Positions 1 to 49,269 of a stretch of DNA of 49,269 bases are shown in pieces. The number at the start of each line of letters is the position of its first letter. Position 1 is the first letter of the stretch. The DNA lies in IMG/VR virus record IMGVR_UViG_3300044711_000117, positions 1 to 49,269 of that record; one strand, written 5' to 3'. The position numbers and the translations under genes are program-made. The notes under the pieces were generated by a model. That model saw nothing but the letters and a program-made list of their open reading frames with translations, did not search any database and was not told where the DNA came from. The stretch comes from a virus. Lineage: Duplodnaviria; Caudoviricetes.

Positions 1-32
1 TCACGGCCGGACACCAGCCGCTCGGGGGCGGT

Positions 33-638
33 TCAGCCGTTGTCGTGAGCGGCTGCGATGGCAGCCCACGAGTCGCGTTCGGCCTCGTACTTGGCGACGT
101 ACTTGGCGTTGCCGTACTTGGTCCAGGTGGCGATCTCTTCGTTGGCCTGGGCGATGCCCTGCCTCGCCGCTTCGAGGACCGCCGCGGGGGTCGCCCACGT
201 GTCATCGGTGATGATCGACTTGCCCTCACGCATCTGGCCAGCGACGTAGCCGTACACGGTGGCGAGGGACATGAATGCCTCGCGGTCGTAGAACGCGGCC
301 TTGTAGAAGATCGAGACGCGGCGGCGGCCGAACTGGTCCACGATGTAGGACCACATGGCGTGGTCGGAGCCCTCGCGCTTCCAGCCTTCGGGCAGCGTCG
401 CGGGCATGAACATCGGGTCCGACGGGTCGGGGTCGCCGAAGGCGAAGCCGACCGCTTCGAAGCTGTCGCGCGGGTCGTGGAGCGTGGTCGGGAGCCGGTC
501 GGAGTGGACGAGCTGCTGCTGGCCGCGGGCTTCCTGCGATTCGATCAGGTCGTCGATGCTGTGGCCGCCCATGGCAGCGGCGAGGGCGGTGTACCCGAAC
601 GTTGTGCGGCTTTCGGGGCTGCTGGTGTTCTCGATCAC
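33..638 (-). CDS. Hypothetical phage early protein (201 aa)
   Basis: GTG start with AGGAG RBS; globular-looking sequence (ATLPEGWKREGSDHAMWSYIVD...IFYKAAFYDR). Confidence 0.8.
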   Translation of the reverse strand: MIENTSSPESRTTFGYTALAAAMGGHSIDDLIESQEARGQQQLVHSDRLPTTLHDPRDSFEAVGFAFGDPDPSDPMFMPATLPEGWKREGSDHAMWSYIVDQFGRRRVSIFYKAAFYDREAFMSLATVYGYVAGQMREGKSIITDDTWATPAAVLEAARQGIAQANEEIATWTKYGNAKYVAKYEAERDSWAAIAAAHDNG

Positions 639-718
639 GGGACGTCTCCTGGCATGGTTGGGGTGTGGCCGCGCCCGCTTGCTCCGGGCGCGGCTTCGGG
701 TTGCGTGGGTGGTGGGGC

Positions 719-916
719 TTACAGGGGCGGCTGGCAGGTTGGGCAGACTTCGGCGGGGAAGCCGTGTGTGCCGTACCAGCAGGCGGGCTGGTGGCCGGGT
801 GCGGGGATCGGGTCGAGGAACGCCGCCCAGCCGTCCGCGTAGAACTCCGGGCCGTCTATGTCCAGGACCACTGGGTCCGGCATGGTCGGGTCGTAGGCGA
901 GGCCGGCGTGGGTCAC
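719..916 (-). CDS. Small Cys/His protein, putative Zn-binding (C..H..CPTC)
   Basis: GTGA overlap with the stop of the upstream gene. Confidence 0.6.
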   Translation of the reverse strand: MTHAGLAYDPTMPDPVVLDIDGPEFYADGWAAFLDPIPAPGHQPACWYGTHGFPAEVCPTCQPPL

Positions 917-1323
917 GACGCGGCCTGCTTCGCCACCAGGTGCATGACGGGGATCCGCTGGGTGGTCTCCGCGTCCGGGAGGCCGATCTCGTGGGTGACC
1001 TCGTTGAAGCAGGGCGTCGGCTCGTTGGACGGGTCGACGTAGGGCCCGGCAATGGCCTCCAGTGCCGCGACCTTGGCCCGCTCCTCGTCGAGCTTCCGCG
1101 AGAGGCATTCGACGACGATCTCCGCCTCGGTCGCGTGCTCGATCGCCGTCTCGGCGCGGGCCTTGGCCTGCTCGGTGGCCAAAAACTCCCGGTAGAGCCG
1201 GTCAGTGAACCAGTCGCAGGCGTCCATCAGCAGGCCGTTGCGGGCCGTCAAGTCGGCGATCTGGCGGCGCAGGGCCCGCTGGGAATCGCGGCGCCGCTCG
1301 CCGGTCCGGAGCTTGAGGTTCAC
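913..1323 (-). CDS. Hypothetical coiled-coil protein
   Basis: GTG start with GAGGG RBS, translational coupling, heptad-like helix. Confidence 0.7.
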   Translation of the reverse strand: MNLKLRTGERRRDSQRALRRQIADLTARNGLLMDACDWFTDRLYREFLATEQAKARAETAIEHATEAEIVVECLSRKLDEERAKVAALEAIAGPYVDPSNEPTPCFNEVTHEIGLPDAETTQRIPVMHLVAKQAAS

Positions 1324-1580
1324 GAGGTCCCTCTCTGTTCGGTCGTGACGCGGCTGGGTACGTACCAGCGGCGCCCTGTGGTCTCTCGGCGGTCGAGGAC
1401 GCCCATGCGCCACAGCAGGTCGAGGTCGTGGCGGTGGGTGTGGCGCTGCGGGGCGTCGTAGCGCGCTTTGGCGTAGGCGCGGGCGACACGGGCGGTGGTC
1501 CACTCCCCGCCTTGACGGCGCACCAGGCGCAGCAGCAGGGCCACGCGCGGGTGCAGGGCCTCGGTGGTCGCGGCGGTCAT
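1320..1580 (-). CDS. Putative winged-helix DNA-binding protein
   Basis: GGEWTTARVARAY...RHDLDLLWRMGVL pattern; ATGA coupling. Confidence 0.6.
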   Translation of the reverse strand: MTAATTEALHPRVALLLRLVRRQGGEWTTARVARAYAKARYDAPQRHTHRHDLDLLWRMGVLDRRETTGRRWYVPSRVTTEQRGTS

Positions 1581-1816
1581 CGCAGCCCCCGCTTCTCCCG
1601 CTTGGCGATCCGGTCGAACGCGGCGTCGAACTCGGCCTGCGACGGGGTGCGTCCGGCCGGCCAGTCGGCGGGGGTACGCCACCCGCAGGCCGGGCGCTGA
1701 TCCGTCCACGGGCCACGGCGGCGGAGTGTGCCGCCGCGCCGGCCAAACTCATACGCCAGGGCGCTCAGGCCGACAGCGGCCGGGCCGCCGATGACAATCG
1801 CCAGGTCAGGGATCAT
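1577..1816 (-). CDS. Small membrane-anchored protein
   Basis: N-terminal hydrophobic helix; GGAGG RBS; ATGA coupling. Confidence 0.65.
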   Translation of the reverse strand: MIPDLAIVIGGPAAVGLSALAYEFGRRGGTLRRRGPWTDQRPACGWRTPADWPAGRTPSQAEFDAAFDRIAKREKRGLR

Positions 1817-2121
1817 GACGCCTCCTTCGAGGGTTCGGGCAGACGGGAAACGGGCTTGTCGTCCCACGTGGCGATCTGGACGAAGCCGTCGCGGACGGAG
1901 CGGGTGAAGTCCTGGGCGTGCTGGACTGCGGCCAGGTCGAGGGCCCACTGCTTGCCCCACTCGGTGGCCATCTCCGTCACTGAGCGGGCGTACCGGTCGG
2001 CCGCGCGGCGCCGGCCCTGGTCGGTCCGGCGGTCCCGGGCGATCCGGTGACGGGCCACCAGCGACCCCACCCACGCGGTCAGCACCAGGGCGGCCAGGCC
2101 GTAGCCGAGGACGGCGGTCAC
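1813..2121 (-). CDS. Small membrane-anchored protein
   Basis: N-terminal TM segment (VLGYGLAALVLTAWVGSLV); GTGA coupling. Confidence 0.65.
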   Translation of the reverse strand: MTAVLGYGLAALVLTAWVGSLVARHRIARDRRTDQGRRRAADRYARSVTEMATEWGKQWALDLAAVQHAQDFTRSVRDGFVQIATWDDKPVSRLPEPSKEAS

Positions 2122-2411
2122 GACGTACCGCCCTCGGGGGCCGCACGGTGGGTGCAGGTGCCGTAGAAGCACGGCCCGGCCTGCGCGCGCCACTGCGTCT
2201 TCGACAGCAACTCCACGCGGTAGCCCTGCCGGATCTGCCGCTCACGGTCCCGAGCCCGGGGCGTGAAGTTGCGGTGCGCCTCCTCCGGGCCCGTTGCGCC
2301 GTCCCCGTACTCGGACGCCATGGCGCAGCCCTGACCGTTGAAGAGGACCCAGTGGCAGGAGCGCAGCGACAGCGTCTCCCCGCCGATCTGCACGATAAGC
2401 TGCGGCATCAC
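2118..2411 (-). CDS. Hypothetical protein
   Basis: GGAGG RBS, coupled start and stop. Confidence 0.7.
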   Translation of the reverse strand: MMPQLIVQIGGETLSLRSCHWVLFNGQGCAMASEYGDGATGPEEAHRNFTPRARDRERQIRQGYRVELLSKTQWRAQAGPCFYGTCTHRAAPEGGTS

Positions 2412-3184
2412 GACGCACCGCCTTCGCTGGTCGGCCGGGCGTTCTGGGCGGCCTCGATGGCGCACGCCCACCTGTACGCATCCCACCGGCGGTACACCCG
2501 GCGGCACACCGACCGCGGCCACGACCAGACACGCCCCAACGGGCTGACCCGGGCAGCCTTCGCAGCGTCGTACTGGGCGATGCCCCACACGACCGCGTGG
2601 CAGGCCCACAGGTAGCGCCAGTCGTAGTCGTCGAGCTTCCACTCGTTCGTGTAGCGGAACCGCCAAGCCTCCCCGAACTGGCCTTCGGGCAGGTACTCGA
2701 AGCTGGCCAGGGCCTCGCGGGCGGCCTCCTCGCTACCCGTGCTGTACTCAGCGAGGAAGCCTTCGGTCTTCTCCTGCCAAGCGGCGGTGACCCCGGGGAA
2801 CCACTCCTCGGCCTGCGCCAGTTCGGCGGCGACGTACTTGTCGAACAGGTCGTTGGAGAACTGGATGGCGGGCTCGTTCCAGGCCGTGAGCTTCTCGTGC
2901 CAGTAGTAGACGTTGGGCTGACCGCTGGTAGACGACTCGCGGAACAGCCGGAACATGTCCTCGGTCGGCCAGACGGAGAAGGCGTAGGTTCCGACCGCGC
3001 CGGTGAAGACGAGCTTGTTAGGCCAAGTGACCAGGTCAAAGCGGTAGCCGTTGCCGTCCAGAGCGGCGAACCGCAGGTGCCGGTAGACGCCGTACTCGTG
3101 CAGCACGGTCACCTCGAACCCGGCCGTGCCGCGGGCGAACCGCTCGGCGGCGTCCTTCTCGGCCTTGGTGCGGTAGTCGGTCAT
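2408..3184 (-). CDS. Conserved phage hypothetical protein (LHE.GVYRHLRF...RFDLVTWP type)
   Basis: ATGA coupling; motif typical of a widespread phage hypothetical family. Confidence 0.85.
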   Translation of the reverse strand: MTDYRTKAEKDAAERFARGTAGFEVTVLHEYGVYRHLRFAALDGNGYRFDLVTWPNKLVFTGAVGTYAFSVWPTEDMFRLFRESSTSGQPNVYYWHEKLTAWNEPAIQFSNDLFDKYVAAELAQAEEWFPGVTAAWQEKTEGFLAEYSTGSEEAAREALASFEYLPEGQFGEAWRFRYTNEWKLDDYDWRYLWACHAVVWGIAQYDAAKAARVSPLGRVWSWPRSVCRRVYRRWDAYRWACAIEAAQNARPTSEGGAS

Positions 3185-3567
3185 CGCCGTCCCCCCTTGG
3201 GCGCGGTGAGCGTGAGGGGCTCCCAGATGGCCGCGACCGTCTTGGCCCGCTCGACCAGCCATGCCCGGACAGCTGGTTCGTCGGCCTCAGTGACGACGCA
3301 CTCGGTGGAGCGGAGGATGGCCTTGCGCTGGAGAACCCAGAAGACCTTCAGGACATCCGGCCCGGGCGTCTCGCCTTCGATTAGGTCGTCCGGGTTGTCT
3401 CGCTGCCAGTCCCAGCGGAACGCCAGGTTGAGGTCCGGGTCGTTGTTGCCCCAGTCCTCGTAGAACGAGGCCCACGAGTCATAGACCTCGTGTAGGCCGT
3501 TCTCGTAGTAGTTGCCCTCGTTGCAGTAGTACGGGTGGTCGATCTCCCACAGTCGCTGGTCGCTCAC
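3181..3567 (-). CDS. Conserved phage hypothetical protein (LWEIDHPYYC...DLNLAFRWDW)
   Basis: Coupled ORF, aromatic-rich globular sequence. Confidence 0.85.
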   Translation of the reverse strand: MSDQRLWEIDHPYYCNEGNYYENGLHEVYDSWASFYEDWGNNDPDLNLAFRWDWQRDNPDDLIEGETPGPDVLKVFWVLQRKAILRSTECVVTEADEPAVRAWLVERAKTVAAIWEPLTLTAPKGGRR

Positions 3568-3932
3568 GCGGCCACCCCCGTCCCGGCCTGCGCCAGCTCG
3601 TGGGCGCGGATCGCGACCCGGGCCGCAGTCAGGCCCAGCGCGTACCCGAGGGCCTCCAACTCGGCGGCGTGGACCGCGAGGACGTTCGCGCCGCCCTGCC
3701 GCTGGTCCTCCTCACGGAGCCGGGATGCCTTGGCCCGCAGGCCGTTCGCCTGCGCCTCCATAGCGTCGAGGTCCGCGCCCCACGCGGCCTCATCGACAGC
3801 CCGCCTGTGGGCCCGCTCCAGCACCGGCCAGTCGGCATCCACGGACTCCAGCAGCATGTGCGCCGCCTGCTGCAACGGGGCGAACACCGGGTCGGTGGAA
3901 GGCAGATCCCGCAGCCAGAGACGCGCGCTCAC
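3564..3932 (-). CDS. Hypothetical helical protein
   Basis: GTGA coupling at both ends. Confidence 0.7.
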   Translation of the reverse strand: MSARLWLRDLPSTDPVFAPLQQAAHMLLESVDADWPVLERAHRRAVDEAAWGADLDAMEAQANGLRAKASRLREEDQRQGGANVLAVHAAELEALGYALGLTAARVAIRAHELAQAGTGVAA

Positions 3933-4114
3933 CGGGCCACCGCCTTGCGGGGGCTCTTGACCAGGTACGGGAACGGCCGGGTCTCGGCGTCCAAGTCGGC
4001 GTCGCACAGCAGGTGCGCGTACTCCGCGCGGCGGCCGGACCGCAGGGGCGCCTGCAGCTCCGCCTCCGACACGTCCAGGTCCGCGATCGTCCGCGGCGGC
4101 ATCGAGGCGGTCAC
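3929..4114 (-). CDS. Hypothetical protein (61 aa)
   Basis: GTGA coupling at both ends. Confidence 0.65.
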   Translation of the reverse strand: MTASMPPRTIADLDVSEAELQAPLRSGRRAEYAHLLCDADLDAETRPFPYLVKSPRKAVAR

Positions 4115-4602
4115 CGGGCACCGCCCTCAAGCAGTTTGCCGATAGCGGCGATGGCGTCGGTGACGCCCTGGTTGTACGCCTCGTCCTCCGGCGTACCGGT
4201 GTTGTCCGTCAGGTACTCCGCGCGGGCCGCGTCGATCGCCTCGGCCAGAGTCGCGGCGCGGTCGGCCGCCAGCCGCTCGATCTCGCGGGCCTGCCGCTCG
4301 ACATCGTCCAGCAGGGCGCGCACGTTGGTGGGGGCCTCGGCGATGAAGCGGGCGTTGGCGTAGGCCTGTCCGTCGCCGGCCGATGTGTAGACCAGGGCAA
4401 TGTCGCCGTCGCTGACGTTGCCCTCGGACGGGATCAGGCGCGGCCTCGCCTGCACCGTGTAGACGCCGTCCAGGTCTCGGTGCGACCCCCACGGGCCAGG
4501 CGTCACGGCCTCGACGCGGGCGCGGATCTCGGCGAGCCGCTCAGGGCTCAGCGGGGTGGTCGCCTGCGTCTGGGCAGGCTGGTTCTGCAAAGATGGACTC
4601 AC
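4111..4602 (-). CDS. Ead/Ea22-like phage protein
   Basis: RLAEIRARVEAVTPGPW...ANARFIAEAP..VRALLD signature; GGAG RBS. Confidence 0.7.
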   Translation of the reverse strand: MSPSLQNQPAQTQATTPLSPERLAEIRARVEAVTPGPWGSHRDLDGVYTVQARPRLIPSEGNVSDGDIALVYTSAGDGQAYANARFIAEAPTNVRALLDDVERQAREIERLAADRAATLAEAIDAARAEYLTDNTGTPEDEAYNQGVTDAIAAIGKLLEGGAR

Positions 4603-4687
4603 GGTCCGTCTCCGATCTTGTCTGGTTGATTGGGGTGGATCAGGGCCCCCGCCGGGCTTCGCGGAACGGCGGGCGGCCCGCTGCCGC

Positions 4688-4993
4688 TCAGGCGGCGGCG
4701 CGGCGCGCTACGCGCGGCTCGGGCGGCCGGGTCTCGTAGTTCTCCGCCGACTGGCTCGCGTCCCCTTCGAGGCCGTCCAGGTACGCGGCGACGGCGGTGA
4801 TGCGGGCGGCGACGCACTTTCCGATACGGATGGTCGCGGGGCCCTTTCCAGCCATGCGCCACTTCCGGTAGGTGCTGTACGTGATGCCGAGCCGGGTGGC
4901 GATGCCGGGCACGACGTTCCCGTTGTCGTCGGTGCTGTCCTGCGCGAAGCAGAAACCGGGCGGGGGCTTCTGGTGCTGCTGCCGTGTCGGCAC
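4688..4993 (-). CDS. AlpA/excisionase-like HTH protein
   Basis: IATRLGITYSTYRKWRMAGKGP..IRIGK pattern; directly downstream of the Cro-like gene. Confidence 0.75.
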   Translation of the reverse strand: MPTRQQHQKPPPGFCFAQDSTDDNGNVVPGIATRLGITYSTYRKWRMAGKGPATIRIGKCVAARITAVAAYLDGLEGDASQSAENYETRPPEPRVARRAAA

Positions 4994-5017
4994 GAGGGCT
5001 CCTAGATGCGTGAGGTT

Positions 5018-5275
5018 CTATTCAGTAGTCGAATCGGTCGAATCCGGAGCCGCTGGAGGCGCGAAAAGAACCAGTACAGCAACCCCGACAGCGTCGGCGA
5101 TAGCGTGGGCGAGTTCCATTTCGACGGTCTCCTGCGTGCCAGTGAGCAGTCGGTGCACCAGCGAGTGGTGACAGCCGACGGCTTCGGCGAGCATCCGGGT
5201 GCTGTACGGGGTGCCGCGGCCGGGGTGGTCCATGACCTTGGCCAGGAGATCCCGGTCGCGGAGGGTGTAGCGCAC
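5018..5275 (-). CDS. Cro-like XRE HTH regulator
   Basis: STRMLAEAVGCHHSLVHRLLTG HTH; divergent from the repressor; start could be further upstream (5332). Confidence 0.8.
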   Translation of the reverse strand: MRYTLRDRDLLAKVMDHPGRGTPYSTRMLAEAVGCHHSLVHRLLTGTQETVEMELAHAIADAVGVAVLVLFAPPAAPDSTDSTTE

Positions 5276-5340
5276 TCTCAAGAGGATCTCCGTTAGAACG
5301 AATCGGCTCTCGATGGGAACACTCAACCACACTCATAGCC

Positions 5341-5421
5341 GATTCGTCTACAGATCCGACCGACCGAATCCCCCGTAGCCCAGTAACCTCAGCATCAGTA
5401 GCATCACCCTGTAGACGATTC
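5341..5421. promoter_or_regulatory. Putative immunity operators: inverted pair GATTCGTCTACAG (5341-5353) / CTGTAGACGATTC (5409-5421)
   Basis: 12/13 inverted match in the cro-repressor intergenic gap; weaker copies near 5293 and 5463. Confidence 0.55.
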
Positions 5422-5524
5422 GTCGCCCCTGCGAGATGGTTGTACGGTCTGACCTGCGATTTGCAGAGACGATCCGTACCCGGTGAGAGACAACGGATTG
5501 AGCGAGAAGGAAGGGAAAGGCCCC

Positions 5525-5950
5525 ATGTCGGCGCCCGAGAGTGCCATCGAGAGCCCTCCCCCAGTAGACGCTCCGGCGAGCGACGCACTCAGCCGGCTGG
5601 TCCGCGACGTCCAGGCCACAGGCACCTCGTTCCAGCAGATGGCCGACCGCGCCCGCGCCCGCGGCCACGAGATCAGCAAGCCCTACTTCCAGAAGCTCGC
5701 CGCAGGCAACGTCTCCACCGCGCCGGATCCGAAACGGCTCCTCGCCATCGCCGCCGGCATCCAGGTTCCCCCCAACGTCGTCAAGCGCGCCGCGGCCCTG
5801 CAGTACCTCAACTACCAGGCGACCGAACTCGCGGGATACGACGAGGAGGTGCGCATCATCGTCGCGCACCTCGCGGGCAAGAGCCGCCCGGAGCTGCGCC
5901 GGTGGCGAGCGATGATCGAGGCCGAGGAGAGCGTCGCGGACGATGAGTAA
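5525..5950 (+). CDS. Immunity repressor (XRE-like HTH)
   Basis: SFQQMADRA...ISKPYFQKLAAG HTH; divergent from cro and upstream of int; no peptidase S24 domain. Confidence 0.75.
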   Translation: MSAPESAIESPPPVDAPASDALSRLVRDVQATGTSFQQMADRARARGHEISKPYFQKLAAGNVSTAPDPKRLLAIAAGIQVPPNVVKRAAALQYLNYQATELAGYDEEVRIIVAHLAGKSRPELRRWRAMIEAEESVADDE

Positions 5951-6103
5951 CACCCGACCTTGGTGGCACTGGGTGACATTCTGATAGGAAAAGTAGATAT
6001 TCACCTAACTACTTGTCGTCCTTTGGCCGCCGGTCGTAGTCTTCACGGGCCTCACACATCTGGGCATCTGCTCGTCCGGATGATGGGATGAAGGGGGGGC
6101 ATC

Positions 6104-6385
6104 TTGCTGAACGTGAACTACGCCCTTGACGACAGGATCGACGCCGATCACGCCGTAGTGGTGGAAGAGTCGCGAGGCAGCGTCGAGGTGCGGCTGTCGC
6201 CTGAAGTGTTCTCGGATCAGGCCTGCGCCGCTCTCAATGCGGCTAGCCAGCAATTCCTGGCGGGTGGTCAGTGGTTCCAGCTCTGGCGCGGTGAGATCGT
6301 CTCCATGGAGTCCCCGGAAGACCCGCGTCAGGGAGGCACAGTTGCCCGGCTACATCGAGGACAGGTGGTACACGAAGCGTCCTGA
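6104..6385 (+). CDS. Hypothetical protein between repressor and integrase
   Basis: TTG start with GGGGG RBS; 3' end overlaps the int start. Confidence 0.65.
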   Translation: MLNVNYALDDRIDADHAVVVEESRGSVEVRLSPEVFSDQACAALNAASQQFLAGGQWFQLWRGEIVSMESPEDPRQGGTVARLHRGQVVHEAS

Positions 6386-7721
6386 TCCGGCAACGGGCAA
6401 GCGCCGCCAGACGGCGCGGTACGGCAAGGGCAAACGGTGGAGGGTTGCGGGCATCCCGGGCGTCCGCGACCGTTCCTTCACCCGCGAGGTGGACGCCAAG
6501 CGGTGGCTGGCCGACTCGCAGACCGATTCCAGCCGCGGCACGTTCTACGATCCCCGTGACGGTGAGATCTCTCTGCGCGAGTACGTGGAGCAGCACTGGT
6601 GGCCGACGCTGCGGAAGGCGCCAGGCACCAAGCAGTCGATGCAGTCGCGCGTCTTCAACCACATCCTCCCGCACGTCGGGCATCTGGCCCTGAACCGCAT
6701 CGGCCACGATGAGGTGCTGGCGTGGCAGGCCCGAGCCGAGCGGTCCATCGACGTCAGTACCCTCGTGGTGACCTGGCGGCACTTCTCCTCGATCATGCAG
6801 GCCGCACACAAGGCCAAAAGGGTCCCCGCGAACCCGTTCCGCGACGAGGACCTGAAGGCGCCCGCGGTCCCCAAGTCGAAGGCGAAGGCCTGGTCACCGG
6901 AGACAGTCATCGCGGTCCGCGAGGCACTGCCGCCGCGGTACCGGATCCTGCTGGATCTGGGTATCGGCGCGGGCCTTCGGCAGGGTGAGGCGTTCGGGTT
7001 CTCCCCGGACGACATCGACGGCGACGAGATCGCCGTGGTGCGCCAGGTGGTCGTCATCCGCTCGCGGCTAGCGTTCGCGCCGCCGAAGGGCAACAAGGAG
7101 CGGACGGCGCCATGCCCGCCAGCACTGGCCCGGGCGGTGAAGGAGTACGCCAACGCCTTCCCCACGGTCGAGGTGACGTTGCCGTGGGTGGATCCGGACA
7201 GGCCGAGCCTGGCGTGGGAGGACCGGCCGCTGAGGACGGTGCGGCTGCTGGTGACGACACCCCGTACAGGCGGGAAGAGCGGCGGCGCGGTGAACCGCAG
7301 CCACTTCGACGACAAGCACTGGAAGCCCGCCCTTGCCCGGGCCGGGGTGATCCCGGAGCCGGAGACGGAGGTCACGGGGCACCGGCCGGGTAAGGGACCG
7401 GTGCGCCGGGTGAAGTGGGCGATGCCGCGCGAGGAGGGCTTCCACGTCACGCGGCACACGTTCGCGTCGATCGTGCTGCAGGCCGGCGAGACGGTGACAC
7501 AGTTGGCCGCGTGGCTGGGGCATTCCGATCCGGCGTTCACGCTGCGGACTTACGTGCACTTCATGCCGAAGTCGGGGAGCAGGGGGCTGGCGGCTCTCGG
7601 CGAGTGGGTGGCTCCGGGTGGCGGTGCCGCGGTGGAGATCTCACCGGCTAACGGATCTCCCCAGATTCTCCCCAGCGCACGGTCATCCGGCGATTCTGAG
7701 GGTATCCTCGCAGGTCAATGA
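6342..7721 (+). CDS. int: Tyrosine integrase
   Basis: TTG start after GGAGG; N-terminal arm-binding and SAM-like regions; catalytic GLRQGE, PPKG, HVTRH, LGHS, RTY. Confidence 0.95.
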   Translation: MPGYIEDRWYTKRPDPATGKRRQTARYGKGKRWRVAGIPGVRDRSFTREVDAKRWLADSQTDSSRGTFYDPRDGEISLREYVEQHWWPTLRKAPGTKQSMQSRVFNHILPHVGHLALNRIGHDEVLAWQARAERSIDVSTLVVTWRHFSSIMQAAHKAKRVPANPFRDEDLKAPAVPKSKAKAWSPETVIAVREALPPRYRILLDLGIGAGLRQGEAFGFSPDDIDGDEIAVVRQVVVIRSRLAFAPPKGNKERTAPCPPALARAVKEYANAFPTVEVTLPWVDPDRPSLAWEDRPLRTVRLLVTTPRTGGKSGGAVNRSHFDDKHWKPALARAGVIPEPETEVTGHRPGKGPVRRVKWAMPREEGFHVTRHTFASIVLQAGETVTQLAAWLGHSDPAFTLRTYVHFMPKSGSRGLAALGEWVAPGGGAAVEISPANGSPQILPSARSSGDSEGILAGQ

Positions 7722-7933
7722 CGTGCGGGGCAGACGAGTCGGGCTGTACGCCGGGTTCTGTGCCCCGGGATTCCGTGGCCTGGACCGGAGCCGCCGACTG
7801 ATCTCAGGTGCCGTCTGACCTGCGTTCTCTCCCGTTCAGATGTTGGGTTGACGTGTTCCGAATGGGGGTGGATTCGGGAGTTTCGGGTTCTCCCCCACTG
7901 CTCCCCTCCCCAACCACTCCCCAGATTCTCCCC
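7657..7933. repeat. attP arm-type direct repeats CTCCCCAGATTCTCCCC (7657-7673, 7917-7933) and inverted CGCAGGTCA/TGACCTGCG (7709-7717, 7816-7824)
   Basis: Exact repeats seen flanking the core. Confidence 0.8.
7731..7761 (-). other. rnpB: attP core = 3' terminal fragment of RNase P RNA (ACAGAACCCGGCGTACAGCCCGACTCGTCTG)
   Basis: Contains the conserved ACAGAACCCGGC element of bacterial RNase P RNA followed by a P1-like 3' strand; rest of the gene absent; lies just after the int stop, between arm repeats. Confidence 0.8.
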
Positions 7934-7965
7934 CGCGCCGACAGCGCCGTTGAGGCCGTGAGCAG

Positions 7966-8211
7966 CTACGAAGCGGGTGGCCCGTCCGGGCCGATGCGCC
8001 CGGGCTCATATGGCACGGCCGCCCGGCTGGCTCCGGCGGCACGCTCGCCTTCGAGGATCAGCAGGCAGACCTTGCAGGCACGGATCTCCTGCGCCGGGCC
8101 GTCCTTGGGGTGGAGGACTCCGACGCTGGTGGTCTCGATCCCCGTGCGGGCGCACTGAAAGCACGACCCGATCGCCCATGAGTAGAGGCCGAGGATTGCC
8201 TCACTGTCCAT
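7966..8211 (-). CDS. Small zinc-finger protein (CFQC...CKVC)
   Basis: Two CxxC motifs; GGAG-type RBS; LexA box upstream. Confidence 0.75.
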   Translation of the reverse strand: MDSEAILGLYSWAIGSCFQCARTGIETTSVGVLHPKDGPAQEIRACKVCLLILEGERAAGASRAAVPYEPGRIGPDGPPAS

Positions 8212-8265
8212 TCCTGTCTCCCTGTTGATCTGGGCGCCGCGGTCATGGGGCCCGCAGCTCACTAC

Positions 8266-8281
8266 TTGAACACATGTTCGA
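8266..8281. promoter_or_regulatory. LexA (SOS) box TTGAAC-ACAT-GTTCGA
   Basis: One mismatch to the actinobacterial consensus TCGAAC-N4-GTTCGA; adjacent TTGACA at 8284-8289. Confidence 0.75.
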
Positions 8282-8323
8282 TATTGACACGCACGTACTA
8301 GGCGCGTCACCTGCACCGCCCTT

Positions 8324-8362
8324 GATCAGAAACTGCACAGATCTCTGTGCAGACTTCTGATC
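8324..8362. promoter_or_regulatory. Long palindrome GATCAGAA-A-CTGCACAGA-TC-TCTGTGCAG-AC-TTCTGATC (operator or hairpin)
   Basis: Nested 8-bp and 9-bp perfect inverted arms just upstream of the XRE gene. Confidence 0.6.
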
Positions 8363-8384
8363 TTGGCGACCAGACGTTGTAGGG

Positions 8385-8624
8385 ATGCCATCCCTTGATC
8401 CAGTGCCCGACCACGTGCTTGCGCGGCGCCGACGGATCGGGATGCGAATCCGAGATGCCCGCTTGCATGCTGACCTGACCCAGGAGCGGCTCGGCGAACT
8501 GACGGACATGCACCGCAACACCATCGTGAACATCGAACTAGGCATCTACAGCCCGCGCCTCGACAGCCTGCTGCTGATCGCCGACGCGGTGCGGGTACCC
8601 CTGTCCGACCTGGTGCGCGAGTAA
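8385..8624 (+). CDS. XRE/Cro-family HTH regulator (79 aa)
   Basis: IRDARLHADLTQERLGELTDMHRNTIVNIELG, a classic HTH_3 pattern. Confidence 0.9.
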   Translation: MPSLDPVPDHVLARRRRIGMRIRDARLHADLTQERLGELTDMHRNTIVNIELGIYSPRLDSLLLIADAVRVPLSDLVRE

Positions 8625-8941
8625 GTGCCTGCGGCCCACCTGACGGTTGGTCATCTACCCAGGGCCACGCATGCACATAACGTGTGTCCCCCGAACGAGT
8701 GATACCGCGGCAACAGCATTGACCCGCGAAGTGTTGCCTGAAGCGACCTGCACAACGTACCCCCGGCCCCAGTCGTGGCACCGGGGGGCACGCTCCGGCC
8801 GGGTGGGGCCGGATTCTCCCCCGCACCAGGGGTGCGTCTCCGCGGGGAGGTGGCTGGTGGTCCCGGCCGTCCGCACGGGGGTGACGGTCGGCCGGGACCA
8901 GGGGCCGCCGACGGCCAAGGGCCGTACCGCCGACGCCCGGC

Positions 8942-9208
8942 TCACAGGGACGGCAGCGTCCCGGGCGCACTGGGCGCCGAGTCCCGTCGCCCTATCCACG
9001 CGGGCCCCAGGTACGGCGCCAGCGCGGTGACGATCAGCTCCGCGGACGCCGGGGAGAGCCGCGGTACGTGAACCCGCGGATGCCCCGACTCGTCCGGCCG
9101 GGCCGTCAGCGTCGTCAACTCCGTCTCGGGGACTCCGACCGCGAGGAGCGCATCGTGCAGCAGCCGGGCCGCGGTGTGGCCGCGCTGCCAGTCCGGAGGG
9201 TCCTGCAT
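8942..9208 (-). CDS. Small hypothetical protein downstream of the XRE-helical regulator
   Basis: GGGAG RBS; palindrome CGCTCACA-N4-TGTGAGCG upstream (~9269-9288). Confidence 0.65.
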   Translation of the reverse strand: MQDPPDWQRGHTAARLLHDALLAVGVPETELTTLTARPDESGHPRVHVPRLSPASAELIVTALAPYLGPAWIGRRDSAPSAPGTLPSL

Positions 9209-9304
9209 GGGCTGCTCCCGTGGTGTCGATCAGGCTGTGTCCAGCGTGACCGGGCGCCACGGGCGGAACGCTCACAGTTTTGTGAGCGCCGCGTGAGTGT
9301 CGCT

Positions 9305-10489
9305 TTACAGGCCGATCCAGGCGGCCATGCCGCTGAGCGTCTCCGGTGCGCGTCGGGCGGCGTGGACAAGGCCGCTGATGGTCTCCCGGGCGCCCGGGTG
9401 ATACCGGGTCTGCTCGGGCGCGGCGCGCCGGGCTTCGACCAGGCTGGCGAGCGCTGCCTCGGTTCGGCCGGTCTCCATCTCGGAGCGGGCCCGGTCCACG
9501 TAGAAGTGCGCGCGCCTCGAGGTGGCTAGGCTCGCCGGCAGGTCGATGTCCCGGGCCTGCCTGAGCGCGTGGGCGTAGTGCCGCATTTCCACGGCCGTGC
9601 TCATGCGGTGCAGCGAGACGTTGGCCGGTCCGAAGGACAGCCAGTGCACGTCGGAGGCGTCGCCGGTCTGCTCGGCGAGCCCGGCGGCCTCGGCAAGGTG
9701 GGTGTCGGCGAGGTCGGCGTCCCGTGCGCGCGCGGCGATGACCGAGGCACCGAGGTGGAGCTGCCCTGTGACGGCGGTGGTGGCCCGGCCGTGCTCGGCC
9801 TGCTGCAGGATGCCGTGCCCAGAGTCGATGAGGCGAAGTCCGATGCCGTTGTCGCCCTCCCGGAAGTAGTTCAAGGCGCGCATGTACTGGCGGACGGCGG
9901 CGAGCAGCGGGTCGGAGGCGCGAGCCGCCGCCCACTCCATGCGGTCCAAGGCGACCGAGGACAGGTCGAAGTAGCCCAGCTTCACAGCGATGTCGTGCGC
10001 GCTGCGGTACGCCGACCCGAGGGCCTGCCACAGCTCCGTCGTGGGAGCCGTCCAGGCTGCCGTGGTCAGCTCCGCGATCACCCCCGGCAGGGCCACGGCC
10101 GCGTTCCGTAGGCGGGTGGCGCGCACCAGTCGGCACAGGTCATCGGCTGCGGCCACCAGCAGCCCGGCCGGCCGCACCACGAGGTCCGGGTCGGGGCCGA
10201 GGTCGTACAAGTCCATGGCCTCGCGGATGGGCCGCACGAGTTCGGCGAGGCGGTCCTTCTGGAGTTCAGTCACGTAGGGCTGTCCCGTCAGCACGGTGAC
10301 GTCGACCCGCAGGGCCCGGGCCACCGCGGCGATGAAGTCCACGGACGCCGGCCTGGCGCCGCACTCCACCTGGTTGAGGAGGCTGTAGGAGAAGGGGATG
10401 CGCGCGGCCAGTTCGCGCTGGGTCAGCCTGGCCAGCCTTCGCTGCTCGCGGATGCGGGTACCCGTGTGGTCGTCGTCGTATCTGGGCAT
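9305..10489 (-). CDS. XRE-HTH transcriptional regulator with C-terminal helical (TPR-like) domain
   Basis: N-terminal IREQRRLARLTQRELA...SLLNQVECG; Ala/Leu-rich helical repeats, SFGPANV and APEQTRYHP motifs. Confidence 0.9.
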   Translation of the reverse strand: MPRYDDDHTGTRIREQRRLARLTQRELAARIPFSYSLLNQVECGARPASVDFIAAVARALRVDVTVLTGQPYVTELQKDRLAELVRPIREAMDLYDLGPDPDLVVRPAGLLVAAADDLCRLVRATRLRNAAVALPGVIAELTTAAWTAPTTELWQALGSAYRSAHDIAVKLGYFDLSSVALDRMEWAAARASDPLLAAVRQYMRALNYFREGDNGIGLRLIDSGHGILQQAEHGRATTAVTGQLHLGASVIAARARDADLADTHLAEAAGLAEQTGDASDVHWLSFGPANVSLHRMSTAVEMRHYAHALRQARDIDLPASLATSRRAHFYVDRARSEMETGRTEAALASLVEARRAAPEQTRYHPGARETISGLVHAARRAPETLSGMAAWIGL

Positions 10490-10601
10490 ACTGGTCTCCG
10501 TTCCTGACCCGACATCAGGGACGGTACCCGCGCCGCCTCCTCGCTGATCCCGGCTTGGGGGCGGTTGCGGCGCCCATGGTGGTCACGGTTGGGTGGCGGC
10601 C

Positions 10602-11138
10602 ATGACGCGCACCCTGTATCTGTTCGGCTCCGCCGCCCCGCCCGTGTTCGACATCGCGGGCGTCATCGAGTCCGCCCAAGGGGACGGCTGGGACGTGTGC
10701 CTGGGGTTGACGCCGACCGCGGCCCGCTGGCTCGGCGAGTCCCTCGACGGCCTCGCGGCGCTCACGGGGCATCCGGTGCGGTCGGAGTACAAGATGCCTG
10801 GAGAGCCCGACGTGTGGCCGCCGGCCGACGTCATCGCCGTGGCGCCGATGACCTTCAACATGACGAATCAGTGGGCGCTCGGCATCACGGACAAGTTCGT
10901 CGTGGGTGTCGTCGCCGAGGGGATCGGGAAGCGGATCCCGACCATCGCGATGCCGTGTGTGAACGCGGCCTACGTGCAGCACCCGGGGTTTGAGCGGTCC
11001 GTGGAGACGCTGCGCGGAGCCGGGGTGCGGGTGCTGTACGGCGAGGGCGGGTTCGTGCCCAACCCACCCGGCAGCGGGAAACCGTCCGGCTACCCGTGGC
11101 ACCTCGTGTTGGGCGCGGCGGCCGAGGCGCTCAGGTAG
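10602..11138 (+). CDS. HFCD-family flavoprotein (PPC-DC/EpiD fold, non-canonical)
   Basis: TPTAARW, ADVIAVAPMTFNMTNQWALGITD and PCVN motifs of the flavoprotein family. Confidence 0.85.
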   Translation: MTRTLYLFGSAAPPVFDIAGVIESAQGDGWDVCLGLTPTAARWLGESLDGLAALTGHPVRSEYKMPGEPDVWPPADVIAVAPMTFNMTNQWALGITDKFVVGVVAEGIGKRIPTIAMPCVNAAYVQHPGFERSVETLRGAGVRVLYGEGGFVPNPPGSGKPSGYPWHLVLGAAAEALR

Positions 11139-11186
11139 CAACCTGCCGCGTATCGCCCTGTCACACCCCGCCCGTAGGCTTGCTGC

Positions 11187-11384
11187 ATGTCCTCGACCGA
11201 TGCCGCTGGTACGCCGCGCTCTCGTGCCGCCGCGGCTAATGCGGCGATCCGGCGGCTGTCCAAGGACCGGGTGCACTGGCCGCCCGAGGTGCTCGCCAAG
11301 CTCCACGGGCTCCAGGGCGAGTACCTCGACGCGCAGCGCGAGGAAGCCGCGCTCGGGCGGGAGGACGTCGCCGAGGTGGCGTGA
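11187..11384 (+). CDS. Small helical protein (65 aa)
   Basis: Follows the flavoprotein gene, precedes a terminator; possibly leaderless. Confidence 0.65.
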   Translation: MSSTDAAGTPRSRAAAANAAIRRLSKDRVHWPPEVLAKLHGLQGEYLDAQREEAALGREDVAEVA

Positions 11385-11418
11385 GGGGACTGCCGCCGCC
11401 GGTACACCTGCGGGCTGC

Positions 11419-11448
11419 ACGGCCCGTCGTCTACGGACGGCGGGCCGT
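11419..11448 (+). terminator. Hairpin terminator
   Basis: ACGGCCCGTCGTC...GACGGCGGGCCGT stem. Confidence 0.65.
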
Positions 11449-11510
11449 TCGCATGTCGCATGCCCGGGCACGGGCGTCAACTTCCCCCGGAAAACGTGCT
11501 ATTACCAGCG

Positions 11511-11544
11511 GTAGCCACGTATAATTTCCCTTATACAAGGCTGC
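11511..11544. other. loxP-like 13-8-13 recombination site GTAGCCACGTATA-ATTTCCCT-TATACAAGGCTGC
   Basis: 10/13 inverted arms with loxP-type inner GTATA/TATAC, asymmetric 8-bp spacer, AT-rich island upstream of the Cre-like operon. Confidence 0.75.
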
Positions 11545-11560
11545 TTTCGAGGGAGGAAAC

Positions 11561-11890
11561 ATGGGCGCTGAGCCCGCCGGGCAGTGGACGCTCACCATCA
11601 CCTGCCCGCGCCCGAAGAACCGAGCTGTCGATGACTTCCACGTCCGGCCGGACAAGGTGACCCGCGTGGGTGTCGAGTGGTTCGGCGAGGGTGCCGAGTT
11701 GACGCTCACTGCCCGGACCGTTCGCCTGACTCAGACCACCGACGCTCCGGTGCGCGATCTGACCATGTGGCAGCAGAAGTTGGCGACCGTCCTGTACTGC
11801 CTGATGCTCGACACCCACACCAACGGTGGCGCCTACCGACTTCCGCGCCCCGTGCGCACCGAGGTTCACGAGAAGGAGCGGGTGGCGTGA
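11561..11890 (+). CDS. Hypothetical protein coupled to the recombinase
   Basis: Strong GGAGG RBS; GTGA overlap with the recombinase start. Confidence 0.75.
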   Translation: MGAEPAGQWTLTITCPRPKNRAVDDFHVRPDKVTRVGVEWFGEGAELTLTARTVRLTQTTDAPVRDLTMWQQKLATVLYCLMLDTHTNGGAYRLPRPVRTEVHEKERVA

Positions 11891-13044
11891 CCGAGCCTGA
11901 AGAGGTGATCGAGGCGGAACTCGTTGACGACCACAACCTGCCCGCCATGATCCAACCTCAGGCCGCTCCTCAGCCGCTCGTTGACCGGCACACGATCCTG
12001 CGCCCCAATGCGCCGATCCCCACCACCGCGGACCTCCCGATGTACACCGAGGCGGACTTCCGGATCTCCGAGGAGACCGCCGAACTCCTCGACGCGGCCC
12101 CGCCCGAGAACACCAGCCGCACTTACAACTCGGCACGCCAGCAGTTCCGGACGTGGTGCGCCGAGCAGGGTCGTGTGCCCATGCCCTGCACCACCGCCAC
12201 GTTCGTCGAGTACGTCGGCCACCTCATCCGGCAGGACAAGTCCCCGTCGACCATCCAGGTCGCCATGTCTGCGATCCGCTCCGCCCACCCGGACGGACAA
12301 CAGCCAGGCATGAAGGAGGCCCGCGAAGCCCTCCGTAAGCACGCCCGAGGCTGGGCGCAGCGCCGCACTCCCAGGAAGGCCACCGGTATCCGCTCCGACG
12401 CGCTCACCGCCCTCGTCGCCACCTGTAACGGGGGACGGCCCAAGGACATCCGGGACGCCGCTCTCCTCACTCTCGGCTGGGGCATGTTGTCGCGGCGGTC
12501 GGAACTGGCGAACCTTCTCATCGAGCATCTCGCCGTCGAGGACGACGGCGTCACCGTGCGCGTTGCCTTCTCCAAGACCGACCAGGCCGCTAAGGGCGCC
12601 GAGACCTTCGTGCCAGCGGCCCCCGAGGAGCCCGACGTCTGCCCCGTCATCCGCATTCGGGCCTGGCTCGAGGAGCTCCGCCGCCGCGGCATCACCAACG
12701 GGCCGCTGTTCCGCGCCATCACCCGCGGCGGCACCATCCCCGCCCGGGCCGGGGCACGTGGCGGCTTCATGACGCCGGACGCCATCGGCGCCATCGTCAA
12801 GCGCCGTGCCGCCCTCGCCGGCCTGCCCGATCCAACCCGGGTCACCGCACACGGACTACGCCGCGGCCCCGCGCAGGAGATCGCCGAGGCTGGAGAGGAT
12901 CCCACCGCGCAGGGCCGCTGGAAGCCCGGCTCCCTCACCGTCCGGCGGTACTACGTGGAGCCTGCGCAGGGCAAGGCCAACAACCCGCTACGAGCCGTCC
13001 GCCGCAAGCGAGCCGAGCAGCGCCAAGACGGTGCCCCCGCATAG
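11887..13044 (+). CDS. Cre-like tyrosine recombinase
   Basis: NTSRTY N-terminal SAM-like domain, RDAALL, SRRSEL, SKTDQ, HGLRRG, QGRW (Trp as in Cre), RRYY. Confidence 0.92.
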   Translation: MTEPEEVIEAELVDDHNLPAMIQPQAAPQPLVDRHTILRPNAPIPTTADLPMYTEADFRISEETAELLDAAPPENTSRTYNSARQQFRTWCAEQGRVPMPCTTATFVEYVGHLIRQDKSPSTIQVAMSAIRSAHPDGQQPGMKEAREALRKHARGWAQRRTPRKATGIRSDALTALVATCNGGRPKDIRDAALLTLGWGMLSRRSELANLLIEHLAVEDDGVTVRVAFSKTDQAAKGAETFVPAAPEEPDVCPVIRIRAWLEELRRRGITNGPLFRAITRGGTIPARAGARGGFMTPDAIGAIVKRRAALAGLPDPTRVTAHGLRRGPAQEIAEAGEDPTAQGRWKPGSLTVRRYYVEPAQGKANNPLRAVRRKRAEQRQDGAPA

Positions 13045-13051
13045 GCAAGCT

Positions 13052-13080
13052 GCCCCTGCCGCGCAGATCTCGGCAGGGGC
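13052..13080 (+). terminator. Hairpin terminator after the recombinase
   Basis: GCCCCTGCCG-N9-CGGCAGGGGC perfect 10-bp stem. Confidence 0.75.
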
Positions 13081-13451
13081 GGTGTCTCCGGGGGCCTCAC
13101 CGCGTGGCGGCGGATCCAGTTGCCTGGCTCCGGCTTGTCCCGGCAGACGGGGCCCGGCGGCTGCGCGAGTGTCGGTCTGAGCCGACGCCGCCGGGCGCAA
13201 GGCGCCTACATTGGTCGGCCACGTCAGCGCCCGCAGGCAGTCTGGCACGGATGTCCCGGGTGGGAGCCCACCCAGGACGCCAGAAGTTCAACTAACTGGC
13301 CACAAGGTTGAACATCGGGCCCGGATCTTCAACTTACGTTGATGGCGGGCGCAAGAAGACCCCCGCCCAGCGAGGGGCGGGGGTGGTTTGCGCGGGCCCC
13401 GTGGGCCTTGGCCGGGCGTTGCCCGGCGCGGGCCGCGAAGGGCGGAGAGGC

Positions 13452-13646
13452 GTGACGCGCACAGTCCGCTACGCCGGCGGCCCCCTCGACGGGCAGGAGC
13501 TGGACGCCACCGACTGGTCGGACGAGGACCTCGCCGACGGCGGGTACGAGATCGTGCCCTGCTGGGGCCCGGAGCGCGCCGACTACGCACCAGACCCCGA
13601 CGGGGACCCGCTCATCTGGCGGTACCGCGGGCCCGTGGCGGGGTGA
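13452..13646 (+). CDS. Small acidic protein (YAGGPLDG...WRYRG)
   Basis: GGAGAGG RBS; GGPLDG motif common in small actinophage proteins. Confidence 0.7.
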   Translation: MTRTVRYAGGPLDGQELDATDWSDEDLADGGYEIVPCWGPERADYAPDPDGDPLIWRYRGPVAG

Positions 13647-13716
13647 CCGCCCCCGGGTGCACACCGGGGGCAGCCCAGGGTAGGGCTGTAGTCAGCACAG
13701 CGTCCGCCTCAGCACG

Positions 13717-14430
13717 CTACGCACGCACCGCTCGGATGAGTGTGGTCGCCATCGGCGGTTGCGTGTCCGTTCCTGGATCACGCAGGGCGTCGGTGGTCAG
13801 ATCGGTGAACCCTGCCTCAGCGAGGAGCTTCTCCCACACGGGCGTGTCCAGAACCCAGCGCCACATCGTGCTGCATGTGCCGTCGTCCAAGAGCACGGGG
13901 ATCGTGGCGGGCTGGACATCGCTCTCCGGGGGCTGGCCGCCCTTGTAGTGGGCGAGGGTCGACAGCAGGAAGGTGCCGCCGGGCCGCAGCGCGGTGGCAA
14001 CTGCTGGCAGCAGGGCGCGGGGGTCGGTGAAGTCACAGGCGCCGTAGTAGGAGTACGCCACGTCGAGGGAGCTCGGGGTGGCCTGCAGAGTGGTGACGGC
14101 ATCGGCGTGGATGAACTCCAGACCCGGGATATCGCCGAACAGGTCACGCCCTCGGGTGATCTGCGCGCTGGAGGTGTCGATGGCCAGGACCTGAGCCGCG
14201 CCGAGGACTTCGGCGACGTGAGCGGCCTGGCGGCCGGTGCCGGCCCCGAGGTCCGCGACAGTCCGGCTGGCGACATCGCCGAGGATCTCCGCGCCGGGCC
14301 CGAGGCGCTGGTACCAGTCCCAGTACAGGCGGCCTTCGGTGCCGCGGGCGCAGGCGTCGGCCGCGTGGATGCGGCCGTAGCGGGTCCAGGGATCGGCGGT
14401 GTCCGCCGTGGGAGAGGTCACCCGGCCCAT
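13717..14430 (-). CDS. Class I SAM-dependent methyltransferase
   Basis: VADLGAGTG motif I, LAIDTS, HADA, LRPGG. Confidence 0.9.
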   Translation of the reverse strand: MGRVTSPTADTADPWTRYGRIHAADACARGTEGRLYWDWYQRLGPGAEILGDVASRTVADLGAGTGRQAAHVAEVLGAAQVLAIDTSSAQITRGRDLFGDIPGLEFIHADAVTTLQATPSSLDVAYSYYGACDFTDPRALLPAVATALRPGGTFLLSTLAHYKGGQPPESDVQPATIPVLLDDGTCSTMWRWVLDTPVWEKLLAEAGFTDLTTDALRDPGTDTQPPMATTLIRAVRA

Positions 14431-14486
14431 CCTGTCGAGCCGCCGGCGCCCGCGTGGCCGACTCCGCGGAATGCACCTGAATGGGG

Positions 14487-14517
14487 GCGGCCCCCGCCCG
14501 AGATGGACGGGGGCCGC
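14487..14517 (-). terminator. Hairpin between the DUF1399-like gene and the methyltransferase
   Basis: GCGGCCCCCG...CGGGGGCCGC 10-bp stem. Confidence 0.6.
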
Positions 14518-14531
14518 AGGGGGCGGGTTGG

Positions 14532-15005
14532 TCAGTGGCCGTCCTCGCCGGGCCGGCACGGGGTGCAGTTAGTGCTGTCGGCCTCCCACAGCGGCCAGTC
14601 CACGGTGAAGCCGTGCCGGGCGAGCTGCTCGGCGGTCCTGGCCACGGACCCGTCCACCTTCATGGCGACGTCGGGCACGTGATGCAGGAAGTGGCCGTCG
14701 TTGTACTCCTGGCAGAACGCGGCGTACTCGACCGTGTCCAGGATCATGGTGTGCACACCGATGTCCACGATGGAGCCGGGGCCCAGGCCCAGACCCTGAC
14801 CGCGGCACTCCATCGCGGTGATCAGGTATGCGATGCCCTGGCCGAGGACACGCTCGGCCATCACGGTGTCGAAGGGGTAGTCCCGCATCAGCAGTCCGAC
14901 GAGCTTGGTCCACTGGTCGCGGGCGATGAAGGTACGCGGGTCACGGGCCGGCGCGAGCGGACCGGCCACGGCCGTATTGGTGGGACTTTCCAGGATCGCG
15001 GTCAC
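14532..15005 (-). CDS. DUF1399/GRDP-like protein with C-terminal CxxC tail
   Basis: PGSIVDIGVHTMILDT.EYAAFC...FLHHVP signature; ends NCTPCRPGEDGH; GGGAG RBS. Confidence 0.75.
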   Translation of the reverse strand: MTAILESPTNTAVAGPLAPARDPRTFIARDQWTKLVGLLMRDYPFDTVMAERVLGQGIAYLITAMECRGQGLGLGPGSIVDIGVHTMILDTVEYAAFCQEYNDGHFLHHVPDVAMKVDGSVARTAEQLARHGFTVDWPLWEADSTNCTPCRPGEDGH

Positions 15006-15190
15006 CAGGTGCTCCCTTCACGGGTCCCCGAGGGCTCGGGGCGCTGAGTCGAGTACGCCACCAACCCAGCAGGCGCGGTGATCAACTGCCGTGCCGTGCA
15101 CGGCGTTTGCAGATCCTGCACACGGCATCGACGGACCGCGCGGGCGCTACTACCGTCGGTAGACCGGCCCTTCGGCCCCGTGGAGACGCG

Positions 15191-16465
15191 ATGCGCGACG
15201 TCGATCCGCTGTGGAGCAGCTTGCAGGCCCGCGACTACATGGGCCGCCATCAGCCGGGCAGTCTCGTGCGCTTGGGCCGTCAGCGCCTCGGCTGGCGTCA
15301 GGCCGAGTTGGGGAGCCGAATCGGCTGCTCCGCTTCCACGGTATCGCGCCTGGAGACTGGCCCGGCAGGGGACCTGCGGTTACTCCAGCGGGCCGCCCAC
15401 GAGGTCGGCGTGCCAGACGTCGTTCTCGGTGCGGCACTCGGTCTGTCCGGCCCAGGCACCACTACAGTGGCGGCCAGTCGCCCGGAGGAGGACCCCATGC
15501 GCCGCCGCACGCTGCTCACCGCCACTGCGGTCGCCGGGCCCGCCGCTCTCCTGGCAGGCGTCGATGACGCCCTCGCCGCGACCCCGGCCCCGACCACGGC
15601 GGCCGGCCCGCTGGACGCTCGTTTGGCTGCCGCGCGCTCCCTGTACGACACCGGCGCCCATCGCCGGCTGCTGGCCGACCTGCCTGGTCTGATCGCCGAT
15701 GCGCACGCCGCGGTCACGACCCGTGCGCCGATGGACCAGGCCCGGCTGTCGGCCGTGTACAGCCTCGCCACCGCCGTGCTAAGCAAGCTCGGCTCGTACC
15801 AGCGGGCGCGACTGACCGCCGACCGGGCCCGCACGTGGGCCGAGGTCTCCGGCTCCCCACTCGCATCGGCCGCAGCGGCCCGCGAGTTGGCGATCGTGCT
15901 ACGCCATCAGGACCAGGGCGACGCCGCCCAACGTCTCATCGCCGCTGCCGCTGCCGATGTGGAGACCACCGGGCTACGCACAGACGCAGCCGCCTCGGCG
16001 TATGCGCAACTGCTGTGCACCACGGCGTACACCGCGGCGCAGTCCGGGAACCGCGGCGAGGCCCAGGCGATGATCCAGGATGCCGTGGCGGCGGCGCGGC
16101 GCCTGCCGTCCCAGCCACCGGCGGGGCGTCTGTTTCCGATCACGCCGGCTGCGGTCGACGCCTATGCGGTCAGCGTCCACTGGGCGCTCGGCGACTCGGG
16201 TACGGCGCTGGCCATCGGCAGCCGCCTGCCGCCCCAGCAGCTTGCCACGGCCGAGCGACGTGGGCGCTTCCACACGGACATGGCCCGCGCGTGGTGGCAG
16301 TGGGGTCGGCCGGCGCAGACCGCCGCTGCGCTGCTGGACGCCGCTCGCGTGTCGCCGTCCGAGGTGCGTGACCGGCCAGCGATCCGGCGGATCGTCACCG
16401 ACCTCCGTCGCTGTCATCCGCATACCGTGGGTGTGCGCGAGCTGGTTGCTACTGCCGGGGTGTGA
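15191..16465 (+). CDS. XRE-HTH regulator with C-terminal helical (TPR-like) domain; contains a TTA codon
   Basis: RQRLGWRQAELGSRIGCSASTVSRLETG HTH; internal MRRRTLL linker; ERRGRFHTDMARAWWQWG; GGAG RBS. Confidence 0.9.
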   Translation: MRDVDPLWSSLQARDYMGRHQPGSLVRLGRQRLGWRQAELGSRIGCSASTVSRLETGPAGDLRLLQRAAHEVGVPDVVLGAALGLSGPGTTTVAASRPEEDPMRRRTLLTATAVAGPAALLAGVDDALAATPAPTTAAGPLDARLAAARSLYDTGAHRRLLADLPGLIADAHAAVTTRAPMDQARLSAVYSLATAVLSKLGSYQRARLTADRARTWAEVSGSPLASAAAARELAIVLRHQDQGDAAQRLIAAAAADVETTGLRTDAAASAYAQLLCTTAYTAAQSGNRGEAQAMIQDAVAAARRLPSQPPAGRLFPITPAAVDAYAVSVHWALGDSGTALAIGSRLPPQQLATAERRGRFHTDMARAWWQWGRPAQTAAALLDAARVSPSEVRDRPAIRRIVTDLRRCHPHTVGVRELVATAGV

Positions 16466-16526
16466 CAGAGGCTGCCCATCCCGGCGCGCTGGGAGTACCG
16501 TCCGAGGCGGGGGGCACCCACGTTGA

Positions 16527-16553
16527 GGCCCGCCGTCCACGAGACGGCGGGCC
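16527..16553 (+). terminator. Hairpin terminator
   Basis: GGCCCGCCGTC-N5-GACGGCGGGCC perfect 11-bp stem. Confidence 0.75.
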
Positions 16554-16603
16554 GTTCGCATGCCCGGGGCGGCTCTGTCTGTCCTGGACCGTAGGCTGCG
16601 GCC

Positions 16604-16912
16604 ATGTCCGAGATCGAATACCCGCCCACCCTGATCGCCGCCCAGAAGGCCGTGGATGCGGCGTGGGCCGCGGTGGAGGAGCACCGCAAGGCCGTGGACG
16701 CGGACCGCCGGGCGACCGCCCAGCCGCCGGGTGAGCGGCATGAGCGGCCCGTCATGCGCCCCTGGACACCGGCGGAGGATGCGGAGCACGAGGAGCTGAT
16801 GGGTGCCGTCCGGCAGGCGCAGGAGAAGGTGGCGGCGGGCCTCGAGGCGGCCGGGCTGTCCCCGACCTACGACGTGGTGCAGGGGGTGAAGCGGGCGGCA
16901 CACGCAGCGTAG
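16604..16912 (+). CDS. Hypothetical helical protein
   Basis: Clean ORF with high GC3; possibly leaderless (TAGGCT just upstream). Confidence 0.75.
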   Translation: MSEIEYPPTLIAAQKAVDAAWAAVEEHRKAVDADRRATAQPPGERHERPVMRPWTPAEDAEHEELMGAVRQAQEKVAAGLEAAGLSPTYDVVQGVKRAAHAA

Positions 16913-16984
16913 TCCATCCTGGTTTGTGTGGAAAAGCTCCTCGATGGGCACGCGATGTGGGACGCCCCGAGAACGGAGCACATC

Positions 16985-17269
16985 ATGATTATTAAGAATC
17001 TGCACGACATGGGCATGCGCAGCGAACACGCCTACCTCGCCGCGTTCGCCTCCATCGGCATGGCCGTCCTGGCCTGGAACGCCAGTTTGCACGCCGAGGC
17101 CGGGGCCGATGTGGCCCGCGCCGATCGCTGGGGGATTTTCGTCGGCGAGTGGGCGCCCACCTTCTTCGGCCTCGGTCTCGCGCTCAGCCAGTTCGAGCAG
17201 CAGGACGGGACGCTCGAAGAAGGCGGAGTCCGCCCCCTGCGCGAGGCCAAGGAACAGAAGGCCGGCTGA
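16985..17269 (+). CDS. Small actinobacterial membrane protein (RADRWGIFVGEWAPTFFGLG)
   Basis: Two hydrophobic segments; GGAG RBS. Confidence 0.8.
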   Translation: MIIKNLHDMGMRSEHAYLAAFASIGMAVLAWNASLHAEAGADVARADRWGIFVGEWAPTFFGLGLALSQFEQQDGTLEEGGVRPLREAKEQKAG

Positions 17270-17306
17270 TGACGCTGGCCGCGTAAACGACGAAGCCCCC
17301 GACCGT

Positions 17307-17354
17307 GGGGAGCCGCTGGTGTGGCGGTACCGGGGACCCGTGGCGGACTGACCG
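17307..17354 (+). pseudogene. Orphan 3' fragment paralogous to the end of gene 13452..13646
   Basis: 40/48 nt identical to 13602-13649; encodes GEPLVWRYRGPVAD* with no plausible start. Confidence 0.65.
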
Positions 17355-17391
17355 GGCGGCGGCCCGGAGTTAGGTGTCGCCCCGAAACGCT

Positions 17392-17427
17392 TACAGCTTG
17401 ACGCTGTACAGCGTGAAGCTGTAGCTT
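17392..17427 (+). promoter_or_regulatory. Housekeeping-sigma-type promoter (TTGACG-18-TAGCTT) embedded in a 32-bp palindrome
   Basis: TACAGCTTGACGCTGTACAGCGTGAAGCTGTA is self-complementary except for one mismatched pair. Confidence 0.75.
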
Positions 17428-17462
17428 GGGTGGTGTCAGCAGAACCACCCGAGGGGGATCAC

Positions 17463-18338
17463 ATGAGCGCCGCCGACCACACCACCCCGCCCGCCCTCCG
17501 CGCCGAATACTTCGCACGCGAGGGACGTCTGCGTGTCCTCCGCTTCCACGAAGACGACTTCCAGCACGACGTCCTCCTCGCCGTCCACCTCGACCAGGAC
17601 GTGCGCCCCAACCAGCGCACCTTCAACCAGGAAGCCTGCGAGGAAGCGCTGCGCGCCGCCGGCTGGGCCGTAGCCGGCCCCTGGGGTCGCTGGCTGTCCA
17701 CGATGGCCGCCGGAGTCCAGGAGATCCCCGCCGAGCCAGAGGCCGGGGCCGAGCCGGCCGCCGTCGTCGCCGACATCGACAACCGGTGGAACACCGCCAC
17801 CGACCTCATCCTCGCCATCGGCGACGCCGCCGAGAAGCCCGCCACCGAGGCCGACGCCGCCAGGCGCCTGGGCTGGCTTGCCAAGGAGCTGGGCAGCCAG
17901 TTCGAAACCCTCGCCGTCAGCCGACGGCAGGCCGGCGCTCCCGAGCACTACGACGAGGACCGTCTTCACCACGCCACCGGCGAGGCGATGCGCGATCTGT
18001 GTGCGGCCGTCCGCAATAGCAGCGACAGGGCCGAGGCCGCCCTGATCATCGCCACCGTCCTCAAGCACGTCGAGGGTCTGGTCCAGGAGTACAACGCCTG
18101 GACTGGCGCGCCGGCAGTCGTCGCCGCCGAACGCGAGGCGAACCGAGGGGGCATGACCCGGGACCAGGTGCTGGCCTACCTGGCGGGCAAGGGTCGATCG
18201 ATCCAGCCCGGTACGTGGAGTGCCTACGTCGCCCGCAACCAGGCCCCCGCCGCGGCCCGCAAGCTCGGCCGCACACCGCTGTGGGACCCGTCCGAAGTGG
18301 CCGCGTTCGCCGAGGGCGCGTGGAAGGCATCATCCTGA
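17463..18338 (+). CDS. Protein with C-terminal AlpA/MerR-like HTH
   Basis: MTRDQVLAYL...IQPGTWSAYVARNQAP...GRTPLWDPSEV; GAGGGGG RBS. Confidence 0.75.
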   Translation: MSAADHTTPPALRAEYFAREGRLRVLRFHEDDFQHDVLLAVHLDQDVRPNQRTFNQEACEEALRAAGWAVAGPWGRWLSTMAAGVQEIPAEPEAGAEPAAVVADIDNRWNTATDLILAIGDAAEKPATEADAARRLGWLAKELGSQFETLAVSRRQAGAPEHYDEDRLHHATGEAMRDLCAAVRNSSDRAEAALIIATVLKHVEGLVQEYNAWTGAPAVVAAEREANRGGMTRDQVLAYLAGKGRSIQPGTWSAYVARNQAPAAARKLGRTPLWDPSEVAAFAEGAWKASS

Positions 18339-18403
18339 TGGGCGCACTCCGTGATCCGCGCCGTGCGTCCGCTCCGTCCCGCCCGGGCCGCGCCTACCCG
18401 GAC

Positions 18404-18682
18404 ATGCGCGGCTGGCCGGAGGATCCGCCGGATGTCCTCTCCACCCACGGGGCGCCGCGGAGTGATGAGGCCCGCTGGTGGCGCCTCCAACCCGGGGAAC
18501 GCGCCGGGGACGGGACGATGGTGCGCCTGTCCGTGGTGCACAGGGCGACCTGTGTCGACTGGCCACCCGGACGGCACGCCCCCGGCTGGAGCTTCCACAC
18601 CCGGCCCGAGGCGCGCCGGCTACTCGAGCGGGACGACGAGGTCATCCCCTGCCCCAAGTGCCGGCCCCGCAGCAGCCTGTAG
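18404..18682 (+). CDS. DUF6233-like Zn-binding small protein
   Basis: VHRATC...EARRLL...PCPKCRP pattern; start uncertain (18338 possible). Confidence 0.65.
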   Translation: MRGWPEDPPDVLSTHGAPRSDEARWWRLQPGERAGDGTMVRLSVVHRATCVDWPPGRHAPGWSFHTRPEARRLLERDDEVIPCPKCRPRSSL

Positions 18683-18691
18683 ACGCGGAGA

Positions 18692-18723
18692 GCCCCGCCG
18701 CGAAGGGGGGCACGCGGCGGGGC
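18692..18723. terminator. Bidirectional hairpin between convergent operons
   Basis: GCCCCGCCGCG-N10-CGCGGCGGGGC. Confidence 0.7.
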
Positions 18724-18782
18724 GATCCCGAGGGGTACCGGCAAGAATGGACCCGGGCGGGGCAGGCGGGAAGAGATCAGAC

Positions 18783-19136
18783 CTACAGCTCTCCGCAGTC
18801 CCCGTCATGACCGGGCGGCAACTCGCAGTCACGCTCATTGCCGACGCTGTCGTGGTACAGCTCCCCGCAGACCGGCCCGGCAGGCATAGGCCGGTCTTCC
18901 CAGCGGGCCCGCTCTGCCGCCAACTCGGCCGCTTCCCGCGTCCGCCGGGTTTCCCAGCCCTTGCGCGCGCCCGCTGAGCGCCGGGCTTTCGCCTGCGGGG
19001 AGTTACGGCGCTCCTCGCGGCGGCGCTTCTCCTCGGCGAGCACCGCGTCCGAGGCGGTGATGAACGCGGCGAACAGATCGTCTACGAACTGCGCCTCGCG
19101 GCCGGGTACGGGCTCGGGCAGGCCGACGGCGTTCAC
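18783..19136 (-). CDS. Hypothetical protein with basic helix and C-terminal C..C..H..C cluster
   Basis: GTGA coupling; ARKGWETRR; CGEL...CELPPGHDGDC. Confidence 0.7.
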   Translation of the reverse strand: MNAVGLPEPVPGREAQFVDDLFAAFITASDAVLAEEKRRREERRNSPQAKARRSAGARKGWETRRTREAAELAAERARWEDRPMPAGPVCGELYHDSVGNERDCELPPGHDGDCGEL

Positions 19137-19426
19137 CGGCTGCTCCCCGGGTCGTCCGCGATCTGCCACTCCCCGCCCTCGCAGAGCCGCATCGCCCGAC
19201 CGCAGCCCGCGCACACGGCCCGGGATCCGGGCTGCTCGCCCAGGACGCTGACGTCAATCGGGCGGTGCGTCAGGCACGTCCCGGCCCGGCGCAGGGCCAG
19301 CGCAGCCGCGGCCCACGTTCCCGGCTCGGGCCGGATGCCGAGCAGTTCCTGCTCGAGGGCCGCGATCCGGGTGGGATTCGAGCGCGGCGGGACGACCTGG
19401 GAGCGACGGCGGCGCCACAGCCTCAC
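19133..19426 (-). CDS. Hypothetical Zn-binding protein
   Basis: Coupled ORF; CLTH...CAGC. Confidence 0.6.
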   Translation of the reverse strand: MRLWRRRRSQVVPPRSNPTRIAALEQELLGIRPEPGTWAAAALALRRAGTCLTHRPIDVSVLGEQPGSRAVCAGCGRAMRLCEGGEWQIADDPGSSR

Positions 19427-19572
19427 CGGCTGCTCCCCGGGCCGGGCCGACCGGTGTCGAGGCGGTGAGGCGCCGCGTCGGAGGGGACGGTCGGCGCCGG
19501 GAAGAGGGTGCCGGCCCGCGGGCGCGCCCTGCGCAGCGCGGCCCTGATACGGCGGTACAGGCGGTAGGTCAC
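19423..19572 (-). CDS. Small basic protein
   Basis: GAGGAG RBS and GTGA coupling. Confidence 0.5.
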   Translation of the reverse strand: MTYRLYRRIRAALRRARPRAGTLFPAPTVPSDAAPHRLDTGRPGPGSSR

Positions 19573-19811
19573 GGCGACTCCTCTACGGCGGGACGGTCCG
19601 CGGCGTCCCGGGCCGCGCGTCGTGCGGCTGCGGCTGCGCGGTCGTGGTCGTCGCGGCAGTCGTCGTAGCCCCTCCCGTGTCCGTGCTGCCACGCTTCGGT
19701 GAGGACGCCACGGAACACCCATGCCCGCCACGTCGGGTCGTCACCGTGTTCGTCGGCGGCGTCCTCCAGCTTCCGCAGCCAATTGTCCACCGTGGACCGG
19801 TCAGCGCTCAC
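19569..19811 (-). CDS. Hypothetical protein
   Basis: Coupled ORF. Confidence 0.65.
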   Translation of the reverse strand: MSADRSTVDNWLRKLEDAADEHGDDPTWRAWVFRGVLTEAWQHGHGRGYDDCRDDHDRAAAAARRAARDAADRPAVEESP

Positions 19812-20035
19812 TCCGCAGTCTCCTTGTCGGCGTCGGCCATCCGTTCCTTCTCGGCGATCACGATGCGCCGGATCTGCTGGCGGGTGTAGCCGGTCACCTC
19901 GCAGATGTCTTTCTGGGGTACCCCGTCAGCGTCGGCCCGATGGATCGCGGAGGCCAGTTCCTCGCGCAGGATGTTCGTCCGCTGCTCGGACTCCCTGAAC
20001 CGGCTGGCCAGGTGCTCAAGTGATCGCTTATCCAC
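19808..20035 (-). CDS. Small HTH regulator
   Basis: DGVPQKDICEVTGYTRQQIRRIV HTH; start may be 20062. Confidence 0.8.
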   Translation of the reverse strand: MDKRSLEHLASRFRESEQRTNILREELASAIHRADADGVPQKDICEVTGYTRQQIRRIVIAEKERMADADKETAE

Positions 20036-20109
20036 GACACATAGTGTTCCATTGTCGGTCATGGAACTAGAGGTTACGTCAATGCCGCTTATCTGCCCAG
20101 ATCTAGGAC

Positions 20110-20139
20110 TTGACGAGGGAACATGATGTTCCCTAAAGT
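20110..20139 (+). promoter_or_regulatory. Promoter TTGACG-18-TAAAGT with perfect operator AGGGAACAT-G-ATGTTCCCT in the spacer
   Basis: 9-1-9 palindrome at 20116-20134; related inverted repeat GTTCCAT/ATGGAAC at 20046-20067. Confidence 0.8.
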
Positions 20140-20179
20140 GGAGTCATCGCCGAGAGTGGCCGGACAGAGGAGTAGGGAC

Positions 20180-20440
20180 ATGACCAGCACGATGCGCGAG
20201 CAGGCCGAGGCCAAAGTGAAGACGATGGCCGCGAAGCTCAGCGACGAGGCCCTGTGCCTCGCGTGGCTGGCCACCGAAGGCAAGTCCGCCACCAAAGAAC
20301 TCGCCCTCACGCGCGGCTGGATGTTGGACGAGCTGAACGCCCGCCTCGGCGACGACCTGTTCGACGAGTGGCTCGTGGACTTCGACGACAACGGAAACGC
20401 CGTCAGCCCGTTGGTCTACCTCGCCCGCAAGGCCGCCTGA
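20180..20440 (+). CDS. Hypothetical protein
   Basis: AGGAG RBS; first gene after the promoter. Confidence 0.8.
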   Translation: MTSTMREQAEAKVKTMAAKLSDEALCLAWLATEGKSATKELALTRGWMLDELNARLGDDLFDEWLVDFDDNGNAVSPLVYLARKAA

Positions 20441-20513
20441 CCTCCCTGCCCGTCTCCGCCGCCGGGGGTGGGCACCCCAACCCACCAGCCGCGCGACCAG
20501 AGAGGACCCCGCC

Positions 20514-20828
20514 ATGACCTTCACCCACGCCGACTTCCAGCGCGGCGACATCGTGCACATCCACCTCGGCTGCGGCATCACCCGCCGCTACTCCGTCCGC
20601 GCCGTACATACCCGCCACCTCGACCTGCACGACCCCGTCACCGGCGACAACGAGCAGCGCACCTATGACCAAGTCGCCTCACGGACACCCCGTGCCAGCG
20701 GCGAGTACTTCGAGGCGCTCATCCAGTCGAGGCGAGACGGAACCTCTTGGTCATGCCGCTGTGGCTGCCGCAACCCTGGCACCTGGGACACGTGCCAGGA
20801 ATGCCAGACCGTCCACCCCGACGCCTGA
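20514..20828 (+). CDS. SH3/KOW-like protein with RanBP2-type zinc finger
   Basis: FQRGDIV; WSCRCGCRN...CQECQT. Confidence 0.75.
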   Translation: MTFTHADFQRGDIVHIHLGCGITRRYSVRAVHTRHLDLHDPVTGDNEQRTYDQVASRTPRASGEYFEALIQSRRDGTSWSCRCGCRNPGTWDTCQECQTVHPDA

Positions 20829-20900
20829 CCGCCGAGACCATCCCCTACTGGCCCACCCACTGACCGAACCCCGCCGCCTGACCAGGAAGGACCACCCGTC

Positions 20901-21215
20901 ATGGGCGCCCTCACCGACGCCGCCGCCCGCATCCTCTTCGACAAGCACGACTTCGCCTCCTGCAACAACGCGGGGCGCTGCATCCGCGCCGGGTACGTCG
21001 TCAGCGAGGGATCGGAAGGACGTGTCAGGGTCGCGCACCGCATCCCCGAGCCCGACCTGCTCGATGATGACCGGCCGTCCGATGACGAGATGGCAGCCGA
21101 GCGGCATCGCATGGTCGACGAGTACGCCACGACCCTAACCGCCGCCGGGTGGGCCGTTGAGAAGCGCGGTCCCCACTCCCGTAACCCGTACCTGCTCGCC
21201 ACCCGCCCCGTCTGA
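20901..21215 (+). CDS. Hypothetical protein
   Basis: AAGGA RBS; YATTLTAAGWAV motif. Confidence 0.75.
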   Translation: MGALTDAAARILFDKHDFASCNNAGRCIRAGYVVSEGSEGRVRVAHRIPEPDLLDDDRPSDDEMAAERHRMVDEYATTLTAAGWAVEKRGPHSRNPYLLATRPV

Positions 21216-21325
21216 TGGCCGCCCGGCACCTGGTGGACACCGCCGTCGCCACCGCCCGCGCCGTGCCCACCCCCTACGCCGACAACGCCACCGTCCTGGT
21301 GGCCGACCTCGCCGCCACCCACTGA
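21215..21325 (+). CDS. Possible 36-aa peptide
   Basis: TGATG overlap, high GC3. Confidence 0.4.
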   Translation: MAARHLVDTAVATARAVPTPYADNATVLVADLAATH

Positions 21326-21343
21326 CCCGAACGGAGAACCCCG

Positions 21344-21532
21344 ATGGCCGACCCGCGCATCCTCCCCGCCGAACTCCGGGTCGGCGATGTCATCACCTCC
21401 GACCCGCGCCGCGACTTCACCGTCCGCACCATCGATCGCGACGAGTTCGGCGACGTCACCATCAACCGCGGTGACCCCGACAGCGCCCACATCTGGGCCG
21501 ACCAGACCATCACCATCCGCACCGCCCGCTGA
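21344..21532 (+). CDS. Small beta-barrel (KOW-like) protein
   Basis: AELRVGDVI; GGAG RBS. Confidence 0.75.
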   Translation: MADPRILPAELRVGDVITSDPRRDFTVRTIDRDEFGDVTINRGDPDSAHIWADQTITIRTAR

Positions 21533-21543
21533 AGGAGGCCGCC

Positions 21544-21987
21544 ATGCCGATCCACCTCACCGCCCCCGCGCACAACCCGAAGGGCCCAGACGGGCAGGGC
21601 TGGAACCGCATGGAGGTCGGCTCCCTCGCTGGCGACCAGTGCGCGCTGCGTCCCCGGAACTACGCCACCCTCTGGGAGTCCCAGGACACGCGCCGCGCCC
21701 GCTACGGCGGCTTCGGCCCGTGCGTCAACGGCGGCGACTGCACGAACTGCCCCATCCTCAAGACCCCGCCGAAGCACCTCGACGCCTTCGACGACCAGAT
21801 CCTGGTCCGCATCCACCCCCACGACGGCCACATCTACCTGATGAACCGGCCCGAGGACGGCTGGGCATCGCTGGGACTGCGCTGGACGTGGGCCGAGATC
21901 GCCCGCCTCGACGGCTGGCGGATCGGCCGCCGCCACAACGACGAACACAGCGAAGGCTTCTGGATCCACCGCGGCACCCCCGACTGA
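21544..21987 (+). CDS. Hypothetical Cys-containing protein
   Basis: AAGGAGG RBS; CVNGGDCTNCP. Confidence 0.8.
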   Translation: MPIHLTAPAHNPKGPDGQGWNRMEVGSLAGDQCALRPRNYATLWESQDTRRARYGGFGPCVNGGDCTNCPILKTPPKHLDAFDDQILVRIHPHDGHIYLMNRPEDGWASLGLRWTWAEIARLDGWRIGRRHNDEHSEGFWIHRGTPD

Positions 21988-22036
21988 CCGCCCCGCCCGG
22001 GCCCGCACCCTCAACCCAACCCCGAACGGAGACACC

Positions 22037-22483
22037 ATGTCCGACTTCCACCGCCACCTCGACGCCGCCCTCGCCGAGATCACCCCCCAGCCCTGGGACT
22101 ACACCACCCCCGACGGGACGACCCTGACCGTCATCCCGGCCGGCCTGCGCGCCGACCCCGGTGAGGCGGAGGTCATCCTGCGCATCACCGCCAGCCGTAC
22201 CCTCGCCGCCGAGATCGGCATCCCCAGCCGTGAATTGCCCAGCCTCCTCGACGCACTCACCGAACACCGCGCGTGGGACGACGCATCCGTCTGCGACGGG
22301 CAGATCACCGTCACCTACCCGGACGGTGGCAGCGTGCTCGTGGTCATCGTCGAGACCGAATGGGACGCCGACCGTGTGCCGCACGAGACCACCGCGGCCG
22401 TCCGGCTGCCCGAGGCGCAGCGCCTCCCGCTCGCGTCCGCGCTGCAGCGCGCACTGGACGTCGCCCGCGGCTGGGAGGACTGA
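22037..22483 (+). CDS. Hypothetical protein with apparent internal duplication
   Basis: GGAG RBS; two similar halves (TPDGT.L/YPDGGSV...LP.L..AL). Confidence 0.8.
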   Translation: MSDFHRHLDAALAEITPQPWDYTTPDGTTLTVIPAGLRADPGEAEVILRITASRTLAAEIGIPSRELPSLLDALTEHRAWDDASVCDGQITVTYPDGGSVLVVIVETEWDADRVPHETTAAVRLPEAQRLPLASALQRALDVARGWED

Positions 22484-22541
22484 CCCCCGCGCCACCCGGG
22501 CCGTGCCGCCGACACCCGGCAGCACGGCCTGCCGGGGCTGG

Positions 22542-23009
22542 CTATCGGCGGCTGGGCCATATCTGATGGCCTGGATCCCACCACATGACATGAAAGACGT
22601 TGTTCACGAGGAAGCCCCATAACCGCCCCGGGCCCCCGATGCGAAGCTTCCAAATCTTCGTCTGGTCCGCCAGGCCGATCTTCACCAGCCGATCACGTGC
22701 CTCCTTATTCGGCAGCGTGGCCATGTCATGACACTTGCCCGGCCACTCACCCACATGGAACAACTCGTTGATCGTCTGGCTCTCGAACTTCGTCATCGCA
22801 GCCAGCAGCGCGGTCGTCTCGGCCTGGGTTAGGGCGGCCATACCCCAGGGGCCATCGTTGTCGACATGGGTGAAGCGCCAGCAGATACGATCATTCGACC
22901 GGATGGCGCTCGGCAGGAGGACCGCAGGATCCCCCAAGTTCTTGCCCCCCTCGCCACGCTGAGACGGGATGTGCACAGGCTTCTTCGCGCTCTTCTTCCC
23001 CCCGCTCAA
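22542..23009 (-). CDS. Putative toxin (RelE-like fold) of a Panacea toxin-antitoxin pair
   Basis: IWKLRIGGPGRLWGFLVNNVFHVMWWDPGH; starts 3 nt downstream of the DUF4065 gene; less biased codon usage. Confidence 0.7.
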   Translation of the reverse strand: MSGGKKSAKKPVHIPSQRGEGGKNLGDPAVLLPSAIRSNDRICWRFTHVDNDGPWGMAALTQAETTALLAAMTKFESQTINELFHVGEWPGKCHDMATLPNKEARDRLVKIGLADQTKIWKLRIGGPGRLWGFLVNNVFHVMWWDPGHQIWPSRR

Positions 23010-23012
23010 CGA

Positions 23013-23465
23013 TCAGTCCTCGCGATCTACTAACGCACCGAAGAAGTCCGCGATCTCCTCGACGCGCAGAACCTCCGTGGAACGCCCCAGGTCCGGTACG
23101 CCGGCACGCCTGCGGGCGTCCAGCCACGGCCCGGGCTGATGACTCATCTCCGACAACTCGTGCGCCGTGAACCCTCCCAAGCCGTCCAGAACCAGGTCAA
23201 CCGACTCGGCCTCTCCCGCGTCCAGAGCTTCCGGATCGCCGACGATGTCGCTGCGGTCGAGCTGGAACCGCCCGCGGTGCTTGTCATACAGCGCCGGTGC
23301 CACGGGGCCGTTCGCCCACGCCTGGAACGGCTCCGGGAAGAGCTGCCGGTCCTCCCATGCAAGGTGGTAGCCGTAGGAGAAGTAGCAGAGCTTTTGAAGC
23401 TTCATGGCGGACATCGGGGCGGCTTTCGCCAGGATGTACGCCGCTACGTCATGAACGGTGGCCAT
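23013..23465 (-). CDS. Panacea/DUF4065 (SocA/GepA-like) antitoxin
   Basis: MKLQKLCYF, FQAWANGPV, LSEMSH..GPW motifs. Confidence 0.9.
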   Translation of the reverse strand: MATVHDVAAYILAKAAPMSAMKLQKLCYFSYGYHLAWEDRQLFPEPFQAWANGPVAPALYDKHRGRFQLDRSDIVGDPEALDAGEAESVDLVLDGLGGFTAHELSEMSHQPGPWLDARRRAGVPDLGRSTEVLRVEEIADFFGALVDRED

Positions 23466-23778
23466 GTTTGGTCCCCATCGGTATTCCCCACGTCGTCACA
23501 GTTGCTGAAGCGCTTTCGCAGGCTGCACAGGACACTTCACTCGCGTGTCAGCTCCACCACGATGTCGTCGTCGCTGGTGCACGGCTCGTCGACGGTCATG
23601 CGCATCGCCTACCCCCTAGACGTTGACGCCAGTGTGGCTCATCGGCCTGACACTCTGCCCTACGGGTCCCTGTGAGACGACCTGCCGGACGGCTATTGCC
23701 GGTTTGTTACCCCGGATGGGTGATCGGTAGCCGTGCGCCCATCCCGCTCAAGCGTGCCACGGCCCGGGAACGCTGACC

Positions 23779-23795
23779 GTCACAACCCGGTCACA
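23779..23795 (+). promoter_or_regulatory. GTCACA-N5-GTCACA direct repeat (OmpR-family/MtrA-like box)
   Basis: 11-bp periodic direct repeat upstream of the lipoprotein gene. Confidence 0.4.
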
Positions 23796-23861
23796 TTGCG
23801 CACGCCACCACCACGCCCCCGCCACACTCCCCCCTGACACCACACCAGGGGGGAACCACCC

Positions 23862-24359
23862 ATGCCCACACGCACCACGGCTGCGCTCCTACTCGCCGCC
23901 GGGCTCGCACTCGGCGGCTGCAGCACCAGCAGCAGCAGCGCCGACCCGGAGCGCACCGGCTATTTCAGCAGTAGCCCACTGCCAACCACAGCACCCGCCT
24001 ACAACCCAGCCGTGTGGAAAACCCGCATCACCAACCTGGTCACCGTCATGGACCAAAGCCAAAACGAATGCACCGTGTCGCCCTCCTCCGACGCCTGCAA
24101 CGAAGTGCTGCGCGCCGCCGACACCCAGATGCTGCAGATGAAACAGGACGTCGACGCGGACGGCGGCGCCGCTTCCCACCCCCAGACGGCCGACATCCTG
24201 AATAAGATCCTCGGCGGATACAACGCCTATATCGCCAACAACTGCCCTGGCAACGATCTCGCAGACGATGAGGGGTCGGACTGCCGCGTTTCGATGGTGA
24301 CTGTGCTGTTGGGGGTTGCAACGCTGCCCTCGAAGATGGTCCTCGACGGAGACCAGTAG
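23862..24359 (+). CDS. Secreted lipoprotein
   Basis: Signal peptide with lipobox LGGC, Ser-rich linker, four further Cys. Confidence 0.85.
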   Translation: MPTRTTAALLLAAGLALGGCSTSSSSADPERTGYFSSSPLPTTAPAYNPAVWKTRITNLVTVMDQSQNECTVSPSSDACNEVLRAADTQMLQMKQDVDADGGAASHPQTADILNKILGGYNAYIANNCPGNDLADDEGSDCRVSMVTVLLGVATLPSKMVLDGDQ

Positions 24360-24475
24360 CCGGACACGCCACCGCCCCGCCACCAGCAGCACCGGTGACG
24401 GGGCGGACGCACGTCCGGGGGTAAGGCACCTGCTCCCACCGCAGCGGGGAAAGCTGACCCCGGGCGCGACAGAAG

Positions 24476-24510
24476 CGCCCCCGCCCCGGCCCAAGGCCGA
24501 GACGGGGGCG
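24476..24510. terminator. Hairpin at the end of the late operon
   Basis: CGCCCCCG...CGGGGGCG between convergent genes. Confidence 0.6.
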
Positions 24511-24525
24511 TCGTGTTGTCGGGCC

Positions 24526-25821
24526 TCAGGCTGGTTCGGGCCCGAGGTTGGTGAACAGCAGCACGAACGGATACGTCGAACTGGCGTACACCGTCTCTGA
24601 GCCCGCGCCCTGACACACCAGCGCCGCCGACACCATGCCCGAGCCGTCCACGTGCTCCGACCCGATCGTGAACTGGATCGGACCCGTCGCCGCGGGGAAG
24701 CTGCCGGACTGCGGGTAGTACAGCGGATTTCCCTCCGGCAGAGGACTGGACGTCTTCGACCCGGCGTACACGCTGATCGCGCCGTTGCTGTCGAGCAGCG
24801 CGATGTCCAGGTAGAACCCTGACCCGGTGCGCATGAACAGCGGCTCGACGCGCACCCGGTCTCCGGCCGCGGCCTTGATCGAGCCCTTCAGCGGCACGCT
24901 GCCGCCACCCGCCGACGTCGTCACGATCTGCCAGCCTGCCGCGTTCGTCAGCGCGACGTTCTCGGTCGTGATGCGCGTCTCCGCCGTCCGCACCGACGAA
25001 CCGCCACCACCGCCCGAGTGCGCATCGGTATACGCCTCCGCCGCAGCCAGCGTCGCCGCATCCCCGGCATCCGCATACGCCTCCGCCGCAGATTGCGCAC
25101 CCGCCGCCGCACCGGCCGCATCGAACGCCGCGGACGACTGCGTGGCCGCCGAGCCCAACCCCAGATTCCCCCGGGCCGCCGCCACGCTCGCCAGATCCCC
25201 CAGATTGCTCGCTGCCGCCAGCGCCCCGATCCCGCCAGGCGTCGGTGCCGACGGCGTGCCGTGTGCATGATCCCCACGGGAGTACGAAGACGCCGCCCCG
25301 GCCGACGACGGCGCACCGAACGCAGTCTCCGCTACGACCGTGCCCGACGGGGTACTGCTGCCGAACCGGGGATCGTCCCCCGCCGCCACCGTCCCCGCAG
25401 ACGTGCCCACGTTCCGAGTCGCCGCAGTCCCCAGCGCGGACGGGTCCATCAGCACGGTATAGGTGCCGGCCACTGGATCCGGCACCAGTGCATCCGACAG
25501 CCGCACTGTGCTCGGACTGCTGGTCAGCAGGATGTAGCGAACCCAGTTCGGCGCGTTCGTGAAGACCGACCGCACCTCGTAGGTCCAGCCGTCCGGATCC
25601 ATGCTCGCCAGGTCGCACGGGATCAGGTCGATACTCGCCATCCCGGTCGCGTCGAACTCGGCGACTTCCGCGTACCCGGTCAGCGTCAGCCCGAGGTCCG
25701 GCACGGTGACCAGCGGCGGCCCGATGAACAGCAGCTTCCCCCGTGCTGGCGTCCCCGCCGGCCCGGTCATCGGCTCCGACGTCGTCACCGTCACCGTTGG
25801 TGTTCCGTCAGGCAGCGGCAT
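24526..25821 (-). CDS. Tail fibre / receptor-binding protein
   Basis: GGAGG RBS; LGTAATRNVGT.AGTVAAGDD.R, SRGDHAHG and NLGDLA...ARGNLGLG fibre motifs. Confidence 0.75.
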   Translation of the reverse strand: MPLPDGTPTVTVTTSEPMTGPAGTPARGKLLFIGPPLVTVPDLGLTLTGYAEVAEFDATGMASIDLIPCDLASMDPDGWTYEVRSVFTNAPNWVRYILLTSSPSTVRLSDALVPDPVAGTYTVLMDPSALGTAATRNVGTSAGTVAAGDDPRFGSSTPSGTVVAETAFGAPSSAGAASSYSRGDHAHGTPSAPTPGGIGALAAASNLGDLASVAAARGNLGLGSAATQSSAAFDAAGAAAGAQSAAEAYADAGDAATLAAAEAYTDAHSGGGGGSSVRTAETRITTENVALTNAAGWQIVTTSAGGGSVPLKGSIKAAAGDRVRVEPLFMRTGSGFYLDIALLDSNGAISVYAGSKTSSPLPEGNPLYYPQSGSFPAATGPIQFTIGSEHVDGSGMVSAALVCQGAGSETVYASSTYPFVLLFTNLGPEPA

Positions 25822-25831
25822 GGCGGCCTCC

Positions 25832-26548
25832 TTATGTGCGGCGCCGGTCGGGCAGCAGTCCGGGCGGGCTGGTGGATGGTGAGGGGCTCGGGGTCGGCGC
25901 TGGACTGCTGTCCGCGGTGCACTGGTAGCGGGGCGCGGCCGGATCAAAGTTGGCGACCGGCGAGCATGAGTAGGTCACCCCGGCTGGGTCCGTCCATGTC
26001 CAGCCCGCGGGCGGCTGGCCTGGGCTTCCGTCCTTGCCGTTGGTCCCGTCGGCTCCGTCTCTGCCGTCCTTGCCGTCCTTCCCCGCGGGTCCCGCTGGCC
26101 CGGGAACCGTGGAATCCGCCCCCGGGGCGCCCGGCGGCCCCATCGGCCCGGGAACGGTTGATGCCGGGCCCGGTACACCCTGCGGGCCCCGAGGCCCCGG
26201 AACGGTTGATGCTGGCCCGGGAACACCCTGAGCGCCCTGCGCCCCCGGGATGCCCTGCGCCCCCGGGACGCCGGGCACACCCGGGACGCCGCGGACGATG
26301 GACTGCGCCGGGGGCGCCGACGGGGTCACGCCGTGCTGCTGCAACTGGCGCCGGGTCGTGTCCAGGCCACTGCTGAGCTTGCTGATGACTGTGGCCTGCG
26401 CATCCTGCCCATCTGCCAGGCGCCGGTTCGACGCCTCCACCGAGCGCATCGCGACCGCGACGAACGCGGCGATCAGCAGTACGACCACCCATGCGGCGGC
26501 CTCAAGCACCGACCGCCGAGACCGGTTGCCCGTTGGAGGTTCCGTCAC
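25832..26548 (-). CDS. Membrane-anchored collagen-like protein of the lysis cassette
   Basis: TM helix, coiled coil, Gly-X-Y repeats, C-terminal Cys pair. Confidence 0.85.
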
Positions 26549-26859
26549 TTCGCCCCCTTCATGGTGCCGTATGCCTGCACTGCCAACCCGAGGAGCGCCG
26601 CAGCGACGGTGAGGACGCCCAGCCAGCGCGTCCACGTCATCTGCGGCCGGTCCTCCAGCTTCGCGACCCGGTCCGTGAGGGCTTTCACGTCGTCATCCCG
26701 GTCCCGTTCGGTCTGCTGGTAGAGCTGCAGCGGGACCGTGTCCTTCGCGAGGTTCGTGACCCGCGTGTCCAGCGCGGCATGAACCCGGTCCGTGCGCTGC
26801 TCGTGATCGAGGAGCCGCCGATACACCTCACCCGGAGACACGTCATCCGTCACCGTCAC
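26545..26859 (-). CDS. Coiled-coil protein with C-terminal TM (lysis accessory / holin-like)
   Basis: C-terminal [16 protein letters not shown]; located in the lysis cassette. Confidence 0.75.
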
Positions 26860-26905
26860 CCCTTACACGTCGTGCCCTTGTGACTGCGTGGCCCCCGTGA
26901 GCTCC

Positions 26906-27280
26906 TCAGGTCTGTGTCGGCCCGATCGGGCTTTTCTGCTCCAGAGTCACGGCGGGAACGGGCGGGGTGACCTGCTGGCGCATCCACAGCGTGACGAGCG
27001 CGGCGATTGCGGCCATGACCTTGGACTGGTGGTCCGCTGACCAGTCGAGTCCCAGGCCCACGCACAGGGACATCACGGCCTGGGCGAGCTGGAGAAGCAT
27101 TGCGGCGAGCGCGCCGTTCTTCAGGACGATGGCGGTGATGACGCCGACGGATGCGGCGGAGATGGCATTGATCGCGGTCTGGGTGCCGTCGGAGATGTCG
27201 ACTCCGAACGCGGATAGGGCCTGCAGCAGCGCGGCGATGAAGCCGAGGATGTACACGGGTTCTCTGCCGAGGATCTTCAT
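26906..27280 (-). CDS. Holin
   Basis: MKILGREP start, about four TM segments, RQQVTP end; follows the endolysin. Confidence 0.85.
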   Translation of the reverse strand: MKILGREPVYILGFIAALLQALSAFGVDISDGTQTAINAISAASVGVITAIVLKNGALAAMLLQLAQAVMSLCVGLGLDWSADHQSKVMAAIAALVTLWMRQQVTPPVPAVTLEQKSPIGPTQT

Positions 27281-27303
27281 GGTGGTCCGTTCTGTGCGAG
27301 GGG

Positions 27304-28191
27304 TCAGGCTTGCATGCGGGTGGCGATGTCCTTGCCGATCCCGGTGGCCAGGGCCTGAACGAAGGCGGTGTTGGCGGCGAGCGCGGAGGCGATCTGCTGC
27401 ACCTGCGCGTCGGTCAGCGCTGGCGCCGTGGGGGTGGGCTTTGCGGCGAGCGCCTTGATGCCGCTCGCGGCGGCTGTGGCCTGAGCGGCTGCGGTGGTCA
27501 GCGTCTGGTGTACGTCCGGCGTGTCGCCGTGGGAGTAGTCCCAGCCCTTGGCGGGGACCATCGCGGCATGCAGTTCGGCGAGCTGGCGGGCCTGTGTGGC
27601 GTCCAAATCGATCTCCTGGGGTATGACGGGGCGCGGGTACTGGCCGAAGTCCGGCACGGTGGCGGCGTCCCAGTCGGCACCGCCGGACAGGGTCGTGCCG
27701 CCGGTCTGGCGGATGGTGGCGTGCGCGGACCACAAGCCGTTCGACCACGCGATGGTCTGCCAGAGGTACCGGTAGCCGGCCGTGGCGGCGCCTTCGATGA
27801 CGCGGTATCCGCCATACACCCCTGTGCGGCCCTGGCCGATGACGGACGCGACGCCGGCCATGTACGCGGCCGCTGCGGACCAGCTGGTGTCCGTATCCAC
27901 CGCGAAGTGGATGACCATGTCGCCGGGCAGGCCCACCGCTTTGCGCTGCTGCTCGGCGACCCGCGCATCCGCGACACCCGCTGTCCGGCCCGCGGTCGCC
28001 CGGCCGGCGGTGGTCTCCCACACCACGACCGTGGCGATGCCGGCCGCGGAGTAGGCGGCCACCTCGGAGGCGCGCAGGTTCTTGCTGGCGTCGGTGGAGA
28101 AGTAGCGGGCGACGAAGTGCGCGCCCACTTCCTTGATCTGGTCGACCGTCGGCCGGTCCCAGGCGATGTCCACCCCGGTCAGCGCCGCCAT
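27304..28191 (-). CDS. Endolysin, GH25-like (DUF1906/Rv2525c-type) glycoside hydrolase
   Basis: GVD, FVARYFS...KNL, VVWET, IHFAVD.D, GVYGG, WQT.AWS. Confidence 0.9.
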   Translation of the reverse strand: MAALTGVDIAWDRPTVDQIKEVGAHFVARYFSTDASKNLRASEVAAYSAAGIATVVVWETTAGRATAGRTAGVADARVAEQQRKAVGLPGDMVIHFAVDTDTSWSAAAAYMAGVASVIGQGRTGVYGGYRVIEGAATAGYRYLWQTIAWSNGLWSAHATIRQTGGTTLSGGADWDAATVPDFGQYPRPVIPQEIDLDATQARQLAELHAAMVPAKGWDYSHGDTPDVHQTLTTAAAQATAAASGIKALAAKPTPTAPALTDAQVQQIASALAANTAFVQALATGIGKDIATRMQA

Positions 28192-28192
28192 G

Positions 28193-29059
28193 TCAGACGC
28201 CTGCCTGCTGTCGCCAGGAATCGAACGCCGCGGCCAGCGTCCGATCACGGTCGGCTGGCACCGGGCTCGGCGGCTGGGGGGGCGCGTCCGGGAACGGATT
28301 CTGCTTGCCCGTCAATGCCTGGAAGTCCGCGCCCAGCGCGTGCAGGTCCAGGCCGGTCGGGGTCTTGCCCTTGGTGTCGGCCCACTCGCGGGTGATAACG
28401 ATCCACCCCTCGGCGACGTACCGGCGCCAGAACGCAGCCGTCATGCGCTGCACGGCCGCCCACGTGACGCCGTCGATACCGGACTGGTCGTAGCGCAGGA
28501 CAGGCACGCAGTGGCCGCCCAGGATGCGGGAACCGCGCACGTAGTCCCACGGCCGCCCGGCGTTGAACTGGTCCTCCGCGGACTTGGGCAGGTTAATGCC
28601 TGTGATCACCGCGTCGAACAGGTCGATGCCGAGCTGCACCTCGGTCGCGTTTGACACATCGACCGCAGCGAACGCCACGATCTCGTGCCCCGCGAAGGTG
28701 TGCTTCAGGGCGTAGCCGAGCATGTCCTGGAGGACCACGCCGACATCCGTGGACTCGTCGCCCGGCCTGAACCCGGACACCTCGGAGTAGAAGTCGATGA
28801 CGTCCTGCTCGGTGACCTCGACGGTGTGGCCTTGGGCGTAGGTGGTGACCGACTCGACGACGTGGCCCAGGCCGGCCGGGCCGCAGTCGCCGATGGTGTC
28901 GTTTCCGTACATCGGCCACTCGGGGACGTGGCTGATCCAGTCCGCGGATGGCGGGGTGGCGGGCAGCGGCGTCGTGGCGATGTAGTCGGCGAGCCGGAGC
29001 CGCGGCTGGCCCGGGCGCGCCGGCTTCAGGCCGGGGCGGAACGTGATGGTGCTGGACAA
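28193..29059 (-). CDS. Papain-like cysteine peptidase (second lysis enzyme)
   Basis: MYGND.IGDC (Cys), GGHCV (His), VTW; adjacent to the endolysin. Confidence 0.75.
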   Translation of the reverse strand: MSSTITFRPGLKPARPGQPRLRLADYIATTPLPATPPSADWISHVPEWPMYGNDTIGDCGPAGLGHVVESVTTYAQGHTVEVTEQDVIDFYSEVSGFRPGDESTDVGVVLQDMLGYALKHTFAGHEIVAFAAVDVSNATEVQLGIDLFDAVITGINLPKSAEDQFNAGRPWDYVRGSRILGGHCVPVLRYDQSGIDGVTWAAVQRMTAAFWRRYVAEGWIVITREWADTKGKTPTGLDLHALGADFQALTGKQNPFPDAPPQPPSPVPADRDRTLAAAFDSWRQQAGV

Positions 29060-29115
29060 GGGCCCTCCCGGGCATGAGAAAACCCCGGCCGTCGGCGCGG
29101 GGCGAGGGGTGTGGG

Positions 29116-29268
29116 TCAGGAGATGGGGCCGTCTGGGGGTGTGTCATCGGGCGGTAGCCCCGGGGACGCGACGGGGTCGGGAGGGATCACGCCGTCGGCG
29201 ACGAGGGTCGCGGTGTCGGCCGGCGCCGGGTCTGGGGGCGGTGTGGAGGGCCGCTGGGAGACGGGCAT
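29116..29268 (-). CDS. Small Pro-rich protein
   Basis: GAGG RBS after the tail gene stop. Confidence 0.5.
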   Translation of the reverse strand: MPVSQRPSTPPPDPAPADTATLVADGVIPPDPVASPGLPPDDTPPDGPIS

Positions 29269-29275
29269 CGGGGCC

Positions 29276-29944
29276 TCACGTGGTGGCGGTGGAGATGCGG
29301 CGCATCCCGAAGGAGAAGCTGATGTTGATGGTGCCGCCGGTGGCTTGGTTGGCGTACACCTCGGCGTACCCGGGCGCGCTGAAGACGAGGATGCCGGACG
29401 CCACCGAGGCGTCGTTGCCGGTGCTGCCGAGCATGGTGTTGACGTGCGCATACAGCGCCGCGGTACCGGAGCCGTTCTGCCGGAACTCCATCCGGCCAGC
29501 GTTCGTGCCCAGGCTGGACTGCCACAGCGAGTACCCGGATACGGCGTAGGTGCCCGCCGTGGGCGCGGTCAACCGCGTGGGGCTGCCTGAGGACCACATG
29601 CCGGCGTAGTTGCCGCTGACCTGGCTGCCGAGGTTCAGCGCGGTGTACACCCCGCCGGACGACGGGAGGTTGAAGGAGCTGTTGTACGTCTGGACTTGCG
29701 GGCCCTCGATCGGCACCCATGCCGAGCCCTCGTACACCTCCAGGCGGCTGACGGAGGTCAGCCAGGTCACCATCCCGGCGACCGGCGCCGTGATCGTGGT
29801 CCCGCGCGCGGTGGCGTCCGTGAAGCGCATCACGCTCCGCTGGGTCAAGGCGTCGGTGAGGCCCTTGCCAAGCACGGTGAGATCCGGCTTGTCGGTGTAG
29901 TCGAGGTACGTGACGCCCTGCCCGTAGGCGTCGGTCGACATCAC
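29276..29944 (-). CDS. Minor tail protein
   Basis: RFTDATAR...PVAGMVTWL..V.RLEVYEGSAW; beta-rich C-terminal domain. Confidence 0.8.
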   Translation of the reverse strand: MMSTDAYGQGVTYLDYTDKPDLTVLGKGLTDALTQRSVMRFTDATARGTTITAPVAGMVTWLTSVSRLEVYEGSAWVPIEGPQVQTYNSSFNLPSSGGVYTALNLGSQVSGNYAGMWSSGSPTRLTAPTAGTYAVSGYSLWQSSLGTNAGRMEFRQNGSGTAALYAHVNTMLGSTGNDASVASGILVFSAPGYAEVYANQATGGTINISFSFGMRRISTATT

Positions 29945-30225
29945 ACACCACCAGTGGGCGGCATGGCGTCCTCGATGCAGTCGCCGTGATAGGTGATCGT
30001 GGCCGACGTGTCGTACTCCACGCTCGGGTCGAGGACAGCCCGGGCCTGCTCGATCACCGCCGCCGCAATCGCCTTCATCACCTCGTCGCCATAAGTGTTC
30101 ATCCCGGTGGCCTGGAGGATGACTGTGGAGTCGTAGCGAAAGACCTCGTCTTCCTCGGCGGTGGTGACCACTTCAACCAGCACGCGGGCCGTTACCGGCG
30201 CGTACCCATCGGTCGGCATGGGCAT
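29941..30225 (-). CDS. Hypothetical acidic protein in the tail module
   Basis: GAGGGG RBS; coupled to the next gene. Confidence 0.7.
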   Translation of the reverse strand: MPMPTDGYAPVTARVLVEVVTTAEEDEVFRYDSTVILQATGMNTYGDEVMKAIAAAVIEQARAVLDPSVEYDTSATITYHGDCIEDAMPPTGGV

Positions 30226-30242
30226 ATGAAAATCCCCTCGTT

Positions 30243-30833
30243 TCAGGCGAGTCGGTAGCGGGCCATGTCCAGCGCTGCCCAGGAGGCTGTGCCTGCGTAG
30301 TCGTTGATCTGCACGGTGCCGTTGACGTTGACGTCCAGGACAGCGAAGACTCCGCTGGCGACCTCGGTGGTGAAACGGGCCTTGGACGCCGGCCACAGCG
30401 CGGAGGGCAGAGTGCAGACGGTGGAGGCACCGGTCGTGGAGGCCGGCGCTTTCGCCAGCCCGCATAGGCTGACAGTCCCGTCGCGGTTGTCGTGGTATGC
30501 GGGCGTGTTGTACGGGCTTCCCCACGCCGACCACGACCCGGAGAGGCTTAGCGTTGTCCACCCGTCGTTCGTTGTGGCTAGGCGCCCGGGGCAGATCCAG
30601 TTGCCGGAGCCGGACTGGTGGATGATCACCTGGTCGCCCACGGCGGGCGCACGGTAGGACTGCAGGCGGCGGGCGGTGATTCCGTCGGAGGTGACGATCG
30701 TGCCAGTGCTGTTGACGGTGGAGACGGTGGCGGTGCGCCAGTCCGCGCCTCGGGTGCGCGGGTCGGCGCGGGCCTGCTGCCGGGCCCGGTGGGCGATCGC
30801 GGCGGCGGCCCGGCGGGCGGCGTGGCTGCTCAC
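30243..30833 (-). CDS. Minor tail protein (OB-fold-like N-terminus, beta C-terminus)
   Basis: RRLQSY..PAVGDQV; GTVSLCGL...TLPSALWP. Confidence 0.8.
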   Translation of the reverse strand: MSSHAARRAAAAIAHRARQQARADPRTRGADWRTATVSTVNSTGTIVTSDGITARRLQSYRAPAVGDQVIIHQSGSGNWICPGRLATTNDGWTTLSLSGSWSAWGSPYNTPAYHDNRDGTVSLCGLAKAPASTTGASTVCTLPSALWPASKARFTTEVASGVFAVLDVNVNGTVQINDYAGTASWAALDMARYRLA

Positions 30834-31930
30834 GAGTCCTCCTGTGCGCTGATGGTGGCGAGCACGAAGTCCCCGCCGGTCGTCAGGTCGATGCTGAAGC
30901 TGGCCACCTGGTGGATCTCGCGGGACCCGTCGAGGTACACCACCCGGATCACGTCCCCCGGCTCCAGCAGCGGGTTCGGCAGCGAGGTGACGTCGGCGAC
31001 GGCGTTCGGCTTGAGCCGGGTCTTGAGCATCTGCGTGGCCGCAGCCGTACACTGAGCGGTCGTGATCAGGCTCGCGCTGGAGTAGAAGGTGGGCACCCTG
31101 CCAAACGGGCCACTGACGTAGGTCGGCGAGGTGGGGTCGGTGTCCTCCACCGTCGCCGAGACGGGTGCCACGTTGTCCGCCGTGTTCTCCCCGTAGGCCG
31201 TGACACTGTTGAACACGCCCGCGCGGGCCATGCCGCGGGTCGCCGACACGAGCACGCCGCCCTCACCGGCCGCGACCTCCCACACCACGCTCGTCGGATC
31301 CAGATCCGGCAGGGGCGCGATGATGAACTGGCCGGCGGCGTCCGCGTAGAGCTCGGCGCCCAGCGCGGTCGCCAGGGTCGTGCACGCATCCCAGCGGGAC
31401 GCCTCCCGGTCCCACGACATCGTGCCGACCGTGGCGTCCGTGGCCCGCGAGATCACCGTCGCCGTGGGGATCGTCCCCTGGATCAGGGTGGTGATCCCCG
31501 CTACCGCCGAGCCGGATGTGAGCGTCACCGGCGCTTTGAACACGTCGTCGATGACGAAGCTCTCCAGCCCCGACCCTGTGATGGTGACCGGCCCGGTGTC
31601 GGGGTCGCCCTGCACGTCGTCGATCCTGAACACACCGAGCGGCACCAGATCAGGCGCCGACCCGTCGCCGTAGTCAATGCCGCGACGGATCCGCAGCTGC
31701 GCGCCGTACACGCTGAGCTTGTCGGCGGGTGTGCGCGGAATCAGGCTGGTGTCCGCCAGAGTCACCGTGCAGGTGCGGCGCACGGCCTGCCCACGGTCCA
31801 CCGTCACGGTCCCGCCGGTGTGGTCGAGCGCCTCGATCGTGCCGTCTGTGCGCAGTAGCTGCGCCTCGGTCACGACGCGGTGGCTGTAGGCCAGGGCCGG
31901 TATGAACCGGCTGGAGGGTGCCGTGTACAT
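30830..31930 (-). CDS. Minor tail / baseplate hub protein (DUF5047-like)
   Basis: GGTVTVDRGQAVRRTC, VPLGVF, GPFGRVP, PNPLLEPGDVI. Confidence 0.85.
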   Translation of the reverse strand: MYTAPSSRFIPALAYSHRVVTEAQLLRTDGTIEALDHTGGTVTVDRGQAVRRTCTVTLADTSLIPRTPADKLSVYGAQLRIRRGIDYGDGSAPDLVPLGVFRIDDVQGDPDTGPVTITGSGLESFVIDDVFKAPVTLTSGSAVAGITTLIQGTIPTATVISRATDATVGTMSWDREASRWDACTTLATALGAELYADAAGQFIIAPLPDLDPTSVVWEVAAGEGGVLVSATRGMARAGVFNSVTAYGENTADNVAPVSATVEDTDPTSPTYVSGPFGRVPTFYSSASLITTAQCTAAATQMLKTRLKPNAVADVTSLPNPLLEPGDVIRVVYLDGSREIHQVASFSIDLTTGGDFVLATISAQEDS

Positions 31931-34156
31931 CTACACCTGCCGGTTGTCGAGGACCATGTCCAACACCGTCGCGTAGGCCGCGCTGGCGTCCAGGACCGTG
32001 GCCCACGTCGTCGCCACGTCCTGCACCGTCCAGGCCGCGGAGCCGCCCACGCCGCCGAGCGGAGCGTCGACCTGCGTAAGCGGCAGCGACCACTGGCGCC
32101 GGGGCTCGCCGCCGTAGGCGATGAAGCGGGCCTCGGTAGCCTCGCCCACGCTGGCGTACACGTCCTCGATGCCGAGGCCCGGGTTGAGCTGGATCAGCAG
32201 CGGGTGCCCGGTGTCGAGGAGGAAGTGCAGCGCCGCCCGCTCGGCGTCGCTGAGCGTCCACACCTGCAGCGTCCCGGTCAGGCCCCCGCGGACGTCAGTG
32301 AGGATCACGCTGTTGCGGCGGCCGCGGACCCGGTACTCCGTGGCCTCGATGGGGCGCGCCCAGTCCGGGGCGACGGCTGCGGTCAACCTGACGTTGCGCC
32401 ACGGCTGCTGCGCGTCTTTCAGCCACACCTCCGACGGGTCGGCCATGGCCAGGGACACCGAGGAGGATGTCGCGGACTGCTGCAGCGCGCCCGTACTGGG
32501 CACGTACAGTTCACGCCGGTACGTCACGTCCTGCCCGATGGGCGCCTCGTAGTCCTCCACGACCATCTGTGTGGAGGACAGGAGCGTGCCCTGCAGCCAG
32601 CCGTCCGGGCCCCGCACGATCGACTGCGCCCCGCCCACGACCCGGTACAGCGTCAGCGTGTCCCCGCTGTCCAGGTCTCGCATCGTGACCGTGATCAGAC
32701 CCAGATCGTCATCCGCCTCCACATCCCACGACGGGAGCGCCTCGAACAGCGCTGGCCAGTCGATCTCCAGCGTGCCCGCGGCCGGGGCGGTGATATCGAT
32801 CTCGATCGCAGCCGTGGCCGCGTTCGCCGGGGCGGTGACATCGTTCCAGGTGGCCCACCAGGTGCCCGTGGCCGGGACGCTGTCGGCGACCAGCGCCGAG
32901 CGTGAGATCGACGTGCCGCTGCCGTCGTACCAGTGGATATTCGGGCCGATCTGCCAGATCCCCGAAGCCGGCGCGAACTGGCCCTGCGCCCGCCACGACA
33001 CACTGGGCGTCACCGGATACCGGGCCGATGCCAGCACGCTCGTACCCGAGGCCGGGGCGGTCAGTGTGAGCGCGTAGCTGCCCCCGTAGGCCGCCGTGCC
33101 CCACGGCGTCGAGCGGGCAATGGTCGCCGACCCAGAGGAGATCGTCCAGCCGCCCACACCCTGCTCGAAGGACGTGTCCTCGTAGGACAGCACCGACCCG
33201 GGCACAAGCTGCGGGGCAACCTGGGCGACCGCGCCCTCGACGCGCACTACCTGCCCGGCCGTCGCGGACGTGATCCCTGCGGCGAGGACGCACGTCGCCG
33301 CCCCGGCTGGGGCGACCCCGGAGACGTACTGCCGGTACCAGCCGGTGCCGGGCGCGGCCAGCGTGCCCCTCTTGCTGCTGATCAGGGTGTTGCTGGCGTT
33401 GAACCAGCGCAGCTCGACCCAGCACGACGAGGACGAGGTGGACGGGTTGAGATAGCAGTACCCGCGGTACTCCGTACCCGGCACGACCGCCGGCGCCTCA
33501 GCCGTCTTGATGCTGGCGTTGCCGTTCGCGGTGACCGTGGCCTTGATGACCTCGCCGCCGGAGTAGTACCAGTCCACCGGCCACGACACCGCCGGCACGT
33601 CCCGGCTGATCGTGCAGTTGGCGTCCACCGCCCAGCCGCTGGTGTCGATTTCGCCGCCGGACTCGACGTTGAAGCTGAGCAGGTTGCCTGACGTCCGGAA
33701 CGGCTGCCCGAGGTACGCATTTTCGAAGAAGTGGGTCTTCCCGGATGCGCTGGTAGTGGCGGACAGCAGTATTCGCGCCCGCACCGCGCCGACCGGTGCC
33801 ACTGCGGCCACAGACACACGGTGCCACGTAGACGACGCCGCTGATGTTGTCAGGGACCAGGTCGCACCGATGGACGCCAGAGAGCCGCTGAACCACTCGA
33901 TGCCGATCCGTTCCGGCTGGTTAGCGCTGGAGGCATCGACGAACGCCTGGTATGTGACGCCGCCTGTCACCGAGTACAGCATGAACGTCGACGCCTGCAT
34001 CTCGCCCGCGGCAGCCGAGGTCAGCGTCAGCACGCCGTCGCCGTTCCGGCCGCCGCTGCCCAGCGACTTGGTGCAGTTGGTGACCACGCGCCACCCGGAT
34101 GTGTCCGGGTCGACCATTTCCGTAGTCGCGGAGAGGAGATTCCCCGGGATTGCCAC
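31931..34156 (-). CDS. Distal tail (Dit-like) protein with repeated carbohydrate-binding-like modules
   Basis: Three repeats starting GNLLS/GSVLS...E..(T)SGW; C-terminal DYEAP..WLKD region; follows the tape measure gene. Confidence 0.75.
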   Translation of the reverse strand: MAIPGNLLSATTEMVDPDTSGWRVVTNCTKSLGSGGRNGDGVLTLTSAAAGEMQASTFMLYSVTGGVTYQAFVDASSANQPERIGIEWFSGSLASIGATWSLTTSAASSTWHRVSVAAVAPVGAVRARILLSATTSASGKTHFFENAYLGQPFRTSGNLLSFNVESGGEIDTSGWAVDANCTISRDVPAVSWPVDWYYSGGEVIKATVTANGNASIKTAEAPAVVPGTEYRGYCYLNPSTSSSSCWVELRWFNASNTLISSKRGTLAAPGTGWYRQYVSGVAPAGAATCVLAAGITSATAGQVVRVEGAVAQVAPQLVPGSVLSYEDTSFEQGVGGWTISSGSATIARSTPWGTAAYGGSYALTLTAPASGTSVLASARYPVTPSVSWRAQGQFAPASGIWQIGPNIHWYDGSGTSISRSALVADSVPATGTWWATWNDVTAPANAATAAIEIDITAPAAGTLEIDWPALFEALPSWDVEADDDLGLITVTMRDLDSGDTLTLYRVVGGAQSIVRGPDGWLQGTLLSSTQMVVEDYEAPIGQDVTYRRELYVPSTGALQQSATSSSVSLAMADPSEVWLKDAQQPWRNVRLTAAVAPDWARPIEATEYRVRGRRNSVILTDVRGGLTGTLQVWTLSDAERAALHFLLDTGHPLLIQLNPGLGIEDVYASVGEATEARFIAYGGEPRRQWSLPLTQVDAPLGGVGGSAAWTVQDVATTWATVLDASAAYATVLDMVLDNRQV

Positions 34157-37100
34157 CTACGCCACACCTCCCGCCCGTAGTGCCTCGGTCAGCTCGATGT
34201 GCCCGTTATCGACCTCGACGCGGATCAGGTCCCTCAACTTCGGGTCGCTGAAGTGGACGTGCACGACGGGCGACACGGCCACGGCGGTGCGGCCACCACC
34301 ATCCGTCGGCCGCCCGGCGCCGCTACCGCTGCGGGCGCGCACGGCGGCCATGGTGTCCGCCATCTGCTGCGCCTCCCGCACCGCGTGCGGCGCGTACTGC
34401 CGCACACCCACCGCGGCGCCGAGGGCGACCTGCTTGCCGACCTGATCCCGCAGCACCGTGGACGGGCTCTTGATGCCAAGCGCCTTCTTGATCGTGGCGA
34501 CCATGCCGCGAGCCAGCTTGTTCATCTCGGCCTGAATCTGCTTCTCCTGCGCCAACAGCCCAGACAGGAAGCCCTTCCCGGCGTCCTTCCCCGAGTCGAA
34601 CATGGCATCGGCCATGGTCCGGCCGAAAGAGGTGGTGAGCTTGTCCTGCGCGGCCGCGGCCTTGTTCAGGTTGCGGATATCCCCTGCGCTCGCGCCCGCC
34701 AGGACCGCCGCGAGCTGACTGCCCGGGCCGGCCTGCGCCAACTGGCTGAGCAGCGTCTTCGACAGACCCCGCTTCGACAGCGACTGCACCTCGGCCGCGA
34801 ACCGACTGGCGGTGCCTTGCCCGGTGCGCATCTGCCCGATCAGGTCCGAGATGTTGGTCGCGCCCGTACCGGTGACGGACAGGAAGTCGCCGAGGCCGCT
34901 GGCCTGGTCGCTGGCGAACTGCCGCGCCGCAGCGATCTGGGACTGGATTGAGGAGCGCTGATTGGCAAGGCTCTGCAGCCGGGCCGACGTGCGCAGATTC
35001 CCCGGGACTAGACGGCCGAAGCCAGCCGTCTGCAGCTTGGAATTGATCGACTTGACCGCCGAGGCGATCGCCGATGCGGACCCCGTCTCCAGCGACTTCA
35101 AGAAACCGTTGGCCAGGGTATTTGCTACCGACTGGACGCGCTTGGCCCTGGCGTTCGCGTTCGACAGTTCCTTGTCGGCCGCCGCCAGTTTCTTCCGCGC
35201 GGCCTTCAGCTCCTCCTCGGCCGCCTGGATCGCCAGCCGATCGCGCTTCCTCTGGCTCTTGGAGTGCGCTACCGCCTCATCATGCCGCAGCGCCGCGATC
35301 TCCCGCTCCAGCGCATCCACCCGCCGCTGAGCCGCCGTCACATCCGACCGGGCCCGACCTTGAGCCACCGTGCCCGAGGCGTACCCGGGCACCTGCATCC
35401 CCAGGTAACCGGCCAGGGCCATCGAATCCTGGTTGCTGTAGATGCGGGTACCGCGCGGGGTGACCTGCATCAACTCCGGGCCCTTCTCGCCCACCCACGC
35501 CGTCTGCCCGATCGGCGCGAGACCGCCCGATGCGTACCAGTGCGGCTTGTGGGCGTTCCACGACGCCCACGCGGTGATCGGATCCCCGTAGCGGCCCGAG
35601 ATGTACGACAGGCCCCACCGGATCTGCGTGGCGGCGTTTGTCTGCCAGTCGGAGCCAGCGCTGGCCATCTTGTTGGCCGGGAGGGCCTGCGGGATGCCGT
35701 AGGCGCCGCTGGACATGTTCTCCGCGTTCGCACGCCACCCCGACTCGGCGTTCCACAAGGCGCGCAGGGCGTCCATCTCCGCGGCAGCGTTCCCCGGCCA
35801 CAACTGACCGACCAGACCGGCCGCGTACTGCTGAGCGCTGGCCACATTCGGGCTCAGCGGAATGTCCTTGCTCTGCGGCGCCTTCGCCGACAGCAGCTTG
35901 CCGAGCCACTCCGCCGGAAGATTCACCCCGCTACTCAGCAGCGCCTGAGCCGCATCCAGAGGGCTCTTGAAGATGCCCTTCACGGTGCTTTCGAGGACAG
36001 CCTTCCCCGACAGGAGCCCCGAGAGCAGACCGGACATGATGTGCCCGCCGAGCTCCATCATCACCCGGCTGGGGCTGTGGATGTGGAACACGTCCTTGAT
36101 CGCGCCGACGATCTTGTCTTTGATCAGGCTCGCCCAGCGGCCGATGCCGTTCTTGGCGTCGTTGATGACCGCCCACGTGCCATCGATCAGGCCACGGATC
36201 ATGTCCGCGCCGGACCCCGTCAGCCACCTCTTCGCGCCGTCAAAGGCACCCACAGCGTGGTCGATCACGTTCCGCTGGAACCATCCGCCGATCCCGCGGC
36301 CGACGCTCAGCGCGCCGTCTTTCAGCCCGGACACGATCGCCGATCCGCGATCCACCAGCCACCGACCGGCCGTACGGAACGGCGACACGACCGGGCTGAT
36401 GACGTGGTCGCTCACCCAGCCGCCCAGCCGGGTAGCGCCACGAGAGATGCCTCGCGTCAGGCCGCCCACGAACTCGCCGCCACGCTTGATCAGCCAGCCG
36501 CCGGCCCCGACGAACGGTTTGAGCATGTAGCCGATGCCCTCACCGATCTTCGCGATCACCCACGCGAAGCCGGTCTTGATGCCGTTGCCGAGGCCCCGGA
36601 CCGCCGTGCGGCCGGCGTCCACCAGCCGCAGACCCCACACGCCGACGCGAGTCGTGAACAGGCCCGACTCGCGCTCCAAGACGGCCGTCCCATCAGGGAA
36701 GACTCGCACGAGGCCCTTCCACAGCGACTCACCGAAGAACTTCGCGACCTTCCCCGCGGCGTCACCGATCGGCTTCGTCAGCGCGCCGACCTTCCGCAAC
36801 ATCGGCGCCGCCGCCTTCAGCACCGGGATCCGCTCAAAGACCTTCGCCAGCGGGCCCGCGACCTTACCGACGCCGATGAAGCTGAGCGCGGCAATAACCG
36901 TGTCCCACCAGTGCTTCTCCCAGAAATGAGGAGAGAACAGGTCCATGCCGAAACTGGTGATGAACCCGATCGCGAACCCCAGCGACTGGCCGCCGACGCT
37001 CTTGCCGACGTCGGTCCAGTCGATGCCGCCGAGAGCCTTCTCCAGCTTCTTCGCGATGTCCGCCGTGTGCGTGGTCACCCACTGGAAAGCCGTCCCCAGC

Positions 37101-38617
37101 CCCTCGCCGATCTGCTTACCGAGCTTGCCCCAGTCGATGTTCCCGATGGCGTCACCGATGCCACCAGAGATCAGACCCCGCAACTGCTCGCCGAGCTTGG
37201 TCGCCTGCGACTTGACCGGCGCCGGAGCCTTCACCGTTGCCGGGATCCGCGTCGTCCCCACCTTCACCGTGGGGGACGGGACGATCAGGTCCGGGCGGCG
37301 CAACGAGTTCGGGATCAACGTGGCCGGCGCCTTGATGGTCGGCGACGGCAGCCTGACCACCGGCTTCTTCTTCGGAGTCAGACCGTTGAAGAAATCGCCA
37401 ATGAGCCCCGAGACTGTAGAGAAACCAGACTCGATCTGGTCGACAGGAACCAGATTCACCAGGGCAGTCGAGAATTTCCCTACCTCTGGTAGTGCCGACT
37501 TGTTCAGGTACGACACAAACGACGTGATCGGCGGCAGGAGTTTCATGCCAATCTTGATCGCGAATACGTCGAGATTCGATTCAAGGATCTTCAGTTGCGC
37601 GCCGGCCGTCTTACGCTGCGCAGCGACCGCCGGGCCATACTTCCCCATGCTGGAGTTGACCTGATCCTGCTTCTTCCGCAGCACGTCCAGGTTGTTGAGC
37701 AGCGTCAGGATGCCGCTGGAGCTGCGGCCGCCACCGAACGCCCTGCTGAGGATCTGCGACTGGCGCTCAGCCGACAGCCCGGACTTGTCGAGGTGGTCCC
37801 TCAACAGCGACACCGCGCCGATGAGCCCCTGCGGGCCGCGCATGGCCTTGGCCAGGTCGAGCCCGTTCAGGCCGATCTTCTTGAGCTGCTTGTCTGCGGC
37901 CGCGCTGGGCGCGCCCAACAGGGAGAACGACATCCGCAACCGGGTCGCCGCGTCCACGGCCGGAATGCCCTCATCCGTCATCAGCGCCAAGGCGCCACCG
38001 ACCTGCTTCAGCGACAGCCCGAAGGACTTCGCCGACGGCAGGATGCCCGTCCCGATCGCGGCGACGAAGTCCTCCATGCGCATGTTGCCCGCGCCGATGA
38101 TCGCGTTGACCGTGGCGGCCGCGGTGCTGAAGTCCCCCGCGCCCTTGATCCCGGACCGCCACGCGCCGGCCAGCGCGTTGGTCGTGTCCTCCAAATTGGA
38201 GCCGCCGAGCGCGGCCAGGTCCGAGGCGGCCTTCAGGTCCTTCATCGCGCTGACGTTGTCGAGCCCGACGCTCTTGAGGTGGTACATCGCGTCGGCCAAC
38301 TGCTGCGGGCCCTGCTCGCTCGTCTTGCCCAGCTGCAGGATGCCCTTGGACAGCACCGCCACGTCCCGCGCGGTGCCGCCAGCTTGGGTTTGGACCTTCT
38401 TCATCTCCGACTGGAACTCGACGGCCTTCTTCGCCGACTCGCCAAGCCCCACCGCGAGGCCACCAGCGAGCGCACCGCCCGCCAGAGTCACGGTCTTCGC
38501 CAGCCGCCCAAGGCCACGGTCCAGAACCGATGCCCGGCCGGCCACCCGGTCGAAAGTCCGCGAGGCGCTATCCCGGGCGATCAGGTCGTACCGGACACCA
38601 GTTGTGCGGATAGCCAC
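34157..38617 (-). CDS. Tape measure protein with SLT/lysozyme-like domain
   Basis: 1486 aa; TP901-type core, aromatic repeats, IHSPSR motifs, LWNAESGW...AYGIPQA. Confidence 0.95.
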   Translation of the reverse strand: MAIRTTGVRYDLIARDSASRTFDRVAGRASVLDRGLGRLAKTVTLAGGALAGGLAVGLGESAKKAVEFQSEMKKVQTQAGGTARDVAVLSKGILQLGKTSEQGPQQLADAMYHLKSVGLDNVSAMKDLKAASDLAALGGSNLEDTTNALAGAWRSGIKGAGDFSTAAATVNAIIGAGNMRMEDFVAAIGTGILPSAKSFGLSLKQVGGALALMTDEGIPAVDAATRLRMSFSLLGAPSAAADKQLKKIGLNGLDLAKAMRGPQGLIGAVSLLRDHLDKSGLSAERQSQILSRAFGGGRSSSGILTLLNNLDVLRKKQDQVNSSMGKYGPAVAAQRKTAGAQLKILESNLDVFAIKIGMKLLPPITSFVSYLNKSALPEVGKFSTALVNLVPVDQIESGFSTVSGLIGDFFNGLTPKKKPVVRLPSPTIKAPATLIPNSLRRPDLIVPSPTVKVGTTRIPATVKAPAPVKSQATKLGEQLRGLISGGIGDAIGNIDWGKLGKQIGEGLGTAFQWVTTHTADIAKKLEKALGGIDWTDVGKSVGGQSLGFAIGFITSFGMDLFSPHFWEKHWWDTVIAALSFIGVGKVAGPLAKVFERIPVLKAAAPMLRKVGALTKPIGDAAGKVAKFFGESLWKGLVRVFPDGTAVLERESGLFTTRVGVWGLRLVDAGRTAVRGLGNGIKTGFAWVIAKIGEGIGYMLKPFVGAGGWLIKRGGEFVGGLTRGISRGATRLGGWVSDHVISPVVSPFRTAGRWLVDRGSAIVSGLKDGALSVGRGIGGWFQRNVIDHAVGAFDGAKRWLTGSGADMIRGLIDGTWAVINDAKNGIGRWASLIKDKIVGAIKDVFHIHSPSRVMMELGGHIMSGLLSGLLSGKAVLESTVKGIFKSPLDAAQALLSSGVNLPAEWLGKLLSAKAPQSKDIPLSPNVASAQQYAAGLVGQLWPGNAAAEMDALRALWNAESGWRANAENMSSGAYGIPQALPANKMASAGSDWQTNAATQIRWGLSYISGRYGDPITAWASWNAHKPHWYASGGLAPIGQTAWVGEKGPELMQVTPRGTRIYSNQDSMALAGYLGMQVPGYASGTVAQGRARSDVTAAQRRVDALEREIAALRHDEAVAHSKSQRKRDRLAIQAAEEELKAARKKLAAADKELSNANARAKRVQSVANTLANGFLKSLETGSASAIASAVKSINSKLQTAGFGRLVPGNLRTSARLQSLANQRSSIQSQIAAARQFASDQASGLGDFLSVTGTGATNISDLIGQMRTGQGTASRFAAEVQSLSKRGLSKTLLSQLAQAGPGSQLAAVLAGASAGDIRNLNKAAAAQDKLTTSFGRTMADAMFDSGKDAGKGFLSGLLAQEKQIQAEMNKLARGMVATIKKALGIKSPSTVLRDQVGKQVALGAAVGVRQYAPHAVREAQQMADTMAAVRARSGSGAGRPTDGGGRTAVAVSPVVHVHFSDPKLRDLIRVEVDNGHIELTEALRAGGVA

Positions 38618-38659
38618 GACGTCCCCTCAGCTTCTCGGGAGCCGCCGCGCGGCCGTCAG

Positions 38660-39180
38660 CTACTGGTCAAGCGAGGCGTCGGACTGGCGGCGTTCCTCAG
38701 CCTCGATCAGGTAGAGGACATGCCACTCCGACAGTTCCCGAGAGGTGAGCCGCCGCAGCAGCTCACCCTGGGTCATTCCGAGGTCGCGGGCGAGAGTGAG
38801 GACGAAGCGGCGCCATCCCCGGTCGGCGCCGTCTCGGAGTTTCCCTCCATCGCCGCCTCGTCCTCGTCGCTCATCCCGGACAGGCGGGCAGCGACCTCGT
38901 ACAGGCGGTTCAGGACCAAGCTGGACTTCTTCCCGAGTTCGGGGGCGTGCCGCTCGGAGAAGATGCGGGTGCCGTTCTCGTTCACCAGCACTCGCACAAG
39001 CAGCTTGGCCCGCGCGTTGGTGACGTCGATCTCGCCATTGCGGCGGATCGACTGCTCGAAGGCGTCCCTCTCGGCGCCGGTCATCGCCTTGACGCGGACC
39101 TTTCCTCCCCACTCGGGGCAGTCCACGGTCTCGGTGACGATGTCGTCGGCCGCCAGGATGGCGTCGGCGGACAGGGTCAT
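38660..39180 (-). CDS. Tail assembly chaperone, -1 frameshift product
   Basis: Slippery GGGAAAC (38839-38845); -1 frame RRFVLTLARDLGMTQGELL...SRELSEW. Confidence 0.85.
38773..39180 (-). CDS. Tail assembly chaperone, short form
   Basis: ILAADDIVTETVDCPEWGGKVRVKAMTGAERDAFE. Confidence 0.9.
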   Translation of the reverse strand: MTLSADAILAADDIVTETVDCPEWGGKVRVKAMTGAERDAFEQSIRRNGEIDVTNARAKLLVRVLVNENGTRIFSERHAPELGKKSSLVLNRLYEVAARLSGMSDEDEAAMEGNSETAPTGDGAASSSLSPATSE

Positions 39181-39194
39181 GTGCTGCTCACTCT

Positions 39195-39674
39195 CTACGT
39201 GATGTCTCTTGAAATGCCGTCCATGATGCGGTTCACCGCGAGGCGAGCGCGCGGACCGGCCACGCGCATGACCTTGTAGAAGTACGGGTGCGGCTCCTGC
39301 TTCACCCACACCTCGCGGTTGCCGTACACCGGGTGACGCCATGGGCTCTTCAAGCCCTCCATGTACGACTGCACAGCCCGGGCCTGCGGCGGCATCCTCC
39401 GGCCGTCCACACGGAGCACCGCCGAGGCCTGCTTGCCAGCCGTCTTGAGCTGCAGAGTCGTCGCCCGCGACATCTGCCCCCGCAGCCCATCGGCCGTGAA
39501 CGGGCGCTTGGACGGGATCTGTCTGATGCTCGCACGGACCGCTGGGATGACAGGCTTCGCGGCGATCCGCAGCTCCTTCCGGAACCGCTTGAGCACCTCA
39601 CGGTCATCCATCGCCCGCAGCTCGCGCACGATCCTCGTCAAATCCCGGCCGTGCCGCAGCTCCGCGCCGGTCAT
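39195..39674 (-). CDS. Basic tail-completion (HK97 gp10-like) protein
   Basis: Basic helical protein with WRHPVYG...W..Q..HPYF; TGATG coupling. Confidence 0.7.
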   Translation of the reverse strand: MTGAELRHGRDLTRIVRELRAMDDREVLKRFRKELRIAAKPVIPAVRASIRQIPSKRPFTADGLRGQMSRATTLQLKTAGKQASAVLRVDGRRMPPQARAVQSYMEGLKSPWRHPVYGNREVWVKQEPHPYFYKVMRVAGPRARLAVNRIMDGISRDIT

Positions 39675-40156
39675 CAGGACGGGATGGCGACGTTTTCGCT
39701 GGGCTCTTTGGTGATCGCGAAGTTCACCGTGAGCTGCGCCACCGACGTTACGTCGGTCTGCTTGGGAACGGATGTGACCTTCACCGGGAAGACGTCCGCC
39801 AAGTGCCCGGCGACGTCGCCCTCCCACATCCAGATGATGTATCCAGCACTGCCGCGCGACAGCAGCGTCCGCACATCCGTGCTGGTGCTGTCCGCGTAGA
39901 ACGTCAGGCTCGAGTCGCCGGCGGTGGTCGTGGAGGACACCTTGGAGATGAACACAGAGCCCAGCGACGGGGCGTCCTCGGTGTTGCCGGTGACCTCCCA
40001 GCCGGACACGGCGCTGATCTCGTCGCTCAGATCCGTACCGGCGTTGATCTCGCTGCGGGTCGGGCTCGCGATATTGGACACCGACGGCGCCCACACGCAC
40101 TTGGATACGCCCTGCCGGTAGTACCGGTCGCTGGCGGTGATCGGGGTTGCGCTCAC
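39674..40156 (-). CDS. Major tail tube protein
   Basis: PTRSEINAGTDLS..I..VSGW...DVFPVKV. Confidence 0.9.
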   Translation of the reverse strand: MSATPITASDRYYRQGVSKCVWAPSVSNIASPTRSEINAGTDLSDEISAVSGWEVTGNTEDAPSLGSVFISKVSSTTTAGDSSLTFYADSTSTDVRTLLSRGSAGYIIWMWEGDVAGHLADVFPVKVTSVPKQTDVTSVAQLTVNFAITKEPSENVAIPS

Positions 40157-40413
40157 TTCTCGTCACCCTCCTTGGGGGCCCGCCGACGCGACGGCTTCTC
40201 CGGCGCGCGCTGGCTCTTCTCCCCGACCGGCAACGCCGCCGGGGCCTCCTCGCTGCTGACGGTCCCGTCCGGATCCGGTTCGGGCTGGGGCTCCGGCTTC
40301 GGCGGCGGATCCGTCACCACCCAGCCCGATGCCCGGTGACCGGCCACCAGTCGATCCTCGACCTCAATCACCTGCTCCGACGGCAGATCCGGGTGCCGCA
40401 TCCACGTACTCAC
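40153..40413 (-). CDS. Hypothetical protein
   Basis: MRHPDLP...SGW; coupled. Confidence 0.7.
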   Translation of the reverse strand: MSTWMRHPDLPSEQVIEVEDRLVAGHRASGWVVTDPPPKPEPQPEPDPDGTVSSEEAPAALPVGEKSQRAPEKPSRRRAPKEGDEK

Positions 40414-40751
40414 GACACGCTCACCCGCACCACGGCCACCGTCACGCTGGTGACCCCGTCGTAGGTGATCGCCGCCCGCCCCGTCCCGGGGTCCCGGTAC
40501 CGGTCAGTCACTGGGATGAGCTCGGTCTTCCCCGCAGCGACGGTCACCGTCCGGTCCGAGATCGTCAGATCCCCGTCGACCGTCCCCGGCGTCGCCAGCG
40601 TCACCGTGTGCGAACTGGCGTCCCCGTTCTTGACCGCCAAGAACACCCCGGCGCCCGTCTGGCAGTCATCCCCACCAGACGTAGCCGCCACCAGCACGCC
40701 GTCCAGTTGCAAGCCCGTCAAGGGCACCACATTCGTTACCAGGGCAGCCAT
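40410..40751 (-). CDS. Small beta-rich virion protein
   Basis: GAGGGG RBS; FLAVKNG...TVT...DRTVTVAAG. Confidence 0.8.
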   Translation of the reverse strand: MAALVTNVVPLTGLQLDGVLVAATSGGDDCQTGAGVFLAVKNGDASSHTVTLATPGTVDGDLTISDRTVTVAAGKTELIPVTDRYRDPGTGRAAITYDGVTSVTVAVVRVSVS

Positions 40752-40854
40752 GGCCCCTCACTTCCTCGTCACGAAACGACCACAGCCCGCACACGCGCAG
40801 CGGGCGGATGGGATAGTGCGGGCCACTAACGGCCACACCAAAGGGGGACACACG

Positions 40855-41172
40855 GTGAACCTGCGCGACGCAAAAGCCCAGATCGAGCGCGACCACCCGG
40901 AACTCACAGGGACAGCGAAGATCCAAGCCATCAAGGCGCTCCGCGAGCAGGACGCGGCCAGCACAGCCAAGCCAGCAGCTGACGACGCCCCGACGCCGGC
41001 CACCGTCGTCGACGCCTGGGTGCTCCTCGCGCTCGTCTTCATCGGCATGCGGCTCATCGCCTGGCCCATCTGGGGATCACCCACCGCCGGGCCCACCTGG
41101 TACGACGTGCTCTACGTCGTCCTGCTCATCACCGCCATCACCGCCGTGGTCGGCGCCTACCGACGCCGCTAG
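40855..41172 (+). CDS. Two-TM membrane protein inserted antisense within the tail operon
   Basis: AGGGGG RBS; two hydrophobic helices; C-terminal RRR; stop overlaps the convergent stop. Confidence 0.75.
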   Translation: MNLRDAKAQIERDHPELTGTAKIQAIKALREQDAASTAKPAADDAPTPATVVDAWVLLALVFIGMRLIAWPIWGSPTAGPTWYDVLYVVLLITAITAVVGAYRRR

Positions 41173-41633
41173 CGGCGGGAGTAGCTCTGGCAGTCCACAC
41201 CGAACGCGATCTGCGCCAGCGCCCCCTGCGGGGTCTGCGGCTGCGTCAACGTGTGCGCCCCCAAGACGGCCAGATCGACGGCACCCCCGAGTCGCGGGTT
41301 ATCCGCCAGCGCGCCGCCGACCGCGCTGAACAGGGCATAGGCGCGGCGCCGGGCGGTCGGCATGTCCGTGGACGAACCCAGCAGCACCTGCACCGCACAG
41401 TTGATCGTGAACGTCTCCCGGTCCCGCGCGCGGCTAAGCCCCTCGTGCTCGTTCGAGCCGTCCTCGACCGCGGACAGCGACTCGTCCTCGAAACCGACCG
41501 TCACGGCTTCCATGATGGGATCCGCCGACACCACCGGGCCGTCCAAAACCGTCACGCCCTCCAGAGCCGTGGCCGTGGACAGCACGCCAACCAGCGCGTC
41601 ATAGGCGTCTGGGACACTCGACGACCAAACCAC
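41169..41633 (-). CDS. Tail terminator / neck protein
   Basis: VLDGP, ARRRAYALF..V..AL..NPRLGGAV; position in the operon. Confidence 0.75.
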   Translation of the reverse strand: MVWSSSVPDAYDALVGVLSTATALEGVTVLDGPVVSADPIMEAVTVGFEDESLSAVEDGSNEHEGLSRARDRETFTINCAVQVLLGSSTDMPTARRRAYALFSAVGGALADNPRLGGAVDLAVLGAHTLTQPQTPQGALAQIAFGVDCQSYSRR

Positions 41634-41643
41634 CACGACCCCC

Positions 41644-42249
41644 TCACGCGATCCCCGGCGGCCGGCGGTATGGCTGCCACAGTTCCAGCACCCGCTGCGG
41701 CAGTGCGAACCCCGTCGGGATACGCACCGCATCATCCGCAGCGGTAGGCAGGCCGACGCGCTGCAGGCCACCCTGCTGCGTCATCGACCACAGGTGCCGG
41801 ATCAGTTCCAGCGCGCCCAGACGCACCGTGTACGGGACCGTGCCCGGGCCCGCGGTGTACACCACCTTCACGTTCTTGGTGCCCACCGCGAATCGGGCCG
41901 ACTGGCCACCGAAAGTGCGCCGGGTGATCTGGCCCGTGCCGTAATCCACCGTGTACGCGAATGCGCTGTTCTGCTGCCCGAGCGGCTGCTCCGTCAGCGG
42001 AAACGTCGACTGCCCGTAGAACTCGGTCACCGAATCCACACTCGCCAGCGGCAGCCAGTCCGGGACGATTGTGGGCCGACCGCCGTCGAACCACTGCGTG
42101 TGCTGCTCCGCCACAACCGGACCCACCACGTCCCGGGCCATCTCACTTGCCGCCAGCATGAATCCCTGCAGCTCGGCGTCCTGCGTCAGGTCATCGATGG
42201 CGATGTTGAGATGGTCCTTCACCGAGGCCAGGTCAACGATTGACGCCAT
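41644..42249 (-). CDS. Head-tail adaptor
   Basis: VDLASVKDHLNI...DAELQGFM.AA; VVYTAG; LP.RVLELW. Confidence 0.85.
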   Translation of the reverse strand: MASIVDLASVKDHLNIAIDDLTQDAELQGFMLAASEMARDVVGPVVAEQHTQWFDGGRPTIVPDWLPLASVDSVTEFYGQSTFPLTEQPLGQQNSAFAYTVDYGTGQITRRTFGGQSARFAVGTKNVKVVYTAGPGTVPYTVRLGALELIRHLWSMTQQGGLQRVGLPTAADDAVRIPTGFALPQRVLELWQPYRRPPGIA

Positions 42250-42258
42250 GACTGTGTC

Positions 42259-42591
42259 TCAGGTCCGGTTGGGCGGCTCCGCCGCCTTCGTCGTCCGCTT
42301 CGGGGCTGGGCCGACGCTGCGGGCGCCGCTGAGCACGTGCTCGAGCTGCTTCCCGACGAGCTGGATCTCCGCGGCGGCCACGCTCGGGATGCGCTTCCTT
42401 CCGCCGCCCTGCTTGTCCTCGACCTCGATCGTCGCCGGGTCGACCAGGCCCCGGTTCTCCTGCACCGCCTCCCGCACCTCGTCGGCCATCGTCTCCAGCT
42501 GGGCGCGGATGTCCGCCGCCTGCTCGGGGTCGGAGTCCTTGACCTGGTCGAAGCGGTCGATCAGACCGCGAGCGATGTTGATCGGATTCAT
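42259..42591 (-). CDS. Hypothetical protein
   Basis: AAAGGG RBS; ORF fills the gap in the head operon. Confidence 0.7.
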   Translation of the reverse strand: MNPINIARGLIDRFDQVKDSDPEQAADIRAQLETMADEVREAVQENRGLVDPATIEVEDKQGGGRKRIPSVAAAEIQLVGKQLEHVLSGARSVGPAPKRTTKAAEPPNRT

Positions 42592-42604
42592 GGGTGGAGC
42601 CCTT

Positions 42605-42988
42605 TCAGGTAGCGGCGAGCACAGAGAACGTGAAGCTGGGGGTGGTGCCGGTGATCGCCCACGCAATCTGGGCGTACAGGCCCTTGACCTGTACCTGCTT
42701 GACCACCGTCCCGGCCGCGGTGATCGCAGTGAACGTGTCGCCGCCGCCGTCCGGGGCACCGAAGTTGGTGCCGTCGTCCGACCACAGCACCGACAGCGTC
42801 ATCGACGGGCTCGTCCCTGAAACCGCCGAGACGTTGACCTCCAAATCGAGCACGGACGTGTCCGACAGCGCCAGCGGGCCAGAGTTGCCCGACGCCGTGC
42901 GCGCGGCAGACGACACGAGAGTGAACGGACCAGCCACTGCAGCGGCTCCTTCCAGCAGCGCGTGGCCGGACCTTGGGGCCCCGGCCAC
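42605..42988 (-). CDS. Beta-rich virion (possible capsid decoration) protein
   Basis: VNVSAVSGTSPSMT...SDDGTNF...GTTPSFTFSV; follows the capsid gene. Confidence 0.7.
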   Translation of the reverse strand: MAGAPRSGHALLEGAAAVAGPFTLVSSAARTASGNSGPLALSDTSVLDLEVNVSAVSGTSPSMTLSVLWSDDGTNFGAPDGGGDTFTAITAAGTVVKQVQVKGLYAQIAWAITGTTPSFTFSVLAAT

Positions 42989-43000
42989 GCAAAGGACGGC

Positions 43001-44434
43001 TCAGAATGCCGGTGTGACCGACCCCGTACCCGTCACCGCAGCGATCGCCTTGGGGTAGCGACCGGGCTGGAACGAGACATAGTTGTACAAACGCACGAAC
43101 AGCGAAAGTTGCTGAGCATACGTCTGTTCGAATGCCTCGGCCCTGACGTTGCCCTCCCACAGGAACACGTCGCTCGCGCGCATCACCAGGATGACGTCCT
43201 GGTTGGTGCCCGTGCCCAGGTTGGTGGGCAGGTTGGCGTCCGCGTAGACGGGGAGGCCGAGCATCTCGCCGACGTAGCCTTCGGCGGCGATGGCGCCGGG
43301 CTGGCCGGCGGCGTTGAAGGGGCCCTGCCCCTGGGGGACGACCATGGGCCGGTTGCTGGAGTCGGACTGCGCGAGCGCCCACGCCCACCGGCGGGGGTGC
43401 ATCACGATGCAGTTCGGCGGCTGGTAGCGGGTGGTGTGGATCGCGGAGATCGCCGCACCGAGGCTGGAGTACATGCCGCCCGCGCCGCCGAGGGCCGGGG
43501 TGGCCTGAGTCCAGGCGATGGAGTTGGTGCCGGACAGGGTCAGCAGGCCCGTGGCCTGTCCACTGCTGCCGGAGCCGGAGAGTACCTGGACGTCGAGCTT
43601 CTGGGCGTAGTCCGCCGCGAGGTCGCCGAGGATCAGATCGTCCACGTTGAGCGGGGACTGCTCGACGAGCTGCATGGCGATGGTCTGGCCACCGGCGAGG
43701 GTGATGACGGGGCTGGCGACGCTGCCGGTCGTCGCGTCGGTCTGCTGCACCCCGGAGTTCTGCGTGGCCTGCACCGCGACCGCGGTACCGGTGAGCATCT
43801 TCGGAATGTTGATCGAGTCGGTTCCGGGCGGCACGTCGCCGGGCACGACGCGGTCGGCGGTGACGCGGCCGGGACGGGCGAGCTTGACGAACTCGTCTTC
43901 GAGCCACAGGGGCGGCACGAGTTCGCCGCCAGCGCCGTTGGTGGTGGACAGGGCGCGCTGCTCGGCCCGCCGGTCGCCCTTGCGGGCGCGCTCCTGGATC
44001 TCCGCGGCGACCATCTTGTCGTTGCGGCGCAGACGCTCCATGGCGTCCCGGTCGCCCTGCCGCTTGGCCAGGTAGAGGTCGCGGAAGTAGGAGCGTCCGC
44101 CGGGGCCGGTGCGGTACTCGGGCGGTTCGTCGGCGGTGATGCCGCGAGCGGCTGGCGGCCGGTCGTCTCCGCCACCAGCGCCCCCGGGCTGCGGCTGGGC
44201 GTACCGCTTGGCCATCTCGGCGGCGGCCTCGTCGGTGCGGATCTGCTCGTCGAGCTCGGCGCACCGGGCGTCGATGTCGCGGATTTCCTGCTCACCGGCC
44301 TCGAAGCTGCTGCGCTCCTCGGCCGTGAGCTTGTCTCGCTTCTCGTTGCTGACGGTCTCCAGGATGGCGTCGAGCGCCATGCGCTTCTCGGCACGCGTCT
44401 CCTGGAGAGCCTTGATCATGTCCCGCTTGTTCAC
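43001..44434 (-). CDS. HK97-fold major capsid protein with N-terminal delta domain
   Basis: Coiled-coil N-terminus, GGELVPPLWL, MHPRRW, LGLPV..D.N.P. Confidence 0.95.
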   Translation of the reverse strand: MNKRDMIKALQETRAEKRMALDAILETVSNEKRDKLTAEERSSFEAGEQEIRDIDARCAELDEQIRTDEAAAEMAKRYAQPQPGGAGGGDDRPPAARGITADEPPEYRTGPGGRSYFRDLYLAKRQGDRDAMERLRRNDKMVAAEIQERARKGDRRAEQRALSTTNGAGGELVPPLWLEDEFVKLARPGRVTADRVVPGDVPPGTDSINIPKMLTGTAVAVQATQNSGVQQTDATTGSVASPVITLAGGQTIAMQLVEQSPLNVDDLILGDLAADYAQKLDVQVLSGSGSSGQATGLLTLSGTNSIAWTQATPALGGAGGMYSSLGAAISAIHTTRYQPPNCIVMHPRRWAWALAQSDSSNRPMVVPQGQGPFNAAGQPGAIAAEGYVGEMLGLPVYADANLPTNLGTGTNQDVILVMRASDVFLWEGNVRAEAFEQTYAQQLSLFVRLYNYVSFQPGRYPKAIAAVTGTGSVTPAF

Positions 44435-44628
44435 GGGATGGCTCCCTCTGTAGATGGGGTTGGCGTGCCTGCCATGCGTGCTGGGTGGTGGCCCGGGTGG
44501 TGCCCCGATGGGGGTCCGGCGCGGGCTCCGGCGCGGCGGCCGGGCAGGCGAAAACCCGGACGCCGCTCAGCGGCTCCGGGCAAGTCGAAAGGAGGCTCTG
44601 AACAGAGCCGGGATGAGGTGGTGCTCAG

Positions 44629-45699
44629 CTACAGGGCGAGCGCCCGGGCGCGAAACTGGTACCAGTCGAGGTCGGCCGCGTTCTGCTGCTCCTCGGATGC
44701 ACCCTCGTCGCCCATGCCGCCCTCGGGCTCGTCATCGTCCGGATTCGGGACGCCTATCAGACCGGACAGCACTTCCTGCGCCTCGTCCACGTTGTCGTCC
44801 GCGGCGGCGACCAGGTCGAGCACCTTCTGCAGCGTGGTGAGCGTGTCCACGGACAGGGCCTTGCCCTCGCGTAGTTCCCCGACGCGGTCCTTGGTCCAGG
44901 TGAGCATGTCGCCGCGGGTCGCCAGCAGCACCGGTGCCGGCTCGGGAGTGCGGAACTCCGCAGCGAGCCGGTCGAACACCTCGCGACGCTCATCCGGGGC
45001 GAGCCGTTCCAGGTGCGCCTGCAGGTCGCGGGAGTTGAGCGTCGCGCCAGCCGTGTTGGGGTTCGCCCCGTAGTTGACCACGCTCACGTCACCCTTGTTG
45101 AGGTTCACTTCGAGGATGTCCCGCTGCTCCCAGTCAGGCGACCAGATCTGCCGCGTCACCCAGAACCCGAAGCTCATCTCGTCCACGTCGCCGCGCTGCA
45201 TCGCGGAGCGCAGGGCCTGCACGTGAGGACTGGACGGGTCGAGGTCGGCCTCGGTGTGCAGGCCGCTGCTGTCCTCGGACAGGCGCAGCGTCCCGGACTT
45301 GGTGCGGGCCAGCGTGAGGCCCTCATGGTTGACGAGGAACGGGACGTCCGCACCCTCGCTGAGCGTCTTCTTGAACGCGCCCGAGCGGACGACCTCGGTG
45401 TACGGGCCGAACAGGTCGTACATCTCGTATGGCGCCTCGGTCACGCAGGCGTAGCCCTCGAACAGCAGCGTCTCACCGCCCGAACCGTCGGGGACTGCCC
45501 GCAGCTCCACGTCGCGGAACGGCATCGCCCGGTGCTCCACCGCGGTGCGCCGCTCGCCGCGGGCCGACCGGTCCGGCACCCACGCGAACTCCGCCTTCAG
45601 ATCGGCCTCGGTGTAGTCGTCGCCAAGCTTCCCCACCTGGGCGGCCGCATCCCAAGCCGTATCGGTGGTCGCGGTGTGGTGCACACTCACAGCGGGCAT
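44629..45699 (-). CDS. HK97-type prohead protease
   Basis: FEGYA, GAFKKTL, FLVNH, LARTKSGTL.L.ED..GL, MSFGF, VSVVNYGANP. Confidence 0.93.
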   Translation of the reverse strand: MPAVSVHHTATTDTAWDAAAQVGKLGDDYTEADLKAEFAWVPDRSARGERRTAVEHRAMPFRDVELRAVPDGSGGETLLFEGYACVTEAPYEMYDLFGPYTEVVRSGAFKKTLSEGADVPFLVNHEGLTLARTKSGTLRLSEDSSGLHTEADLDPSSPHVQALRSAMQRGDVDEMSFGFWVTRQIWSPDWEQRDILEVNLNKGDVSVVNYGANPNTAGATLNSRDLQAHLERLAPDERREVFDRLAAEFRTPEPAPVLLATRGDMLTWTKDRVGELREGKALSVDTLTTLQKVLDLVAAADDNVDEAQEVLSGLIGVPNPDDDEPEGGMGDEGASEEQQNAADLDWYQFRARALAL

Positions 45700-45700
45700 G

Positions 45701-46984
45701 TCACGGTCCCTTCGCAGGCGCGGACGGTCCAGAATCCGGCTGCGGGCCGGAGTCAGGCTGGTCGGGCTCCCAGCCCGGATCGGTCGTGTGCGCCGAGTTC
45801 AGCGGCGCATAGGGGTCGGCGCCCTTACCGTCGGGCAGCGGCGGCAGGTTCTCCTTCGCGCGGATCTCGTCCGGCGTCATCCCGGCGATGTTCCGGGCCA
45901 TCTGGTAGTACAGCCACCGGCCGGCCGTGTCTGTGCGCAGCAGATCGTCCGTGTCGAACAGGGCGAACTGCGGCTTCGGCAGCATCATCGACCAGGCGTC
46001 TTCGAACGGGCCGATCCACGCCGCCAGCGTGTGCCGCAGGAACCCGAGGGTCTGCTGCTCGATGCCGGTTCCCCACGAGGTGGTGCGGTCGACCTGGCCG
46101 AGCATGTGCGGGGGAATCCCGAACAGCATCGCGATGTCCAAGTTCTGGGCAGCGCGCGTGCCGAGGAACTGGGCGTCCTCCGGGGTGACGCTGATGTTCT
46201 GCCACTTCGCGCCGCCCGACAGGATGCCGATGCTGTGCGCATTCTCCAACCCCGAATGGGAAGCCTCGAAGACCTCCTTCATCTGCCGGGCCCGCTCACG
46301 GTCGAGATCACCATCAACGGTGATCACGCCGGTCATGTGGGCGCCCTTGCCGAAGAACCCGGCACCGAACTCCTCAGCCGCCAAACCGAGGCCGATCGCC
46401 GTGCGCGCGTAGGAGATGACGCTCATCCCCGTCGGCGACTCCGGATAGGCCATCCCGATCAGGTGGACCATGTCCGCGGCGTCAGTCCACTCGCGGTTGA
46501 TCCAATACTGGCGCTGGCCGGCCTTGTCGAACTGGCAGCGCACCCGGTCTGGGTGCAGGATCCGCAGCCGTGTCGGCCGCAGCAACTTGTCCCTGGCCGT
46601 CACCACCGCATAGGCGTTGCCTCGCAGCAGCAGGCTGACCATCATCTGCCCGAAGCCGGCCCGGCGCGTCAACAGTGCCGTCGACGTGGCCCCGCCGAAC
46701 GGGTCCGCGACGATCGTCGGTGCCGGGGAGAGGGCCTTTCGGATCTCGCCCTGCATGCGTACCGCCGATAGTGGCAGCCCGGCGACGGTCTGGCTGAGGA
46801 TCCGCACACACGCGGCGACCGCGATCAACTGCATCGCGGTGTCCTCGGTGACCGGCACCCCGGCCGCCGTGTAGCCAGCAAGCGACCCATTCGAAGGGAT
46901 CGCCCACGGGTCCCCGCCGCTCGACGGCGCGATACTCACCCGCCGCTCGGGCCCGCGGCGTACTGCTCTACGGAGCAGGCTCAT
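45701..46984 (-). CDS. HK97-type portal protein
   Basis: VAACVRIL, LLLRGNAY, LHPDRV, EDAQFL.TR, IAMLFGIPPHMLG, TPDEIRAKENLPP. Confidence 0.95.
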   Translation of the reverse strand: MSLLRRAVRRGPERRVSIAPSSGGDPWAIPSNGSLAGYTAAGVPVTEDTAMQLIAVAACVRILSQTVAGLPLSAVRMQGEIRKALSPAPTIVADPFGGATSTALLTRRAGFGQMMVSLLLRGNAYAVVTARDKLLRPTRLRILHPDRVRCQFDKAGQRQYWINREWTDAADMVHLIGMAYPESPTGMSVISYARTAIGLGLAAEEFGAGFFGKGAHMTGVITVDGDLDRERARQMKEVFEASHSGLENAHSIGILSGGAKWQNISVTPEDAQFLGTRAAQNLDIAMLFGIPPHMLGQVDRTTSWGTGIEQQTLGFLRHTLAAWIGPFEDAWSMMLPKPQFALFDTDDLLRTDTAGRWLYYQMARNIAGMTPDEIRAKENLPPLPDGKGADPYAPLNSAHTTDPGWEPDQPDSGPQPDSGPSAPAKGP

Positions 46985-47171
46985 CGTCGATCACCCACCC
47001 GACGAACAGCAGCGCCAGACCCGTCGCCACGAGCCCGAGGACCGGCAGCCACCACCACGCCGCCCCCACAAGGCAGCCGATCCCCGCCACCTCCACCGCA
47101 TCCGACAAAGGCCCGCGACTCACCCGCGGCACCCGCAACCACCTACGCAGGCGGACACGCACCACACGCAC
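46968..47171 (-). CDS. Small membrane protein between terminase and portal
   Basis: Hydrophobic hairpin in the usual position. Confidence 0.7.
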   Translation of the reverse strand: MRVVRVRLRRWLRVPRVSRGPLSDAVEVAGIGCLVGAAWWWLPVLGLVATGLALLFVGWVIDDEPAP

Positions 47172-47174
47172 CCC

Positions 47175-48767
47175 CTACAGGTCGGCCCAGTTCCAGAACT
47201 GCGGCTGCGGCGCGGGCTCCGGCTCGTGCATCGCGCGTTCCAGCGCCATCACGGCCGCCACAGCGAGGTCGATCTTCCGCGGGGATCCCTTGGCGTCCTT
47301 CGACAATCGCGAGCCCCGCGAATCCGTCTTGATCACACAGTTGGCGAGATGCCGCGACAACCGAGGGTCAGCCGAGTGCGTCAGCGACCTGTTCATGACC
47401 GCCTCGTAGAAGCGAGTCGTCGCCGGAATCATCCGCTTCGGGCTCTGCGGGAACTCAACGACCGGCAGGCCCTCCTCCTCGAGTACCTGGTAAGTGCGAG
47501 CCCACCGGTACGGGTCGCACACGATCTCGCGAACCTGCCAGCGTCGGCACGCTGCACGGATCGCATCCTCGACTTCCAGAATCGGCACCGACCACTCGGG
47601 ACCCGCCTGTGGCGGCCTCTCCCACGCCTCCACGACATCCACATGCGGCAGTTCGCCGTCCCGAGGGCAGGTCACCACCACCAGGGCCGTCGAGTCACCA
47701 TTGAACGAGCCGTCGAAGCCGAGGCACACCTCAGTGCCAGCATGGATGGGCTCGGCCGCCCCCGTGCATCCTTCCCAGGCGCCTGCAGGCAGCCACGCAG
47801 CCGCGGTGTTCACCCACTGGTTCAGCCGCTTTGTGCGGAACTCCGCCTCCGGCGTGCGCCTCACGGCTGACGCGAAGTCCTCGGGGTCGATCAGATCACC
47901 GTAGGCCGGGTTCGCGATCCGCCACGTGCGCTCTGCGCGGTGGTCGGCGTTATCCGGGGCGCCCCACCACGCCATGAAGAACGACGGGTCGACCTCCTCG
48001 CCGGCCGCCAGTCGCACCCCGTACTGGAACAGGCTGTAGCAGATCGAGTCCAGGCCGCGGGAATCCGTCTTTACCCCGGCCGTGGTGATGGCGATCAGCA
48101 GCGGGTCAAGCTGGGCGCCCATCGCGAGCGACATGACGTTGAACAGGTCCGGATTCGGCTGGACGTGCAGCTCGTCGAACAGGACCCGCGTCGGCCGAAG
48201 ACCTTCCTTGGTGAACGCCTCCGCCGACAGGCACCGGTACACCGACCCGGTACCCGCGACCTCCAAAGCGTCCTTGTAGACCTTGATAGCCTCCGACAGG
48301 TCCGGGCTGGCCTCCACCATGCGCTTGGCGTCGCCGAACACGATCCGCGCCTGTTCCTTGTCGCCAGCGCACGAATACACCTCAGCGCCGGAAGATTCGA
48401 AGAGGCCATCCAGCGCCAAGCCCGCCCCGAGGCCGGACTTACCGTTCTTCCGTGGTTCGCCGATCAGCGCCATGCGGTGCTTGCGGCGGCCGTCCGCGCG
48501 GCGGGCGAACAGATAGGCCAGCAGCGTCTTCTGCCACGACCGTAGCGTCAGTGGATGCCCCGACGGACCTGCGAAAGAGTCCTTGGTGACCGTGCACAGC
48601 GTCTCTATGAACTCCGCGACGTGCTCGCCGTCGCCGCGCCGCACCTCCGCCGCCGTCACCGGCGTCAGGTACTGCGGCGGCCATGGCTTTACCGGCCTTC
48701 CGCTGCTACTTGCCGTCGGCCGCGCGTTCCTGGCGGCGCGCGATGAGCTCGTCAAGCTTGGAGGCAC
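47175..48767 (-). CDS. terL: Terminase large subunit
   Basis: PRKNGKS Walker A, LFDELH Walker B, ITTAG, GFDGS..D, KIDLAVA; exact start uncertain. Confidence 0.96.
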   Translation of the reverse strand: MPPSLTSSSRAARNARPTASSSGRPVKPWPPQYLTPVTAAEVRRGDGEHVAEFIETLCTVTKDSFAGPSGHPLTLRSWQKTLLAYLFARRADGRRKHRMALIGEPRKNGKSGLGAGLALDGLFESSGAEVYSCAGDKEQARIVFGDAKRMVEASPDLSEAIKVYKDALEVAGTGSVYRCLSAEAFTKEGLRPTRVLFDELHVQPNPDLFNVMSLAMGAQLDPLLIAITTAGVKTDSRGLDSICYSLFQYGVRLAAGEEVDPSFFMAWWGAPDNADHRAERTWRIANPAYGDLIDPEDFASAVRRTPEAEFRTKRLNQWVNTAAAWLPAGAWEGCTGAAEPIHAGTEVCLGFDGSFNGDSTALVVVTCPRDGELPHVDVVEAWERPPQAGPEWSVPILEVEDAIRAACRRWQVREIVCDPYRWARTYQVLEEEGLPVVEFPQSPKRMIPATTRFYEAVMNRSLTHSADPRLSRHLANCVIKTDSRGSRLSKDAKGSPRKIDLAVAAVMALERAMHEPEPAPQPQFWNWADL

Positions 48768-49203
48768 GCTTCACCTCCGCGTACCCCAGCCGCGCCCGGT
48801 CCGTCGGCGTGAAACCGCACAGGCTCTCGTACTTCGTGATCTGCGACTCGACCGCGCGAATCTCAGAAAGAAGCGGATGCGCCCGCGCCTGACCCATCGA
48901 ACCGGCTATCATGTAACCGTCCTGAGCAACCTGATCCCGCATCGCTTCCCGCTCATCGTGGGCCTCGCACAAACGGGTCAGGACATCCAGATCAGTCGTC
49001 GGCGACAGCCACGCCTGCCCTGCGGTCCACAACCGCTCCCAGGCCCCGCGCCCCGCCTCACCGAGCGAATCCGGCACTGCCGGGATCGACGCGACAGCCG
49101 CCAGATGAACCACCGGTTCAGGCAACGCCCGCTTCCCCGGGTTCCCGGTTCGGCGCTTACGCTCCGTCGGAGTCGGCGGCCGTCCAGCGGGCACGGAACC
49201 CAC
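48706..49203 (-). CDS. terS: Terminase small subunit (P27 family)
   Basis: GRPPTP...GNPGKR; HPLL; CGFTPTDRARL. Confidence 0.92.
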   Translation of the reverse strand: MGSVPAGRPPTPTERKRRTGNPGKRALPEPVVHLAAVASIPAVPDSLGEAGRGAWERLWTAGQAWLSPTTDLDVLTRLCEAHDEREAMRDQVAQDGYMIAGSMGQARAHPLLSEIRAVESQITKYESLCGFTPTDRARLGYAEVKRASKLDELIARRQERAADGK

Positions 49204-49269
49204 CCCCGAAAATGGACCATGGTCAAAAACCGGGCGAATTTCGCGTCGGTGTGTTTTTGGCTGGGGGGC

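Follow-up and report, generated by a model that had tools for sequence, protein, structure and literature searches.

Why should a phage carry the 3' end of a bacterial RNase P RNA gene (rnpB) directly behind its integrase gene? The question is raised by the window, by which we mean the whole linear virus record analysed here (49,269 bp, one strand shown, ~70% GC), in which a 31-mer follows the int stop by 9 bp on the minus strand (7761-7731), exactly where a reading of the sequence alone had placed it. That sequence-only reading had taken the 31-mer for the conserved 3' element of RNase P RNA, and had proposed that the phage inserts into rnpB and restores its 3' end. We consider it highly probable that a temperate siphophage of Streptomyces type has its attP at 7657-7933 and that gene-restoring integration into rnpB explains the locus as a whole; the host rnpB 3' end is very probably the target of the integrase. 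Both statements are arrived at by comparing the window with related loci.

The identity of the 31-mer is borne out by covariance search and by a host gene. A cmscan of 801 bases aligns it with the RF00010 3' end at 20.1 bits (E 3.4e-4); being a fragment, it does not reach the gathering score of 100 bits. By chance, 7e-14 occurrences of it would be expected in the window. It lies within a 44-bp block identical to rnpB of S. litmocidini, which comprises the P19 3' strand, CR-V, the P4 3' strand, the P1 3' strand and four trailing bases; the sequence-only reading had noted a resemblance of the bases past P4 to a Streptomyces P1 3' strand. A host allele identical over 43 bp, and running on into rnpB, is present on a contig of an independent soil sequencing run (X2). 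The window contains no full-length RF00010 gene, its fragment scoring 20.1 bits against 100, and no tRNA or tmRNA gene was found in its 49,269 bp. Since neither a full rnpB nor a tRNA gene is present and phage genes lie on both sides, the arrangement is read as the excised (attP) form. One 9.6-kb contig of sequencing run X1 crosses the att site without a joint; X1 is possibly the source of the window's DNA and is not independent of it.

Table 1. Coordinates of the putative attachment site, its integrase gene and other features of the window; offsets are in bp from the centre of the predicted overlap.
Feature	Position	Strand	Remarks
Candidate excisionase, immunity module left of int (4688..6385)	4688-4993	-	by position alone
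Cro-like HTH gene, immunity module	5018-5332	-	
Repressor-like gene, immunity module	5483-5950	+	
93-aa ORF, immunity module	6104-6385	+	
Tyrosine integrase (int)	6342..7721	+	459 aa from TTG 6342; longest ORF start 6237
Int-side arm-type repeat pair	7657..7673		two hexamers 11 bp apart, +79/+90
9-bp inverted repeat, left half	7709..7717		+35
Att identity block, 44 bp, contains the 31-mer	7727..7770	-	identical to S. litmocidini rnpB
rnpB 31-mer	7761-7731	-	9 bases (7722-7730) past the int stop
Overlap with two flanking imperfect core-type sites, ACAGAA and TACAGC	7743..7761	-	putative Int-binding sites
Predicted 7-bp overlap (strand-exchange) region CCCGGCG	7749..7755	-	P4 3' strand
9-bp inverted repeat, right half	7816..7824		-70
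Far-side arm-type repeats	7890..7933		four hexamers at -143, -159, -170, -181
Small conserved ORF right of attP	7966..8316	-	homologues ~500 bp or less from attR in 5/5 prophages, 38-46% identity
HTH_3 regulator right of attP	8385..8624	+	homologues near attR in 4/5 prophages
Second tyrosine-recombinase-family gene	11890..13044	+	4 kb from the att site
Siphovirus-type lysis/tail/head/packaging module	27304..49203	-	endolysin, tape measure, major tail, major head, protease, portal, terL, terS

Among the flanking genes in Table 1, the product of the candidate excisionase gene matched no family, and the small ORF at 7966-8316 has no PHROG match. Between this ORF and the divergent gene at 8385-8624, a perfect 20-bp palindrome (8333-8352), followed by T, looks like an operator or a terminator. 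Further to the right, an accessory block (9305-15005) encodes a 394-aa HTH regulator, a flavoprotein (PF02441), the second tyrosine recombinase and a methyltransferase, together with a 157-aa ORF without a match.

The int gene, ending in a TGA codon at 7719-7721, encodes a product that matches PF00589 (39.7 bits, over the cut-off of 27.1), phrog_1 (E 7e-40) and the HP1 integrase in the PDB (E 1e-4). Catalytic residues assigned by motif position, R213, K249, H368-x-x-R371, H394 and Y404, make up the R-K-H-R-H/W-Y set of the lambda Int family, to which the predicted protein would belong. Its N-terminal region gave no match to an arm-binding Pfam domain, and the match of its central domain falls below the cut-off. 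The nearest integrases are 82-83% identical (genomes) and 86% identical (viral contigs); none of the deposited phages has an integrase of >60% identity, the best among the matches listed being 20-27%, and those of VWB and mu1/6 are 24-27% identical.

The DNA around the fragment has the layout of a lambda-type attachment site. The 17-bp direct repeat (7657-7673 and 7917-7933, 21/22 when extended) and the 9-bp inverted repeat described earlier are both in place, the left arm repeat and the left half of the inverted repeat lying within the int coding sequence. Besides this pair of arm repeats there is more on the right, where the arm-type hexamers number four rather than two. With offsets measured from the overlap centre at 7752, the geometry was compared across 13 of 15 attP regions. 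The int-side hexamers stand at +79/+90 in all 13, the left half of the inverted repeat at +35 in 12 and the right half at -60 to -72 in nine. The left motif recurs at +34/+35 in five non-rnpB loci of relatives, which marks it as a predicted element-side accessory motif, present also where relatives target other genes. On the far side, the arms of relatives form two pairs near -170/-160/-143/-132, shifted by roughly 10-11-bp helical steps, and far-side-type arrays occur to the left of the displaced rnpB fragment in 9/10 attR sites, the fragment of genome G002 being without arms. A core between direct arm repeats at conserved distances thus points to an attP of the lambda type, and on the lambda model the repeats would be the arm sites of Int. 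A terminator supplied by the phage to the restored rnpB was also considered, and is not supported by hairpin counts: z falls below -1.5 in 8/24 phage-side flanks, 4/10 displaced host flanks and 4/19 single-copy flanks, and is -1.0 for the phage flank of the window.

What such a site does is best seen in lysogens of related phages. The integrase relatives comprise 45 genome loci and 44 viral loci. An rnpB 12-mer lies on the opposite strand, 43-153 nt past int, in 11 of the genome loci, and 10 of these, all Streptomyces, hold a full RF00010 gene (278-298 bits) arranged tail-to-tail with an integrase 67-83% identical to that of the window; in one (L040) the integrase beside rnpB is a 72% identical remnant, and the eleventh locus (L043) runs into an assembly gap of N. 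Elsewhere the rnpB end has one mismatch (L023) or is oriented opposite to that usual with respect to int (L015, L029). In the viral loci the exact motif is found in 18/44, mostly in attP form. A second, 5'-truncated copy of rnpB lies on the same contig, 57.3-75.7 kb away, in six of the 10 lysogens, and on another contig in three; one has none. Integrase homologues beside an rnpB with a duplicated 3' fragment, as foreseen by the sequence-only reading, are therefore real.

The intervals between the two copies behave as integrated prophages. In all five that were tested, the rnpB end carries int together with the repressor module, and a homologue of 7966-8316 is within ~500 bp of the displaced fragment; this placement of the attP-flanking genes at opposite ends is the permutation predicted by Campbell integration. 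Head, tail or terminase homologues are present in four of the five, G015 having no head or tail homologue. Gene-restoring integration is what these features argue for: rnpB is whole where it meets int, its 3' fragment is duplicated (in 9/10 genomes) at the opposite end, and the element genes are circularly permuted in 5/5. The proposal that the phage inserts into rnpB and restores its end is thus supported by the loci of its homologues, with the addition that protein-coding genes, too, serve as targets in the wider family. Restored and displaced ends need not be identical, as attL and attR differ at position 7 (G002) and position 10 (G018) to the right of the spacer; in G018 a C-A mismatch in P1 is turned into a C-G pair in the restored end. 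Comparison of host-gene synteny across the empty site was uninformative, as the genes downstream of rnpB vary by species and matches to single-copy flanks were confined to a few fragments. The idea that this integrase has a tRNA or tmRNA gene as attB was rejected: the window has none, and among 41 genome loci a tRNA gene is found near int once, ~2.5 kb away.

Two further observations concern relatives. Integrases 52-66% identical (L015, L029, L288, L308, L440) have reversed polarity at rnpB, with int upstream of the displaced fragment and on the same strand. An attP-form copy of a Streptomyces-type phage module (L023/L076) is found in a MAG labelled Kofleriaceae (Myxococcota), a placement that is probably a binning artefact.

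Where within the 44-bp block are the strands exchanged? The evidence favours, with good though not complete confidence, the 7-mer CCCGGCG at 7749-7755. The 7-mer is the 3' strand (7755-7749) of P4, the helix that makes up the catalytic core of RNase P RNA, and it covaries with the 5' strand in 88/88 distinct full genes, in three combinations (80/7/1). The frame comes from retargeted relatives, in which arm distance alone places a dyad, G(A/T)A-N7-T(A/T)C, around a 7-bp spacer (L039, L013, L022, L435, L439; weaker in L041); at rnpB itself the dyad is imperfect (3/6). In genome G026, which holds a relative that targets a gene of the MFS (major facilitator) type, the two junctions share 13 bp only, centred on the arm frame, and the far junction of G003 has arms at -172/-161/-143/-132. 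These five dyads and the 13-bp junction identity are what one would expect of a 7-bp overlap between inverted core sites. Among 85 distinct rnpB fragments, identity ends exactly at the edge of the 7-mer in 22 and one base beyond it in nine, 30 keep at least 13 bases and 12 keep fewer than seven, a count that is biased in that most of the 85 were found with a pattern requiring the 7-mer. A pattern without it raised the genus total from 417 to 432 matches and added 12 fragments of shorter identity. A resemblance of the fragments' left flanks to the dyad is seen in individual examples. Two possible secondary-site junctions (L140, L131), in which identity ends after TACAG, are not tied to a neighbouring integrase; L140 and L288 have a 47-bp end in common.

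The alternative of most weight accepts rnpB as the target and puts the exchange elsewhere in the block, for instance at its 5' edge on the CR-V/P19 side. For tRNA targets the crossover is reportedly placed, as a rule, where the block of identity begins on its 5' side, as Williams is said to have set out in 2002. In the clade's own attL and attR sites, identity always reaches 12-65 nt to the left of TACAG, so these junctions bracket the crossover only to ~18 bp and the 7-bp register is borrowed from relatives. All attP and attR sites of the clade keep at least nine, and nearly always at least 12, matching bases on that side, and in some members 22-65 bases match the variable P19 of the host. 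Even so, an exchange outside the 7-mer is unlikely: relatives with the same arm spacing share just the 13 bp centred on the CCCGGCG frame, in L029 (52% identical integrase) identity breaks off one base to the left of the 7-mer, which is enclosed by a 7-of-8 inverted repeat, and L023 has a mismatch three bases to the left of the 7-mer. The longer matches could be host sequence gained in earlier cycles.

To examine the specificity of the family, a quick tree was built from 87 rows, which came to 82 distinct integrases once duplicates were removed; it gave long-branch warnings for the distant members and does not fix the number of independent origins. The clade of the window integrase (28 rows, SH-aLRT 88) flanks rnpB in 26 of 28 cases, the exceptions being L004, at the MFS gene, and L013, at a sulfatase-like gene recognised by reading its translation. 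In a sample of 401 Streptomyces genomes, which includes the centre genome G001, not drawn at random, as well as the unpublished G155 (single copy), 10 have a close homologue (E at most 1e-150), seven beside the rnpB 3' end and three not. Targets other than rnpB comprise MFS, sulfatase-like, oxygenase-like, glucosidase-like and lyase-like genes, named from translations rather than from a family scan. The lyase-like gene, at its 3' end, is a target of sister clades, as are other coding genes. In one sister clade (L007, L008, L010-L012, L031, L036, L038, L057, L079; attP forms L009, L050, L051, L053, L054, L071, L077, L078) the final 100 bp or so of a coding gene are duplicated and the stop codon is restored; the translation resembles a rhamnogalacturonan lyase C-terminus. 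Close relatives are also integrated in the 5' part of an MFS-transporter-like gene (L004/L431 in G003, L039/L430 in G026). In G003 the element side seems to replace the 5' end of the gene with one that has an additional stop codon in frame, and in G026 the gene is simply split. A DNA search with the right flank of the window gave nothing useful on the far ends of retargeted elements.

Such switching is real in this family, and could be taken to mean that the fragment is no more than host DNA left behind as a relic, carried by a phage whose integrase has drifted to another site or lost its activity; the search also found no lysogen of the exact window phage, nor a lysogen junction in the sequencing runs, of which X2-X4 held relatives and host alleles only, in small shares that are uninformative on habitat. 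A relic is nevertheless very improbable. Retargeted relatives hold the sequence of their new target, not that of rnpB, in the core frame, whereas the frame of the window holds a perfect 44-bp match to rnpB; in addition, the int ORF is uninterrupted and encodes every catalytic residue, and the arm repeats keep their geometry. There is scarcely any likelihood that the segment is a small RNA or decoy (antisense to, or a mimic of, RNase P RNA) or a substrate of the second recombinase: complete RNase P RNA genes are indeed found in large viral contigs and the window does encode a second tyrosine recombinase, yet the segment has 31-44 nt only, lacks the 5' P4 strand and a promoter-like site, and splits into attL and attR in lysogens, where the first integrase adjoins the site in every case and a homologue of the second is found in one of five prophages (inside that of G017, ~6 kb from its end).

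Integration into rnpB, the preferred reading, would proceed as follows. Int would bind the arm repeats and the two imperfect core sites, and exchange strands across the P4 3' strand CCCGGCG, in the catalytic helix. The phage DNA would supply the last ~18 nt of rnpB, the P1 3' strand, and so rebuild the gene, with the old end staying as attR 55-75 kb downstream. The rebuilt rnpB would remain a usable site, permitting tandem stacking. Excision would likely need the small protein encoded at 4688-4993, to go by the position of its gene.

How widely rnpB is used as an insertion site was gauged from its 3' end. A 23-nt rnpB-end pattern matches 331 of the 401 Streptomyces genomes, 66 of which carry two to four copies; a reversed-pattern control gave none. 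In 35 of 36 multi-copy genomes inspected at least one extra copy is a 3' fragment, G333 having a whole-gene duplication instead. An integrase lies within the fetched flanks in ~13 of the 36, several being only 24-53% identical to that of the window, and the remaining genomes look like remnants or had flanks fetched too short. Tandem arrays of rnpB ends are found in G076, G121 and G360. The gene looks like a hotspot in which the extra ends stem mostly from other integrase lineages or remnants. The sequence-only reading had offered it as a possible conserved single-copy site for Streptomyces vectors, an idea to be set beside the fact that about one fifth of the pattern-positive Streptomyces genomes already hold extra ends, several of them stacked in tandem. 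Among 251 genomes of Actinomycetes, 19 of the 127 with a match have two copies (16/122 without the unpublished G430, G438, G447, G454 and G458), and a full-length integrase lies within ~3 kb of one copy in 6 of 12 pairs inspected, with a short remnant in one more.

A generic-motif search of viral contigs returned at least 80 matches, most of them full host or phage genes or inside ORFs; among the matches listed, five of 55 scanned neighbouring ORFs are tyrosine integrases. The motif is 42-181 nt from a convergent tyrosine integrase gene in L181, L190, L227 and L241 (24% GC); L231 was discounted, its motif being inside the integrase ORF itself. Viral contigs of 170-460 kb (L166, L173, L176, L198, L199) hold full RF00010 genes (104-247 bits), those of L173, L176 and L199 in tRNA clusters. 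In L209 the gene for a Mu F-like head protein is ~900 bp away from an rnpB-like gene (273 bits), and L175, L192, L201, L212, L219, L222 and L233 are GC-rich viral loci of similar kind; low-GC viral records that end just past rnpB are L168, L170, L188, L189, L197, L207, L214 and L216. No integrase was seen beside rnpB in the L209-type or the low-GC loci. Non-phage inserts (L282-L286, L292, L293, L313) bring to rnpB cargo such as a Schlafen-type helicase, an N6 methylase, UvrD, a kinase and a RecQ-like protein, which suggests defence islands at the site.

On balance, and with reserve, we lean towards regarding rnpB as an overlooked major class of att site beside tRNA and tmRNA genes. It would be a conserved, self-restoring site used by distant tyrosine-integrase lineages (24-47% identical) that all exchange in the P4 3' strand, occupied or scarred in about one fifth of Streptomyces species and about one eighth of other Actinomycetes with a detectable motif, and extending beyond the Actinobacteria, as the 24%-GC viral contig indicates. 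If this is true, island finders based on tRNA and tmRNA genes would miss insertions at rnpB, the boundaries of which, in prophages and islands alike, now become mappable. If strands are exchanged in this catalytic element, which is more conserved than any other in RNase P, the use of one site by several integrase lineages would be accounted for. From the int-attP unit a vector could be derived that is orthogonal to the integration systems in use in Streptomyces, both those that target tRNA genes and those based on serine integrases, and target switching under a fixed attP geometry offers a natural series for studies of integrase specificity.

Gene-restoring integration at tRNA and tmRNA genes is a textbook mechanism, of which VWB, mu1/6 and pSAM2 are Streptomyces examples. 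The window resembles lambda/HP1-type integrators of this kind in having int beside attP, arm repeats, and a 7-bp overlap predicted between core sites, and in the duplication of the 3' end, the gene being whole at one junction, in lysogens of relatives, and its displaced fragment marking the second junction. It differs in its probable target, the gene of the RNase P ribozyme, and in its predicted overlap, which is a strand of the catalytic helix rather than the anticodon or T loop. csRNAs are multi-copy regulatory RNAs, whereas rnpB is a single-copy gene for an essential ribozyme. No report of rnpB as attB was found in CC-licensed PMC full text and bioRxiv, and subscription papers or tables of island databases may list it; in excerpts of PMC2516327, PMC13573593, PMC2818188, PMC4256840 and PMC2864759, RNase P or rnpB occurs only as a marker or annotation. 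The mechanism is thus known and the essential-ribozyme target apparently undescribed, and with rnpB the few RNA genes that serve as docking sites for phages would come to include one for an essential ribozyme. The RNA targets named in the introduction to a paper on the Enterococcus phage phiEf11 are tRNA, tmRNA and csRNA genes, rnpB being absent from that introduction; the pneumococcal prophages in csRNA genes cited in the same paper share with the window a non-coding RNA gene as attB (PMC12540744). According to passages of that paper, phiEf11, the nearest analogue that the literature search brought up, integrates into ffs, the gene for the 4.5S SRP RNA, through a 27-nt core close to the integrase stop, and the RNA 3' end is reported to be altered, ffs being only partly reconstituted (PMC12540744). 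Like phiEf11, the window phage would thus use a conserved housekeeping RNA gene other than a tRNA gene as attB; unlike phiEf11, it would do so with another RNA in another host, and the phage copy would restore the whole 3' end of rnpB, identical or with one base of P1 changed, as in G018 (PMC12540744 for phiEf11).

Follow-up and report, generated by a model that had tools for sequence, protein, structure and literature searches.

The closest characterised system to the locus described here, as judged from sequence comparison, is MrpA with its site mrpS on plasmid SCP2. In 2011 work by Warth, Haug and Altenbuchner, MrpA (Streptomyces coelicolor SCP2*) reportedly worked without an accessory factor and used Y354. 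It integrates as well as resolves, Cre does both on P1, and the inner arms of loxP are CGTATA and TATACG. MrpA is described as a resolver of plasmid multimers (PMC3218068), and in E. coli it turns plasmids that carry mrpS into multimers (PMC4685060); the mrpS oligonucleotide in the supplement of PMC4685060 maps just ahead of the mrpA ribosome binding site (RBS) in SCP2. For Cre, approximately 84% of matched spacers are given as working (PMC11260471). Cre-type Y-SSR/target pairs were mined by Jelicic et al. 2023, with 8 of 17 tested pairs active (PMC10250229), and those pairs follow the same logic as the present one, a palindrome near the recombinase gene.

The window, meaning the whole stretch of DNA analysed, was identical to one virus record (49,269 nt, linear, approximately 74% complete). 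On its plus strand, a 34-bp lox/mrpS-like site with a 13-8-13 layout was located at 11511..11544 (GTAGCCACGTATA-ATTTCCCT-TATACAAGGCTGC); the inverted arms match at 10/13 positions and enclose an asymmetric 8-bp spacer, the inner 5 bp are perfect, and sequence and conservation mark it as the likely crossover site. The ATG of a 109-aa ORF (11561..11890, plus strand) follows after 16 bp with a GGAGG RBS present, and the end of this ORF overlaps (GTGA) the GTG start of a 385-aa Cre/MrpA-like tyrosine recombinase (11887..13044, plus strand). Symmetry alone was rejected as proof of the site, as 27 positions of the window (69% GC) reach at least 10/13 with an 8-bp spacer; the core of the site tied for the most AT-rich among those palindromes. 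GTATA-N8-TATAC occurred exactly once in the window versus 0 in 100 shuffles, and with 2 mismatches allowed there was still only this match, versus 0.79 expected. The significance of the site was taken from its conservation, not its symmetry. The first-pass annotation had found only one such site in the window, which held with 2 mismatches allowed, and no C, D, E or mrpS motif was found there either.

Within the site, TATAAT (11520-11525, plus strand) is the likely -10 element. The site was compared across 42 distinct site contexts (viral contigs plus genome and metagenome matches), and the window site falls within the range of variation of the family. A phage-type left flank (11478..11510, plus strand; CAACT ... 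TTACC-N3 abutting the left arm) was present in 18/42 contexts. A short inverted box, TTACC-N3-GGTAG (11502-11516), abuts the left arm and was seen in 18/42 contexts, and a box GTTAC-N5/6-GTA abuts it in 3/3 loci of the Gilgamesh-like group B (L062, L063, L065); from its sequence, the inverted box is possibly a host regulator site. Two GC-rich, terminator-like hairpins without a U tail were found on the plus strand, upstream of the operon (11419..11448, z -5.1) and after the recombinase stop (13049..13083, z -2.5).

R203, E206, K230, H322, R325, W345 and Y356 of the recombinase were invariant across 47 aligned homologues, and the motif QGRW includes W345, a Trp in place of the second catalytic His. 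Pfam matched PF00589 (Phage_integrase) and weakly PF02899 (SAM-like) only, with no arm-binding domain found. An N-terminal extension of approximately 60 aa was conserved and partly common to MrpA, with low confidence in the model. The best PDB sequence matches were Tre/Cre almost throughout, but weak (E 0.005-0.08). With the AlphaFold model (pLDDT 81), the top Foldseek matches were all Cre complexes (E 2e-10, TM ~0.54) and the first Xer match followed at E 8e-6; a Cre fold is predicted from this model. Identity as XerC or XerD was rejected, with 39.6 and 37.6 bits versus curated cut-offs of 335 and 330, and Trp345 where His is expected. Among 8000 scored candidates, 251 homologues were identified, the named ones from Streptomyces and close relatives. 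The median dN/dS of phage-borne copies was 0.23 (10 pairs) and 0.26 (28 pairs), similar to the plasmid-type groups (0.27 and 0.16), and these ratios indicate that the phage-borne copies are under purifying selection.

These results uphold much of the first-pass annotation, which had described a lox-like 13-8-13 site with 10/13 arms 16 bp before an operon ending in a tyrosine recombinase, the Trp in place of the second His, and the lack of an arm-binding domain, to which the conserved N-terminal extension must be added. Its view of a Cre-type recombinase/site pair separate from the phage integrase is likewise backed by the catalytic set, the predicted fold and the conservation of the site. It had also bounded the operon by terminators: the hairpins are present on both sides, but they lack U-tails and neither was called as a terminator, so they stand as putative terminators.

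The recombinase is homologous to MrpA over its full length (28% identity over 394 columns, E 4e-28). Both carry Trp for the second His, N-terminal V-x-EAELVDD and C-terminal N-x-PL motifs are shared, and Y354 of MrpA aligns next to Y355/Y356 of the window protein. The order of palindrome with 8-bp spacer, RBS and ATG of the operon is also the same in mrpS/mrpA. The two sites are identical at 16/34 bases (left arm 6/13, right arm 5/13, spacer 5/8). The window recombinase differs from MrpA in belonging to a separate tree clade and in an N-terminus approximately 28 residues longer, and, unlike MrpA/mrpS on plasmid SCP2, the window module has a passenger ORF between site and gene and an integrating phage as carrier. 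Recombinases of the pZL12.36c-like and Gilgamesh gp32-like kinds (29% and 36% identical to that of the window) have the same operon layout with lox-like sites of their own, differing in arms and spacers.

Cre and the window recombinase share the 13-8-13 site and the predicted fold, neither has an arm-binding domain, and identity in structural alignment was 16-18%. The inner bases of the window arms match those of loxP at 6/6 (left) and 5/6 (right), so on sequence grounds Cre may cross-react with this site, and the orthogonality of the pair to Cre appears doubtful. P1 is a plasmid prophage, whereas the window phage has an integrase and attP, and no host loxB-like site was found. Cre residues R173, K201, H289, R292, W315 and Y324 correspond to window R203, K230, H322, R325, W345 and Y356 (Cre numbering from PMC10250229). 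Neither Streptomyces nor the spacer ATTTCCCT occurs in one supplement file of PMC10250229, the table of approximately 500 pairs possibly lying elsewhere, and a literature search with subscription journals mostly outside its coverage returned no paper on this specificity group or on stacked sites. By sequence, the pair is a new specificity group of the known MrpA/Cre kind and not MrpA itself; the first-pass proposal of a new recombinase/target pair thus gives way to a place beside MrpA/mrpS of SCP2.

Upstream alignment of protein-found loci (at least 46% identity) recovered the palindromic site in 17/19, and the other 2 have 5'-truncated genes. An exact scan for the 17-bp core matched 29 viral contigs, in which 13/13 GC-rich matches adjoin a homologue versus 0/16 AT-rich ones. 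The recombinase gene lies 35-2059 nt downstream in 39/42 contexts, and the remaining 3 contigs end within 63-498 nt. Outer arm positions were paired at 212/336 versus 187+-6 in shuffles (reached in 0/5000), an excess that relatedness inflates; 3 sites are perfect 13/13 palindromes with differing outer arms, and arms have decayed to 6-8/13 in 9/42. The spacer ATTTCCCT was present in 37/42 sites, and in 12/16 of the contexts recovered through the protein and not through the pattern, among enzymes that are only 46-80% identical. TATAAT lies inside 38/42 sites and is missing in 4/42, with no conserved -35 element seen across the site contexts. Each protein clade has its own site (the group of at least 45% identity, the Gilgamesh-like group and the MrpA-like group), and one site per genome was found in the Streptomyces genomes searched. 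Integron-like cassette capture was rejected on that ground and for want of a second window site. Homologues also occur on the circular plasmids pFP11 and pSP01 (adjoining ParA in the latter), on a phage-plasmid with ParAB and on 2 records listed as linear plasmids. Taken together, the comparisons indicate a genuine Cre-type pair in which the site travels with the enzyme.

The 109-aa ORF belongs to a small phage family and is not a conserved part of the module. The first-pass annotation had counted it as one, but no homologue was found in 161 related loci. A total of 25 homologues exist; the 2 whose neighbourhoods were seen are surrounded by other phage genes, and neither a recombinase nor a site accompanies them. 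No Pfam, PHROG or NCBIfam match was obtained, and its model (pLDDT 83) had no fold match at E<=0.001; the ORF was rejected as a directionality or accessory factor on the lack of a domain or fold match and its absence from those 161 loci. The 33 ORFs between site and gene in the family form 26 clusters, a few overlapping calls among them being probably spurious. The gene lies within 83 nt of the site with no ORF between in 9 contexts, which fits independence of the recombinase from the small ORF. On these comparisons, the 109-aa ORF is best described as interchangeable cargo in the operon.

The phage is of Streptomyces type. Terminase, portal, prohead protease, capsid and tape measure genes were found in the window by Pfam, with a lysin-like gene on the minus strand. 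The region from 4.7 to 7.7 kb contains an excisionase-like gene, a repressor and a separate tyrosine integrase, Int (6237..7721, plus strand). Positions 7729..7768, directly after Int, were matched in 5/5 Streptomyces genomes searched, and 5/6 of the scanned loci place the match at the end of the gene for RNase P RNA. The window has no full copy of this gene, so the segment, which duplicates the host gene's 3' end, is likely the core of an intact attP; the phage thus has an integration system of its own, 3.7 kb from the recombinase module. Such a target of integration would be unusual, and the literature search found no paper on rnpB-integrating Streptomyces phages (subscription journals again mostly outside coverage). 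tRNA and Rfam scans of the window gave no matches. Second copies of the attP-core match were seen 23 and 14 kb from the gene in genomes G001 and G222, as expected of integrated islands.

Several further features of the window were recorded. A palindrome GAAC-N4-GTTC at 8266-8281, upstream of a small minus-strand ORF, resembles a LexA box, and an imperfect AT-rich palindrome between repressor and Int (5986-6019) is a possible operator. Accessory blocks flank the module at 9305-11138 (a long XRE regulator and a divergent flavoprotein gene) and at 13717-16465 (a methyltransferase pair and another long XRE regulator). A SocA/Panacea-domain antitoxin-like gene lies at 23013-23465, and its G412 and G415 copies are 71% identical. 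In related phages, Ro/TROVE-type RNA-binding genes (L114, L118, L121, L184, L192, L205, L208, L215) and Ku genes (L091, L114) recur a few kb from recombinase modules. Contigs of the sequencing run that is the likely source span the window without differences, with the listed joints not at the site, and are uninformative on circularity or expression.

A second lox-like site (type C, spacer ACATGCCA) lies intact approximately 110 bp upstream in 8/42 contexts and is absent from the window. Type C was found in 63 viral contigs (L162-L224, position 3001), followed within 3 kb by a pZL12.36c-like recombinase in 45, the window-type module in 6, an Xer-like recombinase in 5 and none in 7. The Xer-like recombinases (L172, L183, L195 and L202, approximately 100 bp after the site, and L176) match NCBIfam XerC/D at E 1e-32, below cut-off, with their own dif-like palindrome in four loci. 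The long upstream ORF present in 36 type-C contigs encodes an endolysin in 18 and a tail or virion protein in 6, and 15/26 such records searched also carry a phage integrase. The tallies indicate that, in temperate Streptomyces phages, a single slot is occupied time and again by simple recombinases of different kinds. The window module lies near attP, facing late genes and not directly behind lysis genes, and is therefore outside the usual lysis-gene slot. Many type-C sites are followed by a TACAAT hexamer that closely precedes an ATG, an arrangement suggestive of a leaderless promoter. Upstream of the site in L001, L057, L070, L077 and L079, additional relic motifs were seen whose spacer is mrpS-like, and a recurring GATAAGCTCAC motif in 5/42 contexts; the third relic motif gave 0 matches in an exact scan of viral contigs.

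On balance, the recombinase is taken to be a multimer resolvase of the MrpA kind which uses the 34-bp palindrome as its own crossover site and splits dimers of circular phage DNA (probability roughly 0.6); it is probably accessory-free and autoregulated. Dimer resolution had been among the first-pass suggestions, and resolution of multimers is, by likeness to MrpA/mrpS, the most likely role. One recombinase monomer would bind each 13-bp arm, and a tetramer would synapse two directly repeated sites on a dimer. Y356 would then cleave, and the strands would exchange across the matching 8-bp spacer by way of a Holliday junction, giving monomers. The reaction would need no accessory protein, and the 109-aa ORF would ride in the operon as a passenger. 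Binding of the recombinase would also repress the operon promoter, likely through the -10 TATAAT within the site. The module presumably came from a pool of Streptomyces plasmids and phage-plasmids, and an integrating phage would likely keep it for monomeric excised or pre-integration circles. Against this reading, dimer resolution is an obvious use for a plasmid, but not for a phage with its own Int, nor is it an obvious need on the linear-plasmid records carrying the two homologues; pure self-resolution needs no conserved spacer, yet ATTTCCCT recurs in 37/42 sites. The missing TATAAT in 4/42 sites and the lack of a conserved -35 tell against the promoter part.

The first-pass annotation had also offered an alternative integration route, circularisation and a plasmid-like phase. 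Integration at a host loxB-like target, or circularisation of the incoming phage genome as in P1, draws on the capacity of MrpA and Cre to integrate as well as to resolve, and is the least probable of the readings weighed, a very unlikely one. No core match at <=1 mismatch was found in 390/401 Streptomyces genomes; the other 11 gave 12 matches, 11 of which adjoin a recombinase, the twelfth being on a 31%-GC contig, and 0/401 carry two genuine sites, so the second site suggested for host or phage was found neither there nor in the window. In integrated relatives the site is internal to the prophage with a separate integrase at the far end (75 kb from the module in G005), which, with the attP assigned to Int (6237-7721), also led to rejection of a phage-integrase attP/attB role for the 34-bp site. 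A tblastn search, which covered the records up to the last 0.7-1.6 kb of three of them, found a separate integrase in 4/13 viral records (a tyrosine integrase in G408, G410 and G412; G415 via host genome G005) and none in 9/13, several of them fragments or end-cut and one, G416, with ParA; a serine integrase was found in 0/14 and 0/26 viral records, and no convincing direct repeats bounded the relatives' prophages. One prophage (G222:C4:5148225-5149500, L054) carries a serine recombinase, and its module looks decayed, the recombinase being split in two frames and the left arm shifted one base. Circularisation is further disfavoured by a single site approximately 35 kb from the terminase genes, and a plasmid-like phase is not supported, ParA not having been found in the 74%-complete record. 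Only slightly less improbable is that the site serves mainly as operator and promoter of a moron operon, the recombinase being kept as autoregulator with little recombination in the phage: the frequent internal TATAAT, the arms decayed in 9/42 sites and the constant position of the site at the operon head, ahead of 0-4 variable genes, would suit this, but no residue of the full catalytic set varies, phage-borne copies show dN/dS values as low as those of plasmid-borne ones, and the architecture matches MrpA, an enzyme shown to recombine.

A stronger, though still unlikely, competitor to the resolvase reading has the same chemistry acting mainly between elements, the shared spacer letting phages, plasmids and phage-plasmids fuse or swap arms to give cointegrates and mosaic genomes. 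It would account for one spacer across enzymes 46-80% identical and for the intact orphan second-type sites upstream in 8/42 contexts. The 50-nt bin starting at the site holds 14/58 of the left ends of shared blocks, but many of these 14 trace to two clusters of closely related loci, and the starts lie at site positions -3 to 9, outside the spacer. Loci L006 and L008 are 95% alike right of the site and at background (58%) to its left, and for each the left flank recurs in another locus (71% and 83%); however, left arms do not track left flanks in L006, L007, L008 and L048, and L003 and L017 have their first cargo gene in common but recombinases of different clades, which places that switch downstream of the site. 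At the second site type, L174 and L182 show 99.7% identity over 3 kb and part 8 nt inside the right arm, but the site marks the beginning or end of only 4 pairs, and in one the end lies past the promoter instead. Two well-supported recombinase clades (~50% identical) share one phage-type left flank (70-77% identity in 11/12 pairs between relatives and 59% in one, background 44-59%), to which the left flank of the window is only 54-66% alike. The lack of any genome with two genuine sites weighs against exchange, and site selection with ordinary phage mosaicism would look similar. The evidence for crossover at the spacer itself is thus mixed, while the near-invariant spacer and three modules behind one shared site hint, from sequence, at exchange between elements. 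Equally tentative is the idea that temperate Streptomyces phages keep, behind their lysis genes, a swappable 'resolvase slot' in which at least three modules, of the window, pZL12-like and Xer-like types, would replace one another with intact older sites left stacked upstream. One-spacer sites would then act as docking points for fusion and arm exchange among phages, plasmids and phage-plasmids, an engine of site-specific mosaicism and not a private dimer resolvase.

Under the preferred multimer-resolvase reading, the find is sound but fairly ordinary, a conserved pair on dozens of plasmids and phages. It provides a defined candidate group of recombinases and sites for use in high-GC hosts, in which specificity could be mapped with 42 natural site variants and two enzyme clades. 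It also indicates that a second, simple recombinase, maintained by purifying selection, is common in Streptomyces phages that integrate. Should exchange between elements be what the shared spacer reflects, a testable route would follow to phage-plasmids and to mosaic phage genomes in Streptomyces.
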